From Raillietiella orientalis (taxonomy: Eukaryota), in the NCBI GenBank assembly GCA_036172245.1, contig JAYWIR010000027.1, forward strand, positions 1,178,001 to 1,242,000: a stretch of DNA of 64,000 nucleotides. The letters are read 5' to 3'. This document shows positions 1 to 64,000 of the stretch, in pieces. Position 1 is the first letter of the stretch. Each line of letters opens with the position of its first letter. The notes under the pieces were generated by a model. The model worked only from the letters and a program-made list of their open reading frames with translations, was not told the DNA's origin and ran no database searches. The translations under genes and the position numbers were made by a program.

Positions 1-3000
1 CACATCTTAGTTTCAGCTCAGAATTATTATTCCCCTGAAAATTTTCTACCCTTCCTACTCGATTTTTGAGGTTGCAACCCTGAAAACCTCACGGCACACT
101 TTCGCACTGCCATTGACCACAAAAGCTTCCCAATGATGACCCAACACACCCCTGGCACGGACGATGCACGGTGAGAAGTGAACTTGAGCATTCCCGATGC
201 CGTGTTCTCACCGACGACGGGACTGCAGGGAACACGAACCAGACCTTCGCAGCAGGAAAGGGAACGACCGCCTGTTGAAAATCGACTTCTGAGGCGTCCT
301 GTCCAACGGCCGTTGAGGGGTCAAGTCGGAAGTTGGGCAGTACGTTTAAAGCTGCCTCGAAACATCCACTGGAAGATTCTTGCATCTCGCGTGGCAATGC
401 CGGTTAGAAAGCGTCGCAGTTGCACGTGCATCTCTGATGCGGGCGAAAGCGGCTCGAGCAGCATAGATGGCAATTGTACACGGAAGGGAAGTCCCCAATC
501 GCATTTTTGCGTTCCTCCCTCCACTCCCAACAGTGGTGGAGCTTCACTGGAAAACACTTTTAACAGGAATAACTTGTTCCTTCCTGCATGCTTTACGTGA
601 TAAATAATGACGATTAGATGGATGCTATCGTTTATTTATTTTCCTTGAAGGGAGCTTTCAAAACAAGCAAAATGTCAACATGTGGGTTTGGAGGCTTTCT
701 CTCCAGGAAGTAAGGGTCCTGATGAAGCATAAATTAAGAAAGCATCTGCATTCCTCACATGCAAACAAGGGAAAGAAAAAAAAGATTATGTACTGTGAAT
801 TGCACTCCAGAGAATGAGATTCCGGAAAACACCACACGCCCGTGGGAGCGATGGCAAAGGGCCGACGAGAAAGTAGATTTTCCCGTCAGCTGCCAGAAAA
901 TCAAATTACTGAATGAACGAAGCAGGAGTTCATCATGTAAGGTTTTTCCGGAGGCACGAAACTACCACAAGAAGCGGCCGTAAAAGCGCTATCGATTCAC
1001 GGAACCGTCCATTGCGAAGACGTGCGACACGACAACGGACGCATACGACGACGGGGTCACGCGAGCACACGCAGGCCGCGGTCGCTTCGGGGCCGATTTC
1101 TTGCAAGGTGTTCCCCATTTGAGCGCGGAGATCCCTCGCCATTGCAAGGCAGTCCTCGCACGACCACCAAAAGTACGAGCACCGGCAGAGGCTGGAAGTC
1201 GAAAGAAATTCCACGGTTGGTTGTTGTTGCTTTTTTCCTGGAAGTGCATGAAGCCGCTGCAAGAAGAACGAGGAGGAGGCGGCAGGGAGAGATCTGGGCG
1301 ATGCGGCACAGTGGTCGTTCTGCTGAGACTTCCTTTAGGAGAATCTGCGAGCTCGGCGGATGCGTTCACCTCTCGCGGCGCCGCAGCACTCACTGCCGTT
1401 ATGTCCCTCTTTGCAGGATACGAAGGACCAATCCGCCAGCGGAGCAAAAACAACCGAAACCCTAAATCGCTGAACGTTCCCGTTTCGTCGGTGGAGTGAG
1501 GAACAGTGGGGAGGGTTCAAAGGATCATCAAGATGGGGACGAGGAGATGATATTCGGAAACCGAGCGCTAAATTGAGATGCTCCAAGGCGAGGAATCACG
1601 ATCTAGCGCTCTCTTGCTGACTCCACCGCACGCCACGGGACTCGAAGAGACATGGAAAGGGGGATACTTCGTTGCTGCCACACTGTGCACCGTATTTACC
1701 CTCAAGCGCTGATGACGAAGCCGGCTGAACGAAACACTCCATGTCTAAAACCTGTGGCGTGCATTCGAGGCCGTTGCCGTGGCAGCTGCTGCCCTGATAA
1801 GCGAGCCGCCATCCAAATGCAAGCTGCCCCTCTGGCTAGATGGGATTGGAAGTAAACTTCCAGGACTCAGAATCAAGGCTTCGGTTCCCTTTGGGGTTCC
1901 CTTCTGGTTGTGAAACTGGAACCGTCCTCCCCCTCGGGAGGGGGGGGGGGAATCCTCCATCGCAAACCATGAAACCGGTTGATACCTCCCTTGAGGGACT
2001 GCCTCTCCAAAGCTCAAGAAGCACTCTGCTCCCTTCGGGGAGAGCCCTTCTGGGGAATTGGGAAGTCGTTTCGGGGTTCTCTTCGAACGAGGAAACAAGG
2101 AGCGGATCCTTTCCAAGTTCCCTTCAGAGAAGAAATGAGGAGTGGCCGTCTCCGGGCGGTCCCTCCACTGAGGGAATAAGGAAGAGCTGGTTCCCTTCGT
2201 GGTTACCTCTCAAGCGTAAGAGGAACGGACTCCTTCTTACGGAGCCCTCCTGGAGCTCCTTCATAGGATGGTCCCTCCCGGAGTTGTCCGTTGACTTGGA
2301 AGAATTAACACGCACTCCCAGGTGGCGTGGACAGTGTTGAAGAGCTTCCTCGGACCCCCTAAGGAGGCGAACGGTACTTTGAGTACCCTTCCCAAAAAAA
2401 AACCGAAAAAAAAGTCTGAAAGGGGAGCAGCAAAAGCAAAAGAAACCGGAAGGCTTTCCGTCATTCCATTGAACCCTTCCTTGCCTCAGTGCTGGCCCTT
2501 TCTGAGGGACGCGAGGGACAGCGTATTCCCGGCAAGGTAGCAAATGAATTGCTGCATGGAAGCAAAAACGAAACTTCTGGGTGGGTGGACAACTCGGGAG
2601 GTCACGGACTCTGTGACCCCGAGTGTCCCACCCCAAGGACTTCTACGCTGAAGAGGGCTGCTCGACATCCCTCCGGAGGAGGCGAAGTGATCCCAGCGCG
2701 TTGGAACGGTGGCTCCCTCCTCTTCGAGGGGCGGAAGTCGGTGTACCACACCAATGTATTTTTATCGCTTTACGTATGAAATGCCCCGGCATGACCAGGT
2801 GATGACCTTCCTGTTGAACGCGGCTTCTCTGCTCTGGGAATCGGCGTCTGTAGGCCGCCCCGTCCGCGCGGGGCCCGGACTCCGCGCGTAAAGACAGACG
2901 AGCGGCACGTCCGAGGCTCTAACTTCCCGCTCAGCTGTAGCGGGGGTTCCAGGCCGGCCCTCCGACCTCACGGCTGTGGATTGCCCACGTGCAAACGGGG

Positions 3001-4503
3001 ACCTGACCTGACCTGACTCGTGACTCGCCTCGGCACGTGGCACCCGGAAAGCGACTCAACGCTCCCTGGAGGATGAATCCCATGGAAGCGAGCAGGGCGT
3101 TTGGGAAAGATGATGTGGACAGAGTCCAGTTCACCCGTCCGGAGATACATCAGAAGCGTCGGGCAGGCCACTTCCAGCTTGCTCGAATGGGAGCGCCGGG
3201 AAGAAGGGCCGCCGGTCCCCGACATCCTGTTCGTACTCGCCCCCTCCCCAATCCCCCTAAAGGGCATTCCGTTTCGCATGCTTTTCAGGGTGACCACGTA
3301 CGTCGATCCGGGTGAGCGCAGGCAGGAGCGGAGGACCGCGACCCCACTCCTGAGCCGTGCGGTGCAGACAAGGGAACCGTGCCTGCCCAGGCTCCCGGGA
3401 GCAGTCATGCTGGGCCGCGAGGGAGGGTTTTCCCTATCGGAAGGCGCTCGCGGATCAGCGCAGCTTCGGTCGGGGCCATGGAAAAGCGTCTTCCCATCTC
3501 GCGTTTCAGAAGGCACTGCACGGACTCGGAAAATTCCGAAGAGAGGATCCCTTTCGTCGTAGACGTTGCACCGTGCGCGTGCTGGACGACGAAGAGAACT
3601 GGTGCGATTCACCGAGTCAGCTTGGAGGCACCCGTCTTCGGAAAGAGGGGGGTGGGGGGAAGAAGCGACGAGTCCCGTTCATCTAGGTCGGAAAAAAATT
3701 TCGAAAAGCAGCGAAGGAACCAAAGGTCCGCCACTTTTCGAAATGAGATCCTGGAGGGGAAGGCATCTCAGGGATGCCACGATCCCTACGGGCGAAACTG
3801 ATTTCCTCCCTGCTGCTGATTTTTCCCTCTCGTGCGCGGCGAAGAAGTGTCAGCAACGAGAGGGAGAACGCGACCACGGGAGGAGGGGTTTCCGGGGTCG
3901 TCTGCCTCCCTCCTCTCCTCGCCCCGCCTCTCTTCGTGGATGGGCTGCCCCTGGATCTGTCGGTCATATCCCGGACGCCAGGCGCCACCAGACGGGGTGA
4001 GCAAAGCGGGCCGACCCCCCTCCCCTTCCTGCTCTTAGGGAGGATCGCGTGTCCAGGAACGGAAGCAGTTCGCGCACAGCCTTGGACGCGCCGCGGGCTC
4101 ACCGGCTCCGTGAAGCTCTCCGATTTGGGCACCCCGCAGATCAGCTCGCATTTCAGATGAACGGGTATTCTTCTAGCTGGGATGGATGCGGGGAAGCTGC
4201 GCGTAGATAATGTTCTCTAGGAGTGGAGGTAATTCTCGGAGCTCACCTATTCGTGAAAGAAGAAAGAAGGAAACCTTGGCGCTCGGATGGCAACGCTGCT
4301 GGGGCTTGTGTTGTAAAAACAATAAACACACATGTGTAGGGCCATCGTCCCTACAACGTCCGAAAGAGTTCGGGACCTGCCGAGTAACCGGCACGCAGGC
4401 CGGCGAGGTTCGCCTCGGCAGCAGTGGGGGAGGGGACAAACAAGAATGGAAATATAAACAAAAACACTGTGTACAAAAAAAAATGAGAAAGTTAGGGAAG
4501 GGA

Positions 4504-6560
4504 TCACCAGGATCTGGAAGGAGTCCTCTGCATCCTTTCCAGGATGCAGGCAAGTTCCATCCGAGTATGCCCCAGGAGGGGCCATCTTGCTGCCATCCGC
4601 AGGAAGCGCGGATCGAAGCAGATCGCGTCTCTATCACACCGTCCTTCTCCACTGCCGTCGCTCCAGGTCGCCAAAATTCCACGTAGGCAGCAAAGAGCTG
4701 CTGAGGATACGTCAGGCGAAAGGTCATCGCGCACGAAGAGGCGTTTCATCACGTCCCTGGGATTGTCCGTCACTGTACCAAGGGCCGTTGAGTGGAGCAA
4801 CCACAGGGGCCGGAGGGCAACGCAGTCTACGAGCAGGTGCAGGATCTGAGATTCCCGTTCCCCGCACCTGTAGCAGTTGGGGTCCACAGTTCCACAGGTC
4901 CAGTGGGAGAGGCGGGCGTCGCACGGGAGACCCCAGTGCAACAGCAGAAGTGCTGACTCCTGCCACTTCAGGGGAAGAGTCCGGCTATTCTTCAGGACTG
5001 GGACCCACTCGAGGTCTTCGTGTAGGATTCCCAGCAGCTCACCGCAGCGCAATAGTCCCTTCGGTGAGATACTTGAGGTCGCAGCGTCCGTGATCTGATC
5101 CGTGGTCCAACCACCTAATTCCTTCTCTTTCCCGAAAATTTCGCAACGGACCTCCCATTTGGCCGGCTGACTACTGCCCAGGTGCTCCTTGAGATAGGGA
5201 AGAGCCGCGGCTAGGGAGGTCCTTTCTGCCCACGCACGCGTGGTGCGCCGCACGATGAGGTCCTGCAGCGAGCAGTTGTTGTAGAAGGAGTGCAGCAGTC
5301 GCCGCCGCATCTCCGGGCTCTCTTCCTTGTTCTGGACCCATGTGCAAACGATTTCCTGCAACCAGGCACTGCCGTTCGCGGGCCGGCAGAGGATCCAGGT
5401 GTTCGTCCTGATCACTTTGGTCACTCGCCGGAGCTCCAGACCGCAGCGGGCTACGTTGCGTCAGCGCCGCCACGCCCGGAGCGAAGAAGGTCCCGCGTAG
5501 CCGGTGGCTTGCTTGACCAGGTATCATGCGGGCTCGCACCAGTTTGTGCTCCAAAACTTCGCCACTAGGGCGAGCGTCCTCCACTGGACCTGCCGCCGCA
5601 GGCGCTCCAGCGTCAGAAGAATGAGGCTTCCGTCGCGACTAGCAGCTCACAAGTCCTTCAGGCGGACTCGGGACCTCCTTGCTCCCCACAGGGCTATTCT
5701 CAGGAGGTCCTTCGTCGGCCTCTTTATGCTTCTTGGTAAGGAGCAAACAAAAAGCAGGGAGCGGAAGAGGGAGGCCATGAACGCTGCTGGTGGCGATCCA
5801 TCGGAGACGCGTGAGCGACCAGGAAGGATCGCGTCGCTTTCGTTTCTAAAAACAGGGGACAGGGAAGAACGCGAGAGGGGAGACAGTGAAGCCGGGGACG
5901 ACGGGGGGATTAGCGGTAGCTCAAGAACGCCCCAACGGGATGGAAGCACACAGCCCTCCCCTTCCCCGTCACGAACCCATGGCGTCCGCTCGAGCTGCAA
6001 AGAAGCGCTGGAGGCGAGCCATCGACTTGGAGATGAGTCGACGTCACGATGATCTGCCAACGACACGGAGATGACCCGACGACCTGCCTGGCCAATGCAA
6101 AGAAAAGGGGGGGGCAAGAGGGGGGCTGGAAGTTGCCCTGATCCCGCCAAACAGTCGCATCCCGAAGAGTACCGCTTATCTCCGCGCACGGAGTGCGGGC
6201 TTGGCGCAGGCAGAGCAGTCTCCAGGTACCGGGTCTCCGAGCAGAGGAGCCCGGTCCAACAAACTGAGGTTCTCTCCTTTTCGGATGGCAACTTGCGTCA
6301 GGGAGGCAGCTGCCATGGCAGCGCCTCGAGTGCATGAGACAGATTTCAGATTACGGAGTGTTTCGTTTAGGTCGGCTTCTTTTTAGGAAGAGCAGCCCCG
6401 AGTTTGTGCGGATGCCCTCATCGGGCGCTCGTCGGTGGCTGTTCGAATCCATCAAGGCCTGCCCAGGCTGGACTTAGAAAGAGGAGGCCAGCACATTCGA
6501 GGCGTTGTATAGGAAAATGAAGACCAGGTGGGACTGAGGAACTGCTGAGACAGGGAAAGC
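4504..6560 (-). mobile_element. Degenerate non-LTR retrotransposon ORF2 (L1/Tx1-like): RT remnants plus C-terminal zf-RVT
   Basis: C-x2-C-x8-H-x4-C knuckle CYRCGERESQILHLLVDC at 4875-4822, preceded by LLHWGLPCDARL. Upstream are frameshifted RT-like remnants (QG..PPLFFALA near 6100-6145, SLADH near 6050, SRDGSLILLTL near 5620). Boundaries are approximate and the element may extend to ~7200. Confidence 0.75.
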
Positions 6561-8826
6561 TGGATAGGACGGTGTAGTGGCACTGCTGACGAAGACCGAG
6601 AAAAACTGATCCTAGGAACGCACCCAACCAGCGGCAAAAGACGGCCGACGCGCACATCCATCCTGGACCTACGAACACTGGACCACGCCAGGAAGGGAAA
6701 ACCTGGTGAAGAAGGGAATTTGAACGCCAGAAACTGCAGGAAGGTGCGTGCGACAGCACTCCAGCCGCTTGCTTTTCGTAACCGGAAATGATGGGACAGC
6801 ATTGTCTGGCACGACGGTCGCAGCGGGAACCCACTCTGGAAAGCGGAAAAGGCGCGCGGTGCACGTGTGAACTTTAGGGAATGCGAGCGGACAGTGTTTT
6901 TTTTTGCACATGTTGGTAGCAAAGACAAAACCGCCCCCTGGGGCTCGCGCACCGGAGAAGAACGCAGCGAGGAACGCCACAACCGTCCCTCACTTCGAGG
7001 CACAGAGACCAGCAGCGCCCGCCCACCAGGTGGTAAGGAAGATTTTTGTCGCGCGCACCTCCTTCCAAGAGAGAGCGCGCCCCTGCGGCTCCCACCCGTT
7101 TTTTTTTTTTTTTTTTTATCCTGAAAATACGCTCTCACTTTTTCCGCCTGTTTTTCCCTGGAATGGAGGAATCGGAGCGCTTCGCGTTGTGTTAAGCTGC
7201 CACCTCGAAAGGCCGCCGCACAGCCCGAGATCCGCGAACCGCAGCTCAGCGAAAGACCACTCCTCCTCAATAAGGCACTGTCCTTATTCAGTTTATGTTT
7301 TCCTGTGCCAGAGGACCACCCGACTGAGCTGTGCACGCTGGCCATTTCCTTTCTCTTCCACGAAATTTGATGATTTATTAGTCCATCTTAAGGGCTGCGC
7401 ATGTTTTCCGGTTGTGTAACTGCAAGCGTGATACAGATTGGTATTGATTTTCCTCGAAATTCCGCTTCCCAAGATGATCTTCCAAAATGTTTGCAGGCAA
7501 AGTGCGTTACAATGAGATGTGCCTGAAATGGAAGAACACTGTTTGTGCAGAAAGGCAGGTCTCCATGGCTGCATCGTTACAGTAAGTGTTTGTTTCGTCT
7601 TTGTTTCGAAGAATTAATTCCGTTTTAAGAGCCGGTATTTCGAGTAGTCGCCCGTTTCACGACCGCATCTCGGTACATTCGCTTGTCTGCGCGTCCCCCA
7701 ATTGCTACCGAGGCTTTTTACGAGCACACCTTTACTTCGTCCGCACACACAAAAACCACCGCGGCCATTTCCGACCCACGGATGGCTCAGCACACGTGCG
7801 TTGCGTGCCGGGTGAGCTCTGCTCGCGGTGGCTACGATGAGCACGTATGCGACGCGCGTGAGAGTCACGTGAACTCACGTGAAGCGTTCCTCTCGAAGAA
7901 GACTCCTCCTAGCGGTCCGGAGAGAGGAAGAAGAACGCCCAAGGCTATCCAAAACCGCGGACCTCTTTCAGCCCAAGTAATTGGTGAGATGCTTGCCCGA
8001 AAGCGAGAACTCGTCTCCCGAAGGGAAGCGCACTCGCTATGGTGGTTTTTCAAAGACAGCGTGATTCGACAGGGACGGGTCAGAAGTTCAGTCGACACGT
8101 TTGTGGCGAGGCTCCCTTGCTTGCTTCAAGGGGGACAACACCGGAGGGAGAGAGCAAAAACTAGATCACCCTTCTGAAACAGCCCTTTCCAGAAATAACA
8201 CGCACGATCGTCACTAAAGCAAGCCGCCGCTCGCATGTTCACGAGATCGGTTTTCGTTGCTCTTTCCACTCCTCGACGATCTTGCACGGGGTCGCCATCT
8301 CACGTAGGAGGTCAGGGTCCGACCGAGCGAAACCCTTCCAGGAAACGCGTCCTGTGATCTGGGCAACGTGGCATTCGTCCTTTCGACGTACGGAGGGACA
8401 GTCACCAGCTTAAGGCAATGAGAGAGTTGTCACAGGCGAAACGCGGGGCTTTGCCGCTCCAGGCGAACCTGCGGTTCCTTCCAGCGGCCCTGCACCTCGC
8501 GAGTTGGTCGGAAAAGAAAATCTGATCAGGCCCCTGGTTTCAGTCACCGGGAATTCACCGTTCGTTCGGCTGCTTCCGGTCCGTTCGGCATCCCCTTTTA
8601 TGGCATGCCCTGATCGAATCCACCCGCTCGAAATGAGAATTCTCCCGTTTCCCATTCTCATGTTGATGTGCAGTTTACCTCGAATCCAAACTTCCGGGAG
8701 CTGAGGTCCTGACAGGGAACTTGGTTCCTAGGGATGGGAACGTACTCCAAAGAGATCGACTGACGCTGTGTCACTTGCTTTGCAGGACTGCTCATCGTCA
8801 AAATGAAACATCTGTAATTTGTCCCC

Positions 8827-8955
8827 ATGATTTCCAAAGGAAACGCGCCTGTTAACAAAACGGATGAGCTGAAACGGAAATGGTTCGGTATCAGAAGCTA
8901 TCATTATCAGTTTTACGACAAGGCGGAAAGGAAACCCAGAGATAAAAGTACTCAG
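8827..8955 (+). CDS. NRSN1: Neurensin-family vesicular membrane protein, coding exon 1 (43 aa)
   Basis: MISKGNAPVNKTDELKRKWFGIRSYHYQFYDKAERKPRDKSTQ contains the neurensin N-terminal motif (FG[VI]RSYxxxFY). An in-frame TAA at 8815-8817 fixes the ATG. Ends CAG|GTAAC, phase 0. Confidence 0.85.
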
Positions 8956-10967
8956 GTAACAACGGTGCTTCTGAAAGAGTGGCTAGCACAGATCACGTGG
9001 CGGGAGGAGGCTCGAGATGCGTAGAGCGCAACTTAATGAAACATTCCACATCTCAAATAATCACGAAAGACCTATTAGGGCGAGTTGCAACCCCCCTACT
9101 TCTCATGGACTCTCTGGCGTGTGACGTACGAAAGGAATTCGTCGCCAGTGCACAGGGAAGCGACGACACGTGTTTTTTTTTTTTTTTTTTTTTTTTTTAC
9201 GAGTTCAGCGTTTCAGTGTAAACAGCGCGTTCCTCGTTTCGGTTTACGTGCAGCAAGCACGTCTCTTGGGAAGATCAAAAGGCGAAAACGGCCGCTAAAC
9301 TCCTTGAGCCCCGAGCAGGGGAAGAGTACCACTCGACCCGGAGACTCTCCCATGCAAAGCACACGAAAACACCGACCGCCCCCGGAGGGCGAAAGCAAAG
9401 GAAAGACAAGAAATGGAGGAAAAAACACCGGGATTCATCAAATTCGCAGGCGAGCTATGGGGACGCTCGACTTCCGGAGTCCGCCTACGACAGCAGAGCT
9501 TCCGGGAACGAAGCACGCGCGCTCCTTGGGAACACGTCAAAGGCGAATGCGCTGTCCGGATGGAACGAATGGCAACCTGGAGATCTCGTGGTGGGGTGCC
9601 TTCTCCGTTTTGCTCACCTACCATGGGAAAGGATGATGCAAGTGGAACGGAGGGCGGGTGGTTCGGCGAGTCTCAAGAGAAGTGGACAGAAGTGGCAGAG
9701 AGCTTTCTTCGCGACCGCAAGGTCTGAGAAGGATATGCTGAAAAGGGGCGCTGTGTTGGGAGAGAGGAGTGTGTGTGTGTGTGTGGATGGGGGGGGGGAG
9801 TAGGAGAAGCGAGTAGGAAAACACGCAAATTCGACAACGATTCGGGGTCGGCAAATATTCCATTATCAAAGTGGGGTTGATGTGTGCGCGTCGTAACTAT
9901 AGTAACGAACGGCTGCGCTGTTTCGGGCGTCCTCAGGGCGAGGCGGACCGAGGCGTAGCGTTCCGCGGCACGCGTTTGCTTACGTCGGTGACGTCGCCAT
10001 GGCGGTGGAACAACTGGAAACACGTCTGGAGTGCAGAGTTTCTTCACGGCTTGAGATTTACACGGCTCCCCCGAATTACGTGGAAGGGCACCATGCAGAG
10101 GATTCCCTCTGAAGCATTTCCAGGCCCCAGGAATTTTCGCGCTGCCGGGATGCCGTGTGACGGCGTGTCAGGGATACGTATATGTCGTATCCTCGATTCG
10201 TCCGTGGCGATCTGACTCATTTATAGGTGTGTCCTCATCAAGGTTTCTTCTTTGTTCTTGTCCATTAACAGAACAGTCCGTTTCCTGTTTTCGCAGTTTT
10301 TTTTTTTTTTTTTTTTTTTTTCGAATTTTCATTTTCAAGTCAGTCGGAACGGCCTGCATGTTTCCTCCGCCGCTTCGCGCCGGGCGCTCGTGAACGGCGG
10401 CCGCGTGCCTGCAGGGGTACCAACGTGCAGCAACGTCCTAAAGGAAGCGGAAATAAGGGTGCGGCACTCGGTTCTTGCGGATGAGCTGAACACAGCAGCG
10501 CAGGAGGAAGGCAGCTCGCTCGCCGAGTCCCACGAACCAGTGTGGAGATGTTGCTCAAGAATGTGGTTCTGGGGGACAGAAGAAGCTCCGGGGAGCAAGA
10601 GGAAAGCAGAGCGGTTCGTCGCTCTGCAAACCCGTCCATTTCCGAAGACCCGTCTGGATCCGTGGGCTCGGCGGCCTCAGAGTTCGAACCTGCCGTTCGG
10701 GTGAGGGTGAGGTCGCGGCGCGGGGTGCATGCCGATCCGAAAGAGAGTTCGAGGAAAGGCAGGAAAGGGGTGGGTGGACGGGGAGAATGAAAGAAACGTC
10801 TTGGTGCCAGCCTCCGGATGCAGAAGGCTTCCGTTTCTGGCCACCGTCTTCGCCGGGACCCAGACCACCCCTTGCTCCTCCTCCTCCTACTTTTCCCCCA
10901 TATTCTTCCTCCCTTTCCGACCTCTCTCCCGTCCTCTCCCACTCAAGTTGGTTTGTTCCTGACGTAG

Positions 10968-11408
10968 GATTATGAGGCTATGTATTTGTTCGAGCTCCGA
11001 AGCCACGAGAAGGTGAACCTGCTGGGCTTTCGGGCCGGGCTGTGGCTGGGGACCGCAGCCCTCCTTCTCGGGGCCCTGCTCTTCCTCGTCGGGACCTACG
11101 TCCGCAGGAAGGAGCCCATTGTGCGCCTGCGCGAGACTTTCGCCGTCCTGGACCGGCGCGCCCTGCTCTTCAACGGGAACCTGGAGCTCTGCATCGTCGC
11201 CGGCATGGTGCTGGTCCTGGCGGGCGTGCTGACCCTTGTCGGGACGCTGATGTTCCCCGTGGCGTGGCTGAGGAAGGGGAAGCGGGACTCCAAAAGAGCG
11301 CAAAAGACGGCCCAGAGGACTGTGCAGGCAGCTGTTACGGAGACACGGGGCTCGCTGCCTCTCAGCAGCAGGATCGAAGCGGTGCAGCCCGCGCCGGAGG
11401 GCCGCTGA
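10968..11408 (+). CDS. NRSN1: Neurensin-family protein, coding exon 2 (146 aa + stop; full protein 189 aa)
   Basis: Acceptor TAG at 10965-10967 after a pyrimidine tract, phase 0. Two hydrophobic helices (GLWLGTAALLLGALLFLVGTYV; LCIVAGMVLVLAGVLTLVGTLMF) flank the neurensin-type loop FAVLDRRALLFNGNLE; C-terminal SRIEAVQP motif. Confidence 0.88.
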   Translation, partial: DYEAMYLFELRSHEKVNLLGFRAGLWLGTAALLLGALLFLVGTYVRRKEPIVRLRETFAVLDRRALLFNGNLELCIVAGMVLVLAGVLTLVGTLMFPVAWLRKGKRDSKRAQKTAQRTVQAAVTETRGSLPLSSRIEAVQPAPEGR

Positions 11409-11477
11409 CTGCTCTGAAGGAGAAGGAAAGGCGCCGCGCCCCCAAGCAGAGCCCCAGAGGGCTTCCCCTCCACCTGA

Positions 11478-11483
11478 AATAAA
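11478..11483 (+). terminator. Polyadenylation signal of the neurensin gene
   Basis: AATAAA about 70 nt after the stop codon, in otherwise GC-rich sequence. Confidence 0.6.
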
Positions 11484-12344
11484 GAAAAGCCTTCGGGGTT
11501 GCGCACGAGACCACCCTGCTTTCTGTCTCGCAGACTCCTCGTGGCCGTGGACGGCCCTCTGGCGGCGAAGAACCCGCCGGCGTCCCTGCCATCGTGGTCT
11601 CCACCAGCGGCGCCTACTGCCAAAGGGCATTCGCTCTTCGGGAAGAGGGGAGTGCGTTAGGGGAGTGGGGAGGGAGGACTGCCCTCCCCGTTCGGAGGAG
11701 GAGGGCACCAAGGCTGCTGGAGGTTGTGGAACCCCCATCCTGGGGAGTCTACTCGGACAGGAACCGGAGGACTGGATCCCTTCCTCATCCATCGCTAGCG
11801 AAAGTCGACCTCTCGCATCGGGACGGCCGTGAGAGACGGGGCTGAGGGAGGGGGAAGGGAAGGCTTCTTTACAATACGGGTGCATCCAAGGCGTTGCCAC
11901 GGTGACGGAAGAGGCCCGTCTCCCCTGAAGCCATGAAAGAGGAAGGAGAAGGAAAGCGAGGCAGGGATGGGGTGCGTGAGGGCGATCGAGGTGGGGGGAG
12001 GAGACCCTCGAACTGCTCAGGGTGGGTCCTTCCTCCCGGTTCTCTGGACTCCTCCCAAGGAATGGGCGACACGAAAGGGAGGGCGCAGGCAAGGAGGAGG
12101 AGAAGCAGGAGACCGACGTCTTTATCCATGACCGGGAGTTCGCCAACTGGAGGAGGGCCGGCAAGCCTCCCCGAGCGCTAGTGGCAGGCTCTCAAGGACG
12201 TCTCTGTGGCTACCGAATCATCGTCATTTGCCCTTTCTACCCTCCTCCTCGTCGCCGCCACCACCGGAATCCCTGACATCGAGGTCTATCATCTTTTGCC
12301 CTCCCCCTCCTCCTCATCGCCACCTTCCTTCACCGGTGTCACCA

Positions 12345-12422
12345 GTCATCATCGTCGTCGTCGTCGTCGTCGTTGTCACCGTTGTTGTGGTCACCTTTGT
12401 CGTGGTCACCGTTGTCGTCGTT
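12345..12422 (+). repeat. Degenerate (GTC/GTT)n trinucleotide tract between the convergent genes
   Basis: CATCATCGTCGTCGTCGTCGTCGTCGTTGTC... visible directly. Confidence 0.8.
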
Positions 12423-12668
12423 CCTCAGTGTCTCGCCGCCGTCCCCCCAGTCCCTTCCCATCCACTTCCCTACCGCCATCACCCCTGGGCTCATCGTGGC
12501 GGGTTTTCTCTCCTCCCCCCTCCTCGCTGACTCTGTGGAGCAGTCCATGGGGCTGCTCAAGAGTGGGGCGAGGGCGTTTCCAGAGAAACGAGAGGGCGGC
12601 TCGAGCCAGGAGACTCCCCATCCCCCCCTCACCGAACGCCACCTCTCCCTCCGCCTCGGCCTCTGCTT

Positions 12669-12674
12669 TTTATT
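12669..12674 (-). terminator. Polyadenylation signal of the DPP10-like gene
   Basis: TTTATT on + (AATAAA on -), about 58 nt after the TGA at 12732-12734. Confidence 0.6.
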
Positions 12675-12731
12675 GTCGCCTGGAGACTTCCGTTGCCGGG
12701 CGGCCGCATCCTCTTGCCTGGCGGTGGGGGC

Positions 12732-12863
12732 TCATCGGCCGGCAGAGGAGAAGAAGGACTTGACAGGCTCGGAGTTGTTGAAGCAGCCGTCCCAGAAGCT
12801 CTCCATGGACAGATATAGGTGAGTTCTGACCTCCCTCAGGCTATGACCTTCGTCCGGATACAC
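12732..12863 (-). CDS. DPP10: DPP10-like exon 15 (terminal)
   Basis: cctag|VYPDEGHSLREVRTHLYLSMESFWDGCFNNSEPVKSFFSSAGR*; 132 nt. Confidence 0.93.
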   Translation of the reverse strand: MYPDEGHSLREVRTHLYLSMESFWDGCFNNSEPVKSFFSSAGR

Positions 12864-15800
12864 CTAGGAAACGGGAGAGGAAGAGAAAGAGCGAGGAGAA
12901 CGGCTCAGGCAGGGGAGGGAAGAGGGAGAAAGGGGAAGGGATACCGCAGGCGGCGTCTTGGAAACTTCTCCTGTCCTTGGCTCACTTCTGGAGCTGCTGC
13001 GCCGCCATCCCCTGCGGGAATCTCCAGAGCGGACGGGTGGCGAGGAGGCCAGGCCAACAGGAGGAGGTCCTTACCTTCCGGGTGCGCGGGGCCTCTGCCA
13101 TCACCGTGGAGACGGGAAGGAGGGGAAGGCGCGCGGGAGCCGGGAGGAGCTGGCGCTACGCGGGCGGGGAGGGATGGGCGCGCCTCTGCCACCGCATGGG
13201 TGACAGCGGGCCGGCCAACTGGAAGGGGGTCGCCGCACCAAGGTTAGCAAGGTCTCTTCGCCCACCCCCCCCTTTCCTCCTCCCCCTACCTGCGAGCGGA
13301 AGTTGACGCCCGCTCCAACGAGGCGCCTGGAGAGAACGACGGCGTGCAGGAAGGGGACGTCCTGGTCGGCGGTCCCGTGGGCCAGGTAGAAGAGTTTGGC
13401 CCTGAGGTTCTTCAGCCTGCCTAAAGAGGCGCCCTCGGCGCCGCCGGGGAAGCCGCCGTAGCCCTCCGCGAAGGGCGCGTCTGGGAAGAGAGGGAGCAAC
13501 CGGGGCAGTCGGCCAGGGGTGGTCCCCGCGCGTCGATGGCGCTCCCGGGGCCGACGGCGTTGGCGCAGGGAGAGGGTGCCAGAGGAAGACCCACAGGTTG
13601 TCCTCGGGGTCGCGAAGGGGTGCGTTACCGTGGCAGGGTCGGCAAGGTTATTCCAGCCCCACCCTACGTGAGCCCTCCGCTGGCTTTTCCGGGAGGCAGG
13701 CCGTTGACTCGACATGAGCATCGCGTCATGAAGGCGGCCTCTTCTAGGGGTTGGAAACGTCGCCCCAACCCCCTCGGAGCAGGAAGGGACCACCGCTCCG
13801 GTTCACGTGCACCTGCCGAAGACTTCCTGCTGCTCTCTGCAGCGACGCCCACCCCCGCGGACCCTCGTCTGCGTGCCCCCGTTCAGCGGGAGGTCGTCGA
13901 GGCAACCGCAGGCAGCAGGCGCCCTCCAGAGGACCGCCGGTTCCTCCCCAGGGCAGTCCCCTCTTCCTGGTTAGCCGCATAGGCCCCAGGGAGGCCGACG
14001 AGCAGCGGATCAGGGAGGCAGTCGTCTGGCGGCAACTCCGACGTCCCTCGGCGGGTCACTGGGTCCGCTCTCCGGGGCGCCGCTGCTGCCTAATGCTTAA
14101 CCGGCATGGTCAAGGTCACCTCCCGCTTCCGCGGTCTCGCGAAGAGGACGGGGAATCGGGAAGAGGGTAGGAGTTTGGACCTCGTGGCCGAGGCGCGGGC
14201 GCAGGGATAGGGGCCATGCGGAAGAGCCACGTAGTCGTGCTGTTGCCAGGGCGACCAGCTGCGGCGGCGGCCGAGGAAGGCCTTGGGAAAGGACTACGCC
14301 TCTAGCTGCTCACATCGCAGGAAGCCCATCGGGTCCTCGCAGCGACCCCGAGGCGCGTGGGGCTCAGGGTCGACGCCCCCTACTTACGGAAGGAGCGCCA
14401 GCTCCAGACAGGGGCGACGGAGACGCCGCAGCGGGGCAGAAATGCGTCCTCCAGCAGCACGTTGAGGGCGACATGGGCGCCGTACCCCCATCCCCACACC
14501 CCAACGGCCGTCTGGTTGATGAAATGGTAGCGACTGACTACCTCTCTGGAACAGGAGAGGCGCTGCGTGAGCAGGGGGAGAGCCGAAGGACGGCGCCGAG
14601 AGGTCTGTGAGGAAGACTCCAGCGCGGCGGGCCGCTCGGCTGCGGGCGTGGAGTCCTGCGCTGCGCACCGTTCCCTGCCCTCCCTAGGAAGGTCGAAGGG
14701 AAGCGCGCTGCTCTGGGAGAAATGAGGAAGCGGTCGGTCCGTCCCCGTTTCCATGGCGACCGGTCCGCTTCGGGAGGTGGCAATGCAAAGGCCACTGGCT
14801 CCCGCAGCCCTTCGAACCCGGGCGGAACGTTCATCTCGAGGTCCCTCCCATGCACCATTGCGCGCTCTCTCTGGGCAGCCTCCCTTCCGGCCTGCTGGAC
14901 GTCGCTGGCCGCCGCCGCGCGTCCCAGCAGTGATTCGCCTGCTGCTGCCTCTGGCGGCGGTCCCGACACACCGACCAATTGAGGACGGCCTCCTCCTGGG
15001 TCTCATTGAGGGATCTCAGGATCCGCCCCGGCGCCGGACTCGCCATCGGTCAACCGACTCACACGACTCCTTTGGGTCGTGTGAGTCGGTCGTTGCTGAT
15101 GCGGAAATCCCCGCCGGGTGGACGCGGTCACTCTGCAGCGGGCAGGTTGGCAGAGCTTCCATCTTGAAGATCCCCGTCGGGTGGGGATAGGATACGCCTC
15201 CCCTTGAGGGCTTCTAGACAGGGTGGACACGCGCGGAGAGGGGTGGAACACGGAGCCGCGTGCCCTTGGGAGGAAAGCAAGGGCTGTGGCCGGAAGACAT
15301 CCGGGCGACTTTCAAGGAAAGGCCTGCCCACGAAAGCACGAAAGGGCGCGTGCTTCGGTCATAGGGCTCCGCGCACCCAGCGATCGGCAACCTTCAGCAC
15401 TCTTGCTCTACGCTGCGGAATGCAGGAGTCTGCGCCACGGACCACAGCGCAGGGACCTCGCCGAGGCCCGGCAGTGCGTGGGATTCGGGGTGGGCGTCCC
15501 CTACTTATGGTAGGACAGAGGGCTCATGAATGCTCGACGCATCTCCGACGCCTCGGGCGACCTGCCTTCGGCGGAGCCGACCTCGGCGAGGGGCCCCTTC
15601 GGCAGACAGGTCGGCAGCTCCCGTGTCGCGCCGAACAGCAAGTCGTTCGTGTGCGCCTCGAAGGGAGCGTGCGATGGCGTGGTCGCAGGGAGACCGCGGG
15701 CTCACCTAAGGGCGGTCAGCAGCTGCCTGGAGACGGCTTCACCGGGGGGCGACCTGCCGTCTCCTCCCGGGGGGTCCTCCTGGATGTACACGATGATGTA

Positions 15801-18800
15801 GTTCCTGCTTGAGGACAGGTAGGAATCCCAGTCGAGGCGCCACCTCTCCACGTGCTCCAGGGACTCCGGAAGGTCACCCCTGGCCGGAAGAGGGAGAAAT
15901 GTCCTCCCCTGGACCGTCCGGTCGCGCAGCAACGCGCGCCCCGCCGCCGCCTCATCGGATCGCTCAGGGGGAGTCAGGGCGCCCGGTCTCCCCCACTCTT
16001 GCGGGGCGCCGGGAGTGGGCAGTGGCGGAAGAGTCCTTCTCCGCAAGCGGTGCGGGTGGACCCTCGGGATCAGCGCGAAGGGTGCTGGGGACTCTGACGT
16101 CACGAAGCCGAGCGCCGGGATGCTTCCCCGCTCCGGGACGGCTTTTCCCTTCGCTCTCTCGCTTCCTCTGCAGACCCTCCTTGGAAAGGGACGGGGAGGT
16201 CCCCGATCGGAGGTCAAAGGGGGAGCCATCAGCTGACTCCGCGCGCGCGATCCCCCCCTCCCCCAGCCTCGAGGGTCCGTCCGTGGGCGCATGCAAGTGA
16301 GGTGGAGGAGGAGGTGCTGCCGCCCCGTGGGAGTCCTGTGAGGCGACTGCCTGCCGGACACAAAGTAAGCATCTTCCGCGCGGGATCTCTGACAATGAGC
16401 TGGCTCTCCTCCATCTTGCTTGGGGCGAGAAGTACCCTGCGCGGAAAGAGTTGCAGCAACTGCTGCCAGGGGTTTGGCACGGTGCCCGCCGCTGGCGAGC
16501 GGGGGTGCGGAGGCAGTCCAGGAGGGAGGCTATTCGGTCGCTTGGCAACGGCCAGGAGAGAAAGAAGAAGGGGGTGAGCGTGGAGGGAGCGGCGGTCTCC
16601 TCGTGAGCTTTGAAGCCTCTTGGGAACTCTCGCGCTCTGTGGTTTCCAGAACGATCGTGTGAGAGACGTCCGAAAGAACTGCTTGAGGGCGGGCGCAGTC
16701 CTCGCGCTCGTGGTGGGGGGCTCTGGAACGGTGCGGTCGCGCAATTCCGTGACAGACCCCTGTCCTGAATGCCCTTCGGCTACAGCTGCCTCCTCTTCCC
16801 GCCGAGTGGCGCTCTCTGCTTGCCGTTCGGGCAGACTCCCCCTCCTCTCGCGGCAATTACAGCACAGCGCCGAGCGCAGTGGGCGACTCGCCTCCTTTGG
16901 CCCCCGCAACCTCCCGGTCCATCCGCAGAATCCCTGGGGAAGCGGACGGCTCCTTTCCCTGGGGCGGGACGGGACGGGGCTACCTCCGTCTCCTCGCCCC
17001 GGAAGGCGCAGAGCGAGGCTGGGAGGCCGCGGGTGGGACGAGAAGGGACGCGCTGCCGCTGCAGGGCGTGCGAGGTCGTCGGAGGCAGGCGAGAGCGTGG
17101 ACTAGATGCACTCACACGTGGAGGATGGCTGGGTACTGGTGGTCCTCGTACTCCCTGAGCTCGGGCGGGAGGAGCATCTTAACGACCAGCGAGCCCCCGG
17201 TCACGTTGATCCTCGAGTACATCACGGAGGGCAGCGACACGCTCCTCAGCCGTCCCTGCAAGGCCTCGTTCGTGTTGAGAACGAAGAGCGTGTGATCCCT
17301 CTGGCTGACCACGCCGCACCAGGGAATGCGGGGGCCCAGGCACTCCAAGATGAAGAAGTCGAAGGAGGGGCTGAAGAGGGCATGGTGGTACGAGCAAGCA
17401 GCGGGGTTGTGGCTGCCGTTCCGGTTGATGGCCGAGTAGCGGCGCTCCTCGCAGGTCAGGCACGTCGCGGCAGTCGGCGAGCGGCCGCCCACGTCGGCGA
17501 CCTTGTAGAGGTGGCGCTGCGCGCTCCTCCGGTGGGGCTTCGCGAGGAGGTACCTGGCGCGAGAGAAGGGAGAGTCAGAGGGGAATAGAAGAGGGGGGGA
17601 GAAAGGAAACGACCAGGAAGGCCTGGGCACGCGGCGGACGAGGCGGGGAAAGAGCGAAAGGCAGCGGCGCGCGCGGCCACTGAGGAAGCGGAAGCTGCGG
17701 CGCGGAAGTGAGAGAGGAAGACGCCGCAGTCGATCGGGGACCGTCCAGCGGCGATTTCCTGCATGGAAGGCAAGGTCGGTGGGAACCTCTTGCTCCTCCT
17801 CTCCGGAGGGATCTCCCTCAACTCCTGGTTTCCTCTTCCGAAGGAAAACCTCACGATTTCTCAGAAGGACACTTCCCAAAGGGAACAGAACGCTTCTTGA
17901 CACCCTGGAGAGGTATCGATCTACCGATCCCATGATAACGAATGGACTGCCCCACCTTTACAACCGGAGGGAGCCCCAGAACGACTCCTTGATGCCCTGG
18001 AGGGACTCTGGAGGGTCGACTCCCAATCCCGGAGGCAAGTCAAGGGGGCTTCCGGCTTCCACCACCTCCGCACTCGAAGCCCCGTGGGCCAACCAGGGTC
18101 ACTTTCCGGGAGGAGTACTCGAAACCCACGACACACCCCTCGCTCTCGGCGTCTATCGATCCTTCCCCGGGAGGGATCCGAACCCGTGACGCTTGGTGCT
18201 ACCGCTGGCGCCAACATAGGCTCGTTTCTTCCCTGGGAGTGGATGGGGGTGGAACCCCGTCCTGCTTCCAAAGACCCGTCAGCAGCTTCTCCTGGAACCA
18301 CTTTTGCCACGTTGCTGGTAGACATGTCCATGAACGCCGAATTCTGGAATGACGCTGCCATCTTGCCGAGATCGTTCCTCATGCGGTCCAGAGAGACTTT
18401 CGGCTCGAAGGACTTGGCCGTTCTTCATCGCCAGCGGTCCTTCGAAAGCCCTGTGAAGCATGGAAACCGAGGACCAGGCTTCCCCCCTCCCTCGTTTGCC
18501 CTCCGCGCCGCCAGCACTAACGCCTGCAGCCATCTGCTACGAACGTGGCGCACGCACCCTCGCGCGCACCGCGCCCGATCCTAGGAGCCACGGGCAGGTG
18601 GTTCCTCCTTTGCTCCAGTAACCCCACTCCCGTGCAGGCCCGGGCACCCTCCAGGCGGCACTGCTCCTCCACAGCCGGTGTTCCTGAGTCTGGCACGGTC
18701 GACAGCATCACGGGGCGCAGTTCGTGGGCACGACGTCCTCGCGGGGTCCGAGGGCGGCGGGAGTAGGGGCGGCCTCGCTGGCGGTGCAAGAGGGAGGAGC

Positions 18801-21800
18801 ACGCCGGTCCTGAAGGTGTTACGTGTCCGGGACGCCACCTGTGTGCCCTCCATTGGTGGTCAGCGCCCGTAGAGCATGACGACCTCCCGAGTGAGCGCGT
18901 GGCCCTCAAAGAGACGGCGCATCTGCCTCTCTTGCCGCCTTGCCTCCCGTTCGCCCCTTTCCCGGACAAGTTTGCGGGAAATGCCCTCGGGTCCCGGTGC
19001 TTCCGCCCGGATCGTTGTCTCACTCACGGGCGCCCGCGTCTCCCAAAGAGTCGCGTCTGGGCCCTCCCAGGAGTGGCCACCTCTGCTCCTCCAGAGCTGC
19101 TGCCCACGCGCTTGCAGCACACCGAGAGAAGGAAGGCCGTCCATCCCCCTGAGGGGGAAGCAACGGGCCCTCGGGGATCGTGGCGCGGAAGAGGACCCGT
19201 AAAAGCGGAAGTCCGGGCGAGCTCTCGGGCTCTTTTCCCAGTCAAGGGGCAGGGGTGCTCCCTTGAACCAAGGCCGTCAGCCGAGTCTACGCTCGAAGGA
19301 TCAGCGGGCTGCACGGCGCGAGGCGTCCCTGCGGAACGCCCTCGGAGCCGCGAGAGGCGCGGTGAGCTGCTCTTTCCGAGCGCCCTGCCACCTTCCCGGC
19401 GGACGGGCCGCCGGTCCAGGACAAGCAGGTCCTCAGTACGAGTAGCAGCAGAGCTGCTGCCCGATGGGATAGGTGACGAAACGGACAAAGGGCAGAGTGG
19501 TGAGGAGGAACGGACGGTGCTGTGGCCGCTGCTGCTGCTGCTGATCATGATGATGAGGAGGAGGAAGAGTGGTGTAGGAGTTGTAGGGAAGGGGAGGTAG
19601 GGAGGCTGCAAAAGACCACTCACAGCTCGTTGCTCTCCTCGTTCCATCCCAGCACTTCCTCCACGTCCAAGGGAGCGGCGGTCAGAGGGCGCAGCTCGTC
19701 CCCGCTCAGGGTCCCCAAGGCGGCGTGCCTGGAACCGTCCGCTCTACCCGCCACGAGGATATAGGACTTCTGCTTCCCGGAGAAGGAAGCCACGGACGGG
19801 TACCGCATTGGGCGCAGGGAGGCGGACTCCTGATGGACCTGCAGGAGACGCGGGCGCAGCGTGGGGTCAGACTACGGGACGGAACTCACCTTCCTGCACT
19901 GCCAGGCGGGCGGCTGGCACACGGCCAGCAGGAACGCGTCCTGCTTCCTGGGGGTCCAGAGAACCGCGAGGCTCGCGTCGTCCAGCCATCGGCAGGAGAT
20001 CATGTAGGACTCCCTGGAAGAGAAGGGGAAACTTTCGGGAAAAGGTTCTTCCGGCGGGAAACGACGGCCTTTCCCCACTCCTTTGTTCCCTTTCCTGGAA
20101 ATCCCTTTCTCTGGGTTTCCATAGGCTACGGGAAAAGAGAGAGGCGACTGGGTACACCAAGCGAGCGGGCAGGAATCCTAGATGCCCCTCTCCATTACAC
20201 CTGCGATACGATTGGTCTTCGGCTTGGAGAAAAGGTGACCTCTCAGTGTTTCCTGGGTTACGTAAGGGAAGGACGGGAAGCAGAAGGAGGCAGGAAACGA
20301 CGTCTCAAGGGTGTCATATTCCAGATGATCCCCCGAATCGAGGCGGGTCGCACATGTCCACCGCTAGCTAGGGGGTCTCCATCCTCCCTGCGCACCAGAT
20401 CGCTCATCAGGAAGGGCCTCGCTTCCGGGCCTCCGTGACCCATATTCCTTTCCCAACCTCCCGAGTGGCTTCGTCCCGGTGCTTCCGTGCAGCAAGGCGG
20501 CTCGCATCGCTAGAGCCGGTGCGACGAGCATGCAGCGCCCACTCGAATCCAACGAGGGCACGCCTAGAGACGCCTAGTCTGGAATTTGGGAGGGAATTTC
20601 GCAGAGGAAGAGTGACTAGACAGCACAGAGGAGGCACAGCTATGCTCAGATGCACCCCGTTCGAACCGTGATCGTTTCGCAACCCGCCCGCTAGATGCCA
20701 CAAAAACCTTGCCAACGACAGCCTTCGCCACCTACCGTCATCTCCAATACTTTGTAAGTCTCCCGCTAGATGCCAACCAAATCGCCAACACAGATCCCTC
20801 CTCCACTCCCTTCCCATTTGAAAACGGGATCGGGAAACGATCTCATTCCCTATGCTCAGAGTCAACTCGTGGAGGGAACCTTAGCTAGGCGATCAGCCAA
20901 GAGGGACTAGTAGAGGGAAAGCCCAGACCTGGGAGAGGGGAGACCGGAGGAAGACAGAACCACGGGTCATCCGGATGCCCTGGATAGAAAGAGCAGCGGA
21001 ACGGCTGTGAGAAACTGGGTCGCTCAGCTTCCCCTCCTGTTTCCCAGGCACTGCTGTAGGGACTCGTATCGGATGGAAATCTCATAGACACTGCCCACTC
21101 TGCAGCAGGAATCCCAGTCTCCTCGCTTCCGAAATGCGGCTACCCCTTCCCGAAGGGGTTATCCACAAAACATGGCGCAGGGGCGGGTCAGTTCATACGG
21201 GTGCTCCTTCGGAGGCACACCAAAGAGGCTTCCTTGGATACCACCAAGTTACGTGGCATTCTGGAGGGAGCGGCTCCACCCTCAGGCGGAGCCTCCGGCC
21301 CTGGCGGCCGCCCACCAGTCTGGGGTGGAACGGGTAGAGGCCACAACGGTGCGCGCGCGACCTTGGAAACGCCGTTCCTTCCTCGCGATCCCTTTCGCTC
21401 GACCTTCTCTCCCTGCAGGCTACTGGTCTTCTGCTGCCGGCCTGCAGCCCTCCTCATGGCACTGCTGCTGCTGCAGTTCTTCGTCTGCCACGTCACCACC
21501 AGTCCGTCGTCCTCGAGCTGATCCTCCTGGTGGCTGTCTCCGTGCTCGCTGTCCTGACCTCCACCGCACGCCGTGTCCTCCTTGGTTCCGGTGGTTCTCT
21601 AAGTACCCTCGCTCTGGATGAGGGATGGGGGTGAGGTGGGCTTCGCGTCTCGAAGGCGTCGTTGACGGCGGCGGGCGGTTGCAGAGCGGCTCGGGTCGGG
21701 GGGACACGCTGGCAGTGCCATCTGCGAGAGGGTCTCACAACGACAGCTCGCCGCGCTCCGGCGGTGGGCTTTCGCCTGCGTGCTTTTCGGCGACCGCAGG

Positions 21801-24800
21801 GCTGCCTGTCGCGCCCTCGGCCCTTCGGGTTCGTCTGCTACTCCCGGACCCGAATAGCTGACGCAGGTTCCCTTCGGGTTTCTCCCTCTTCCTTTCCTTC
21901 TGCCTCGTCCCTCGACAGGAAGCTCGGCTGGAGACGCGTCCTGACCCCTTCCCGCTCGTCGTCGTCGTCCGCCTAGGAGAGAAGGGGGAAGGGGGTGATG
22001 GAAGGTCGAGGAGGGCCGAGGAGAAGGAGCAGTTCCCTTCCTTGCCTTTCTGGAGTTCCCGCCGAGGATCGAAGGTGCTCCCGTCGGGGAACTTCCTGTT
22101 GACTGGACTCGCGCCAGGTGCTCCTGTTCCTGGGAGGCTGTCAAGTCGGGGGGCGCGCTCGCAGACGGCATTGCGAGCAGGACGCAGAAGGATAGCTCGC
22201 CACGCTCCGGCGGAGGGCTTTCGCCTGCGAGCTTTCTGGCAGCACTGGCTGCATCCTCGGGCTGATCCACGCGGACAGCGGCCTCTCGCCGTTCTCTCAC
22301 GCGCTTCCCATCCCTCCAGATGACCCCCGACCCCGCCCTTCGAGCACCTGAGAAAGATGAAGGAGCGCGGCCGCTGATGGCAGCTTCCCCGAGCGCTCGG
22401 CAATGGAACAACGCCTCCCTCCAGGTACTAGAGAGGTGCTCGTCATATCTGGGATCGAGAGCATACCCATCGCTACAAGGAGAGGGGGAACCCTGCTCTC
22501 CTAGAAGGGTCGCGCGGCCTGGAGCCCTCAGGGGTCGAGGAAAGGAGAAAGCCGCCGCGTAGGCAGAGGCGGTTGGGGGTGGATGGGATGCGAGATCGCA
22601 CTTACGAGGGTCGCAACCCTGCAGGGGGAGACACGTCGACGGTCGCGTTGGGCTTCTTCAGGTCCACGACCTTCGGGGTGAACGTAGGGATGCTGGACCC
22701 CGCCTGGAAGAGCAAGGGGGGAGAGTTTCCCTCTTGGCGAGCTGCGCCCTCCAGGGAGGGAGGAGGGGCGCCACCCACCGTTACCTTGGCGAAGCGGAAG
22801 GAGGAAAGTTCCGGGTACTCGTTGCCTTCCTCCTCGGATCCCGCGTAGCTCAGTCCGTGCATCCGGAAGACCTGGGACGTGTCGACGCTCCCGAAGGCGA
22901 GGAAACTTCCCCGGGGAGAGAACCACAGCAGCTTCGGTGTCCTGGCGAGGTACTCTGGGAAGGGGCGCCGTGGAGCCGGGTGAGGAGAGAGCGTCCGCCA
23001 GAAGAAAGCAAGGCCACTCGCGGGGATAGGGAACCCGGCGGCCGCGCGCGATCAACCCGCTCTGCGCCCGGCACATGCGACGCCCTCATGACGTCACTCC
23101 GCGACTTCCTGCGCGCGCCCGCTAGAGGAGCGTGCGCCGTCCGAACATGCGAGCTCGTGACACATGTCCCTCTGGCAGCAGCAACGAGCGCCGTCTGCTG
23201 CGGGCCCGGAGTCGACCGCGGTGCTGCTGCACAGTGCTGCCGCCAGCTCCTTGCGGAGAAGGCTGGCCGCCACTGAAGGAACGTCTCGAGCAGCTGCTCC
23301 CCCGCTCCCGATCCTGGGGGAACAGGGGTGGAGGAGTGGAAAGGGAGGTACCTCTGTGCAGAAGGTCGGGAATGCCGTTGTACACGGAGCCTCCTGCCCC
23401 GTCCGCAGTCAGCTCGTGGACGGTCCGCCCGTCCACCTCCGGCTTGTAGAAGACGTCGTTCCGGAAGACCATGGCCACACCGCTACCTACGGCTGACCAT
23501 TCCGCGAGCTGCAGCCGAGGATGCCGGTGGTCCCCCGGGAAGGGAGTGAGCCGGAAGACCGACCTGAGGAAGCAGGGATGGTGACGGGAGCGAAGGAAGG
23601 GCGAAGGGCGCACGGTTGAGGGAGACCATGCCCGCTGGAGGGAGGCAGCTCCTCCCGCTTCCAATGTTTCCCCGTAGGGGAGTGCCTCCTCCGAGCGGAG
23701 ACGCGCCTTCCCACCCAGGCGACTTTCAGGTCCCTGGAGTCAGGGTAGGCGGAGGGGACGGGACTGCAGAGGCATCGGGGGTGGAATGGGAGATTCGAGT
23801 TCCTGAATTTCGCCTCCCAAACGCCCCCTGATACCCCCTCCCTGTCCCTCAAGACACCGTCACCCGACCCCCACTGTCCGCTGCCCCCTACTCACTGTTT
23901 CTGGATGTCGAAGACGCTGTACCTGGCTCTCTCAGGCTCGTCCCCTAGCTACGGAAGCAGAACGAGCTATACTGCTTCCAGGGGCTTCCAGGGAAGGATG
24001 GGAGGGAGATAAGGAGGTCTCTCTTTCCCATCCACCCCTGACAGGGGCGGCTCACCTTGACGACGCCATGCTTGATGAGCAGGAAGCGCTGGTCCGCAGA
24101 CATCGCGTAGTCGTCCGAGTCGAAGTGCTCCTGGAAAAGAAGGGTCCTCAGGATGGCAGGACGCCGGGAGCGTCCTCCGGGAATCAGGAAGGTCAGCTTT
24201 CAGGACCCCGCGAGCGCGCCCCCGGCCTTGACAGCCTCCCAGGAACAGGAGCACCTGGCGCGAGTCCAGTCAACAGGAAGTTCCCCGACGGGAGCACCTT
24301 CGATCCTCGGCGGGAACTCCAGAAAGGCAAGGAAGGGAACTGCTCCTTCTCCTCGGCCCTCCTCGACCTTCCATCACCCCCTTCCCCCTTCTCTCCTAGG
24401 CGGACGACGACGACGAGCGGGAAGGGGTCAGGACGCGTCTCCAGCCGAGCTTCCTGTCGAGGGACGAGGCAGAAGGAAAGGAAGAGGGAGAAACCCGAAG
24501 GGAACCTGCGTCAGCTATTCGGGTCCGGGAGTAGCAGACGAACCCGAAGGGCCGAGGGCGCGACAGGCAGCCCTGCGGTCGCCGAAAAGCACGCAGGCGA
24601 AAGCCCACCGCCGGAGCGCGGCGAGCTGTCGTTGTGAGACCCTCTCGCAGATGGCACTGCCAGCGTGTCCCCCCGACCCGAGCCGCTCTGCAACCGCCCG
24701 CCGCCGTCAACGACGCCTTCGAGACGCGAAGCCCACCTCACCCCCATCCCTCATCCAGAGCGAGGGTGCTGAGAGAACCACCGGAACCAAGGAGGACACG

Positions 24801-27278
24801 GCGTGCGGTGGAGGTCAGGACAGCGAGCACGGAGACAGCCACCAGGAGGATCAGCTCGAGGACGACGGACTGGTGGTGACGTGGCAGACGAAGAACTGCA
24901 GCAGCAGCAGTGCCATGAGGAGGGCTGCAGGCCGGCAGCAGAAGACCAGTAGCCTGCAGGGAGAGAAGGTCGAGCGAAAGGGATCGCGAGGAAGGAACGG
25001 CGTTTCCAAGGTCGCGCGCGCACCGTTGTGGCCTCCACCCGTTCCACCCCAGACTGGTGGGCGGCCGCCAGGGCCGGAGGTTCCGCCTGAGGGGAGGAGG
25101 TGCCCCTCCCCTCACTCTGTTGATGACAATGACTGGGAAGGGAAGGGAGGAATGAAGATCCCTTTCTCGTGACCTGCGGGAAGGCTACCCGCTGCTGCGG
25201 TTCCCCTATATGCAGCTCGCGCCTCGTGGTGGAGAGATCGAGGAGGGTGTGGCGAAACACATCCCTGTGGCGAAGGGGCAAATGCTCCAGTCAACCGCTG
25301 CACCCCCTCCAAGAGCAGCCTCTCCGGAGGCGTGTTCGCCGCCACTTACGAAGACGTCGCGACTGACGAGGACGCGCGAGGCGAAGTCCCGGGCGTCGAG
25401 CTCGACAAGGTTCCCTTGCACATCCAGGGTGACGAACTTGCTGCCTGTAAAGAGAAGGTGCCTAGCAAGGGGAGATATTGGACGCGCCTCGAAAGGGAGA
25501 AAAGTAGCGGACCCTGCCCCTTTCCCTCACCCGCTCGCCCCCTGCTGGGCATCGCCGCATAGGTGCCTTCCTCCGCGACGGAGGGAAGCCCCACGATAGG
25601 CGTGGGTGGACGCGTTTTCCCAGCTTCCTTCTTCCTCATACCCTTAACTCGGCCCCTCCGACGAGCGCGCGCGTGTTGGAAGTTGCGGAACTAGAGAACG
25701 GCCGGGCTGGGTAGGGAGTTTTGAGCCCCTCGGGAAACGATACAGCTGCTCGAGAGGTCTCGGGTGCGGGGGAGGGAGTCTCCGGCTGACAGTCCCGCAG
25801 TCTCTACTGAAGGCAGCTTCCTGAGGGGTGGCCGAGAGTCCCGCGCTTGTCGCTCGCACGCCTCCTTCGTTGGAGGTTCATCCGGGAGACGTTCAGCCTC
25901 TTGGACACATCCCACAAGTAGTCGCCCTTCTCTTTCGCCTTCTTCTGCCTCCCTTATTGTTCTTCATTTCTCGAAGCTTCTCCCGACCGGGATTCTCCGC
26001 GGTGCCGCAGAGTCTGCCTGCTGGCAACTGCGGAGATGCCCCAGCGTTCTCCCCTCTCCTCCCCTTCCTCGGCATCCTGGGGGTGGACCGGCCGCTGCAG
26101 CTCCCTTCTTCCCACTTTCTTCCCGGTCCTTCCGGAGGCAGCGGCGACGTTCCCTCTTCGAGAGCATGCAGAGCGGTGGGGGCAGAGAGGGAGAGAGGAA
26201 GCGCGTGGTCCCTTCCCGACGGGAGGGCAGGAAGGTGTTTTCCCCCTCCTCCCTTCCTCTTTCTTATTCTTCCTCTTTTTCTCTTCCTTCTCTTCCTCCT
26301 CTTCCCTTCCGTCTCTTTCCCTCGGAGGGAGGCGTAGTCGGCGATGTCTCACATGCTCCTCCCGTCCGCCTCCCTAAAGGGAGAAGGGACGAGGGAGCTG
26401 TTGGGGGGAGGGGGGACCCGCGGGGAGGATTGACTCCTAGCGCTTCATCTTCTCCGAGGAGGCCACCCGCAGGCGAGAGGCGATGCCTCTCAGCGGCCTC
26501 CAGGCGGCCTTGTGGAACCAAGCGGCGACCCCCTTCTCTCTTCCGCACATCCCTGAGCAGTGAGAAGGGGGGGATTTCTCGTTTGCCCCACCGCCGCATC
26601 GCCCCTGCAATCGGTCCGCAGAGATGGTCGGCGGGAGAAGAGCTCCGGGCAGCTGTGAGAGGTGGGGCTCCGTCGGGGGACGTCGCCAGGGGTGCCCCTC
26701 CTCCAGGAGCTGACCCTTTCTCCCTCTGAGGCTCCCCTCCGACGTGTCCTGGTTGCTCCCCATGCCTCCTTCGCCGAAGCACCTTCTCTGAGAACTTACC
26801 CCCTGCATCTCGCGCGTATAGAGCCCCGGGCAGGCTGCGCATACTCCTAGCGGAGGCCCTAGAGGGCGACTACATTCCCATCTGCTGCCCCTCCTCCCGA
26901 TCTCCCTCCTGCGAGCGAATCGGCGGGTGGTGGGATCGCCCCGTCATGCTATCCTGGCGCCGCTGCTTCCAGGTGGTCGCCCGTGCCCATCCCGGGGCTG
27001 GCTGAGAGAATCACGATGCCCGAGGCAAGGAACGCGGGGGCGGGCCAGGAGCACCGCAGCAGCTTACCGGAGACCCAGGAGCCGTTGAAGCGGGCGGGCC
27101 GGAAGGCATCGTCCGTGATCTCATGGAGGTACAGCTTCCTGCCCAGGTGCTTGAACCTGTCGAGAGACCTCTGCGAGTGGATGGTCAGTACCACGATGCC
27201 CAGGACAGCGCCGATCACGAGGATCGAGATGGCGACCCCCTTCCAGCTCTGATCCTCGCGCGCACTCGCGATCAGGTC
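12732..27278 (-). CDS. DPP10: Inactive dipeptidyl peptidase IV-family protein (DPP10/DPP6-like, peptidase S9B). Span of coding exons 2-15: 2346 nt, 781 aa + stop
   Basis: 14 GT-AG exons join in one open frame with matching phases. N-terminal TM helix (SWKGVAISILVIGAVLGIVVLTI), beta-propeller motifs (FNGSWVS, YSVFDI, VYNGIPD, LWFSPRG, QRHLY, CLTC, FILECLGP) and hydrolase-domain motifs (GVWGWGYG, HGTAD, YPDEGH). Confidence 0.93.
13290..13480 (-). CDS. DPP10: DPP10-like exon 14
   Basis: cccag|APFAEGYGGFP...FYLAHGTADQDVPFLHAVVLSRRLVGAGVNFRSQ|gtagg; 191 nt. Confidence 0.93.
14388..14545 (-). CDS. DPP10: DPP10-like exon 13 (nucleophile elbow)
   Basis: tccag|EVVSRYHFINQTAVGVWGWGYGAHV...CGVSVAPVWSWRSF|gtaag; 158 nt. 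Confidence 0.93.
15706..15879 (-). CDS. DPP10: DPP10-like exon 12
   Basis: gccag|GDLPESLEHVERWRLDWDSYLSSSRNYIIVYIQ...QLLTAL(R)|gtgag; 174 nt. Confidence 0.9.
17116..17553 (-). CDS. DPP10: DPP10-like exon 11
   Basis: gccag|YLLAKPHRRSAQRHLYKV...CLTC...FILECLGPRIP...LLPPELREYEDHQYPAILH(V)|gtgagt; 438 nt. Confidence 0.93.
19624..19838 (-). CDS. DPP10: DPP10-like exon 10
   Basis: Follows a 51-nt intron; VHQESAS...LTAAPLDVEEVLGWNEESNE(L)|gtgagt; 215 nt. Confidence 0.9.
19890..20013 (-). CDS. DPP10: DPP10-like exon 9
   Basis: tccag|ESYMISCRWLDDASLAVLWTPRKQDAFLLAVCQPPAWQCRK|gtgag; 124 nt. Confidence 0.9.
21279..22162. repeat. Inverted repeat arm A (884 bp), DPP intron 8
   Basis: Reverse complement of 24210-25093 (paired coordinates sum to 46372). 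I count 6 substitutions and no indels; mirror-image ORFs appear in the ORF track. Confidence 0.97.
22606..22703 (-). CDS. DPP10: DPP10-like exon 8
   Basis: tccag|AGSSIPTFTPKVVDLKKPNATVDVSPPAGLRP(S)|gtaag; 98 nt. Confidence 0.9.
22785..22954 (-). CDS. DPP10: DPP10-like exon 7
   Basis: cccag|YLARTPKLLWFSPRGSFLAFGSVDTSQV...YPELSSFRFAK|gtaac; 170 nt. Confidence 0.92.
23352..23563 (-). CDS. DPP10: DPP10-like exon 6
   Basis: ctcag|SVFRLTPF...LQLAEWS...VFRNDVFYKP...VYNGIPDLLHR(E)|gtacct; 212 nt. Confidence 0.92.
23896..23948 (-). CDS. DPP10: DPP10-like exon 5
   Basis: cgtag|LGDEPERARYSVFDIQK(Q)|gtgagt; 53 nt. Confidence 0.85.
24056..24130 (-). CDS. DPP10: DPP10-like exon 4
   Basis: tccag|EHFDSDDYAMSADQRFLLIKHGVVK|gtgag; 75 nt. 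Confidence 0.9.
24210..25093. repeat. Inverted repeat arm B (884 bp), DPP intron 3
   Basis: Reverse complement of 21279-22162, ~99% identical. Confidence 0.97.
25350..25444 (-). CDS. DPP10: DPP10-like exon 3
   Basis: tacag|(G)SKFVTLDVQGNLVELDARDFASRVLVSRDVF|gtaagt; 95 nt. Confidence 0.9.
27068..27278 (-). CDS. DPP10: DPP10-like exon 2 (TM anchor)
   Basis: ctag|DLIASAREDQSWKGVAISILVIGAVLG...FRPARFNGSWVS(G)|gtaag; 211 nt. Confidence 0.92.
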
Positions 27279-27821
27279 CTAGGGAGGAAGGAAGTGGGAG
27301 AAATCGAAATTCCTGAGAGCGCTTGGCAGTCCTGACGAACGCGCTGCCAGTGCGAGAGCTCCTGAGACGTTCGTCAGGGCTGGAGCGCTGCAAGCAGCGG
27401 AGGAAGCGGGCAATTCGCGCACTTCGCCCACCAGGGGCAGGGAGGCACCCTCAAGTCTGCCTTCAGGGTAAACCCCCGACCGTGGAGGTCCTTCCGGACC
27501 TTCCAGAGGGAGGGGGGAGGGGGAGAGATGGATCCCACTGACACGGCAGGGCGGCCACTTCCGCTCTTCTGAATCAGTTGCTGCGGGTCAGAAAGAATTC
27601 CCGAGCAGGGTCGCCCGCCGGCGATGGACGGGATGGAGGTGGTTCCCGAAACTGGAGAAGCTCGAAAGGTCGATGAAACGGAGGAAGCTTGGGAAAAATC
27701 CCAGCTTCTCCCAGGAAGCGTTCGGGTCTCCCATTGAAGATGTCCCCTAGTGATCGAGAGCGGACTTTCGTAGTCGAGCTGCCAACGTCCCGACCCGCGC
27801 AGCGGCGAGGCTCGGGCAGAC

Positions 27822-27886
27822 AGCCTCGGCACAGCGGCAGAAACCCCTTGGTGCTGCGCGGAAGGTCGCGGGTTCGAGCCCCGGTA
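27822..27886 (+). mobile_element. tRNA-derived SINE-like head (degenerate)
   Basis: B-box GGTTCGAGCCC at 27871-27881 with an A-box-like CGGCACAGCGG about 45 nt upstream; no complete cloverleaf. A second B-box GGTTCGAATCC lies at 28010-28020. Confidence 0.4.
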
Positions 27887-28222
27887 GCGAACTTTCTCGG
27901 CAAAGCCGACGAACCTCAAAAACGCTTTTAGACCCGCTCAGCGGGGAGACTCGGGAATGCAGCTTCAGCACGGCAGCGACCCCCCCCCCCTGCCCAATAT
28001 AAGGGCGTGGGTTCGAATCCCTGCACTAGGAAGGTTCACACGCGGAGAGGAATGCCCTCGCACCCTTTAATGCTCCCGCTAGGCCCTTGGCGATTCTTGA
28101 CCAGCTGTCGCGAACCAGCGCTTTCTCGCCGAAAACGAGGAAACGCCGAGAATAAGGGTTGGCTCTCTTCCCTCCCCTCCCCCTTCCCCTCATTCCTTTT
28201 TGCAATCTATAATCACGTAGAC

Positions 28223-29096
28223 CAGTGGTGGCCAACCTATGTCACGCGTGCCAGTAGTGAGTCGCACATACAAAAATTTTGCTGGTACCTCAATAAGTAA
28301 AAAAAAAATTAACCGCAAATGCAATTTTTATTCGATCAATTAGCATCAAAAATACAACAAAAATCCCATCCACTCTTTGAATGCTACGGACTCATGTGTG
28401 GGTTCGGCGAAAATCATTGGCGTGGACTGTGGACGCGTCATATGAGTTTGGCAAGTGCTTTCACATTGTACACGCGGCACAAATTAGCACTATTCGTGTT
28501 TGAGGTGGACGACGCATCCACTCACGTTCTTACAGTTCCCTTGGCAACGACAGTAAACGACATTCTATTTATATATCGGCTAACGATTTCTCTCGGTGTG
28601 GCATGTAATTTATTATGCCGTTTTTCATCTTTGCGATATCTTGAAAAATGTGAACGAATTTCTTCGAATCATAATCACAACTTTTAAATACATAATATGT
28701 GTTTGGAAAAAAATGGAAATATTTCATTTAATGTGGTGTACATAAACAATTACAATGAATGAGCACTTTATGCAGTGAGTCGGTACTTCGATGGAGCACG
28801 CGGTGCGCGAAAAAGCGTTCCGTCCTTCTGTGACTCAACACGGAACGTTTCAATCTGATGAGCTCCGCACCCAAAGGGTTAATTATTAAAATATGTACGC
28901 TAACTTCTGAATTTTTATGAAATCCTTCATGTTACCTTAGATTACTCTATCTTTTTAATTGTTTCATTAAAATTCTGCAAGGATCAATTTTCTGTTACTT
29001 TTTTCTCTTATTAAAAGCTCCCTGGCACGTCAACAGCTTGATAAATATCATCTGTAAATTTTTGGCATGCACATTTAAAAAGGTTCGGCACCACTG
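28223..29096. mobile_element. Non-autonomous hAT (Charlie/Buster-like) MITE, 874 bp
   Basis: 16-bp TIRs CAGTGGTGGCCAACCT / reverse complement CAGTGGTGCCGAACCT (14/16); degenerate 8-bp TSD ACGTAGAC / TCCTAGAC; AT-rich non-coding interior. Confidence 0.75.
28790..28882. mobile_element. Possible piggyBac-type terminus nested in the hAT MITE
   Basis: ...CGCACCCAAAGGG|TTAA at 28878/28879-28882 matches the piggyBac AGGG-TTAA end. No partner end was found. Confidence 0.3.
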
Positions 29097-30899
29097 TCCT
29101 AGACTTGGGAATGCTCCTGGAGATGCTGCGTGCTGTGGTCAGGAGGAAGTCTGGACACTGGAGTGGGAGGGGCTCACAGCTTTACCATCCAGGAGGCCCT
29201 GGACTAAGAAGCATGCCCGACCCTTTCCAGGAGACCCTTCCCGCTCACCCATCCCACCACTCCACCGTCCTTGACAGCATCCCCGCCCTCATCTCAGTCT
29301 GGAGAGCGCTTGAGACCCAACAAGACGTCGGACGATTCCTCCTTCTTTCAAGAGTTGAACGATCCAGCGACGAGCCTGTCTGGACCAGACACCTCAGGCA
29401 GAAGCTACCGCCAGATAAAAAAAACACACCAAGGACCAAAGAAATTTTGGGCGTGTGAGGACTACCTGCCTCCAATCCGAGCCTGGGAATTTGAGCTAGA
29501 GAGTCGCTCTGGCTGGGGGGGAGGGGGGGGTTGCCCTTGTTCGGAGCTCTCTCCGTCTTCCGACCCCGAATGATGCGTGGACAAACTGCATGCTGTTTGA
29601 GCCAACCTCCGGGTCCCGATCTGCATTTTCCGATGTCCGCTGTTCACGTTCTCGGATCACTGCCGTCCCCTGCTTTCAGCCGAGCAGCAGTGCAGCGCGG
29701 GGATTGCTGCCTTGTCGCGTGCACCTCGGCTGCTGGACTCCGTACTTCACTTCATCTTCCTGGGCGGGAAAGCTGCCCTGCAGGCAACCCCCCTTCCCTA
29801 GCAGTCAGGAGACACTCGGCTTCGAAAGTCAGTCGCACTTTTTTCGGCCATCTGGGATCAACACTCCCTCCCTCCCTGCTACCGGGCCGGACGGACCGGT
29901 CGCTTCTGAACTCCCTGGCTCATCAGCCAGGGGCGGGCGGTGGGGAGTCACGGCTCTCTCCCCTTCCCACATCCCTATCTGGCCGGTCTTGCTCGATGTG
30001 CTTTGATGCGGGCGGGCTCGATTCCCCCCTCCCCCTTCCTGAGGCAGGGTTCACTGACTCCCGCGTTGGATTCTGACCTTTTTCGAAGGGTAACCTTATT
30101 CTGGGTGATCTTCAGGGGTTTCTAAGATCCCTTCAGTTCACCACAGTATCGACAACCGAGGATCTGCACACGGCCTGTTGTTCAGAGGGCAGCCAGCAGG
30201 AGGCGAGTCATGGGACTTCTTCTGCGCTCATTTAAGAGGATGGCAACCCTTTGGGGTTCTGCTTCCTCTGCTATCCTTCCAGCTTTTTCTTTCTTTTTCT
30301 TTTTCTGGTTCGCCAAGTGCTGAAGAACCATTCGCCTCCGTGTGTGGGGGGGGGGGGGGGGGGTGCACAAAGCTCTTCGGCACTGCTCACGACGCCCTGG
30401 GGTGCGCGTAACTCTTCAGATCAGGGGACAACCCCGGAGGGGCACCCTATGAATCCAGGAAGGGCTCCGGAGGAAGCAGTTCGTTCCTATTACGCTTGGA
30501 AGGGAAATCCGAAGAGAATTCTACCTTATTCTTCCCGGAGGAACTCCCAGGAGAGGGCTGCTCCTGGAATTTCTTCTCCGAAGGGAACTCTGAAAGGGTC
30601 CGATCCTGTTCCCTCCTCCTCTATAGGGAACCCCGAAGAGAGCAGTGCTCTTCTTGTAGAACAGAGGGGCGACCCCCGAGGGGGACATCAATCAGCTCCG
30701 TGAAACGCGATGGGGAGACACCCCCGAGGGAGGGGGGGCGACTCCATTTCCTCAACCAGAGGGGAATCTCGAAGGACTCCTTCATGTCCTGGAAGGACAC
30801 CGGAAAGTCAACTTCCAATCCCGGCCACTCTACAGGGGTATCCCGTTAAATACCTCCACCAGTGCCGCCCACGAATAGGCCAACCATCGCCATCTTGTG

Positions 30900-31025
30900 A
30901 GGGGGGGAGAGAGGAACTCGAGACCCTCGACGCACCTTCCATTTTCCGGGTTCGATTTTCCCTGGATGGGATTCGAACCTGCTAAGCCTGGTAGCGCGCG
31001 CGGAGACAGCCGCCAACGCCGGCTG
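30900..31025 (-). mobile_element. tRNA-derived SINE-like remnant
   Basis: B-box GGTTCGAATCC on - at 30979-30969. A related GGTTCGGATCCC occurs on - near 18175-18185. Confidence 0.3.
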
Positions 31026-31099
31026 TCCTCATCGTTGTCGATCCTCACCAACAACCTAAGAGTTACGCCCATCTCCCCATTTACGTGGATCGTTAGTTC

Positions 31100-31625
31100 C
31101 ACGTGGATTTTTTTTTTTTACGCGGATGGGAATCTCGTAAATGGAGTCCGCTGGTGCGAAAAAAAAGAGTACTGGTAAGAAGAACCGGTATAAGTTACGA
31201 AAACATTTATTTCGTATAGGCTAGCAAAAAAAATAACGATGACATTTCAGAAAACCAAAATAAGTTCCATTCGGTATCAGAATCTGTACCGTAATTCAGT
31301 TTTTCTTCACTTGCGTTGTTAATGTTTATGTTTCCGGATGAATTTTTCAATAACTCATCTTTTGCTAAGTTGTCGTAAGTTTTCTCTTCCTCCGCGTCAC
31401 TGAACATTCGTTAAACATTTATGGGTTGAGATTTGTGATAATGAAAGCAGCTCGATAAAAGGCTGGTCACTTACTCTGTGTCGGTTATTAATCCCTTTTC
31501 GGAAAAGAAGGCTAACGCTGTCAAGGGCCGTGTGAAATGAGATGGCGCGCATTAAAGGTACCGCGTAAATGGAGGGATGGGTGTGATCCCGTGTTTTCGG
31601 ATGACCCCGGGGTAAAAACGAGCTT
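31100..31625 (-). mobile_element. Possible decayed piggyBac-like 5' fragment
   Basis: AT-rich patch with an acidic leader (FSDAEEE...GTDSDTE) like piggyBac transposase N-termini, and a GGGGTCA subterminal-type motif near 31605. No catalytic domain is seen. Confidence 0.25.
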
Positions 31626-34600
31626 AGTGCTTGCGTGAACTTTCTCCGTCGGGCAAACCCCTCTAATTTGCCCGTGCCCTGTGCCCTACGGAAACCCATG
31701 GTGACGGAAGACGAATCTGTTGACCTGAGCCGACTGGAACGGTTTGCTGCTCTTCGAGCACCGGCCGAGCGTTTTGTCGATTCTCTTTTTTTTAAAAAAA
31801 AAAAGAAAGGGAAAAAACGGATTGAGGAATAAGCGAATTGGGCTCCACTGCGCCTTCTGTAATTCCCATGGCTACGACGAGATGGCAGTCAGATGCTTGG
31901 AAACCTCAACTCGGAATCGCTTCGACAGTTCCTTTGCCATGGATTTCCGTCTTCCCCTTCCGGCAAGAGGCTACACTTTTGCATTTGGCTCTCTGTGTTT
32001 CATGATGTTCCAATGAGGTTTCTGTCGTATAGCACATTTTTTAAGATTGCAAACATCCACATTCGTTTCAGCTTCCTGGAGAGACGACGAACAATCGGGA
32101 AAAGGGATTGTCGAAAACGACCCATCGAAAAGGGAAGGATCGAAAACTATTCGGCTCATCCCAGTTTCCTAGGCGTGCTCAACGAACCGGATTGGACCTC
32201 GTGAATTCGAGCTCCTCACTGGGGAGGAGCGCCGAGTGCTGATCAGGACCCTGACGAAACCGGCACAAGAAACCTCTTCAGTCGGGATTTGCAGGCCGGA
32301 CCACGGATGGCTTCCACCCCGGGTCTCAAGGCCTCCCCTATCTGGTACACAGAACTGGACCTAGAAGAGCCTCTCTACCTGGAAACAACGCAGCATCTGG
32401 AATGCAGCCTCACTCTTTGTCTTCTAAGTATTTTTTTTTGCCGTGGATGCATCACTTCGGGACTCGCATGAATTCCGAGTCCTGTTTTATCTTTGCCGCC
32501 CGAGCATGCAGACATGTGCCCAGATCTTGACTGCCACGTCCCGGTTGGAGGGGAAAAGGTGGAAGCTCCCAAAGTTACCAGGAAAGCTCCCAGTTGTCCG
32601 AATCATGCAACCGAAACCCGATCCATCCTTTTTTCACCAGTTTCAAGAAGACTGAATACATAAAAGAACACTTTTGGTGGCCAAATCTGTGTCATGACCT
32701 AGAGTCATGCAAAAGCAGCTGCCTGGAAACCTTTTCCATGGGACAATCAAGGAAGAAGAAAGGATCCATTCTTCTTTAATTATTACTTTCTCAAAGGAAA
32801 AAGGTTTGTTGTGGAATGTAAAGAAAAAAGAAAATGTTCTCATCTATAACTGCAGCCCCAGCATGCTTTTGCAATGAGCCTTCATGCTCCCTGCTCATTA
32901 TCTGCTAGGTAAACAGCTTTGCTGAATAGCACAATTTTCATTAGGACACATAAAAGATTCCTCATGGAACATAAACTGACTCTCTTTCCTCACAGCTGCT
33001 GGTTGGCATGCTCACTATGCTCTTATTACTCACTAATTATAAACAAATAAAAGTACAACAAGAAATACAGCAGTTTTATTAATACAGCTGGAAATCATAC
33101 GTATCAGAAACACACAAAAAAAATTAACCAGAGCTCTCTTCGTAGTGTTTATGTTACATGCCCGTCACCCGGTGGATGAAAGTAAATGAAAATCATTCAC
33201 TAAGCAAGGTGGTCATGGGGTCAGTTTTTGCAGGAGGCATGCATGGGGGGGGGAGGGGGGGATGCTCTTTGAACACCAACGAAACTGACACCAGAATCAA
33301 CCTGTCCACCCGAACGAGAAGCACACTTTCTACAAGGTCTGATGCAAGGTTGCAAGTGACTACGTTTGGACAAATGTGCACTTCCCGTTCGCATTCGCAA
33401 GCGTGTATATAACACTGAAATGCACTACACAATGCACGAATGACAACGTTTAGGAAAAGTGTCTTCAGTTACCTTACTGGACGAATCGACAATGACCAAA
33501 GGCACGTTTTTGAACTTGCTGTTTTCTGATTTTTTCTTTGTGGAGCTGGAGGAGAAGGAGGAATCACTTTCCGAAGACATCGCCACTGGTCTTGGTTACC
33601 AATTGATTCATATATTGATTCACATGTTGTTGTTGTTGTTCTTGCTGTTGTTGTTTTTTTTTTTTTTTTCTTCTTTTTTTTTTTTTTCTACGAGCGGATT
33701 GGCGTCTTCATCGTTGCGAATCTACTCCTGCTCCTTACTGTAGCACATATGTCTTCCTTCCTTCAAAACTCCCTATTCCTCTTCAACATTTATCTGGTAA
33801 AATTGATGCTTTTTTAAACGCTCACATTGCCAAAATACAGATCGAGAAGTGTACGAGAGAACACTGAATGGGTGCGTTAACTCGGAAGAGCTTCGGATGT
33901 TGTAGTCGAAGCTCCTCTATCTCTTGAACTCCAATAAGGACCTCTATTCTAAAAACTTGGAAAAATTGTTGTGGAGAGCAGTTGTCCTCCAATTGGTCTA
34001 TATTCTAAATTGATGGATATTTAGAGGTTGTGCATGCGCTGTAGGCAATGCGCAGTTACCGAAAAAATCAATTTCTGTAAAGAGAAGCATCAAAGAATCG
34101 ATAAATTTGCGCCAAATCAGTGTTAAATAACGAGAGGAGAAAAATTAGCAACGATGGAAAGTGAAATCGATCCACCTATGAAGTCGTTCTATGTATCCTC
34201 TGAAATCCATCCCATGGCTTTTAACGGAAACTGAAGACAAAAGAATCAATAGGAAAAGACCTTCTGTATTAAAAATACATTTATGTAATTATCCATTGTT
34301 CATTTCCATTCTGTATTTAAAATTTTAATTGTACGGCTACGTGGAACGCGTACAGAGTATCACGGATGTATTCCGTCCATGTGCTCTCGAAGTGGGAGAG
34401 ATCTAGCAGAGGACTAGCCATGGTCATGTCCTCTACGTAGGTGCAGACATCTGAGGTTCGCAGGAAAAAAAGGAAGAAAAAAATGCACGGAAGATCTTAT
34501 TCAAGACAAGCAGAATGAATAGAAACATCTATCTGGAACCACACAGGAACGGGAAAGCCACACATCGATTTTTTCGGGACTTCGCGCAAGTCAGAAAAGC

Positions 34601-35019
34601 GGTACCTATATATGTATATGTACAGAGAGAAAGAGATAGAGAGAGAGGAACAGTCAAATACATATATTCACTAATATAGGTTTCCTTTTTAATGATGGCT
34701 GATTGTTTTCCAAGCGAAATACATATATACATATATAGCTATTCCTTACATATATATAGAGAGAGAGAAGGAATAGTTATTCACTCATAATGTGAAGGAG
34801 CCAAGGAAAACATAATGCACGAAATGCATGAAGGGTACACACATGAAAAAAAAAAAAAAAAGGAAAACTCATCCATTATCCAAAAAATTTCTCCAAACCT
34901 CTGTGACTTCTGGTTCTTTTTCTTAAGTTAAGAATAAGGGAGAGAATGATCCGCCATATTTAAATGCAAGAGGATAGAGAAAAAGAGAAAGCCCGACACA
35001 AAAGAGCATTAAAAGCCTT

Positions 35020-36575
35020 TTGTTCCTGACATTCGAAAACTTTTTCTCATTACGTGAGTCTCTACTTTATAGCCATTCGCCGAGTTTAATGGTCAAAGGG
35101 GAATTTAATAGCCCATCTGGGCAAAAGCCTACGTCAGAGAGATCCCTCGTAAAAATTAATACTCTTGGTATTAATATTCCATTCACTTTGCATCACCTAC
35201 TCATCCGTGGTGTACAAGCATCATTCTCTCATTTCCGGAAGATACAAACTGACTCAAAGATGGTCTCAATTTTCAATACAGAGGATGTGTTTGTGCTTCA
35301 ACATTCCTCCAGTGTTGCATACTTCTCTCTAAAGAATGACTACAAGTTCCATTTCTTTCCTCCATTATGAAGACGGCTGACTCAGCCGTGAGAGCTTGAA
35401 ATGCAGAACGGAAGGGTGATAAGAAAAAGTCATACTGGACGCAAAACATCCTTTGAGTGAATCATAAGGCTGGAAACAGCATCACACTCGTCTTGCGGAT
35501 TCCCCTACCTATTTCCCCTACTATTCTCTCAACTTTTACTGCAACCTTCTTGCTGTCTGATGAACTCTATCCAGATACTCAAAGTATTAAAGTTAAATTC
35601 GAGATTAAAGTAGCTGCGATCTGTCAAACGGCCGAAACGGAAACACGTAGGTACGCGATCTCATGCAAATTTGAGAACAAGGGCAGAGTTCCCGAGTCCA
35701 GGCAAACAGAAATTTTGGCAGTATCAGCAAACGATTTGCTGATATCGAGATTCACTGAGAATGTGTTCGAGAACCACGGCCAGCACGAGATCAGAACATT
35801 ACCATGATTCTGATTTAGTGCCTTCATGTTTTCGAGGATTCGGTGCTCTCAGGAAGACAGGAATGCTCATTTCGAAAACTCGGCCCTAGAGAATGTCCTT
35901 GGTACTGCGAGGAACCCAAACTCCATGACTCTGCAGTGGAAAAATGGAAGCGAATATTTTCAAAACACTAAGGCATCAAGCCAGCTCATTTGGTTCTACA
36001 CGTTGTCCGGCAGAAGGAAAATGAATACCTGTGATCTCGAAATCGAATACATCGTAATTTTCTCATTTATCTTGAGTTCTCTCCCTAATTTAGGGATGAT
36101 GAAAGACATCTTGTTATAGGGAATATATCAACGGCTTTCTGTTACTTGCCATGCTCACGAGTTACTAAATCCTTTCTCTGAGTTCTCGTCTAGTTTGAGG
36201 ATCTCACTAAATAATTCAAGCTATGAGCCTCCAGAGAGCTATCAAAGTATCACATTACAATCCTTATTTATGCTACCCAGAGTGGAAAGCCGATCAGTCA
36301 CGAATAAGCTGTTAGAGTCCCATGGTACTTTTGAAATTTAAAGGAGATTGGCTGTCAGATACACCGCCAACAAAGATGTTAAAGTAAAATATCTGAAGCT
36401 GGGCTCAGTCAGAGACCATGGGTACACAACCGAAAATCCATCTTTCATGAGACCAACCACAAACTCAAGACTTTAAATATGCAGCAAGCTGAATGTATGC
36501 TCCTCGCTAAGAGTGATACCACGGCGCGGAAGGCAATGGATGAAGCTCTCATCTCGAGGAACTCTGTCTCGATAA
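35020..36575 (+). pseudogene. Decayed coding remnant of unknown family
   Basis: Frame 35457-36575 has only 6 stops in 373 codons of AT-rich DNA and is preceded by an open 116-codon frame (35020-35370). No motif was recognised. Confidence 0.35.
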
Positions 36576-37731
36576 AATGATAGCGAGAAACTGTGAGGTG
36601 CGTAAGAAAGAAGGGAGATCACACAGCCATTGTGCTGCCTTTAATGCAGTATGAAGCAAAGCTGCAAAACAATTGCATTACCTTTTTGTGACAATCATGC
36701 GGGTTCTTCGACCAGTGGAAACTAACACTGAAGACAGTAATGATCTACCTTTGTCAAATTGTGACATTACCAAGGTTCTTCATATCGAACAGGATTTGGG
36801 TGAACGCAAAAAAAAATTATGCTGTGTGACTCCGGGTCCACAAAACATTGAGTCAAATGAGATAAAAATAAAGAAAAGAAAAGAAGTATAGAAACGATGG
36901 GAAACTTTAGGCAGAAAAAATACTTTCCGGTAAAAAATGAAAAATATAGTTTTTGATTTAGGTTCCATAAGTGACTAGAGAGAATCCTGAAGCTGTTGCA
37001 TTGCAATGAATGCTATCTAAAAGGAATCATAAAGACCAAAATTGTCTGATTTCTTGGTTAAAATGATCACTGGAATGCACAGTGATTTTATTTTTCAAAA
37101 TCCAGTTTGGAAGTCTTCATTTCATTACAGAATTTACGGTTATTAAGACGTCAAAAGTGATTTCCGTTTTACTATGCCAATTATATTGTAACAGGTTGGA
37201 GGCAGAATTGACTGTTTTTGGTATTTGCTGCATACCTAAACTGTACCTAAGTTTTTCACCACATTCGTATACCTTCACACCTGTTAGAGATGCAGCTTAA
37301 CCAAGCTTGGATGTGATTACTGCCAGCATTTATAAGAGTGAATGCATGAATTAGGTGATGTTTCTTCAATATTGGAAAGCAATGCAGTTGTCAGTCTCTT
37401 AAAATAATCAAAGTAAAAAGCTGCCTTAACAGATTTTTTAAAGCAGTCCAGTGAGATGTTCTTGATAAGCTAAGAGGAGAGAGCGCTTGGCAACACTAGT
37501 TGCTGGTTTTATCTCGATGTTTGTTTTACTTATGAAAAGACGAATAAACATCCCACTTTAATTTTGATAAAATCGGATAGCAACTTAGTCTTGCATTCAG
37601 TTTTCAGTTTGTTTCGGAGTTTTGTTTGTGAGTATGCAATTCCTTAAGAATAGGTAAAAGTGAATGCAAATTTTAGGTTTTTATATATATATATAAAACT
37701 ATTTTAAACCAAATACTATATATATATAGTA

Positions 37732-37918
37732 TTGGTTTGAAAATTCCATCTTTAAAGTAAAAATAATTTCCACAGTTTGTTTTTTGCAATCATAAAAACT
37801 TATAAATTAAAATCATATATATCTCTATCTATCTGTGATTTTAATTGATAAGTTTTTAAGCTTGCAAAAAACGACTGTGGAAGTTATTTTTACTTTGAAG
37901 ATGGAATTTCTAAACCAA
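37732..37918. repeat. Foldback palindrome (arms ~84 bp, loop ~20 nt), MITE-like
   Basis: 37732-37815 (TTGGTTTGAAAATTCCATCTTTAAAG...AAAATCA) is the reverse complement of 37836-37918 (TGATTTT...GAAGATGGAATTTCTAAACCAA) with roughly 10 differences. Confidence 0.9.
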
Positions 37919-40775
37919 ATCGTAATCGGCTGGGAAAGGTCGAACTCAGCTGACGAGACGGTTTTCCATGCTTCCCTTTTCCACACTTGTTTTATAGCTA
38001 TCGACCTGATTTTGTAAGGTCAGATGTGACATGCACAACACTAATAACGAGTTCGTTCTTACACGAAGTGCCACAGTCAGTCGGCTGCACGGACCCGGAA
38101 GCAGAGTGTACATAGAAATATTTTTGCATAGTTCAGAATCGAAGTGTGGTTTTCAGACATTGTGAAGGAGATTAGTATTCGATCGATACGAGCCAATCTG
38201 CTTTTTAAAAAGGAAAATTTGCACTTGTAACTTTGGAAAGTCTACCCTAGATCTAGAATTCTTGTGTACATTTTGTTAGGATTGGGCGAAGCTGTAAGAA
38301 CACGACGAAAAAGCAAACCAAGATGTGCTGAAACAGGATCGCAAAGAAAAGACAGGCATAAATCAATCCAGCTGGTAAAATTTTGCACCTTCATAATGCA
38401 GGTTGAAATCTACGAAGAACTCCATTCCTCAAATTTTCGTTTACAAGGAGGGAAAGAACTGAAAGATGCTGTAAGATTATGAATTTCTTATCCCCCAAAT
38501 TTGATCAAAACTTGGATGGTTTCTTTACTTGCTGAAATGATGCTGAAGTGAATTAAAACGACTCAACTCCATAATTCTGTTATTTTATGCCTACTTGACA
38601 AGAATTCAGATGGACCTTTAAGGTTAAGGCTTACATGCTGCATTGGGATGTGGTTTTCTCAGTTACAATATTTTCTTTGATTTCTTCTTTGCAAAGTTTC
38701 TCACTTTTTATAGACATCAGACATTGGTTAAGGCTTCAAACCCCCGGTAGGATTTCTCAGTATTAGTTTTGGCCATCATTATTCTCAGAGTTCCCAATGT
38801 TGTTCTGCAGTAGTCTCAGTTTGATATATGTGTACCAGAAGCTATTATTATTGCTGTTTCACTACCAGAATACCATCAGTGATGTGATAAAACCTGACTC
38901 GACTCACAAAGATGGGAATACAGAAAAAGTTTCTGTTGTCTAGTTTCAAAAATTCGGTTGTAATTGGTACTGGTATTTTTCAGGAACAAGGTAACAACCT
39001 GCTTACCCTCAACTGTGACTGGTGATTTATGTTTTCTTTTTTTTTTTCACAATTTAAAAACAAATTCTGGTTTACTCAATGTGTAAGTTCTACTTTTATA
39101 ATTTTCTATAACATCATGTTAAATTTTTAATATGTTTGATTACACAGGAAGCATCTTTATTCCTAATCTTGGGGAAGCCTGTTATGTTCTCAAAATGTTT
39201 TTTAATTCAGAATACCAAGGGATGGAAAGTAAGGTAATAGTTTTCAGATGACAAATTAATTTGCGATTTTGTGGATTACAATGACATAAAATTGGAATCA
39301 TGTCTACATTCTTCTTTGTATCCACTAATAAAGAGTGGATATGAAATCCAATTATAGCTGATAATTGTTCACTCTGCATGTCTTTCTTTTTTTGTAGGTT
39401 TTCCAGTTTTTTTCACAAATATGGCTCTAGCGTAATTAATATTCTTTTTTCAACAGGTTAATTTTCACCTTGATTATTATGACCATACTAACTAAAGGAT
39501 TCTTTTCTTGTGAGCACCACAAATGATGAACCTTGAATGTCTGGAGATTTTGAATAAAGAATTTTTCCTCTTTCAAAGTGCAGCTAAAAAGTTATCGAAT
39601 TTTCGATTGGTAAGGATGGGAACATGCAACTAAATCAGTTAGAGTTTTAAGCATCACTACAAGCTGCAAATTATTTTTATACTACACTGTACATGTTTTG
39701 GTAAGAAAGATCTGTAATGCCAATTGCAAGATGCTATCCAATCAGCAGTATTTTGACATGACCAGAACTTTTTCCTTGCACTGAAATTCCAATGAATTTA
39801 TATCATGAATTTCTGAAGTTTCATTTTTCATAAGTTTCATTTTCTCAAGTTAAAATATGTGTGTTAAAATATTCAAACACAATTTGAGTTGCCATAAAAC
39901 TGGATTGCAAAATAATTGGATCCTTCATATCCAGAAAAAGAACCAAGCTCTGTTTGAAAGTTTATACAACAAATTCCTCTGACAGCTTTTGCATAATAGG
40001 GATAGAAATATGATTGAACTGTTGATCCTGTTATCCCTCCAAGGTTACTAAAGTACTTGTATGGTGAAAGTCATCAAGTGTTTAGCAGCTGTCAATTTAT
40101 TGGCAACCAGATGTATATTCCTACATTTCTATAACATCCTGTAATACCTTTGATTCATGAATCAACACATATTGCAAAGAAATGTCTTCAGACCAACTAG
40201 TGCTTGGTCCTAGATTTTTGTTTTGCACATATGGTAATAATTTTATCAACACAGACCTATTTTAAAAGCAATGAAATTGATTGTAGAAAAATGCATTCCA
40301 TAATTGAGTGAATGTTCCATGTTTTCAACACAAAAGAGGTTAACATAACATACATGTAATTTGGACGTGAATAACAAAAGTTTTTACTAAGACATGCCCA
40401 TAACATATGTCATTCCTTACTGTTTTTTCTATTTTTATCGTGACCTTTTATCATACACTAGATCTCATAAGTTGGGGTCAGGGGTTTGAAGTTTATGGCC
40501 ATTTTATGTAAAATGCCATTTCTTTCACAAGTGGACATTTGACCTCCATCATTGACCAAGATTTCTGTAACACGAATGTTAAGCATAAAAGTTTATTGAT
40601 AACAAATTTGCGTCTGCTGGAAATAACCAGCTTTTAACATGAGCCTGCCAGCCAGCTAGCAATGCTGCATTTTGGTTTTAGTTTTTAGTTAAAAATGTTT
40701 AGAGCAGAAGCTGTCCATATCATTTCAGTTGGATCCTCATATTCTCAGATTCTTAAATGATGAACGAATTGACTA

Positions 40776-41798
40776 TGCAAAACTCAAAACACGGCTGATA
40801 AATAAACTGCAATGTTCCTTTTCAACTTTCATTTCCTGTATGTATCGACTCAGAAATTCCTCTGTTTCCACTTCGGAAATCCATGGTAAACAAATTGTTT
40901 GTTGGTGACGACGAAAAGAGAAAATTCAAATATCCTTCATGCTTGGAGGCTCCTTACCTGGTACCGTTGCAAATTCTGTTTGCCATATCCGCTCATTCCA
41001 GAAACCCAAAATTCTAAGTGCAAATGTGTGTCCTATCATATCAACCGAATCCCTTGGGCCTTGGCAAATTTTCAAGATTACTTTCTGTACATTTGTATTC
41101 CATTTTCCTCAAATTGTTAGATCTTGAAGATCGTTCATTCTTCCTTGTCTTTTCCTAGTGCTTTTGTGTTGAAGTTTACGCAGCGCTCCTCGTTTTAGGC
41201 CTTCTCACGCAGTTCTGCCAGGCATCTTGCTGCATTTCAAATTGGAATGTTTTCATCATTTGGGAATTTGACGGGAAGCAGTTTCTCGACAGTCCAATTT
41301 TTCCAGCTGATGATTTTCAAAAGTAATAGACATATATAGTCTGAGAAGAATTCGCCCTAAGATGGCAGTCCGCTGTGAGGTGGTGATCAACACGGGTTTA
41401 CTTTTATCACTGTGCTCTCCTTCGATGAACTCCCGTCTTGACCTTCATGACTGTCCTCTCCTGTCCCTATCTTTCCGTTTTTCCACCTTTGGAGATCTAC
41501 ATCTATTCACAACTCTCGGGATCAACAAAGGTTTTGCAAAGCCAGTGAAGAGTTGTGGAGCTACCGGCATAATTTTGCTGTTTGTACAACGTCTTTCAGT
41601 GTACCGGCAAGACACTTCATGTTTTCATGTCGATGACCGTTCCACCAAACAAATGTCCGTTCCTTGTGATAACCGATCCAAGTGTGCATCGTCACACAGC
41701 GTGCTGCTTACTGCTTTTAGTACTTCTCGATGGAATCGGAAAGATGTTTTCTCAAAAACTTTTGGATACATTCTAAACGCTTCTAATAATCTTTCTTT
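40776..41798 (-). pseudogene. 341-codon frame interrupted only by TGA, unknown family
   Basis: Seven in-frame TGA and no TAA/TAG between the flanking TAG codons; K/E/R-rich translation. Confidence 0.35.
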
Positions 41799-43399
41799 CT
41801 AAGACGGGTTTTCTTGTCTTTGTCTTGATATTTCCCTAGCACCTCTTGTAAGTTAAAAATATGATTATATCCTCAAGAAATTCTACATTTATTTCGAAAG
41901 CGGCTGAATGTTTTTCGAGAATAATTTCAGCCTTTTATAGATCAAAAGCGGTACTTTTGATTCTGGTACAGTCTCAAGTTTGCTGGAATATCCAATCAAA
42001 TCATTCTGCTTTGCTTTTCTTTCGAGCTATCCCGATACGGTGTTATCTTATCCAGGATCCTGGGACACGTCCTTATCTCCTGAAAATGGTCACCTAGTCA
42101 ATCTACTGAAGAGTTCTTGAGACAGAGCATACGAGTTTCTCGAGTCTTTGAGGTGTATCCTGAATTGTATACTTCCAAGCTACAAGGGCTTTGTTCCTTA
42201 GCTCTGTGGGGATGAGATCTTTGATTAGCCTGAGTTCATCCATTCAGCTGAGAAAGGATAATTGCACGTGATCGAAATGAACTCCCACGCTTTTGCGTGC
42301 ATAGAAAAGAGGACAGTTGACAGTTCCTGATACGAATAACTCTCAAAATAATTTGGCAATAACCAGTTTAAAGGGTTGTTTCGTTGATAGCAATGAAAAT
42401 TTTCCTCATGATAGGTATGAAAAAAGGAAAAAAAAAACGATCGCAAATGATAGCAATTCGAAACTACGCTTTTCCTTTTCCATCAAGTCCTCCATATTTT
42501 ACACAGAATGAGAGTTTGTGTATCGTGGAAAGTTTGTACTCGCTTCTTTAGACTAATTGCACAGAAACGAACAGAAACGAATTACGCTTGCTGAGAAAAA
42601 TAATGGAAAGAAAGCACTACATTTATGATTATTACACTGCATATTTAGAATAGATGGGATGAAGTTCGTAGAGCGTCTCGTTCCACATCGGCAGTCGCTT
42701 GAAAATAGAAATTAACAACGGGCCTTCTGGCGAGAACTCTCCGACGCATAGGCAAAAGCCATAAGTAAAATTCCAGATTATTTGGAAGTTACAAATGATT
42801 TTTAATTTGTCCCCATAAACTGTTCGTGAAACGGATTGCCAGAACGGTCGCTGACTACCGGTAAAGTCAGGTTTTCAAGTCGAAAAAACGGAAATATCTG
42901 ATAAAAACTCATCATCATGGAAAGAATCGATTCCGGAAGCATCAATCTTGCAAACCCGTCTAAAACATGCAAGCACAGTCAGATGAGAAGAAGGAAAAAA
43001 TCAGAAAAAACATCCAGAAAAGTAATTGTATGTCCTCAATTCATTGCATTCAGCAAAGTATAGTAGCAGAATTACTACGTATACGCTTCCTCTTCCTAAA
43101 GGGTCCATCCAGATAACGTAATATATCCAGTTTCACACGCCATTTTCCAGGATAGTGACTTGCAAACTTATATTTCAGATGGAAAAAGAGATGCAATTGC
43201 CTAAAAAATCATTTTCACGAAGAGGATCGTAAGTAACCAGATTTCACCTACGTTTCTTCCATCGTCGGGTCAACTACCAACTCACTGGATGGGGGATAAA
43301 TTTGTAATGCAAGTATGTACCATGTATGCTTGCAGTATTATGAGCTGGAGGTATGATATTCAATACCCTGCGCGTTCTTTAAGCAATTGAATCTCTGTG

Positions 43400-43900
43400 G
43401 GAAACCGTTTCCACTGGCAAGAGGCAACGAAGCCCCAAAGTTCCCTCGATAGCAGCCCCCGTGCATGCTGATAAGCACCTAAATATGATCGGTGGACAAA
43501 GGCTTCTCACAAGATTAGGAAATACACTTTTTGCCTGGGAACCCCTCGCACGATCAGACAGCCACGAATTAAACGCTCCTGAAGAAAACTCCAACAGAGA
43601 CGATCGGAAATTTTCTCTGTATTTCTCACGGTGTGTGGGAGAATTCGGTGGTCTCGGCTGGGGACCAACTGAGCTTCTAGCTTCGAGCATTTGTACCCTC
43701 GGCTGAATCTTCACCGCAGCAAAGCAGGCTTTTGTGAGAGTTCGATTGGAGCTTTCAGGGTGCTGTGCACCGCCCTGCCTTCCTGGAAGCCTTCGTATGA
43801 GTTCCCCCAATCATGCGCTGCGAGCCATCTGGCTCTTTTTCTGAAGTGGTGCCTTACGTTGCGCGTCATCGTTGGCAGCGAGTGAAACGAAGGACGCGTT
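43400..43900 (-). mobile_element. Possible highly degenerate LINE RT fragment
   Basis: Scattered RT-like motifs in the expected order across frames: SYEGFQEGRA, GAFNS/WLSDR, SLCPPIIF. Confidence 0.3.
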
Positions 43901-46900
43901 CTCGTGAGGCACAAAATTACTGGGAAGAGAAAGGAAGAAGAAGAAGAAGAAGAAAATGCAATGACTGAGGGAGGGGGAAGTAGCTGAAGGGTCTCCATCG
44001 CACCTCCCGGGGGAGTTGCGAGCATCCCTCATGAACATGCGATCTTCTGATTACCTTGGCAAAGAAACTATCAGCCATCATCGCAGGGCGAGGAGCGCGA
44101 GATGGAATTACGGCTCTCTCACACGTCACGACACGTAGCGGAAGAAAAACAAAAGCAAGGAGTGACGAGAACTTGGGGATGATCCGAAGAGACTGGAGGA
44201 GGAGTGGACCGGTCGCCGAGGAGAGCTTCGAAAGACCGATGGGAAGCATAGAACAATCGCAGGCCTGGAAGAGGAGGCGCAGTCGCCCCCGAGGAGAAGC
44301 TAGCGGGAAAGGACGGGGGTTTCTGGACCGGTGCTCGGGTTCGCGGGTCAGAAGGAGCAGGTAGCAGCAGGCGGGTTCGTTTTGGAGGCCGCCCGCGGCG
44401 CGAGGCAGCACCGCCTCTGCTCCGGCAATCGCCTCTGCCGGGGAAGCAAAATGCCGGCGAAAAAAACGAGAGCCAACAGCCCCCAGCCGTTTGCGTAGCG
44501 TTCTCGTAGCGACGCGGAAGGACCTCCTGCCTCCCGTTCAACGTGCGCGTTGTTGCCTCCGGGACCCTGCTGCTGTGACCCTCTCACGCCTCCTGGGAGC
44601 CACCTCCGTGCACGCCTTGCACGCGGGGCGCGCGCCTGTACAGTTGCGCATCCATGTGGGCACTAACGTGCGCGCCTGCTGTGCGTGTCAAGGGCGGGAA
44701 TCCACGCTGCCAGGATACCTGCGCTGTACGTGCGCCCCAAGCAGACGAGGAAGAATGCGATGTGCGCCCCCCTCCCCTCCCTGCAAACACGCGCGCGTGC
44801 ACAGGGATTGCACTCTTGCACGCGCTAGTGAAACGGTACGCGCACGCACGTGCGCAGGTATCTTACGTTGCCCTTCGACAGCGCTCATGCCACGCATGCG
44901 CACTTGCACATGTCCCTTGCAGAGGGGCGTGCAGACAAGCTCTCTTGAGGACGCTGCACAGACCCTTGGGTGGGGGGTCACTTGCCTAATCTACTCCACC
45001 GGACCTACCTTCCCTGCCGTGCCGAATCTAATCCCTACCTACGTAACCTATTCTGCTGTGGGGGTCAATCTCGGGTATGCTGAGAATTAACGGTTGATCG
45101 TAAGTCATCCTTGTCGGCTGCCATGAGCGCACCTTCGGGCATACACAGCCGCTGCCCGCCGACACGACGGAAGCTGCCGTCCTGTCGCGTCGGCGAGTCA
45201 CCTGTCCATGAACGGCCTGGAAATTCCTCAGGCCGCTCCCGACGGTTCTAACTGTCCCCAAGGGCATCTCTCACAAATCGGAAGAGGAAAAGAAGTCAAT
45301 GTCGACCCCCGCAGAGCTGAGCTCACACACAAAAAAAAGAGTGCATGTGTGTGTGTGTGTGGGGGGGGGGAGTATTCTTTAGTACATGTACACGCTTCGG
45401 TTGTACATATGCTTAAAAAAAAAGGAAGGAAGCACGGAAGAGGGCCTCCTGCTTTCCGTGCTCGTTCTTTTATTCCAGAGCCTCGCGGTCCCGGACAGAA
45501 CGGAGACGGCCTGAGCAGAGCTCGAGGAATCGGAGCTGGCGGTGGTCGGCCAATCTTCCGACTTGGCGACCAGCTCCAGAGTTGCCTCCCTAGCGTGCGA
45601 GAAATCCTCGAGGGACGGCGGTGTTCCCGAGTTGGAATGGGACTCCTCACGCACTGCCATCGAGATAACAGAGGCACAGGCCGCTTTCATGCCATTCAAT
45701 TAGCGGTCTGGAGGAAAAAATTTCGTACCGTTCGATGAATTCAAATGAGGTCACCAGCTGGGAATTCATGCCAATCCCATGCTGATGAATGCAAATGAAT
45801 TCACGTGCTGCTTACCCCGCATTTGATTTGTAGAGCGGAATCCACTCTTCAGTGTATAATAAGATGCATTACGAAACATCACTGATTAAATTAGGTGCTT
45901 TTTCATTTTTATTTGAAAATGAGTTAACTGGCATTAAAGTGGGCAATTTACAAGGAAGTGGGAGAAAGGCCATTGCCGACCCCCGCAGAGCTTAGCTCCC
46001 CTCCCCCCCCCCCCCAAAAAAAAAAAAAAAAAACAGTATGTGTGTGTTTGTGGGAGGGGATACATGAAAAGAAAATAATTAAAGAAACCTTCGAAGAATC
46101 TTCCGACTCAAGTGGAGGGAGAAGTGGGTGAGCGAAGATGCCGTTTTCTGGTACTCGTTTTGGATTAGCTACGTATCCAAGTGGACGGTACGTGGGACGC
46201 ACACCTCCGCACATCCGCCCTGGAGACCCACGCTGATCCAGGAGCGGCCGATGTTTTCCACGCGCCTTTCCCCCTTCCGTGGCCGGGAACGGAGTCTCAG
46301 GCTTCCTGGTCCAACCGTGTCTCTATTTAACTTTTTGTCTCTCTTGGGAAGCAAGGTGCCGGAGAAGGCGGTGGCGAAACTCGCGCGCCCCATGGCTCAG
46401 AGCCCGCACGCGCGCGCGTGAGCAATTCTCCCGAAAATTCGCACGTGCCGCCGCCATGGTAGGAAGCATCATGGCAGAATTGATCCATCATGCATTGCTA
46501 GAAAGCTACCACCTTATCCGGAACCGTCGCTTGTAGTGGGATATTGAAGGGGGAATTCCCCCCTCCCTCCCCCATTTAAATAAAAAGGAAAAAAAAAAAA
46601 CGCAATAAAGAAAAAGAAAAAAAAGGCGAGCGCGGGAGAGCTGAACGATATGGACGTTCCATAAAGCTCTGCAGACCGCCGTAAATTCCACGTTAATGCA
46701 CTCCGGGAACAGTGAATCCCGAACTCTTGTACTGTGCTGATAGTTATTGAGGTAGCTTTGCGTCGTAGTCACGTTTGCGCCATTCCCTCGATGATTTAGG
46801 GAATGGCAATTAAAATCCATAACACCTAAACGGGGTGATTTGACTCGCTCACTCGATTAAACAGGTTCCTTCCTACCGCCGTCACCGTTCTAACAAGTTT

Positions 46901-49900
46901 TCTTAGTTGTCGGGATTGCATTGCACTAATTTTTTTTCTTCTGTTAACGAGTACCAAGTTCTAAATCGAAATCGATTCCATTCGAGGAAGCTGCAGGGCG
47001 TTCGGATGCGACACACTCGCACGGATTCCGTTTCCGTGATGGAGACGAGATTAAGCGGATTCGATTACCTCACATTTGCTTTCGTTTCGATCCTCGGAAT
47101 CCAGGTCGGGAGGTCAGCATGGCCCCCGCTCTGCGACGCCGGAGGACGACGGCCTGCCGGAGTCCGGCCCACGGAGGCCGAACCTCTCCGTCCTCCCGCG
47201 GCAGCGGTGACTTCCGCTTTCCCACCGCCGCAGAGCTCGAGATGGCTTCGCGGAACACCGAAGATGCTGCTGGGTGTGCTTCGTGCTTTCGAAACGGGAA
47301 GAGACCTCGGAGGTTCCCGCATTTCGCGGATGCTCGCGTCCGGATCGATCAGTCTGAGCTCCGCATCCAAAAAAAGACTAAACGAAAATTGACGTTCGAA
47401 TCATCGCTTCTCGGCCCGTTGGCTAAGATCAAAGTGCCGATACATTCGCGAGCTGCTTGTTCCACGGTTTCCCATAGTGATGTCCTCACGAAGAAGCAAA
47501 AAGGGCTTCCTAAGGAGCCAAAAAAAGGCATTTCATGGCATTTCTGGGGATGTAAAATACCCCAAGATTTACAGCCATGCTGTGCGGGTCAAGCCAGCTG
47601 ATTCCCGGTTGCCATGAGAACCACCGTACCAGAAATCTTCGTGGGTAAAGGGTCAGCGCAGCGAGGATTCTGGAACTGAATGATGCTCTGCAAAGTGCTC
47701 CCTCTTGCTGCCCACCAACACCAGACGCGTTATTTCGAACCAGGAACGCTCGCGAAATGCACCGGCAGGACCAAAGTCCGGAAAAAAGTTTTGGCGCGAA
47801 GCGAGCGCTTGAAGCGATCCGATTGACCACTCGGAGCGCTTCCCCGCGTCGTCACCTCAGGCGAACCTGCAGCCCATCTTTCCCGTCGTTTCAAGGAAAC
47901 CTGGTGAAGCAGAGAAAATGGTGGACAGCTCGGTGGAAAACATTATGAGAACAGCTTGAGGAAACAGCGTGATAATAACAAAAGAAAATTGCATTTTCTC
48001 CCGTCCTTGCTGATCAAAAGGCTGGAAAAAGACAAAGAAAGAAAAAGATTGTCACTTTTTTCCGAGAACTTGCTTGCAAATGAAGCTGTCTTCGCATGAC
48101 GAGGAAACTAAAGTCCCAAAGGAAACTAAAGTCTCAAACTTTAAAGCTGAGCTGATGAAATCGGTCGGATGCTTCCCAAACATCCTCAATAGCAGAAGCG
48201 TGTTTTTGAAGGGCGACGCGCCTCGCAAGGTGCGCGCGGCTCCATGGTGACGGAAAATAGCACTTCATTCATCCCCCACTGCCCTCGTCCGCATCCGATT
48301 CAAAGAAGAAACAGTGAAACACGGGAAAGCTCATTATCTGGCTCTCGACGTTCAAGTGATTAAGCAAACTGAGCCGTGCGGGCGGCGGAGTGGGAGCCTG
48401 GAAAAGCGCGGGATGCTCCGGGAGGCCCCCAGGAAAGCGCGATCAGGACTTCCTCGCAATATGCCACGAAAATAAAATGACGGCCGGAATGAAAAGGGGG
48501 AACGGAAAAGGCGGAGAGACCGAGGCTATCGGTGCGAAGACGTTTCCAGCATGCTAGGAGGTGGTTTCCATGGCGTTGGACCGACTTTCCGCCATCCCCA
48601 GGGCTGTTCACGCTGACAGACAACTTTCTTCAAAACGGACAAGAAATCATAGGGCGCCTTGCTGCGTGGGTCTCACATCCGCATCGCATCCCAGCTGCAC
48701 CTATCGTGCAGCACCAAATATTTGCAATCGCCGTGGTGGCCGTCGAAATGCCATGGAGAGGACCGGTCGGATAAGATAGCACGCAGGCGAACAAGATAGA
48801 AACCGGATGATCCTTGCACTAAAGATGCAAAGGAATAGTGGTGTACATAATGTGTTATATTGGATTATCCGCTTCTTTAATTGTCACCTCCGCTTGCCAA
48901 GGACACCCAGTAGACACTATGGATTATACACATGGATAATATCATAGTATCTACAAAAGATATAAAGTAGAGAGGTTGTAGCAGCAACATATTATTCACT
49001 TCGAAACGAAAAGGAAAAAACAGTACAAGCGTTTGAAGTAAAAAAAAAAAAAAAAAGCAAAAGCGTTTAGAGGTTTTGTTGCTAATATTCCATGGAAACG
49101 ATTCCATAGATTCAGCTCTTTTCTTCCTCAGGGTTGCGAAAAGCGTATCTTCTTGCGCCACTCCGCACACGAAAACTCGAATGAAGCAGAATCCAACCTA
49201 CTTAAATGCTCCTTTTTTTTTTTTTAAACGCAGCAGCTGAGCCGACACCACATCACAGAGCTGAAATTTATAACCACAGAGTTGCAGCAGCCGGTTTCAA
49301 CGCGCGCCGCCATTTTTCCGTCGTGTACGCCTTGAGGAACCTGGCGCGGGTTGCCATCAGAAGATCATTTACTGATGCAGAAATACGCTCTTCGCATTTT
49401 GTTATCGGGAGGTGACCTGCGAACGATGCGACACACAAATGTCACGAGACAGTTGCATGCATAAATAAAATCTCTTATTTTTCTATACCCAGCTGCATGA
49501 ATATGCAGACTGGAATGGAACTCTTCCATCGAGTCCATCCTCTGCAAGCTGGAAGAGGGGAGAGAAGTTGCCGAGGCGCGGGGAATGCACTCCGACCTGG
49601 AGGGAAGTGTCGATTTGAACCTGCTGGTGGCTTCCGCAAGAGGAACTCAGTGAACGTTCGTGCCGCATGGCATCGTTGGTAAATCACTGCGAGCCAGGAG
49701 AGGGTCCGCTAGGGCCTCCGGGAGAGGAAAGGGGACTTAGGACGCGGGAGGAAGGGGAGGGGCACACGCGCGCGCTCCGCCAGTTTACACCTTTAGGCTC
49801 CATTTCTAGACGACTCAGGTCGGTTTCCAATCAGCGCTGGATTCGTCACGCCACTTTCCGAGAAGGGGGATTCCTCACGCGTGGGGAAAGAGTCAGAATT

Positions 49901-52717
49901 ACAAGGAAGAAAGGACAAAACACGAGGGTCAAAACGCGTGCCTTGAGCTCTGAGACCGGTGCAGAGGCCGGTACGTCGAAGCAGACCTGCGCGTCGCACC
50001 CGATTCGGGTGCGGGCAGCGGGAAGCCTCGTTTCTGGATAGGCCCTTGTTGGTGGGTCCGTCTGAAGCGAGCTTCTCTGCCTCTATGGCCGGCCTTCTGC
50101 CTGCACCATGGGGACAGACAGCGGGGGACAGGTCTCGCGGTCCCGTCTCCATGGGTCCACGGGAACGTGGGTTCCGGAGGGGAGGTGGCCTCTGTCCGAC
50201 CCTCGCGTAGCAGCGACCCAGATGCGGCGGGGTTGCGCCCTCCCGCGAGTGACGAACTCTGCCCTTCTGCCGGGTTACTCTTCGAGGTGCGCTATCCTTC
50301 CTCCCCGCTCTCGCACGTATCCTCGGCAACGCTCGCCGCTTCTTCATCGGGAGGAATTACGCTCATTCCCGAATGGATGCTGCCCCCGATCTCTTCCCGG
50401 TGCCAGGTAGAAGGGGATGGGAGTGCGTTCCTCTTTTCCTGCTGCTTCGGAAGAAGAGTGCGCTCTCTTACCGGGAGCGGAGCGCCCAAGGAAGATGCTG
50501 CTACTGTTGGATTTCGGAGGCGTGGGATGATCGGGATGAAGCGCAGTCCTTCCCACTCGAAAGCGGGGAGCGCCGGAGGCTCTCTTTGTTTCTCTCCTTT
50601 CCCCCGGAATCCGGGACAGAAAAAGCCGCTGCGTTCTCCACCCCGATCCCATGGAGTGATGCTGGAGGACGCGGCTCGAGGCCGTCAGCGGCTTCTCCGT
50701 GATTCCGACCTCTTTCTCCGCTCTTCCCCTCTCTTTCGATCGCTCCTCATTCTCATACCTTTCTTTCTTCCCTTCTCTTTCCCTCCCCTGATTGCTCTTC
50801 TTTGGTGCTTCTGAGTGGCAGGGACATTCTCGTTAACCGCCCCTTGTAAAAGAAAAGCTGATCCCTTTCTCCTCCATCTTTCGTTTCCCTTCTTCGGAGG
50901 TCTGTATCGGTCGCTCCCTGAAGAAAGGACCGGACCTTTTTGCCTATGCTCTCCCGTGAAAAAACCCCTACCGACGGGGAATAGGAAAGGAGAGGGAAAG
51001 AGAGAGAAGACGCCATCTGAGAAACGAAAAAAAAAAAAGAGAATACCCAGTAGGAGATGAAAGCAGCCGCGAACAGCTCCCGCCTGTGCACTCCAGCCAA
51101 GAGGGGAGACACGAGAAGGAACTGAGCCAGGAGAGCAGGAGGACCTACCAAAAGACCACGTTAAAAACTCCAAAGGACCCGTCGCCGAGAACAGCCCTCA
51201 CAAATTGCTGTGCTGGAGCCATACGGAATGTACCATGAAAGCCACGGGAGTTTTCCAGGCCGAGGAAGGCACGCGATCCAGGGCACGGCATCAGTAAACG
51301 TCGCGTCTGTTGCATCAGACTGCTTGCCTACGTTGTTTGCTTAGATGCCTGCCCTGCATTGTTGCCTTGATTCGCATTATTGCCGACGTATTCGAGAAGC
51401 CCTCGACAGCTTCCAAACGAAGACGTCGGCTGAAGGACGTTCGGTTCCCCTGAAGGTCGCACAGGGACCGTCCACGAACCTCCCCTTCATCTTCCCACGG
51501 GCTGGGGGAAAGAGGAAATCTCGGGGCGTTCGTTCTGGGTTAGGAAGGAAAGTTCGCGAAGGTTCGCGTCTTCGATCAGAGGGGAGATCACCTGGTTCCC
51601 CAGGACGCGGACTGGAGCCGAGACACAGGGGGCAGCGGTCCGAAGCCCGGAGCCCCGCTCTTCGTCGCCCTACCCCCCTCGTGCCTCTCCCTCCCTCAAT
51701 TATTTTGTCACCGGAATGATTTCCCAGTGAGCGCCTTCGGAGGTCGCCTCCGGGGAGAGGTGATTCCACGCTCTCTGTCTGGCGGTTCGCTGCCTTCGCT
51801 CCCGGTGTTCCAGCGCACTTCGTGGGCAGTCGAAGGTGGCCCTCCTGTCTTGGCACGATCCTGGGGAGCTTCCCCGGGCCGAAGCAGGGCATCTCAAGAA
51901 AATTGCTTCTCGCTGACCCTCTCAGGGGTCGTCTGGTCTGGTCGTGTGTGAGGCGGAGATGTGGTGCGATGCGGGTGAGGGCAGCTGCGAGGGCGGGATG
52001 CGACGGCATCCTCGCAGCCCTCCCGGATTTGCACCCTTGAGGGGCCTCCGGAAACGCGGGAGGAAGGAGAAGGGAGGAGGTCCGGCCATCCCAACTTGAT
52101 CTCCCTTCTGACGCGGGAGGGGACGATGCTCTCCCTGAAGCATCCCTCCGTCGGAGTCCGCTGTCCCCCTCTTCCCTCCCCTCCTCTGTCACTGAAGACG
52201 ACGTGGAAGGGAGAGATGATGGTGTTCGTGGGCCGGTACCGGGGAGGAGAGCCGTTCCTGTTGGACGGCGAACATCAAAGGGCTGAGGAAGAGGCGGAGG
52301 GCCGTCTGCCATTGCCCACCAAGAGGGAAGAAGCGGGAAAAATGGAGGGGCGCCGAGAGAAAGGCAAGGCGCCGCCTGCGCACCCAGGAAAGGCACGGAG
52401 CGAGCAGGTCCATCCACCCAGTGCGCCTTCTTCCGGGTGAAGAGGGGAGGGGGAGGTCGCCGGCTCCGCTGCGGCGAGGGAGCCGGAAATTCCCTTCCGC
52501 CCGAAGCGGGGAGGAAGCAGAAAAGAAGCGGCGGTAACCATAGCGACCACTGCGAGGGTCGACGACGGCGGCGCCACCTCTCCGGTCGTGCGTACGGGCC
52601 GCAGCCTCTCTTTTGATCGAGGAGGAGGAAGGGCGCCACCTTGACCCTGACCTCAACCAGGGAGGCACCTCCGCCTGCACCTCAGGCAGGAGTTCTTCCT
52701 CCCTTCCCCCCTCCTGG

Positions 52718-53457
52718 CTGCTTCTCCGGAGAACGCACTCGCCCCTTTTCTCCTTCCTCCCGGGAGGAGAATCTGCCGTGGGGCGATGTCTCGGGAGCAC
52801 CACCGTCTCACGCTGTTCCATTTCTCCCTGTCCACCCGTTGTCACGGAAACGGCGGAAAGTCCTTCCCTGTCCTCCGCTCCAGCTCCCCACTCCCGAGGT
52901 TCAGGAGAGAAACTTCGTGATCTCAGGATCCCTATCCGGGGGGGACAATAGAGGGTGGGGTCGCGACCTTCCCCGACGCAGCCTGAGGCGCCTCCCTCCT
53001 CGATCCGCGCCCCCATCCACCGGCCCGATGCCCCCCTAGGGAGGACGGAGGGGAGGGGGAAGAAAAAGCAGGGAGCAACCGTACCTTCAGGAAGGAGCGG
53101 CCGGCGCCGTCGTCATCGTAGGTCCTGACGATCCCTGTGCTGACCGTGTTCATGGGGAGGTTGGGTCGCGATCCCCACGATGCGGGACCTTCTCGTCCTC
53201 GCTCGCTGGGACTCTCTCGAACGACGGCGACGCTCTCCCAGCACGGGAATCCTCCCCGTCCGGCGGGATTCGGAGCGAGCGGGGCGCAGGTGCGGGAGGC
53301 GGCGCCGCGGCAGGAGCCGCGGGACATGGAGGAGCAGCGATCCTTCCGACGAAGGGAATTCGGGAACCTCCGGAGGGGGCGCCCTGCTTCCTGGAGAGCG
53401 CACTCGCCCTTTTCTCCCTCCTCCTGGGAGGAGAATCTGCCGTGGGGCGATGTCTCG
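52718..53457 (+). repeat. Dispersed ~75-bp direct repeat (52718-52793 and 53384-53457)
   Basis: Shared core CGCACTCGCCC(C)TTTTCTCC..CCTCC.GGGAGGAGAATCTGCCGTGGGGCGATGTCTCG. Confidence 0.9.
53085..53153 (-). CDS. DPP10: Probable first coding exon of the DPP10-like gene (MNTVSTGIVRTYDDDGAGRSFLK)
   Basis: ATG at 53153-53151, 23 codons, ends AAG|GTACGG in phase 0, which fits the phase-0 exon-2 acceptor (..FLK|DLIAS..). Short cytoplasmic N-tail of the size expected for the family; total length would be 804 aa. Linkage across ~25.8 kb is inferred. Confidence 0.55.
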
Positions 53458-54209
53458 AGAGGCGCAAGGGAAGAGGCCGCCTAACCCGCCAACCACAAAG
53501 CCTTAACCACAAAGCCTCCGACGCGGGCCTGCCAAGGGGGGTTGGCAGGGCAGATAGTCGGTAGGCTTCCTCAGAGCCACCCGAGGGGGCACGGCGCTCT
53601 CTGAGCCGCGCCACGCTCGAGGCGCCCCTTCAAGAATGTGTGGAGGGGGGGAGGAGCAAGCGGGCACCGTCCGACGGCAACGCTCGCGGAGCTCCACTCC
53701 CTGTGTGTCCATGGCGACAGCGAACGGCGTGCGGACTCGCCCTCAGGGAAGCGCAAGGATTTGCTCCCATGGGTGGCCTCTCTCCAGCGCCACGGGTGCA
53801 GGTCGGGCGGCGGAAGGAATCCCTTCCTCGCATCCCTGCCAACTTCCGCCCTCCCCCGCCGGAGGCGATGCTGCCGCCGCGTGTCTTTCGCTTCCTGGCG
53901 GCCTGAGCAACTACTCTGGAGACCCCCTCGCAGGTCCTCCTTCCCGATGGCTCTATGCTGCCCCTCCTCTGGACGCTCGGGATCGCTCCCTGGGCGCGCG
54001 CGCTCTCTAGAGTGGTTGCCGGAAGGAAGAAGGCGAAGAGACTCCCAGAAAGGAGCATTATCATCCCGTGGCGCACAGGCCTGGTTCTTTCGCGCTTCCG
54101 CACGTTGCATCGCGGTTCTCTCGAAGGGGATGGCGCTTCCTCCTCGTTCCTACTGCACATTACAAGAATGCCGTCCTTTCGCAAAGATCACGACGAGGAG
54201 TGGGGGGTC

Positions 54210-54410
54210 TAGGAAGAAGAGGAACGGATAAGAGGCAAGAGGAATAGGAGGAGGGGAAAGAGGGAAGAATATGAGCGTAAGAAAGATGAGGATGAAGAGG
54301 AAGAGGAGGACAAGGAAGATGAACATAAGGATGAAGATGATGGGGAGGAGGAGGAAGAAGGAAAGGAAAGAGATAAGAAGGTGAGGAGGAAGTGGAAAGG
54401 CATAGGGGGA
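54210..54410 (+). repeat. Purine-rich (GAG/AAG/GAT) low-complexity tract
   Basis: Almost pyrimidine-free run. A similar tract lies at ~63190-63345. Confidence 0.8.
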
Positions 54411-57400
54411 GCGTTTGGTTCTGGCCATGTTGAGAGGGAAATGCTTAGGCGCCCCTAAAGATGGAGACTTTGAACAGCCAGCATCGAACGTTTCACGAAC
54501 GAGAAGAAGAACCGTAGATGTGCTCGGCTTGCAACTCCTCCTCCAGGGTGAGCGCGCGCGTCCGTTTTTTTTTTTTTTTTTTTCCTACTCCAGATGCTGA
54601 GCTGAGCATTGGGGACGTGCGGGGGGGGAGAGAGCAGTCAGTCGAAAGGGGTGGATCCACCGAAGAATGCTCCCGGCGTCCGAGCTGAGGCGCTCGCGGT
54701 CGAATCCCCCGTGCAGGGTTTTTGAAGCAGGCACCGCAGGCTGGCTCCCGGGGTAAACCGCCGCGCGGTCAGGAGCTTCGCTCGGCGGCGCATTTCACCT
54801 CGAAGACTGCCCGAAAAAGTCTTTCGTTCCCGGATGCGCATCCAGACGCTGGACGGGAAAGGTAAAAAAAAAAAAAAAAAAAGGCAAATGAAAGATGCAG
54901 GGCAGGTAGCCGGGATAACGGGACGAGGGGGGAGGAAAATGAGGACCATCATGCTGTCAGAGGCTGCTCCACAAAATGTCAGAGGAAACAAAGGGCGACC
55001 ACAGACGAACGCTGCGTAACGACCAATCGCAATCAGCACAGGCCATAAATCAGGAGCGGAGCGTCCCGAGGACACGCCGACAATACTGGAGCCGCGCTCG
55101 GCTTGATGGGCCGAATGGGCTCGTCCTATTGTGAGATAATGGGGCAGGCAGAGCGAGGGACGCCTTCACAGGCCGTCCTGCTTCCTCCTTGCCCGGCGCA
55201 TGCACCCCCGGCTTTTCACGTGGCCACGAGAGGGAGTGCACGCGATCGGGGCGGTGCGTCGCAGGACCAACGCGCAGGAGTTGGAAGCCGCGTCTGCGCG
55301 TAGGTCCGGGACACGCGAGCTCATTCTCTTCGGGCCGGCCTAGCAGCGGCGGGAGAGCAGGTGTCCGTCCGAGAGTCCCGAGGCGAAGGCAGCGAAGGAG
55401 CGTTCCATGGCGACGTCCACAGCTCCGCCCCGAGGTGGTAGCAGCAGCTGCGGAAGAACTGGCGAGCAGCTCCGGAGACTTCTTCGGAGCTCCGCTCAGG
55501 AGGACAAAAATCCCCTGATCGGTTTACATCCCGTTGTCATGCCGCGCAAATAAAAAGGGGAAAGGGGGAGGAGAGAAGATTTTCTTCTGAGGGATCGAGC
55601 GAAGATCTGCCTGGTTACGAAGGAAAGAGCCGAAAGTTTCCTCCTCCTCCTCGACAGTGCGTCGCGGAAGAAGCGATCGCCGGAAGCGCGAATTTCCGAA
55701 CCGGGACTTTCCTTCCCCTTTGCCGCAGCTGGCTGCTTCGCTGCTGACATGTCGGGACGCGGTGGGGGCTGGAACGTCCTTCCCGGCAGCTTCCTGCAAG
55801 AGAGGCGCAGCGAGGCGGTTCTCCCTCGGGGGCGCACGGGCCGCCCGCATCCCGGCCTTGCAGAGCTCTTCGCGGGAGCGGATCCGGCTCGAAGCCACGG
55901 ATCTCATTCCGTCTGCCGAACCTCCTCGGCATCCTCGAAGACGGGAGAGAAGCCGACCGAACCTTCAGGCTCCCGGAAACGCTCTGGACAAAGGACACCA
56001 GGGTTGAGGCTCGCGTTCAGCCATCCTTCCGCATCCTGCGGTGTCACTTCATCATTTGTTTTCTCACGTAAGCGTTCGTTGCCATGGAGCTGGAGTGTCG
56101 ATGAGCTGGTAATCGCTTGGCGATTCGAAATTTGACAAATTTGAAACGAGTTCCAATCGATTCCCGGTTCGATTCCAGCGATTTCCTGCTCGAATCGTCA
56201 GAAACGCAGGTAAAACAATGGACGGCCGCCATGTTTACCGCGCGCGCAACTTGGCGCGCAGCAGCGTGCAGGAAGACGGTGTGTGCTTTACTTCCGGTCA
56301 ACCTGACCACCAGTGAACGCACCAAACCCTGCACACACTAGATCGCGCCACGAAGGGGTCTGGGATTCAAAGGAGCTCCCCCAACGGGAAAATTTTCGGG
56401 AAGACGCCATGACGGTGGCCATCTGCGGGAGAGGACAAGAAGCCCCAGCGAGGACGGAAACTTCGAGAAGAGCAAAAGGGGGAAAGCCCGTCCTGATCCA
56501 TACTTTCGGCACGAACACGCATCGCGAACGCGGACCCCCCAAAAAACAGATAATGAGGAAGCATAGATAATGAGCACAGATAACGAGTGCCGAGGAAGAG
56601 ATGTCAGCAACGTTACTGCATCTTGTGGTGGCCGAGCGTTCGTACGCGACGTCGCTTCGTGATGCGGTGACGGCGGTCCCTACGGCCCCGTTCCACCCAC
56701 GAGCTCTTGCACGGATGGCACCCTATTCCTTTTGAAACGGATGCTGGTAAGTGTTCGGTATGGACCACACCGGCGGCCCGCCCGCAGCCCACACGTGGCC
56801 CGTAGGCACAAAAAAAAATTATCCACCACCGATACGAAGTATCCTAAATTACAAATCTCGGTTGAAGCGAACTGGATTTCCAGTTGTAATTGCACTGATG
56901 GTTTTTCAAAGTACTGCTCATTACAGACAGTGATACCAAACGCATCATGTAATCCCCCCACAAAAAAAATCGTGATCAGAACATTACGCATTCACGCAAG
57001 CGTATATCTACGTGCGCACGTGTGTACATGTGCGGTCTTATATTGGCAAACGTTTGCAAATAAATGCGCAAGTACAGATGTATGGCTAAATTTATATTCA
57101 TAGCGGCCATTCGTTCCACTCGTTTCAATTTTCACAGATGATTCGTTTGACTGAGCATTATGGCAACAAATAACTTTGAAGTATGTTATCCTTTACGGGC
57201 TGATGGCAGGCAATCAGCTTATCCCTTGGTACATCAGCTCGGAAAAATTCATACGCGGCTGAAGCACACACACACAAAAGAAATCGCATTCCAATCATAT
57301 GTTGTAATTCTAAAATTTTTGCCCGGTGGCATTTCTAAAGCTTGCACGGGAAGCTGCTGGAGAGGGAAAAACGTTGGCTACCTTGGAGAGCCTTTCAGGA

Positions 57401-60400
57401 GGGAAGCTCTAAAAGTAGTCATAACCAACTCACAAGCTTACGTTACTACTGGCTAATGAGAATGACGTAAAGGAAGGAAGACGACAGTCTAGGCAGTTCT
57501 CAAGGGTCACCTGCTGCCCGCTGCAACCGAAGGATTTCCAACCCATACTGCAAGCGGTTCGAAGGACTCGGGCACTTCCCACTGACTCCACAAATCATCC
57601 GGATGCAAAAAAAAAAAAAAAAACCCTCTTGAAAAAAATAATCGGAAATGACACCCTCGACCGGATGTTCCACGCAATGTCCTTTGAAAGATCGCCTGCA
57701 GTGTCCCTCGTCTGAATCACGACTGAAATTCCGTGCCAGCTCCTACTCTGCGGGGTGGGGGAGTGGGGACCACGCCTCGATTTCCCCATGGGCCTGTAGG
57801 GAAGCGCTGGGTCAAGCATGCCCGGCCGATCGAACCAGCTGCACCCCACGCTACTCGGGCGAATCGATAGCAAAAGGTCTGCGGTTAGCCTCCATCACCC
57901 GTGACCTGCTCCGCAGCGCTCACGACTGCCTGACTCACCCAATGACGAAGGCGCGCGGGATTCGGACGGCACGTTCGCCACCAGCAGAAAGTCTTCGTGG
58001 GTTCATCGTTGGGAGCGGCATTGTTCCATCAGTAGCCGGTGGGCGGATGCTTTCCTGTCAGAGGCGTGTTGTGCGAGCCCTCGTGCAGATTTCCTCTAAC
58101 TGAGCACGCGATGTGGAGGACACAGGAGCCACCACTCGCAGGGGCCTCTCCGAGCGCCCCAGGCGCCGCTGCGTCCATCGTGGCGGAGAGAGGACTCTGC
58201 GACCGACCCCTCATCAAGCGGTTCCGTCCCCGACCCTCGGCATCTCCTTCCAGGTGGATCCCAGACTCGCCCGGCGGCGGACGGCTGCAGCTTCCTCCGC
58301 GCCGAAGATGGCCGCCTCGGCAAGCGGTTTCTCTTCCGAGTGGCGCGACGCGGTGATCGGGTGCTGGAAGAAGCCAACGGACGCGGAAGATGCGTGACAG
58401 GGGGGAAAGGGGAGGGGAGAGTTTCCGAACGGACTCTGGGGATGCTCCTGAAACACCTCCGACGTTCTCTCGCAAGCAGAATCATTTGCAGCAGTCCTCC
58501 ATCCCACGCTTTATCTCTCGGAAGGAGCAAAGGACTGCTCTGCGCAGTTCTAATCTGGAAGCGGCTGCGAAGAGCAAATGAATGAAACGCAGAGATGCCG
58601 CGAGTATCGGCACATCTCCATTAGGGAGAGATTAATGGACGGGAGCAAGATTAGGGAGAGCTCTTCAGGATAACATGCAGTTTGTCTCTGGAGCGTTTTC
58701 TAATCAGGAAGATTTTCGAAGGAAACCTCGGCAACCCGCAGGGGGATGAGCCATGGAACGGTGCGCGAGGTGTTCAGGAAGATGAAGAGCATGCAAGAAA
58801 CGCATTCTGGGCAACATTCTGTGGGCGAGGGATCAAGGGAAGATGCCTGATGGAGCCGTACGTCTGGACCCCCACCATCGTCCCCGTCTCTGCCTCCTCC
58901 TCCTTCTCCCCCCCGCCCTTCCGTCGCCACCAGCCTTGTGAACACATGGAGGCGGTGATGGGCCTTCCGCACGGATTCTCGATGGACCGTTCGAACTCCA
59001 TCGGGTGGTTCCGCCCAGCAGCATTCCGCCAACGTGGAGAACGCAAGGAAAGGCGGCGGCAGCAGCATGACGATATCTACGAATCAAACGAAAGTGGTGT
59101 AACACCAGCGGATGCGGTTGCTACGATTCAAAGACCGTCGATATGACTCATCTGATTCTTAGTGCAAGTGTCTCCCAATCCCGTTTGCTGAATTGCAGAC
59201 AAGTGCTTATTGTACGGTACGCTTCCGAGTTCAAGCTGCCCTGTTCTGTATGTGAGCCAACGGAGTTTACGATCGGCCTGGCAGCTGCGAGGACCGAGGG
59301 TCCGATGCGGTTTGTGGTCGAACTGGCCATGCAATTCGAAAGGATGAAGGACGAAAAGATTAGAGTCCGTTTCGTGTCGCCCTGCGCCACCTTTTCCTTG
59401 AAGCCCGCTTCGCGAGCTGGCTGGAGAGGAATGGCAGAGCCATCCACTCACGAGGGTTCGAAGTTGAGTCTCCAACAGACGCCTCCATAATGAGGCAGCA
59501 GCTCGCGGTAGGGAGCAGGAAGCTCCTAGAAAAGTTCCAGCATGTTGTCCTGCCCCCTCTCCCCGGCCACAACAGCTGCTCGATTTTAAAGTGCACTTGA
59601 GCTGACAGAATCACCAGTCGTCCGGGAGAGGAGGACTTGCAAAATTCCGCCGCGGATCTAGAAGCCACAGCTGATCAGATCTGATATGGGGAAGAAAAAG
59701 TTTCAAACAGACCGCTTTAGGACCTGCTGTTACATTCCAGGAGTCAAAATGGTAAACAGGAAGCCCTGGAGCCTCTCACGGAAGGCTGGTCCTCCGATGT
59801 CTTCACTGAACACACCTTGTCTCCTGGACAGGACGAGAGACGTGTCCTCACACTAAGTCACGTACTCTTGGTGAGAAACCGATGGCTGAATGCTGCACCA
59901 TCGAATGGTGCGGATACCGGCAACAACCTGCCGGAATCTTTCAAGGCTGCAGCCGGATTTTTGCAGAAGAACTGGAGATTGCTCTCGACGCAAGCCATGC
60001 AGCAAGTGCCTGATTGAGCTGCAGATGACCATCACCATGAGAACAGGAGCGCAGAGAAACGTCCCCAAAACACAGAATTCTCTTAGAACAGCAGATTGAC
60101 CGCTACACAATGAGCGGAGACTACGATCGACTGAGCAGGTCCGGAGTGCCAGGTCGCGGCCTCCCGGCAATCAGACAGACCCGAGCCCGCCGATGCAGAG
60201 ACGGAGGTTCGAGGGACTCCCTCTGCCCCTCCACTACCCTCTGCTCACGCGGCCCGCACCATCGACGGTGGTCACCGCTCGCTCGCGCAGCGGACGAACC
60301 CGCAACTGGCTACACCTCGAGTGCTGTTCACCAGACGGCGATCGTCATGCTGGCGAGTCGTCGGGCTCCCGAAACTCCTGATGGAGTCGCTTGCTACCCG

Positions 60401-63400
60401 CGACGCGCGCTTCCAGGGGCCAATCCTCCTCCTCCTCCGCCTGGCTGTCTTCGACTCCTCGCCTCCAGCATCCCCTTCGCCGCCGCTGCCGCCGCCTCCA
60501 AACCCCATGACCTCCGTGGCTCCGTCCGCGAACCTCAGACGCTTCTTCTTCCTTCCGGGGGCGTCCTGCCCACCCCCATAAGGACGCCAGCGAAGTCAGA
60601 GAGTGCCCGTGCCCTCGCAGAAAGGGAGGGGCTTCCGGTGGTCGTCGCCGCCGACGCCGGCTTCACGCGCAGCTGCAGCATCCCGGACGCCCAGCAGGCG
60701 CTCCAGCCGGAAGCGCCGTAGACGGCGGGTCCGGTAGACCGTGATGACGTGAGGACCGTGCCGAAAAGCTGCCGGCGGGGCGCCTGCCTCTGCTCCTTTG
60801 CGGGCCCGAAGCTGTCGGAGCACATGCCATCCTGCCTCCAGGCGTTCCGCACGAAGATGCGCCCCTCGCGCGGCGCGAACCGGAGACAGGTTTGGTCTCC
60901 AAGATGACGGCGTCTCACGCCTCCTCCGAGGCTCCGCGCGTGCTCAGTCAGCAACCACGCGCGGGAGGTACGGGAGAAGAGGAAGAAAGGACGAGGCGCC
61001 GGGCTGTCTCAGCGTGAGCCCGCCGGTCGTCGCGCGGTCGGAGGGCGCGACCGGAATGACCCGGCGCGCGGCGTTGCCCGACGCAGGACCTGGGGGTCTT
61101 CGCGTGGGGTTCCCCTCTGCAGGAGGAGCCGCCCCTCCCTGCGCCCTTTAGCATGCAGAGGCAGGAAGTCGCGACTTCCACGGTGGTCCTGAGCACGTTC
61201 CTCTCGCACGCCCGCGCCGCCCCGACCCGCGGCTGGGGCCTCGACCTGGGCTGATCGTTCCTAGTGCGCAGAGGGCGGCTCCAGGGAAGAGAGGGGGAGA
61301 GCAAAGGAGGAGGCGCCTGTGCAACCACCTCTGCCTCCCGGTGCTCCACAACTCATCCCCACGGCGATGCGTCTCGAGGGCGCGATGCACATCCGGGAAA
61401 TGCTGCACGCTCGGCAACGGCGTCTCCTTCCTGACGCGCTCTCCCTGTCGCCCGGGAATTCCCAATTCCCAAAACACTCCATCATTCGCCGCATCCCCGT
61501 ATCCCAGAGATCTTAGGACGATTGCTCCTGCGGTCGCAGGCTCCTTTGATGGAAGGTCATCCCTCTCCTCTCTCCCTCTTGCAGCTTCCGACGGCGTTGA
61601 CGAATGGACCAGTGACGTGAGCAATGGCGTCCGCTATGGAAACGTCTGGCTAGGATCGACTACCCCCCCCCCCCCATCCCCCTTGTTCTCCGCGCTCTCT
61701 TCTCTCCAGCTTCGACCCTCCTTCCGGGACGCGCTCATTGAGGGATGGTGTCTAAGGGAAGCCCTCCCTCGATCCGAGGTCTCCGTGTCCTTCCACTCCG
61801 GCTTCTGGGGCACCCGCCGAAGGTGGGTGGGACCAGGAGATTCGTTTCTTCTTTGGCACCTTCCGGAGACCGGCGCCATGCCTGGTGCGGCAACGTCCGC
61901 TCGACTGGAACGTCAAGTCGCCCTCCACCGGCTCGACTGGATCCCCTCGTGCCCGAGGCATTCGCCTTCGTCAGCGGAAGATGCCCCGAGTCTTGAAGCT
62001 GACCAACGCACCGCAAAGTCATCCCTGGATGCGGAAGTTTCGCCACGAGAGACGTTTCATGACGCCTCGGGTTGAAATCTGCACGCGACCTGGTGGTGAC
62101 CTCCCTCCCCATGCAAGCTTGAAGCGTCCTTTCTCCGGCGTCTGTCTCGCCCCGGTCCTGCCTGAGGCGCGCTCGCTTTTCCGCCATCCACGCTCTCTTC
62201 GGCCATCGGTGGGCACACATCCCGCTGTCCGACGATCCTGGTGGTCCGTCGCTGGCTCCCGCAGGCGCCTTCCCGGACCCGCACGCTGCGCCCCTTCGGG
62301 ACGGACCGTGGACCCGCAGAGGTCAGCCGCCCGAAAGAGCAGCCGCCTGCAGGGAAGTCGCCGTCATCGCCGGGCAGGTTGTGCGGCCCGAGACGTCGCC
62401 AGAAGGGACGTCTCGACCCGCCTGTCGGCATACGGCGACACCGTGGTCAGCATCCTCGGCTCCATCGTCCACATCGCTGCCACCGTCATCTTCGCCGTTG
62501 CCGTGATTGCTGTCATCGATGCTTCGTTCTGGTCGTCGAAAGCGCGGGAAGTGGCTCCAGCTCTCGCGCTTGCGGACGTCGGATCCGGAGGAACGCTTCC
62601 GGGAAGATGGGAGGGGCGGGCGGCTGCCAGGAACAGGGAAGGAGAAGCGGTGAAGGCCGAGCTCGCCGTCGGGAAACGTCGCAGCGCTGCGAGGAGACTG
62701 AGGGACCGGCATGTGCACGAAGACAGTCGCGTCGGTGACCTCGCCAGAGGGTTACTCGTCCCTCATCATCGTGGTCGGGGCGACCTGACCTGACCCACGA
62801 GAAACCCTGCCATCTGCTCTCAGTGGACGCTTCCAGGCTTCGAAGGCGCAGCGGCCTCCGAGTGGAGCGACGGCGGTGGCGCCGCTCCTCGGTGTAGGGC
62901 GCGGTGCAGACAGTACCGTCTGTAAGACAACGTCCCGTGGATTGAGGAGGATCTGCCTACAAATCTGAAAAAGAACGCGGGGTTTGATGCTGAAGGCGGC
63001 CTCTTGGTCAGATGGCCTTCAGAAAGAACGCCACGAAGGATGGAAAACGCAACGGCCCGAGCAAGAGGAGCAGAGGGAGGAAGAGCGCTGCCGGCAACTT
63101 CCACCGGGTTCGGACAAACGTCACGCCACCCCTCAAGGTCAGGAATTGGGAGGAAGAGGAATTCGCGATTGTGGTCATGGTGCTAGTAGAGGAAAAAAGG
63201 AGGAAGGATGGAAAAGAGGAGCTGGGAAGGAAGGGACGAGGGGGAGGAGGAGGAAGTGAAGAGGATGGGAGGAAGGGGGGGAGGGAGAAAAGGAGGCAGA
63301 AAAAAAGGAAGAGGAGGACGACGAGGAAGGAGAAGAAAGAAAGGGCGGACAGGAGATACGCAAATTCAAACGGAGTTGCAAGGGCTGCAGCATCAGCGGT

Positions 63401-64000
63401 CCAGCTCCTCGAAGAGAGACCCGCAGACACTCCCGCGGGAGCCTGAAGAACCGCATCTGCCTCTTCGTAGGACGCCGGCGACCCGTTGTTCCCCTCCAGC
63501 AACACGCAAAATTCTTTGAGCCACACCCCCACTCCCATTCTGAGCGCGTTCAGATATTCTCCTCTTGGCGCCGCGCCCAGCTCCCGCACGCATTCGGAAA
63601 GGAGCGCGGACTCTGGAGCGTGGCACCCCACCTCCATTCCTCCCACCCTCGAGCACCTGAGACGGCGACCACCGGGAATGCCTGTCCGGTGGGCGGCGCT
63701 TTCGGTTGCGCTCCCGCTCGAACGACCGGAGCTGACGATCGCCGCAGCCTCCGCGCGCCCCTCGGAGCGAACGGGCAACGGTCCCTGATCGACCGAGGAG
63801 AGGATGGCGCCAGCACTTCGATGGCCCTGAGGGAAGGAGGCGACGGCGAAGCAGCACGCAGACGGCGTCCCGCTCTCCTCCGCGGACCGCACGACTGCGA
63901 GGCGGCAGCAACGCCGCAGGCGACCAAGGACGCCTGCACGCGCCTGCGGGAGGAAACCGCGCGCCCGCTCCTCCGGGGCGGGCGTATCCTGCGGGATGCG

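Follow-up and report, generated by a model that had tools for sequence, protein, structure and literature searches.

The window, by which we mean the whole 64,000-nucleotide stretch of DNA that was analysed, contains two 884-nt arms of an inverted repeat in introns 3 and 8 of a single minus-strand gene, and the arms enclose exons 4–8. We judge it about evenly probable that the pair is a real, young inverted duplication of approximately 0.9 kb of non-coding intronic DNA within this one gene. Such a duplication would most likely stem from local copying, for example by template switching during replication or repair of a break, rather than from transposition. As an exon block between reverse-complementary intronic matches, the locus is a new example of an already known arrangement. 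Rather than an evolved device, the inverted pair is probably a structural variant that is neutral or mildly harmful.

Geometry and identity of the repeat arms

Arm A (21279–22162) is located in intron 8 and arm B (24210–25093) in intron 3; in the pre-mRNA, arm B comes first (upstream) and arm A second (downstream). The spacer between them (22163–24209, minus strand) is 2047 nt long and carries exons 4–8 together with their introns. A repeat finder reported two arms of 884 nt each, 99% complementary and 2047 nt apart, and a base-by-base ungapped comparison of arm A with the reverse complement of arm B gave six mismatches over 884 positions and no indels. Both results agree with the preliminary description, which had given the same arm coordinates, six substitutions and no indels. 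In blastn, the identity between arm A and its inverted copy was 99.32%, a divergence of 0.68%. Because the match extends over 884 nt at 99.3% identity, a chance origin is impossible.

The mismatches are located at positions 21291/25081, 21336/25036, 21601/24771, 21604/24768, 22146/24226 and 22148/24224 (arm A/arm B). The longest unbroken identical tract between the arms, as derived from this list, spans 541 nt (21605–22145). The segment 22163–24209 is flanked by long, highly identical inverted repeats, as expected of a segment that recombination could invert. Intron 3 is 1219 nt long and would measure 335 nt if arm B were removed. The distances to the neighbouring splice sites were found as first described, with 79 nt between the end of arm B and the exon 4 acceptor and 443 nt between the exon 8 donor and arm A.

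The host gene

The modelled exons 3 to 10 all have an AG acceptor and a GT donor (n = 8), and their joined frame contains 346 stop-free codons. Upstream of arm B, exon 3 (25350–25444, 95 nt) has its donor 256 nt from the outer end of the arm. The spacer holds exon 4 (24056–24130, 75 nt), which has an AG acceptor, a GT donor and an open joined frame, followed by exon 5 (23896–23948, 53 nt), exon 6 (23352–23563, 212 nt), exon 7 (22785–22954, 170 nt) and exon 8 (22606–22703, 98 nt, with its donor at 22605/22606). These five exons sum to 608 nt (75 + 53 + 212 + 170 + 98), and the gene model bears out the earlier observation that they exactly fill the coding content of the 2047-bp spacer. The exon 4 acceptor (...ttccag) and the exon 8 donor (gtaagt) are both canonical. 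Downstream of arm A, exon 9 (19890–20013, 124 nt) has its acceptor 1265 nt from the outer end of the arm and is followed by exon 10 (19624–19838, 215 nt). According to the frame translation, exon 2 (27066–27278) codes for a hydrophobic stretch that forms the membrane anchor of the DPP-like protein. All of these exons are on the minus strand. One intron of the host gene measures 51 nt.

Judging from its translated sequence, the host gene can reasonably be regarded as a minus-strand DPP6/10-like member of the DPP4 family in which the catalytic serine position is occupied by glycine. Pfam matches were obtained for 4 of the 130 minus-strand pieces, three to DPPIV_N (one below the cut-off) and one to Peptidase_S9. 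Within the spacer, the DPPIV_N matches are in the pieces 23125–23739 and 22605–23051, and exon 7 lies in such a match. The nucleophile motif WGWGYGA aligns with WGWSYGG of FAP, and the serine of G-W-S-Y-G is replaced by glycine. Human DPP10 has a glycine at the nucleophile position. In the PDB alignment, exon 6 matches residues 112–163 of FAP and also DPP10 and DPP6, with E values of 1.9e-4 for FAP, 2.1e-4 for DPP10 (“inactive dipeptidyl peptidase 10”), 1.4e-3 for DPP6 and approximately 0.02 for DPP4. The anchor exon (exon 2) gave a weak, non-significant alignment with DPP6 around the WKG motif (E 0.53).

The gene was initially called DPP10-like. This name is reasonable in view of the DPPIV_N and Peptidase_S9 matches and the WGWGYGA motif; exon 6 matches FAP and DPP10 about equally well. 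The gene resembles DPP6 and DPP10, the non-enzymatic members of the DPP4/S9B family, in having DPPIV_N and Peptidase_S9, an N-terminal hydrophobic anchor and glycine at the nucleophile. In contrast to them, it is very divergent, and the E values of its single exons against solved structures are no better than 1e-4 to 1e-6. A comparison of exon 6 with longer proteins yielded 67 word-sharing candidates and none at E ≤0.001, which is weak evidence given the short query, and the exon 6 protein query had 431 pattern matches in metagenome contigs, none of which was confirmed. Elsewhere in the window, Pfam reported a neurensin/TMEM74 match; the neurensin-like frame had 361 candidates and no relatives among longer proteins, again weak evidence from a short query. 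With a DPP6/10-like and a neurensin/TMEM74 gene, the content of the window looks animal, and the nearest Atlas clusters are most frequent in Chordata and Mollusca, which serves as a lead only.

It is very improbable that one arm is an artefact of assembly or amplification that is absent from the organism. An artefactual arm accords poorly with the six substitutions, unaccompanied by indels, that separate the copies, and with a window that contains no N (0 of 64,000 bases). The extra arm is moreover cleanly intronic, and the exons around both arms are undisturbed in order and orientation, with splice sites and frame preserved. Fold-back chimeras are usually abutting palindromes, often located at contig ends, and are not usually interrupted by a 2-kb unique spacer. 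The intact gene across the region, with canonical exons 3–10 and 346 open codons, was counted in favour of a local duplication.

Origin of the inverted pair

The homology ends sharply at both arm ends. The outer flanks of the arms gave a homology score of 12, compared with a mean of 11.2 and a maximum of 22 in 200 shuffles, and the inner flanks gave a score of 15, compared with a mean of 11.8 and a maximum of 17 (200 shuffles). The lack of residual homology in the flanks beyond the arms rules out a larger inverted repeat that has decayed around a converted core.

Arm A contains one copy (21678–21814) of a sub-repeat unit of approximately 137 nt, and a second direct copy, approximately 80% alike, is located at 22126–22262 (plus strand). 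The second copy straddles the inner end of arm A by about 25–30 nt. In a 30-nt in-register test, the unit that is cut by the inner breakpoint continues at locus A only, and none of 3000 random controls reached the score. This continuity marks locus A as the parental copy or else the longer of the two.

The arms also differ from their surroundings in composition. Their GC content is 0.66, compared with 0.55–0.62 in most flanks, and at both loci they show a strong A/T skew that is absent from the flanks; on the plus strand of arm A, T exceeds A, with an AT skew of −0.17 to −0.41. CpG is undepleted, with an observed/expected ratio of 0.83–1.05, and the ratio is 0.55 in the AT-rich block; together with the 51-nt intron of the host gene, this speaks against a typical jawed vertebrate.

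Because the arm composition is unlike that of the flanks at both loci, a dispersed repeat family has to be taken seriously as the source of the pair. The arms would then be two independent recent insertions of one family, for example a tail-less non-LTR retroelement, in opposite orientation, with a longer copy in intron 8 and, in intron 3, a copy shortened by 5′ truncation on its inner side. We regard this origin as possible but doubtful. At each locus, the contrast with the flanks in GC content and A/T skew has the look expected of an insertion, and variable 5′ truncation would fit the common outer end and the continuation of arm-internal homology past the inner end of arm A only. A reverse-transcriptase zinc-binding remnant at 4507–5460 (Pfam, E 3.7e-5, below the Pfam cut-off) points to past retroelement activity in the genome.

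The arms themselves argue against such insertions. No target site duplication was found at either arm among direct repeats of 5–15 nt that abut the ends or are offset by ≤5 nt. Terminal inverted repeats were not detected on the arms (score 10, compared with a shuffle mean of 8.5 and reached by 19% of 1000 shuffles), and there are no A or T runs of at least 5 within 30 nt of any arm end. These end-by-end tests, including the shuffles, corroborate what had been noticed by eye, namely the lack of TSD, TIR and poly-A at the arm ends. Self-blast revealed no internal repeat in the arm. The open-frame pieces contained in or overlapping the arms had no Pfam family (4 of 130 and 2 of 122 pieces matched, all outside the arms), and a further 10 arm pieces gave one noise match to Pfam (E 0.15, below the cut-off). 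No Rfam family reached its gathering score in the 64-kb window, and between 20000 and 25600 there were just four chance-level microRNA matches (E 0.24–0.81), none within an arm; no tRNA genes were found.

The number of copies in the 64-kb window also weighs against a dispersed family. In blastn against the 64-kb window, the arm matched itself, its inverted copy and one adjacent 93-nt partial copy at 81.7%, and there was no third full copy or other fragment. A degenerate 36-nt motif of the sub-repeat had three matches in the window, all at its known places, and none in metagenome contigs or viral contigs. For two insertions that are 99.3% identical to lie within 2 kb of each other in the same gene, with no further copy in the window, the family would have to be young and very dense, or the placement a coincidence.

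For a local inverted duplication, which we favour, the cues to the direction of copying oppose each other. The continuing sub-repeat favours locus A as the parent, whereas the local T-over-A skew of the sense strand, a cue of undemonstrated power, is in better accord with arm B. An order-2 Markov sense/antisense test for the native arm, trained on the other introns of the gene, gave arm values of +0.30 and −0.49 per 100 nt and was discarded, as it had the wrong sign in 5 of 8 held-out chunks.

Predicted pairing and RNA outcomes

In the predicted minimum-energy fold of a 4015-nt pre-mRNA stretch, 879 of the 884 arm positions pair in register, and the predicted energy of the arm-arm duplex is −2153 kcal/mol. 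The other inverted pairs in 12000–28500 (n = 12) are one 69-nt sub-repeat pair at 83% and 11 pairs of 23–30 nt at 70–83%. In this model, arm-to-arm pairing is physically overwhelming and has no comparable intronic competitor in the gene. Because of the in-register pairing and the lack of a comparable competitor, back-splicing of exons 4–8 or an exon 3-to-9 skip is mechanistically plausible.

Upon transcription, the arms could form an 884-bp duplex and loop out exons 4–8. In this structure two pairs of splice sites would come close together, exon 8 donor with exon 4 acceptor and exon 3 donor with exon 9 acceptor, a proximity that would favour circularization into a 608-nt RNA, skipping from exon 3 to exon 9, or both. 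The extent of these events would depend on the removal of intron 3 before transcription reaches arm A, approximately 2.9 kb downstream. The duplex would also be open to dsRNA editing or dicing. The frame-0 reading of the 608-nt circle crosses the back-splice junction and runs for 228 codons until the first stop. Translation of the joined exons verified the proposal that the exon 3-to-9 skip breaks the reading frame, with a stop codon in exon 10. The join adds 72 foreign residues after the frameshift, and the stop lies 92 nt into exon 10. Because the skip is out of frame and this stop is located 120 nt upstream of the exon 10 donor, ahead of the next junction, the skipped transcript is a likely target of nonsense-mediated decay.

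Comparison with exon-circularization systems

According to the excerpted text of a study on C. elegans zip-2, neither the circle nor the skipped transcript was made once the reverse-complementary matches had been deleted (PMC8330042). For mouse Sry, the excerpted source states that circularization requires long near-perfect flanking repeats and that ADAR antagonizes such pairing (PMC6769675). Within the scope of these excerpts, both sources back the original suggestion that matches such as the two arms promote back-splicing and skipping. As described there for Sry, inverted Alu pairs and zip-2, intronic complements flank an exon block with canonical splice sites at this locus. Pairing would likewise juxtapose a downstream donor and an upstream acceptor, and skipping is also reported in those excerpts. 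In length and perfection, the arms (884 nt, 99.3%) greatly exceed Alu pairs and the 13-nt zip-2 match, and they are much shorter than the approximately 15-kb Sry repeats. Unlike inverted Alu pairs, the arms belong to no recognizable repeat family.

Inversion and the question of a selected device

The pair resembles the substrates of inversion by non-allelic homologous recombination, in which two highly identical inverted copies surround a short unique segment. In the excerpted part of a study of human inversions, recurrent inversions are mediated by inverted repeats, and one of them probably broke within a 782-bp tract that is 99.9% identical (PMC3961182). Unlike the human inversions, the segment here is 2 kb long and intragenic, a flip would invert five exons, and one orientation is seen in a single sequence.

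These human cases and the extremely strong predicted pairing without a competitor in the gene would both suit a selected device, either a circular-RNA/exon-skipping cassette or a DNA inversion switch, whose arms are kept nearly identical by gene conversion. We consider such a device very improbable. Slimmer still is the chance of a built-in switch, maintained by gene conversion, that sends most transcripts into the 608-nt circle or silences the gene by reversible inversion of exons 4–8. If the inversion version were true, a DPP6/10-like channel-partner gene would be silenced in some cells or individuals. Four of the six differences between the arms fall in the outermost 58 nt or the innermost 17 nt, and this edge clustering (post-hoc binomial P of approximately 7e-4 by sites and 2e-3 by events) fits gene conversion in the interior. 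However, it is equally expected from short pre-existing homology at the junctions. Error-prone synthesis at template-switch junctions is equally expected to cluster differences at the edges. Because the skip and the inversion both destroy the reading frame, these outcomes look like damage and not like regulation. The arms also have no recognizable functional element. The pair is young, and nothing points to an evolved switch.

The locus is a plausible site for recurrent inversion or loss of function of the DPP6/10-like gene. Provided that both arms are genuine and that the gene is expressed, an 884-bp intronic duplex of 99.3% identity around five exons, free of competing matches, would be an unusually clean natural test case. 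It could show to what degree such pairing channels a gene into circular RNA, frame-shifting skips, editing or small RNAs in a non-model animal. If the arms are merely two repeat copies or an artefact, the locus is ordinary.

With respect to small RNAs, the excerpted account of Drosophila hairpin-RNA (endo-siRNA) loci describes siRNAs that suppress other genes, and, as at those loci, a long inverted repeat would give a long perfect dsRNA if transcribed (PMC10317233). Unlike those loci, the arms here are intronic, match nothing else in the window and enclose a 2-kb loop with host exons.

A motif scan of arm B in the sense orientation also picked out, by motifs alone, one acceptor-like/donor-like pair that would delimit a cryptic exon of 212 nt (24953–24742).

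Structure of the inverted repeat

The repeat finder returned a single large inverted pair in the region 19000-27500, consisting of arm A (21279-22162) and arm B (24210-25093), each 884 nt long, 99% complementary and separated by 2047 nt. A direct ungapped comparison gave mismatches at 6 of the 884 positions (arm A positions 21291, 21336, 21601, 21604, 22146, and 22148) and no indels, in full agreement with the arms and substitutions of the preliminary description. When arm A was compared with the whole 64-kb window by blastn, it matched itself, its inverted copy (99.32%), and one 93-nt partial direct copy (81.7%) at 22145-22235. The window contains no N. Three of the four non-self pairs at E 1e-10 or better in an all-against-all blastn of the window are part of the inverted-repeat structure. 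The inverted repeat is real; chance cannot account for such a match. The sole other pair at this level is an 80-nt direct repeat of 91% identity (52718-52797 and 53384-53461).

The arms lie in introns of a minus-strand DPP6/10-like gene. Exons 3 (25444-25350), 4 (24130-24056), 5 (23948-23896), 6 (23563-23352), 7 (22954-22785), 8 (22703-22606), 9 (20013-19890), and 10 (19838-19624) are all on the minus strand and bounded by AG acceptors and GT donors; their joined frame is open over 346 codons with no stop. This model confirms that five exons (4-8), with a summed length of 608 nt, occupy the spacer. Arm B is housed in intron 3 (1219 nt, or 335 nt without the arm); 79 nt separate its inner end, on the spacer side, from the exon 4 acceptor, and 256 nt lie between its outer end and the exon 3 donor. 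Arm A is housed in intron 8 (2592 nt), with 443 nt between the exon 8 donor and the start of the arm and 1265 nt between the end of the arm and the exon 9 acceptor; the distances first proposed were 79 and about 440 nt. It is very improbable that one arm is an artefact, because the copies differ by substitutions only, the insertion is clean and inside an intron, and the surrounding exons all keep their order, orientation, and frame.

Identity of the host gene

The minus strand of 12000-29000 was translated into 130 stop-to-stop pieces of at least 45 aa and compared with Pfam at a threshold of E 0.01. Four pieces matched, three to DPPIV_N (23125-23739, E 1.7e-7; 22605-23051, E 6.4e-6; 17115-17957, E 4.4e-4, the last under the curated cut-off) and one to Peptidase_S9 (14383-15015, E 6.9e-5). 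The best alignment of the hydrolase piece to a solved structure is with fibroblast activation protein (FAP; E 1.7e-6). Its nucleophile motif reads WGWGYGA versus WGWSYGG in FAP, with a glycine at the serine position. Because the nucleophile serine is replaced, the protein is predicted to be catalytically inactive, like DPP6/10-type proteins. Human DPP10 has a glycine at this position. Exon 6 aligns to FAP, "inactive dipeptidyl peptidase 10", DPP6, and DPP4 with E values of 1.9e-4, 2.1e-4, 1.4e-3, and about 0.02, respectively. An upstream exon (27278-27066, minus strand) codes for a hydrophobic anchor containing a WKG motif; its alignment to DPP6 is weak (E 0.53). Given the Pfam matches, the glycine, and the exon 6 scores, the initial label "DPP10-like" seems fair for a divergent, non-enzymatic DPP4-family member, short of specific orthology. 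Searches with short exon queries found no protein relatives, and those in metagenome and viral contigs found no matches.

Just past the DPP-like gene on its 3' side, the opposite strand holds a single 146-aa open frame (10968-11405, plus; Pfam Neurensin/TMEM74, E 4.4e-11). In the Atlas, the clusters nearest to this frame are those of neurensin, found most often in Chordata and Mollusca, which is a lead only.

Pairing of the arms and its predicted consequences

In the minimum-energy fold of a 4015-nt pre-mRNA stretch (minus strand, 25193 to 21179), 879 of the 884 arm positions are paired in register, and the computed energy of the arm duplex alone is -2153 kcal/mol. The gene (12000-28500) holds 12 other inverted pairs: one is a 69-nt, 83% pair of a sub-repeat (described below), and the remaining 11 are 23-30 nt long with 70-83% complementarity. 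Arm pairing is without a competitor in the gene.

Pairing would be predicted to produce a 608-nt circle and an exon 3-to-9 skip. Translation of the joined exons upholds the claim that this skip is out of frame and stops in exon 10: the shifted frame adds 72 foreign residues before a stop that lies 92 nt inside exon 10, with 120 nt left to the donor of that exon. The skipped product would probably be degraded or yield a short anchored stub. The duplex may also be edited or diced and, at the DNA level, the arms could allow exons 4-8 to be inverted. Intron 3 may be spliced out before transcription reaches arm A, some 2.9 kb downstream, which would limit pairing.

Comparable cases are described in the literature. 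According to one source, circularisation of the mouse Sry exon requires the roughly 15 kb of near-perfect complementary sequence that flanks it, most human circular RNAs have flanking Alu pairs, and pairing of such repeats is antagonised by ADAR1 (PMC6769675). Another describes recurrent human inversions mediated by inverted repeats, with breakpoints in high-identity tracts, e.g. 782 bp at 99.9% (PMC3961182), and a third the production of Drosophila endo-siRNAs from hairpin-RNA loci (PMC10317233). This literature supports the consequences inferred for arm pairing. Overall, the inverted repeat is confirmed, and the interpretation in the preliminary description is partly supported: it is right on structure and, by analogy, plausible on function. 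The arm pair is a further example of a known arrangement, without sign of an evolved device; it stands out because the match is so long and so nearly perfect and because competing matches are lacking.

Read in the sense direction of the gene, arm B contains a GTGAG donor-like site 212 nt from a strong acceptor-like site (24742-24953, minus strand), and the phase-0 frame between them is open; this is a possible frame-shifting cryptic exon based on motifs only.

Nature and origin of the arms

As first noted, the arm ends carry no target-site duplication (offsets allowed), no terminal inverted repeat (score 10 versus a shuffle mean of 8.5, reached by 19% of 1000 shuffles), and no nearby A or T run of 5 or more; no internal repeat was found in the arm. 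Open-frame pieces within or overlapping the arms matched no Pfam family, and 10 arm pieces re-scanned at E up to 1 gave one sub-threshold noise match. No Rfam family at gathering score and no tRNA gene was detected; within 20000-25600, Rfam gave only four chance-level microRNA matches (E 0.24-0.81), none inside the arms. The arms are without any mobile-element hallmark. We favour a local inverted duplication as their origin, with about an even chance of being correct. Outside the arms, the two loci have no residual similarity, so an older, larger repeat with a converted core is rejected as the source of the pair.

The GC content of the arm is 0.66 versus 0.55-0.62 in most flanks at both loci, and its A/T skew has a magnitude of about 0.3 versus none or the opposite sign in the flanks. 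The arm is thus a compositional block at both loci, as insertion at both sites would give, which counts against arm A being simply native intron. Two insertions of one young repeat family, a serious though less likely alternative, would account for this difference from the flanks; together with composition, the common outer end and unequal inner extents fit copies of a retroelement that lack a tail and are truncated at the 5' end. A test of the native arm orientation, based on a Markov model of the remaining introns of the gene, was discarded, as it gave the wrong sign in 5 of 8 held-out chunks and had no power.

A sub-repeat informs the history of the arms. At locus A, two direct copies of a unit of about 137 nt are present (21678-21814 and 22126-22262; alignment score 58.5 versus a shuffle maximum of 22.5). 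The second copy spans the inner end of arm A by about 25-30 nt, and in an in-register test of the final 30 nt, the observed score was reached by none of 3000 random controls. Because arm B holds only the truncated start of this second unit, the inner breakpoint does not mark the natural end of an element, and locus A represents either the parent or a longer copy.

The divergence of the arms is 0.68% (6 differences in 884 nt), and the time since duplication or last homogenisation equals 0.0034 divided by the neutral rate per site. For example, assumed rates of 1e-8 to 1e-9 per year would put this time at 0.34 to 3.4 million years. The arm edges hold four of the six differences, at most 58 nt from the outer end or 17 nt from the inner end (21279-21336 and 22146-22162; post-hoc binomial P of about 7e-4 by sites, or about 2e-3 counting two doublets as single events), and the interior contains identical tracts of 264 and 541 nt. 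This clustering fits interior gene conversion, and equally fits error-prone synthesis near template-switch junctions or short pre-existing homology at the junctions.

Other features of the window

A 318-aa open frame (4507-5460, minus strand) matches the zf-RVT reverse-transcriptase zinc-binding family (E 3.7e-5; 24.7 bits, under the 27.5 cut-off), with no RT domain in adjoining frames, and is probably a decayed non-LTR retroelement. An AT-rich block with sharp edges (32000-44000, GC 0.34-0.44) lies amid GC-rich DNA (0.50-0.67); no frame of 100 aa or longer in it matched Pfam. CpG observed/expected falls to 0.55 at its lowest in this block, versus 0.83-1.05 elsewhere, with no depletion in GC-rich DNA. 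Intron 9 of the DPP-like gene (19839-19889) is 51 nt long. With its DPP6/10-like and neurensin/TMEM74 genes, the window looks animal, and its gene content resembles that of vertebrates; undepleted CpG and such a short intron nevertheless depart from a typical gene of jawed vertebrates. Short tandem arrays at 12354-12418, 26268-26317, and 63228-63273 have periods of 15 and 23 nt, and the 23-nt purine/pyrimidine-rich units are similar to the GGAAGG/CCTTCC-rich tracts frequent in introns of this window.
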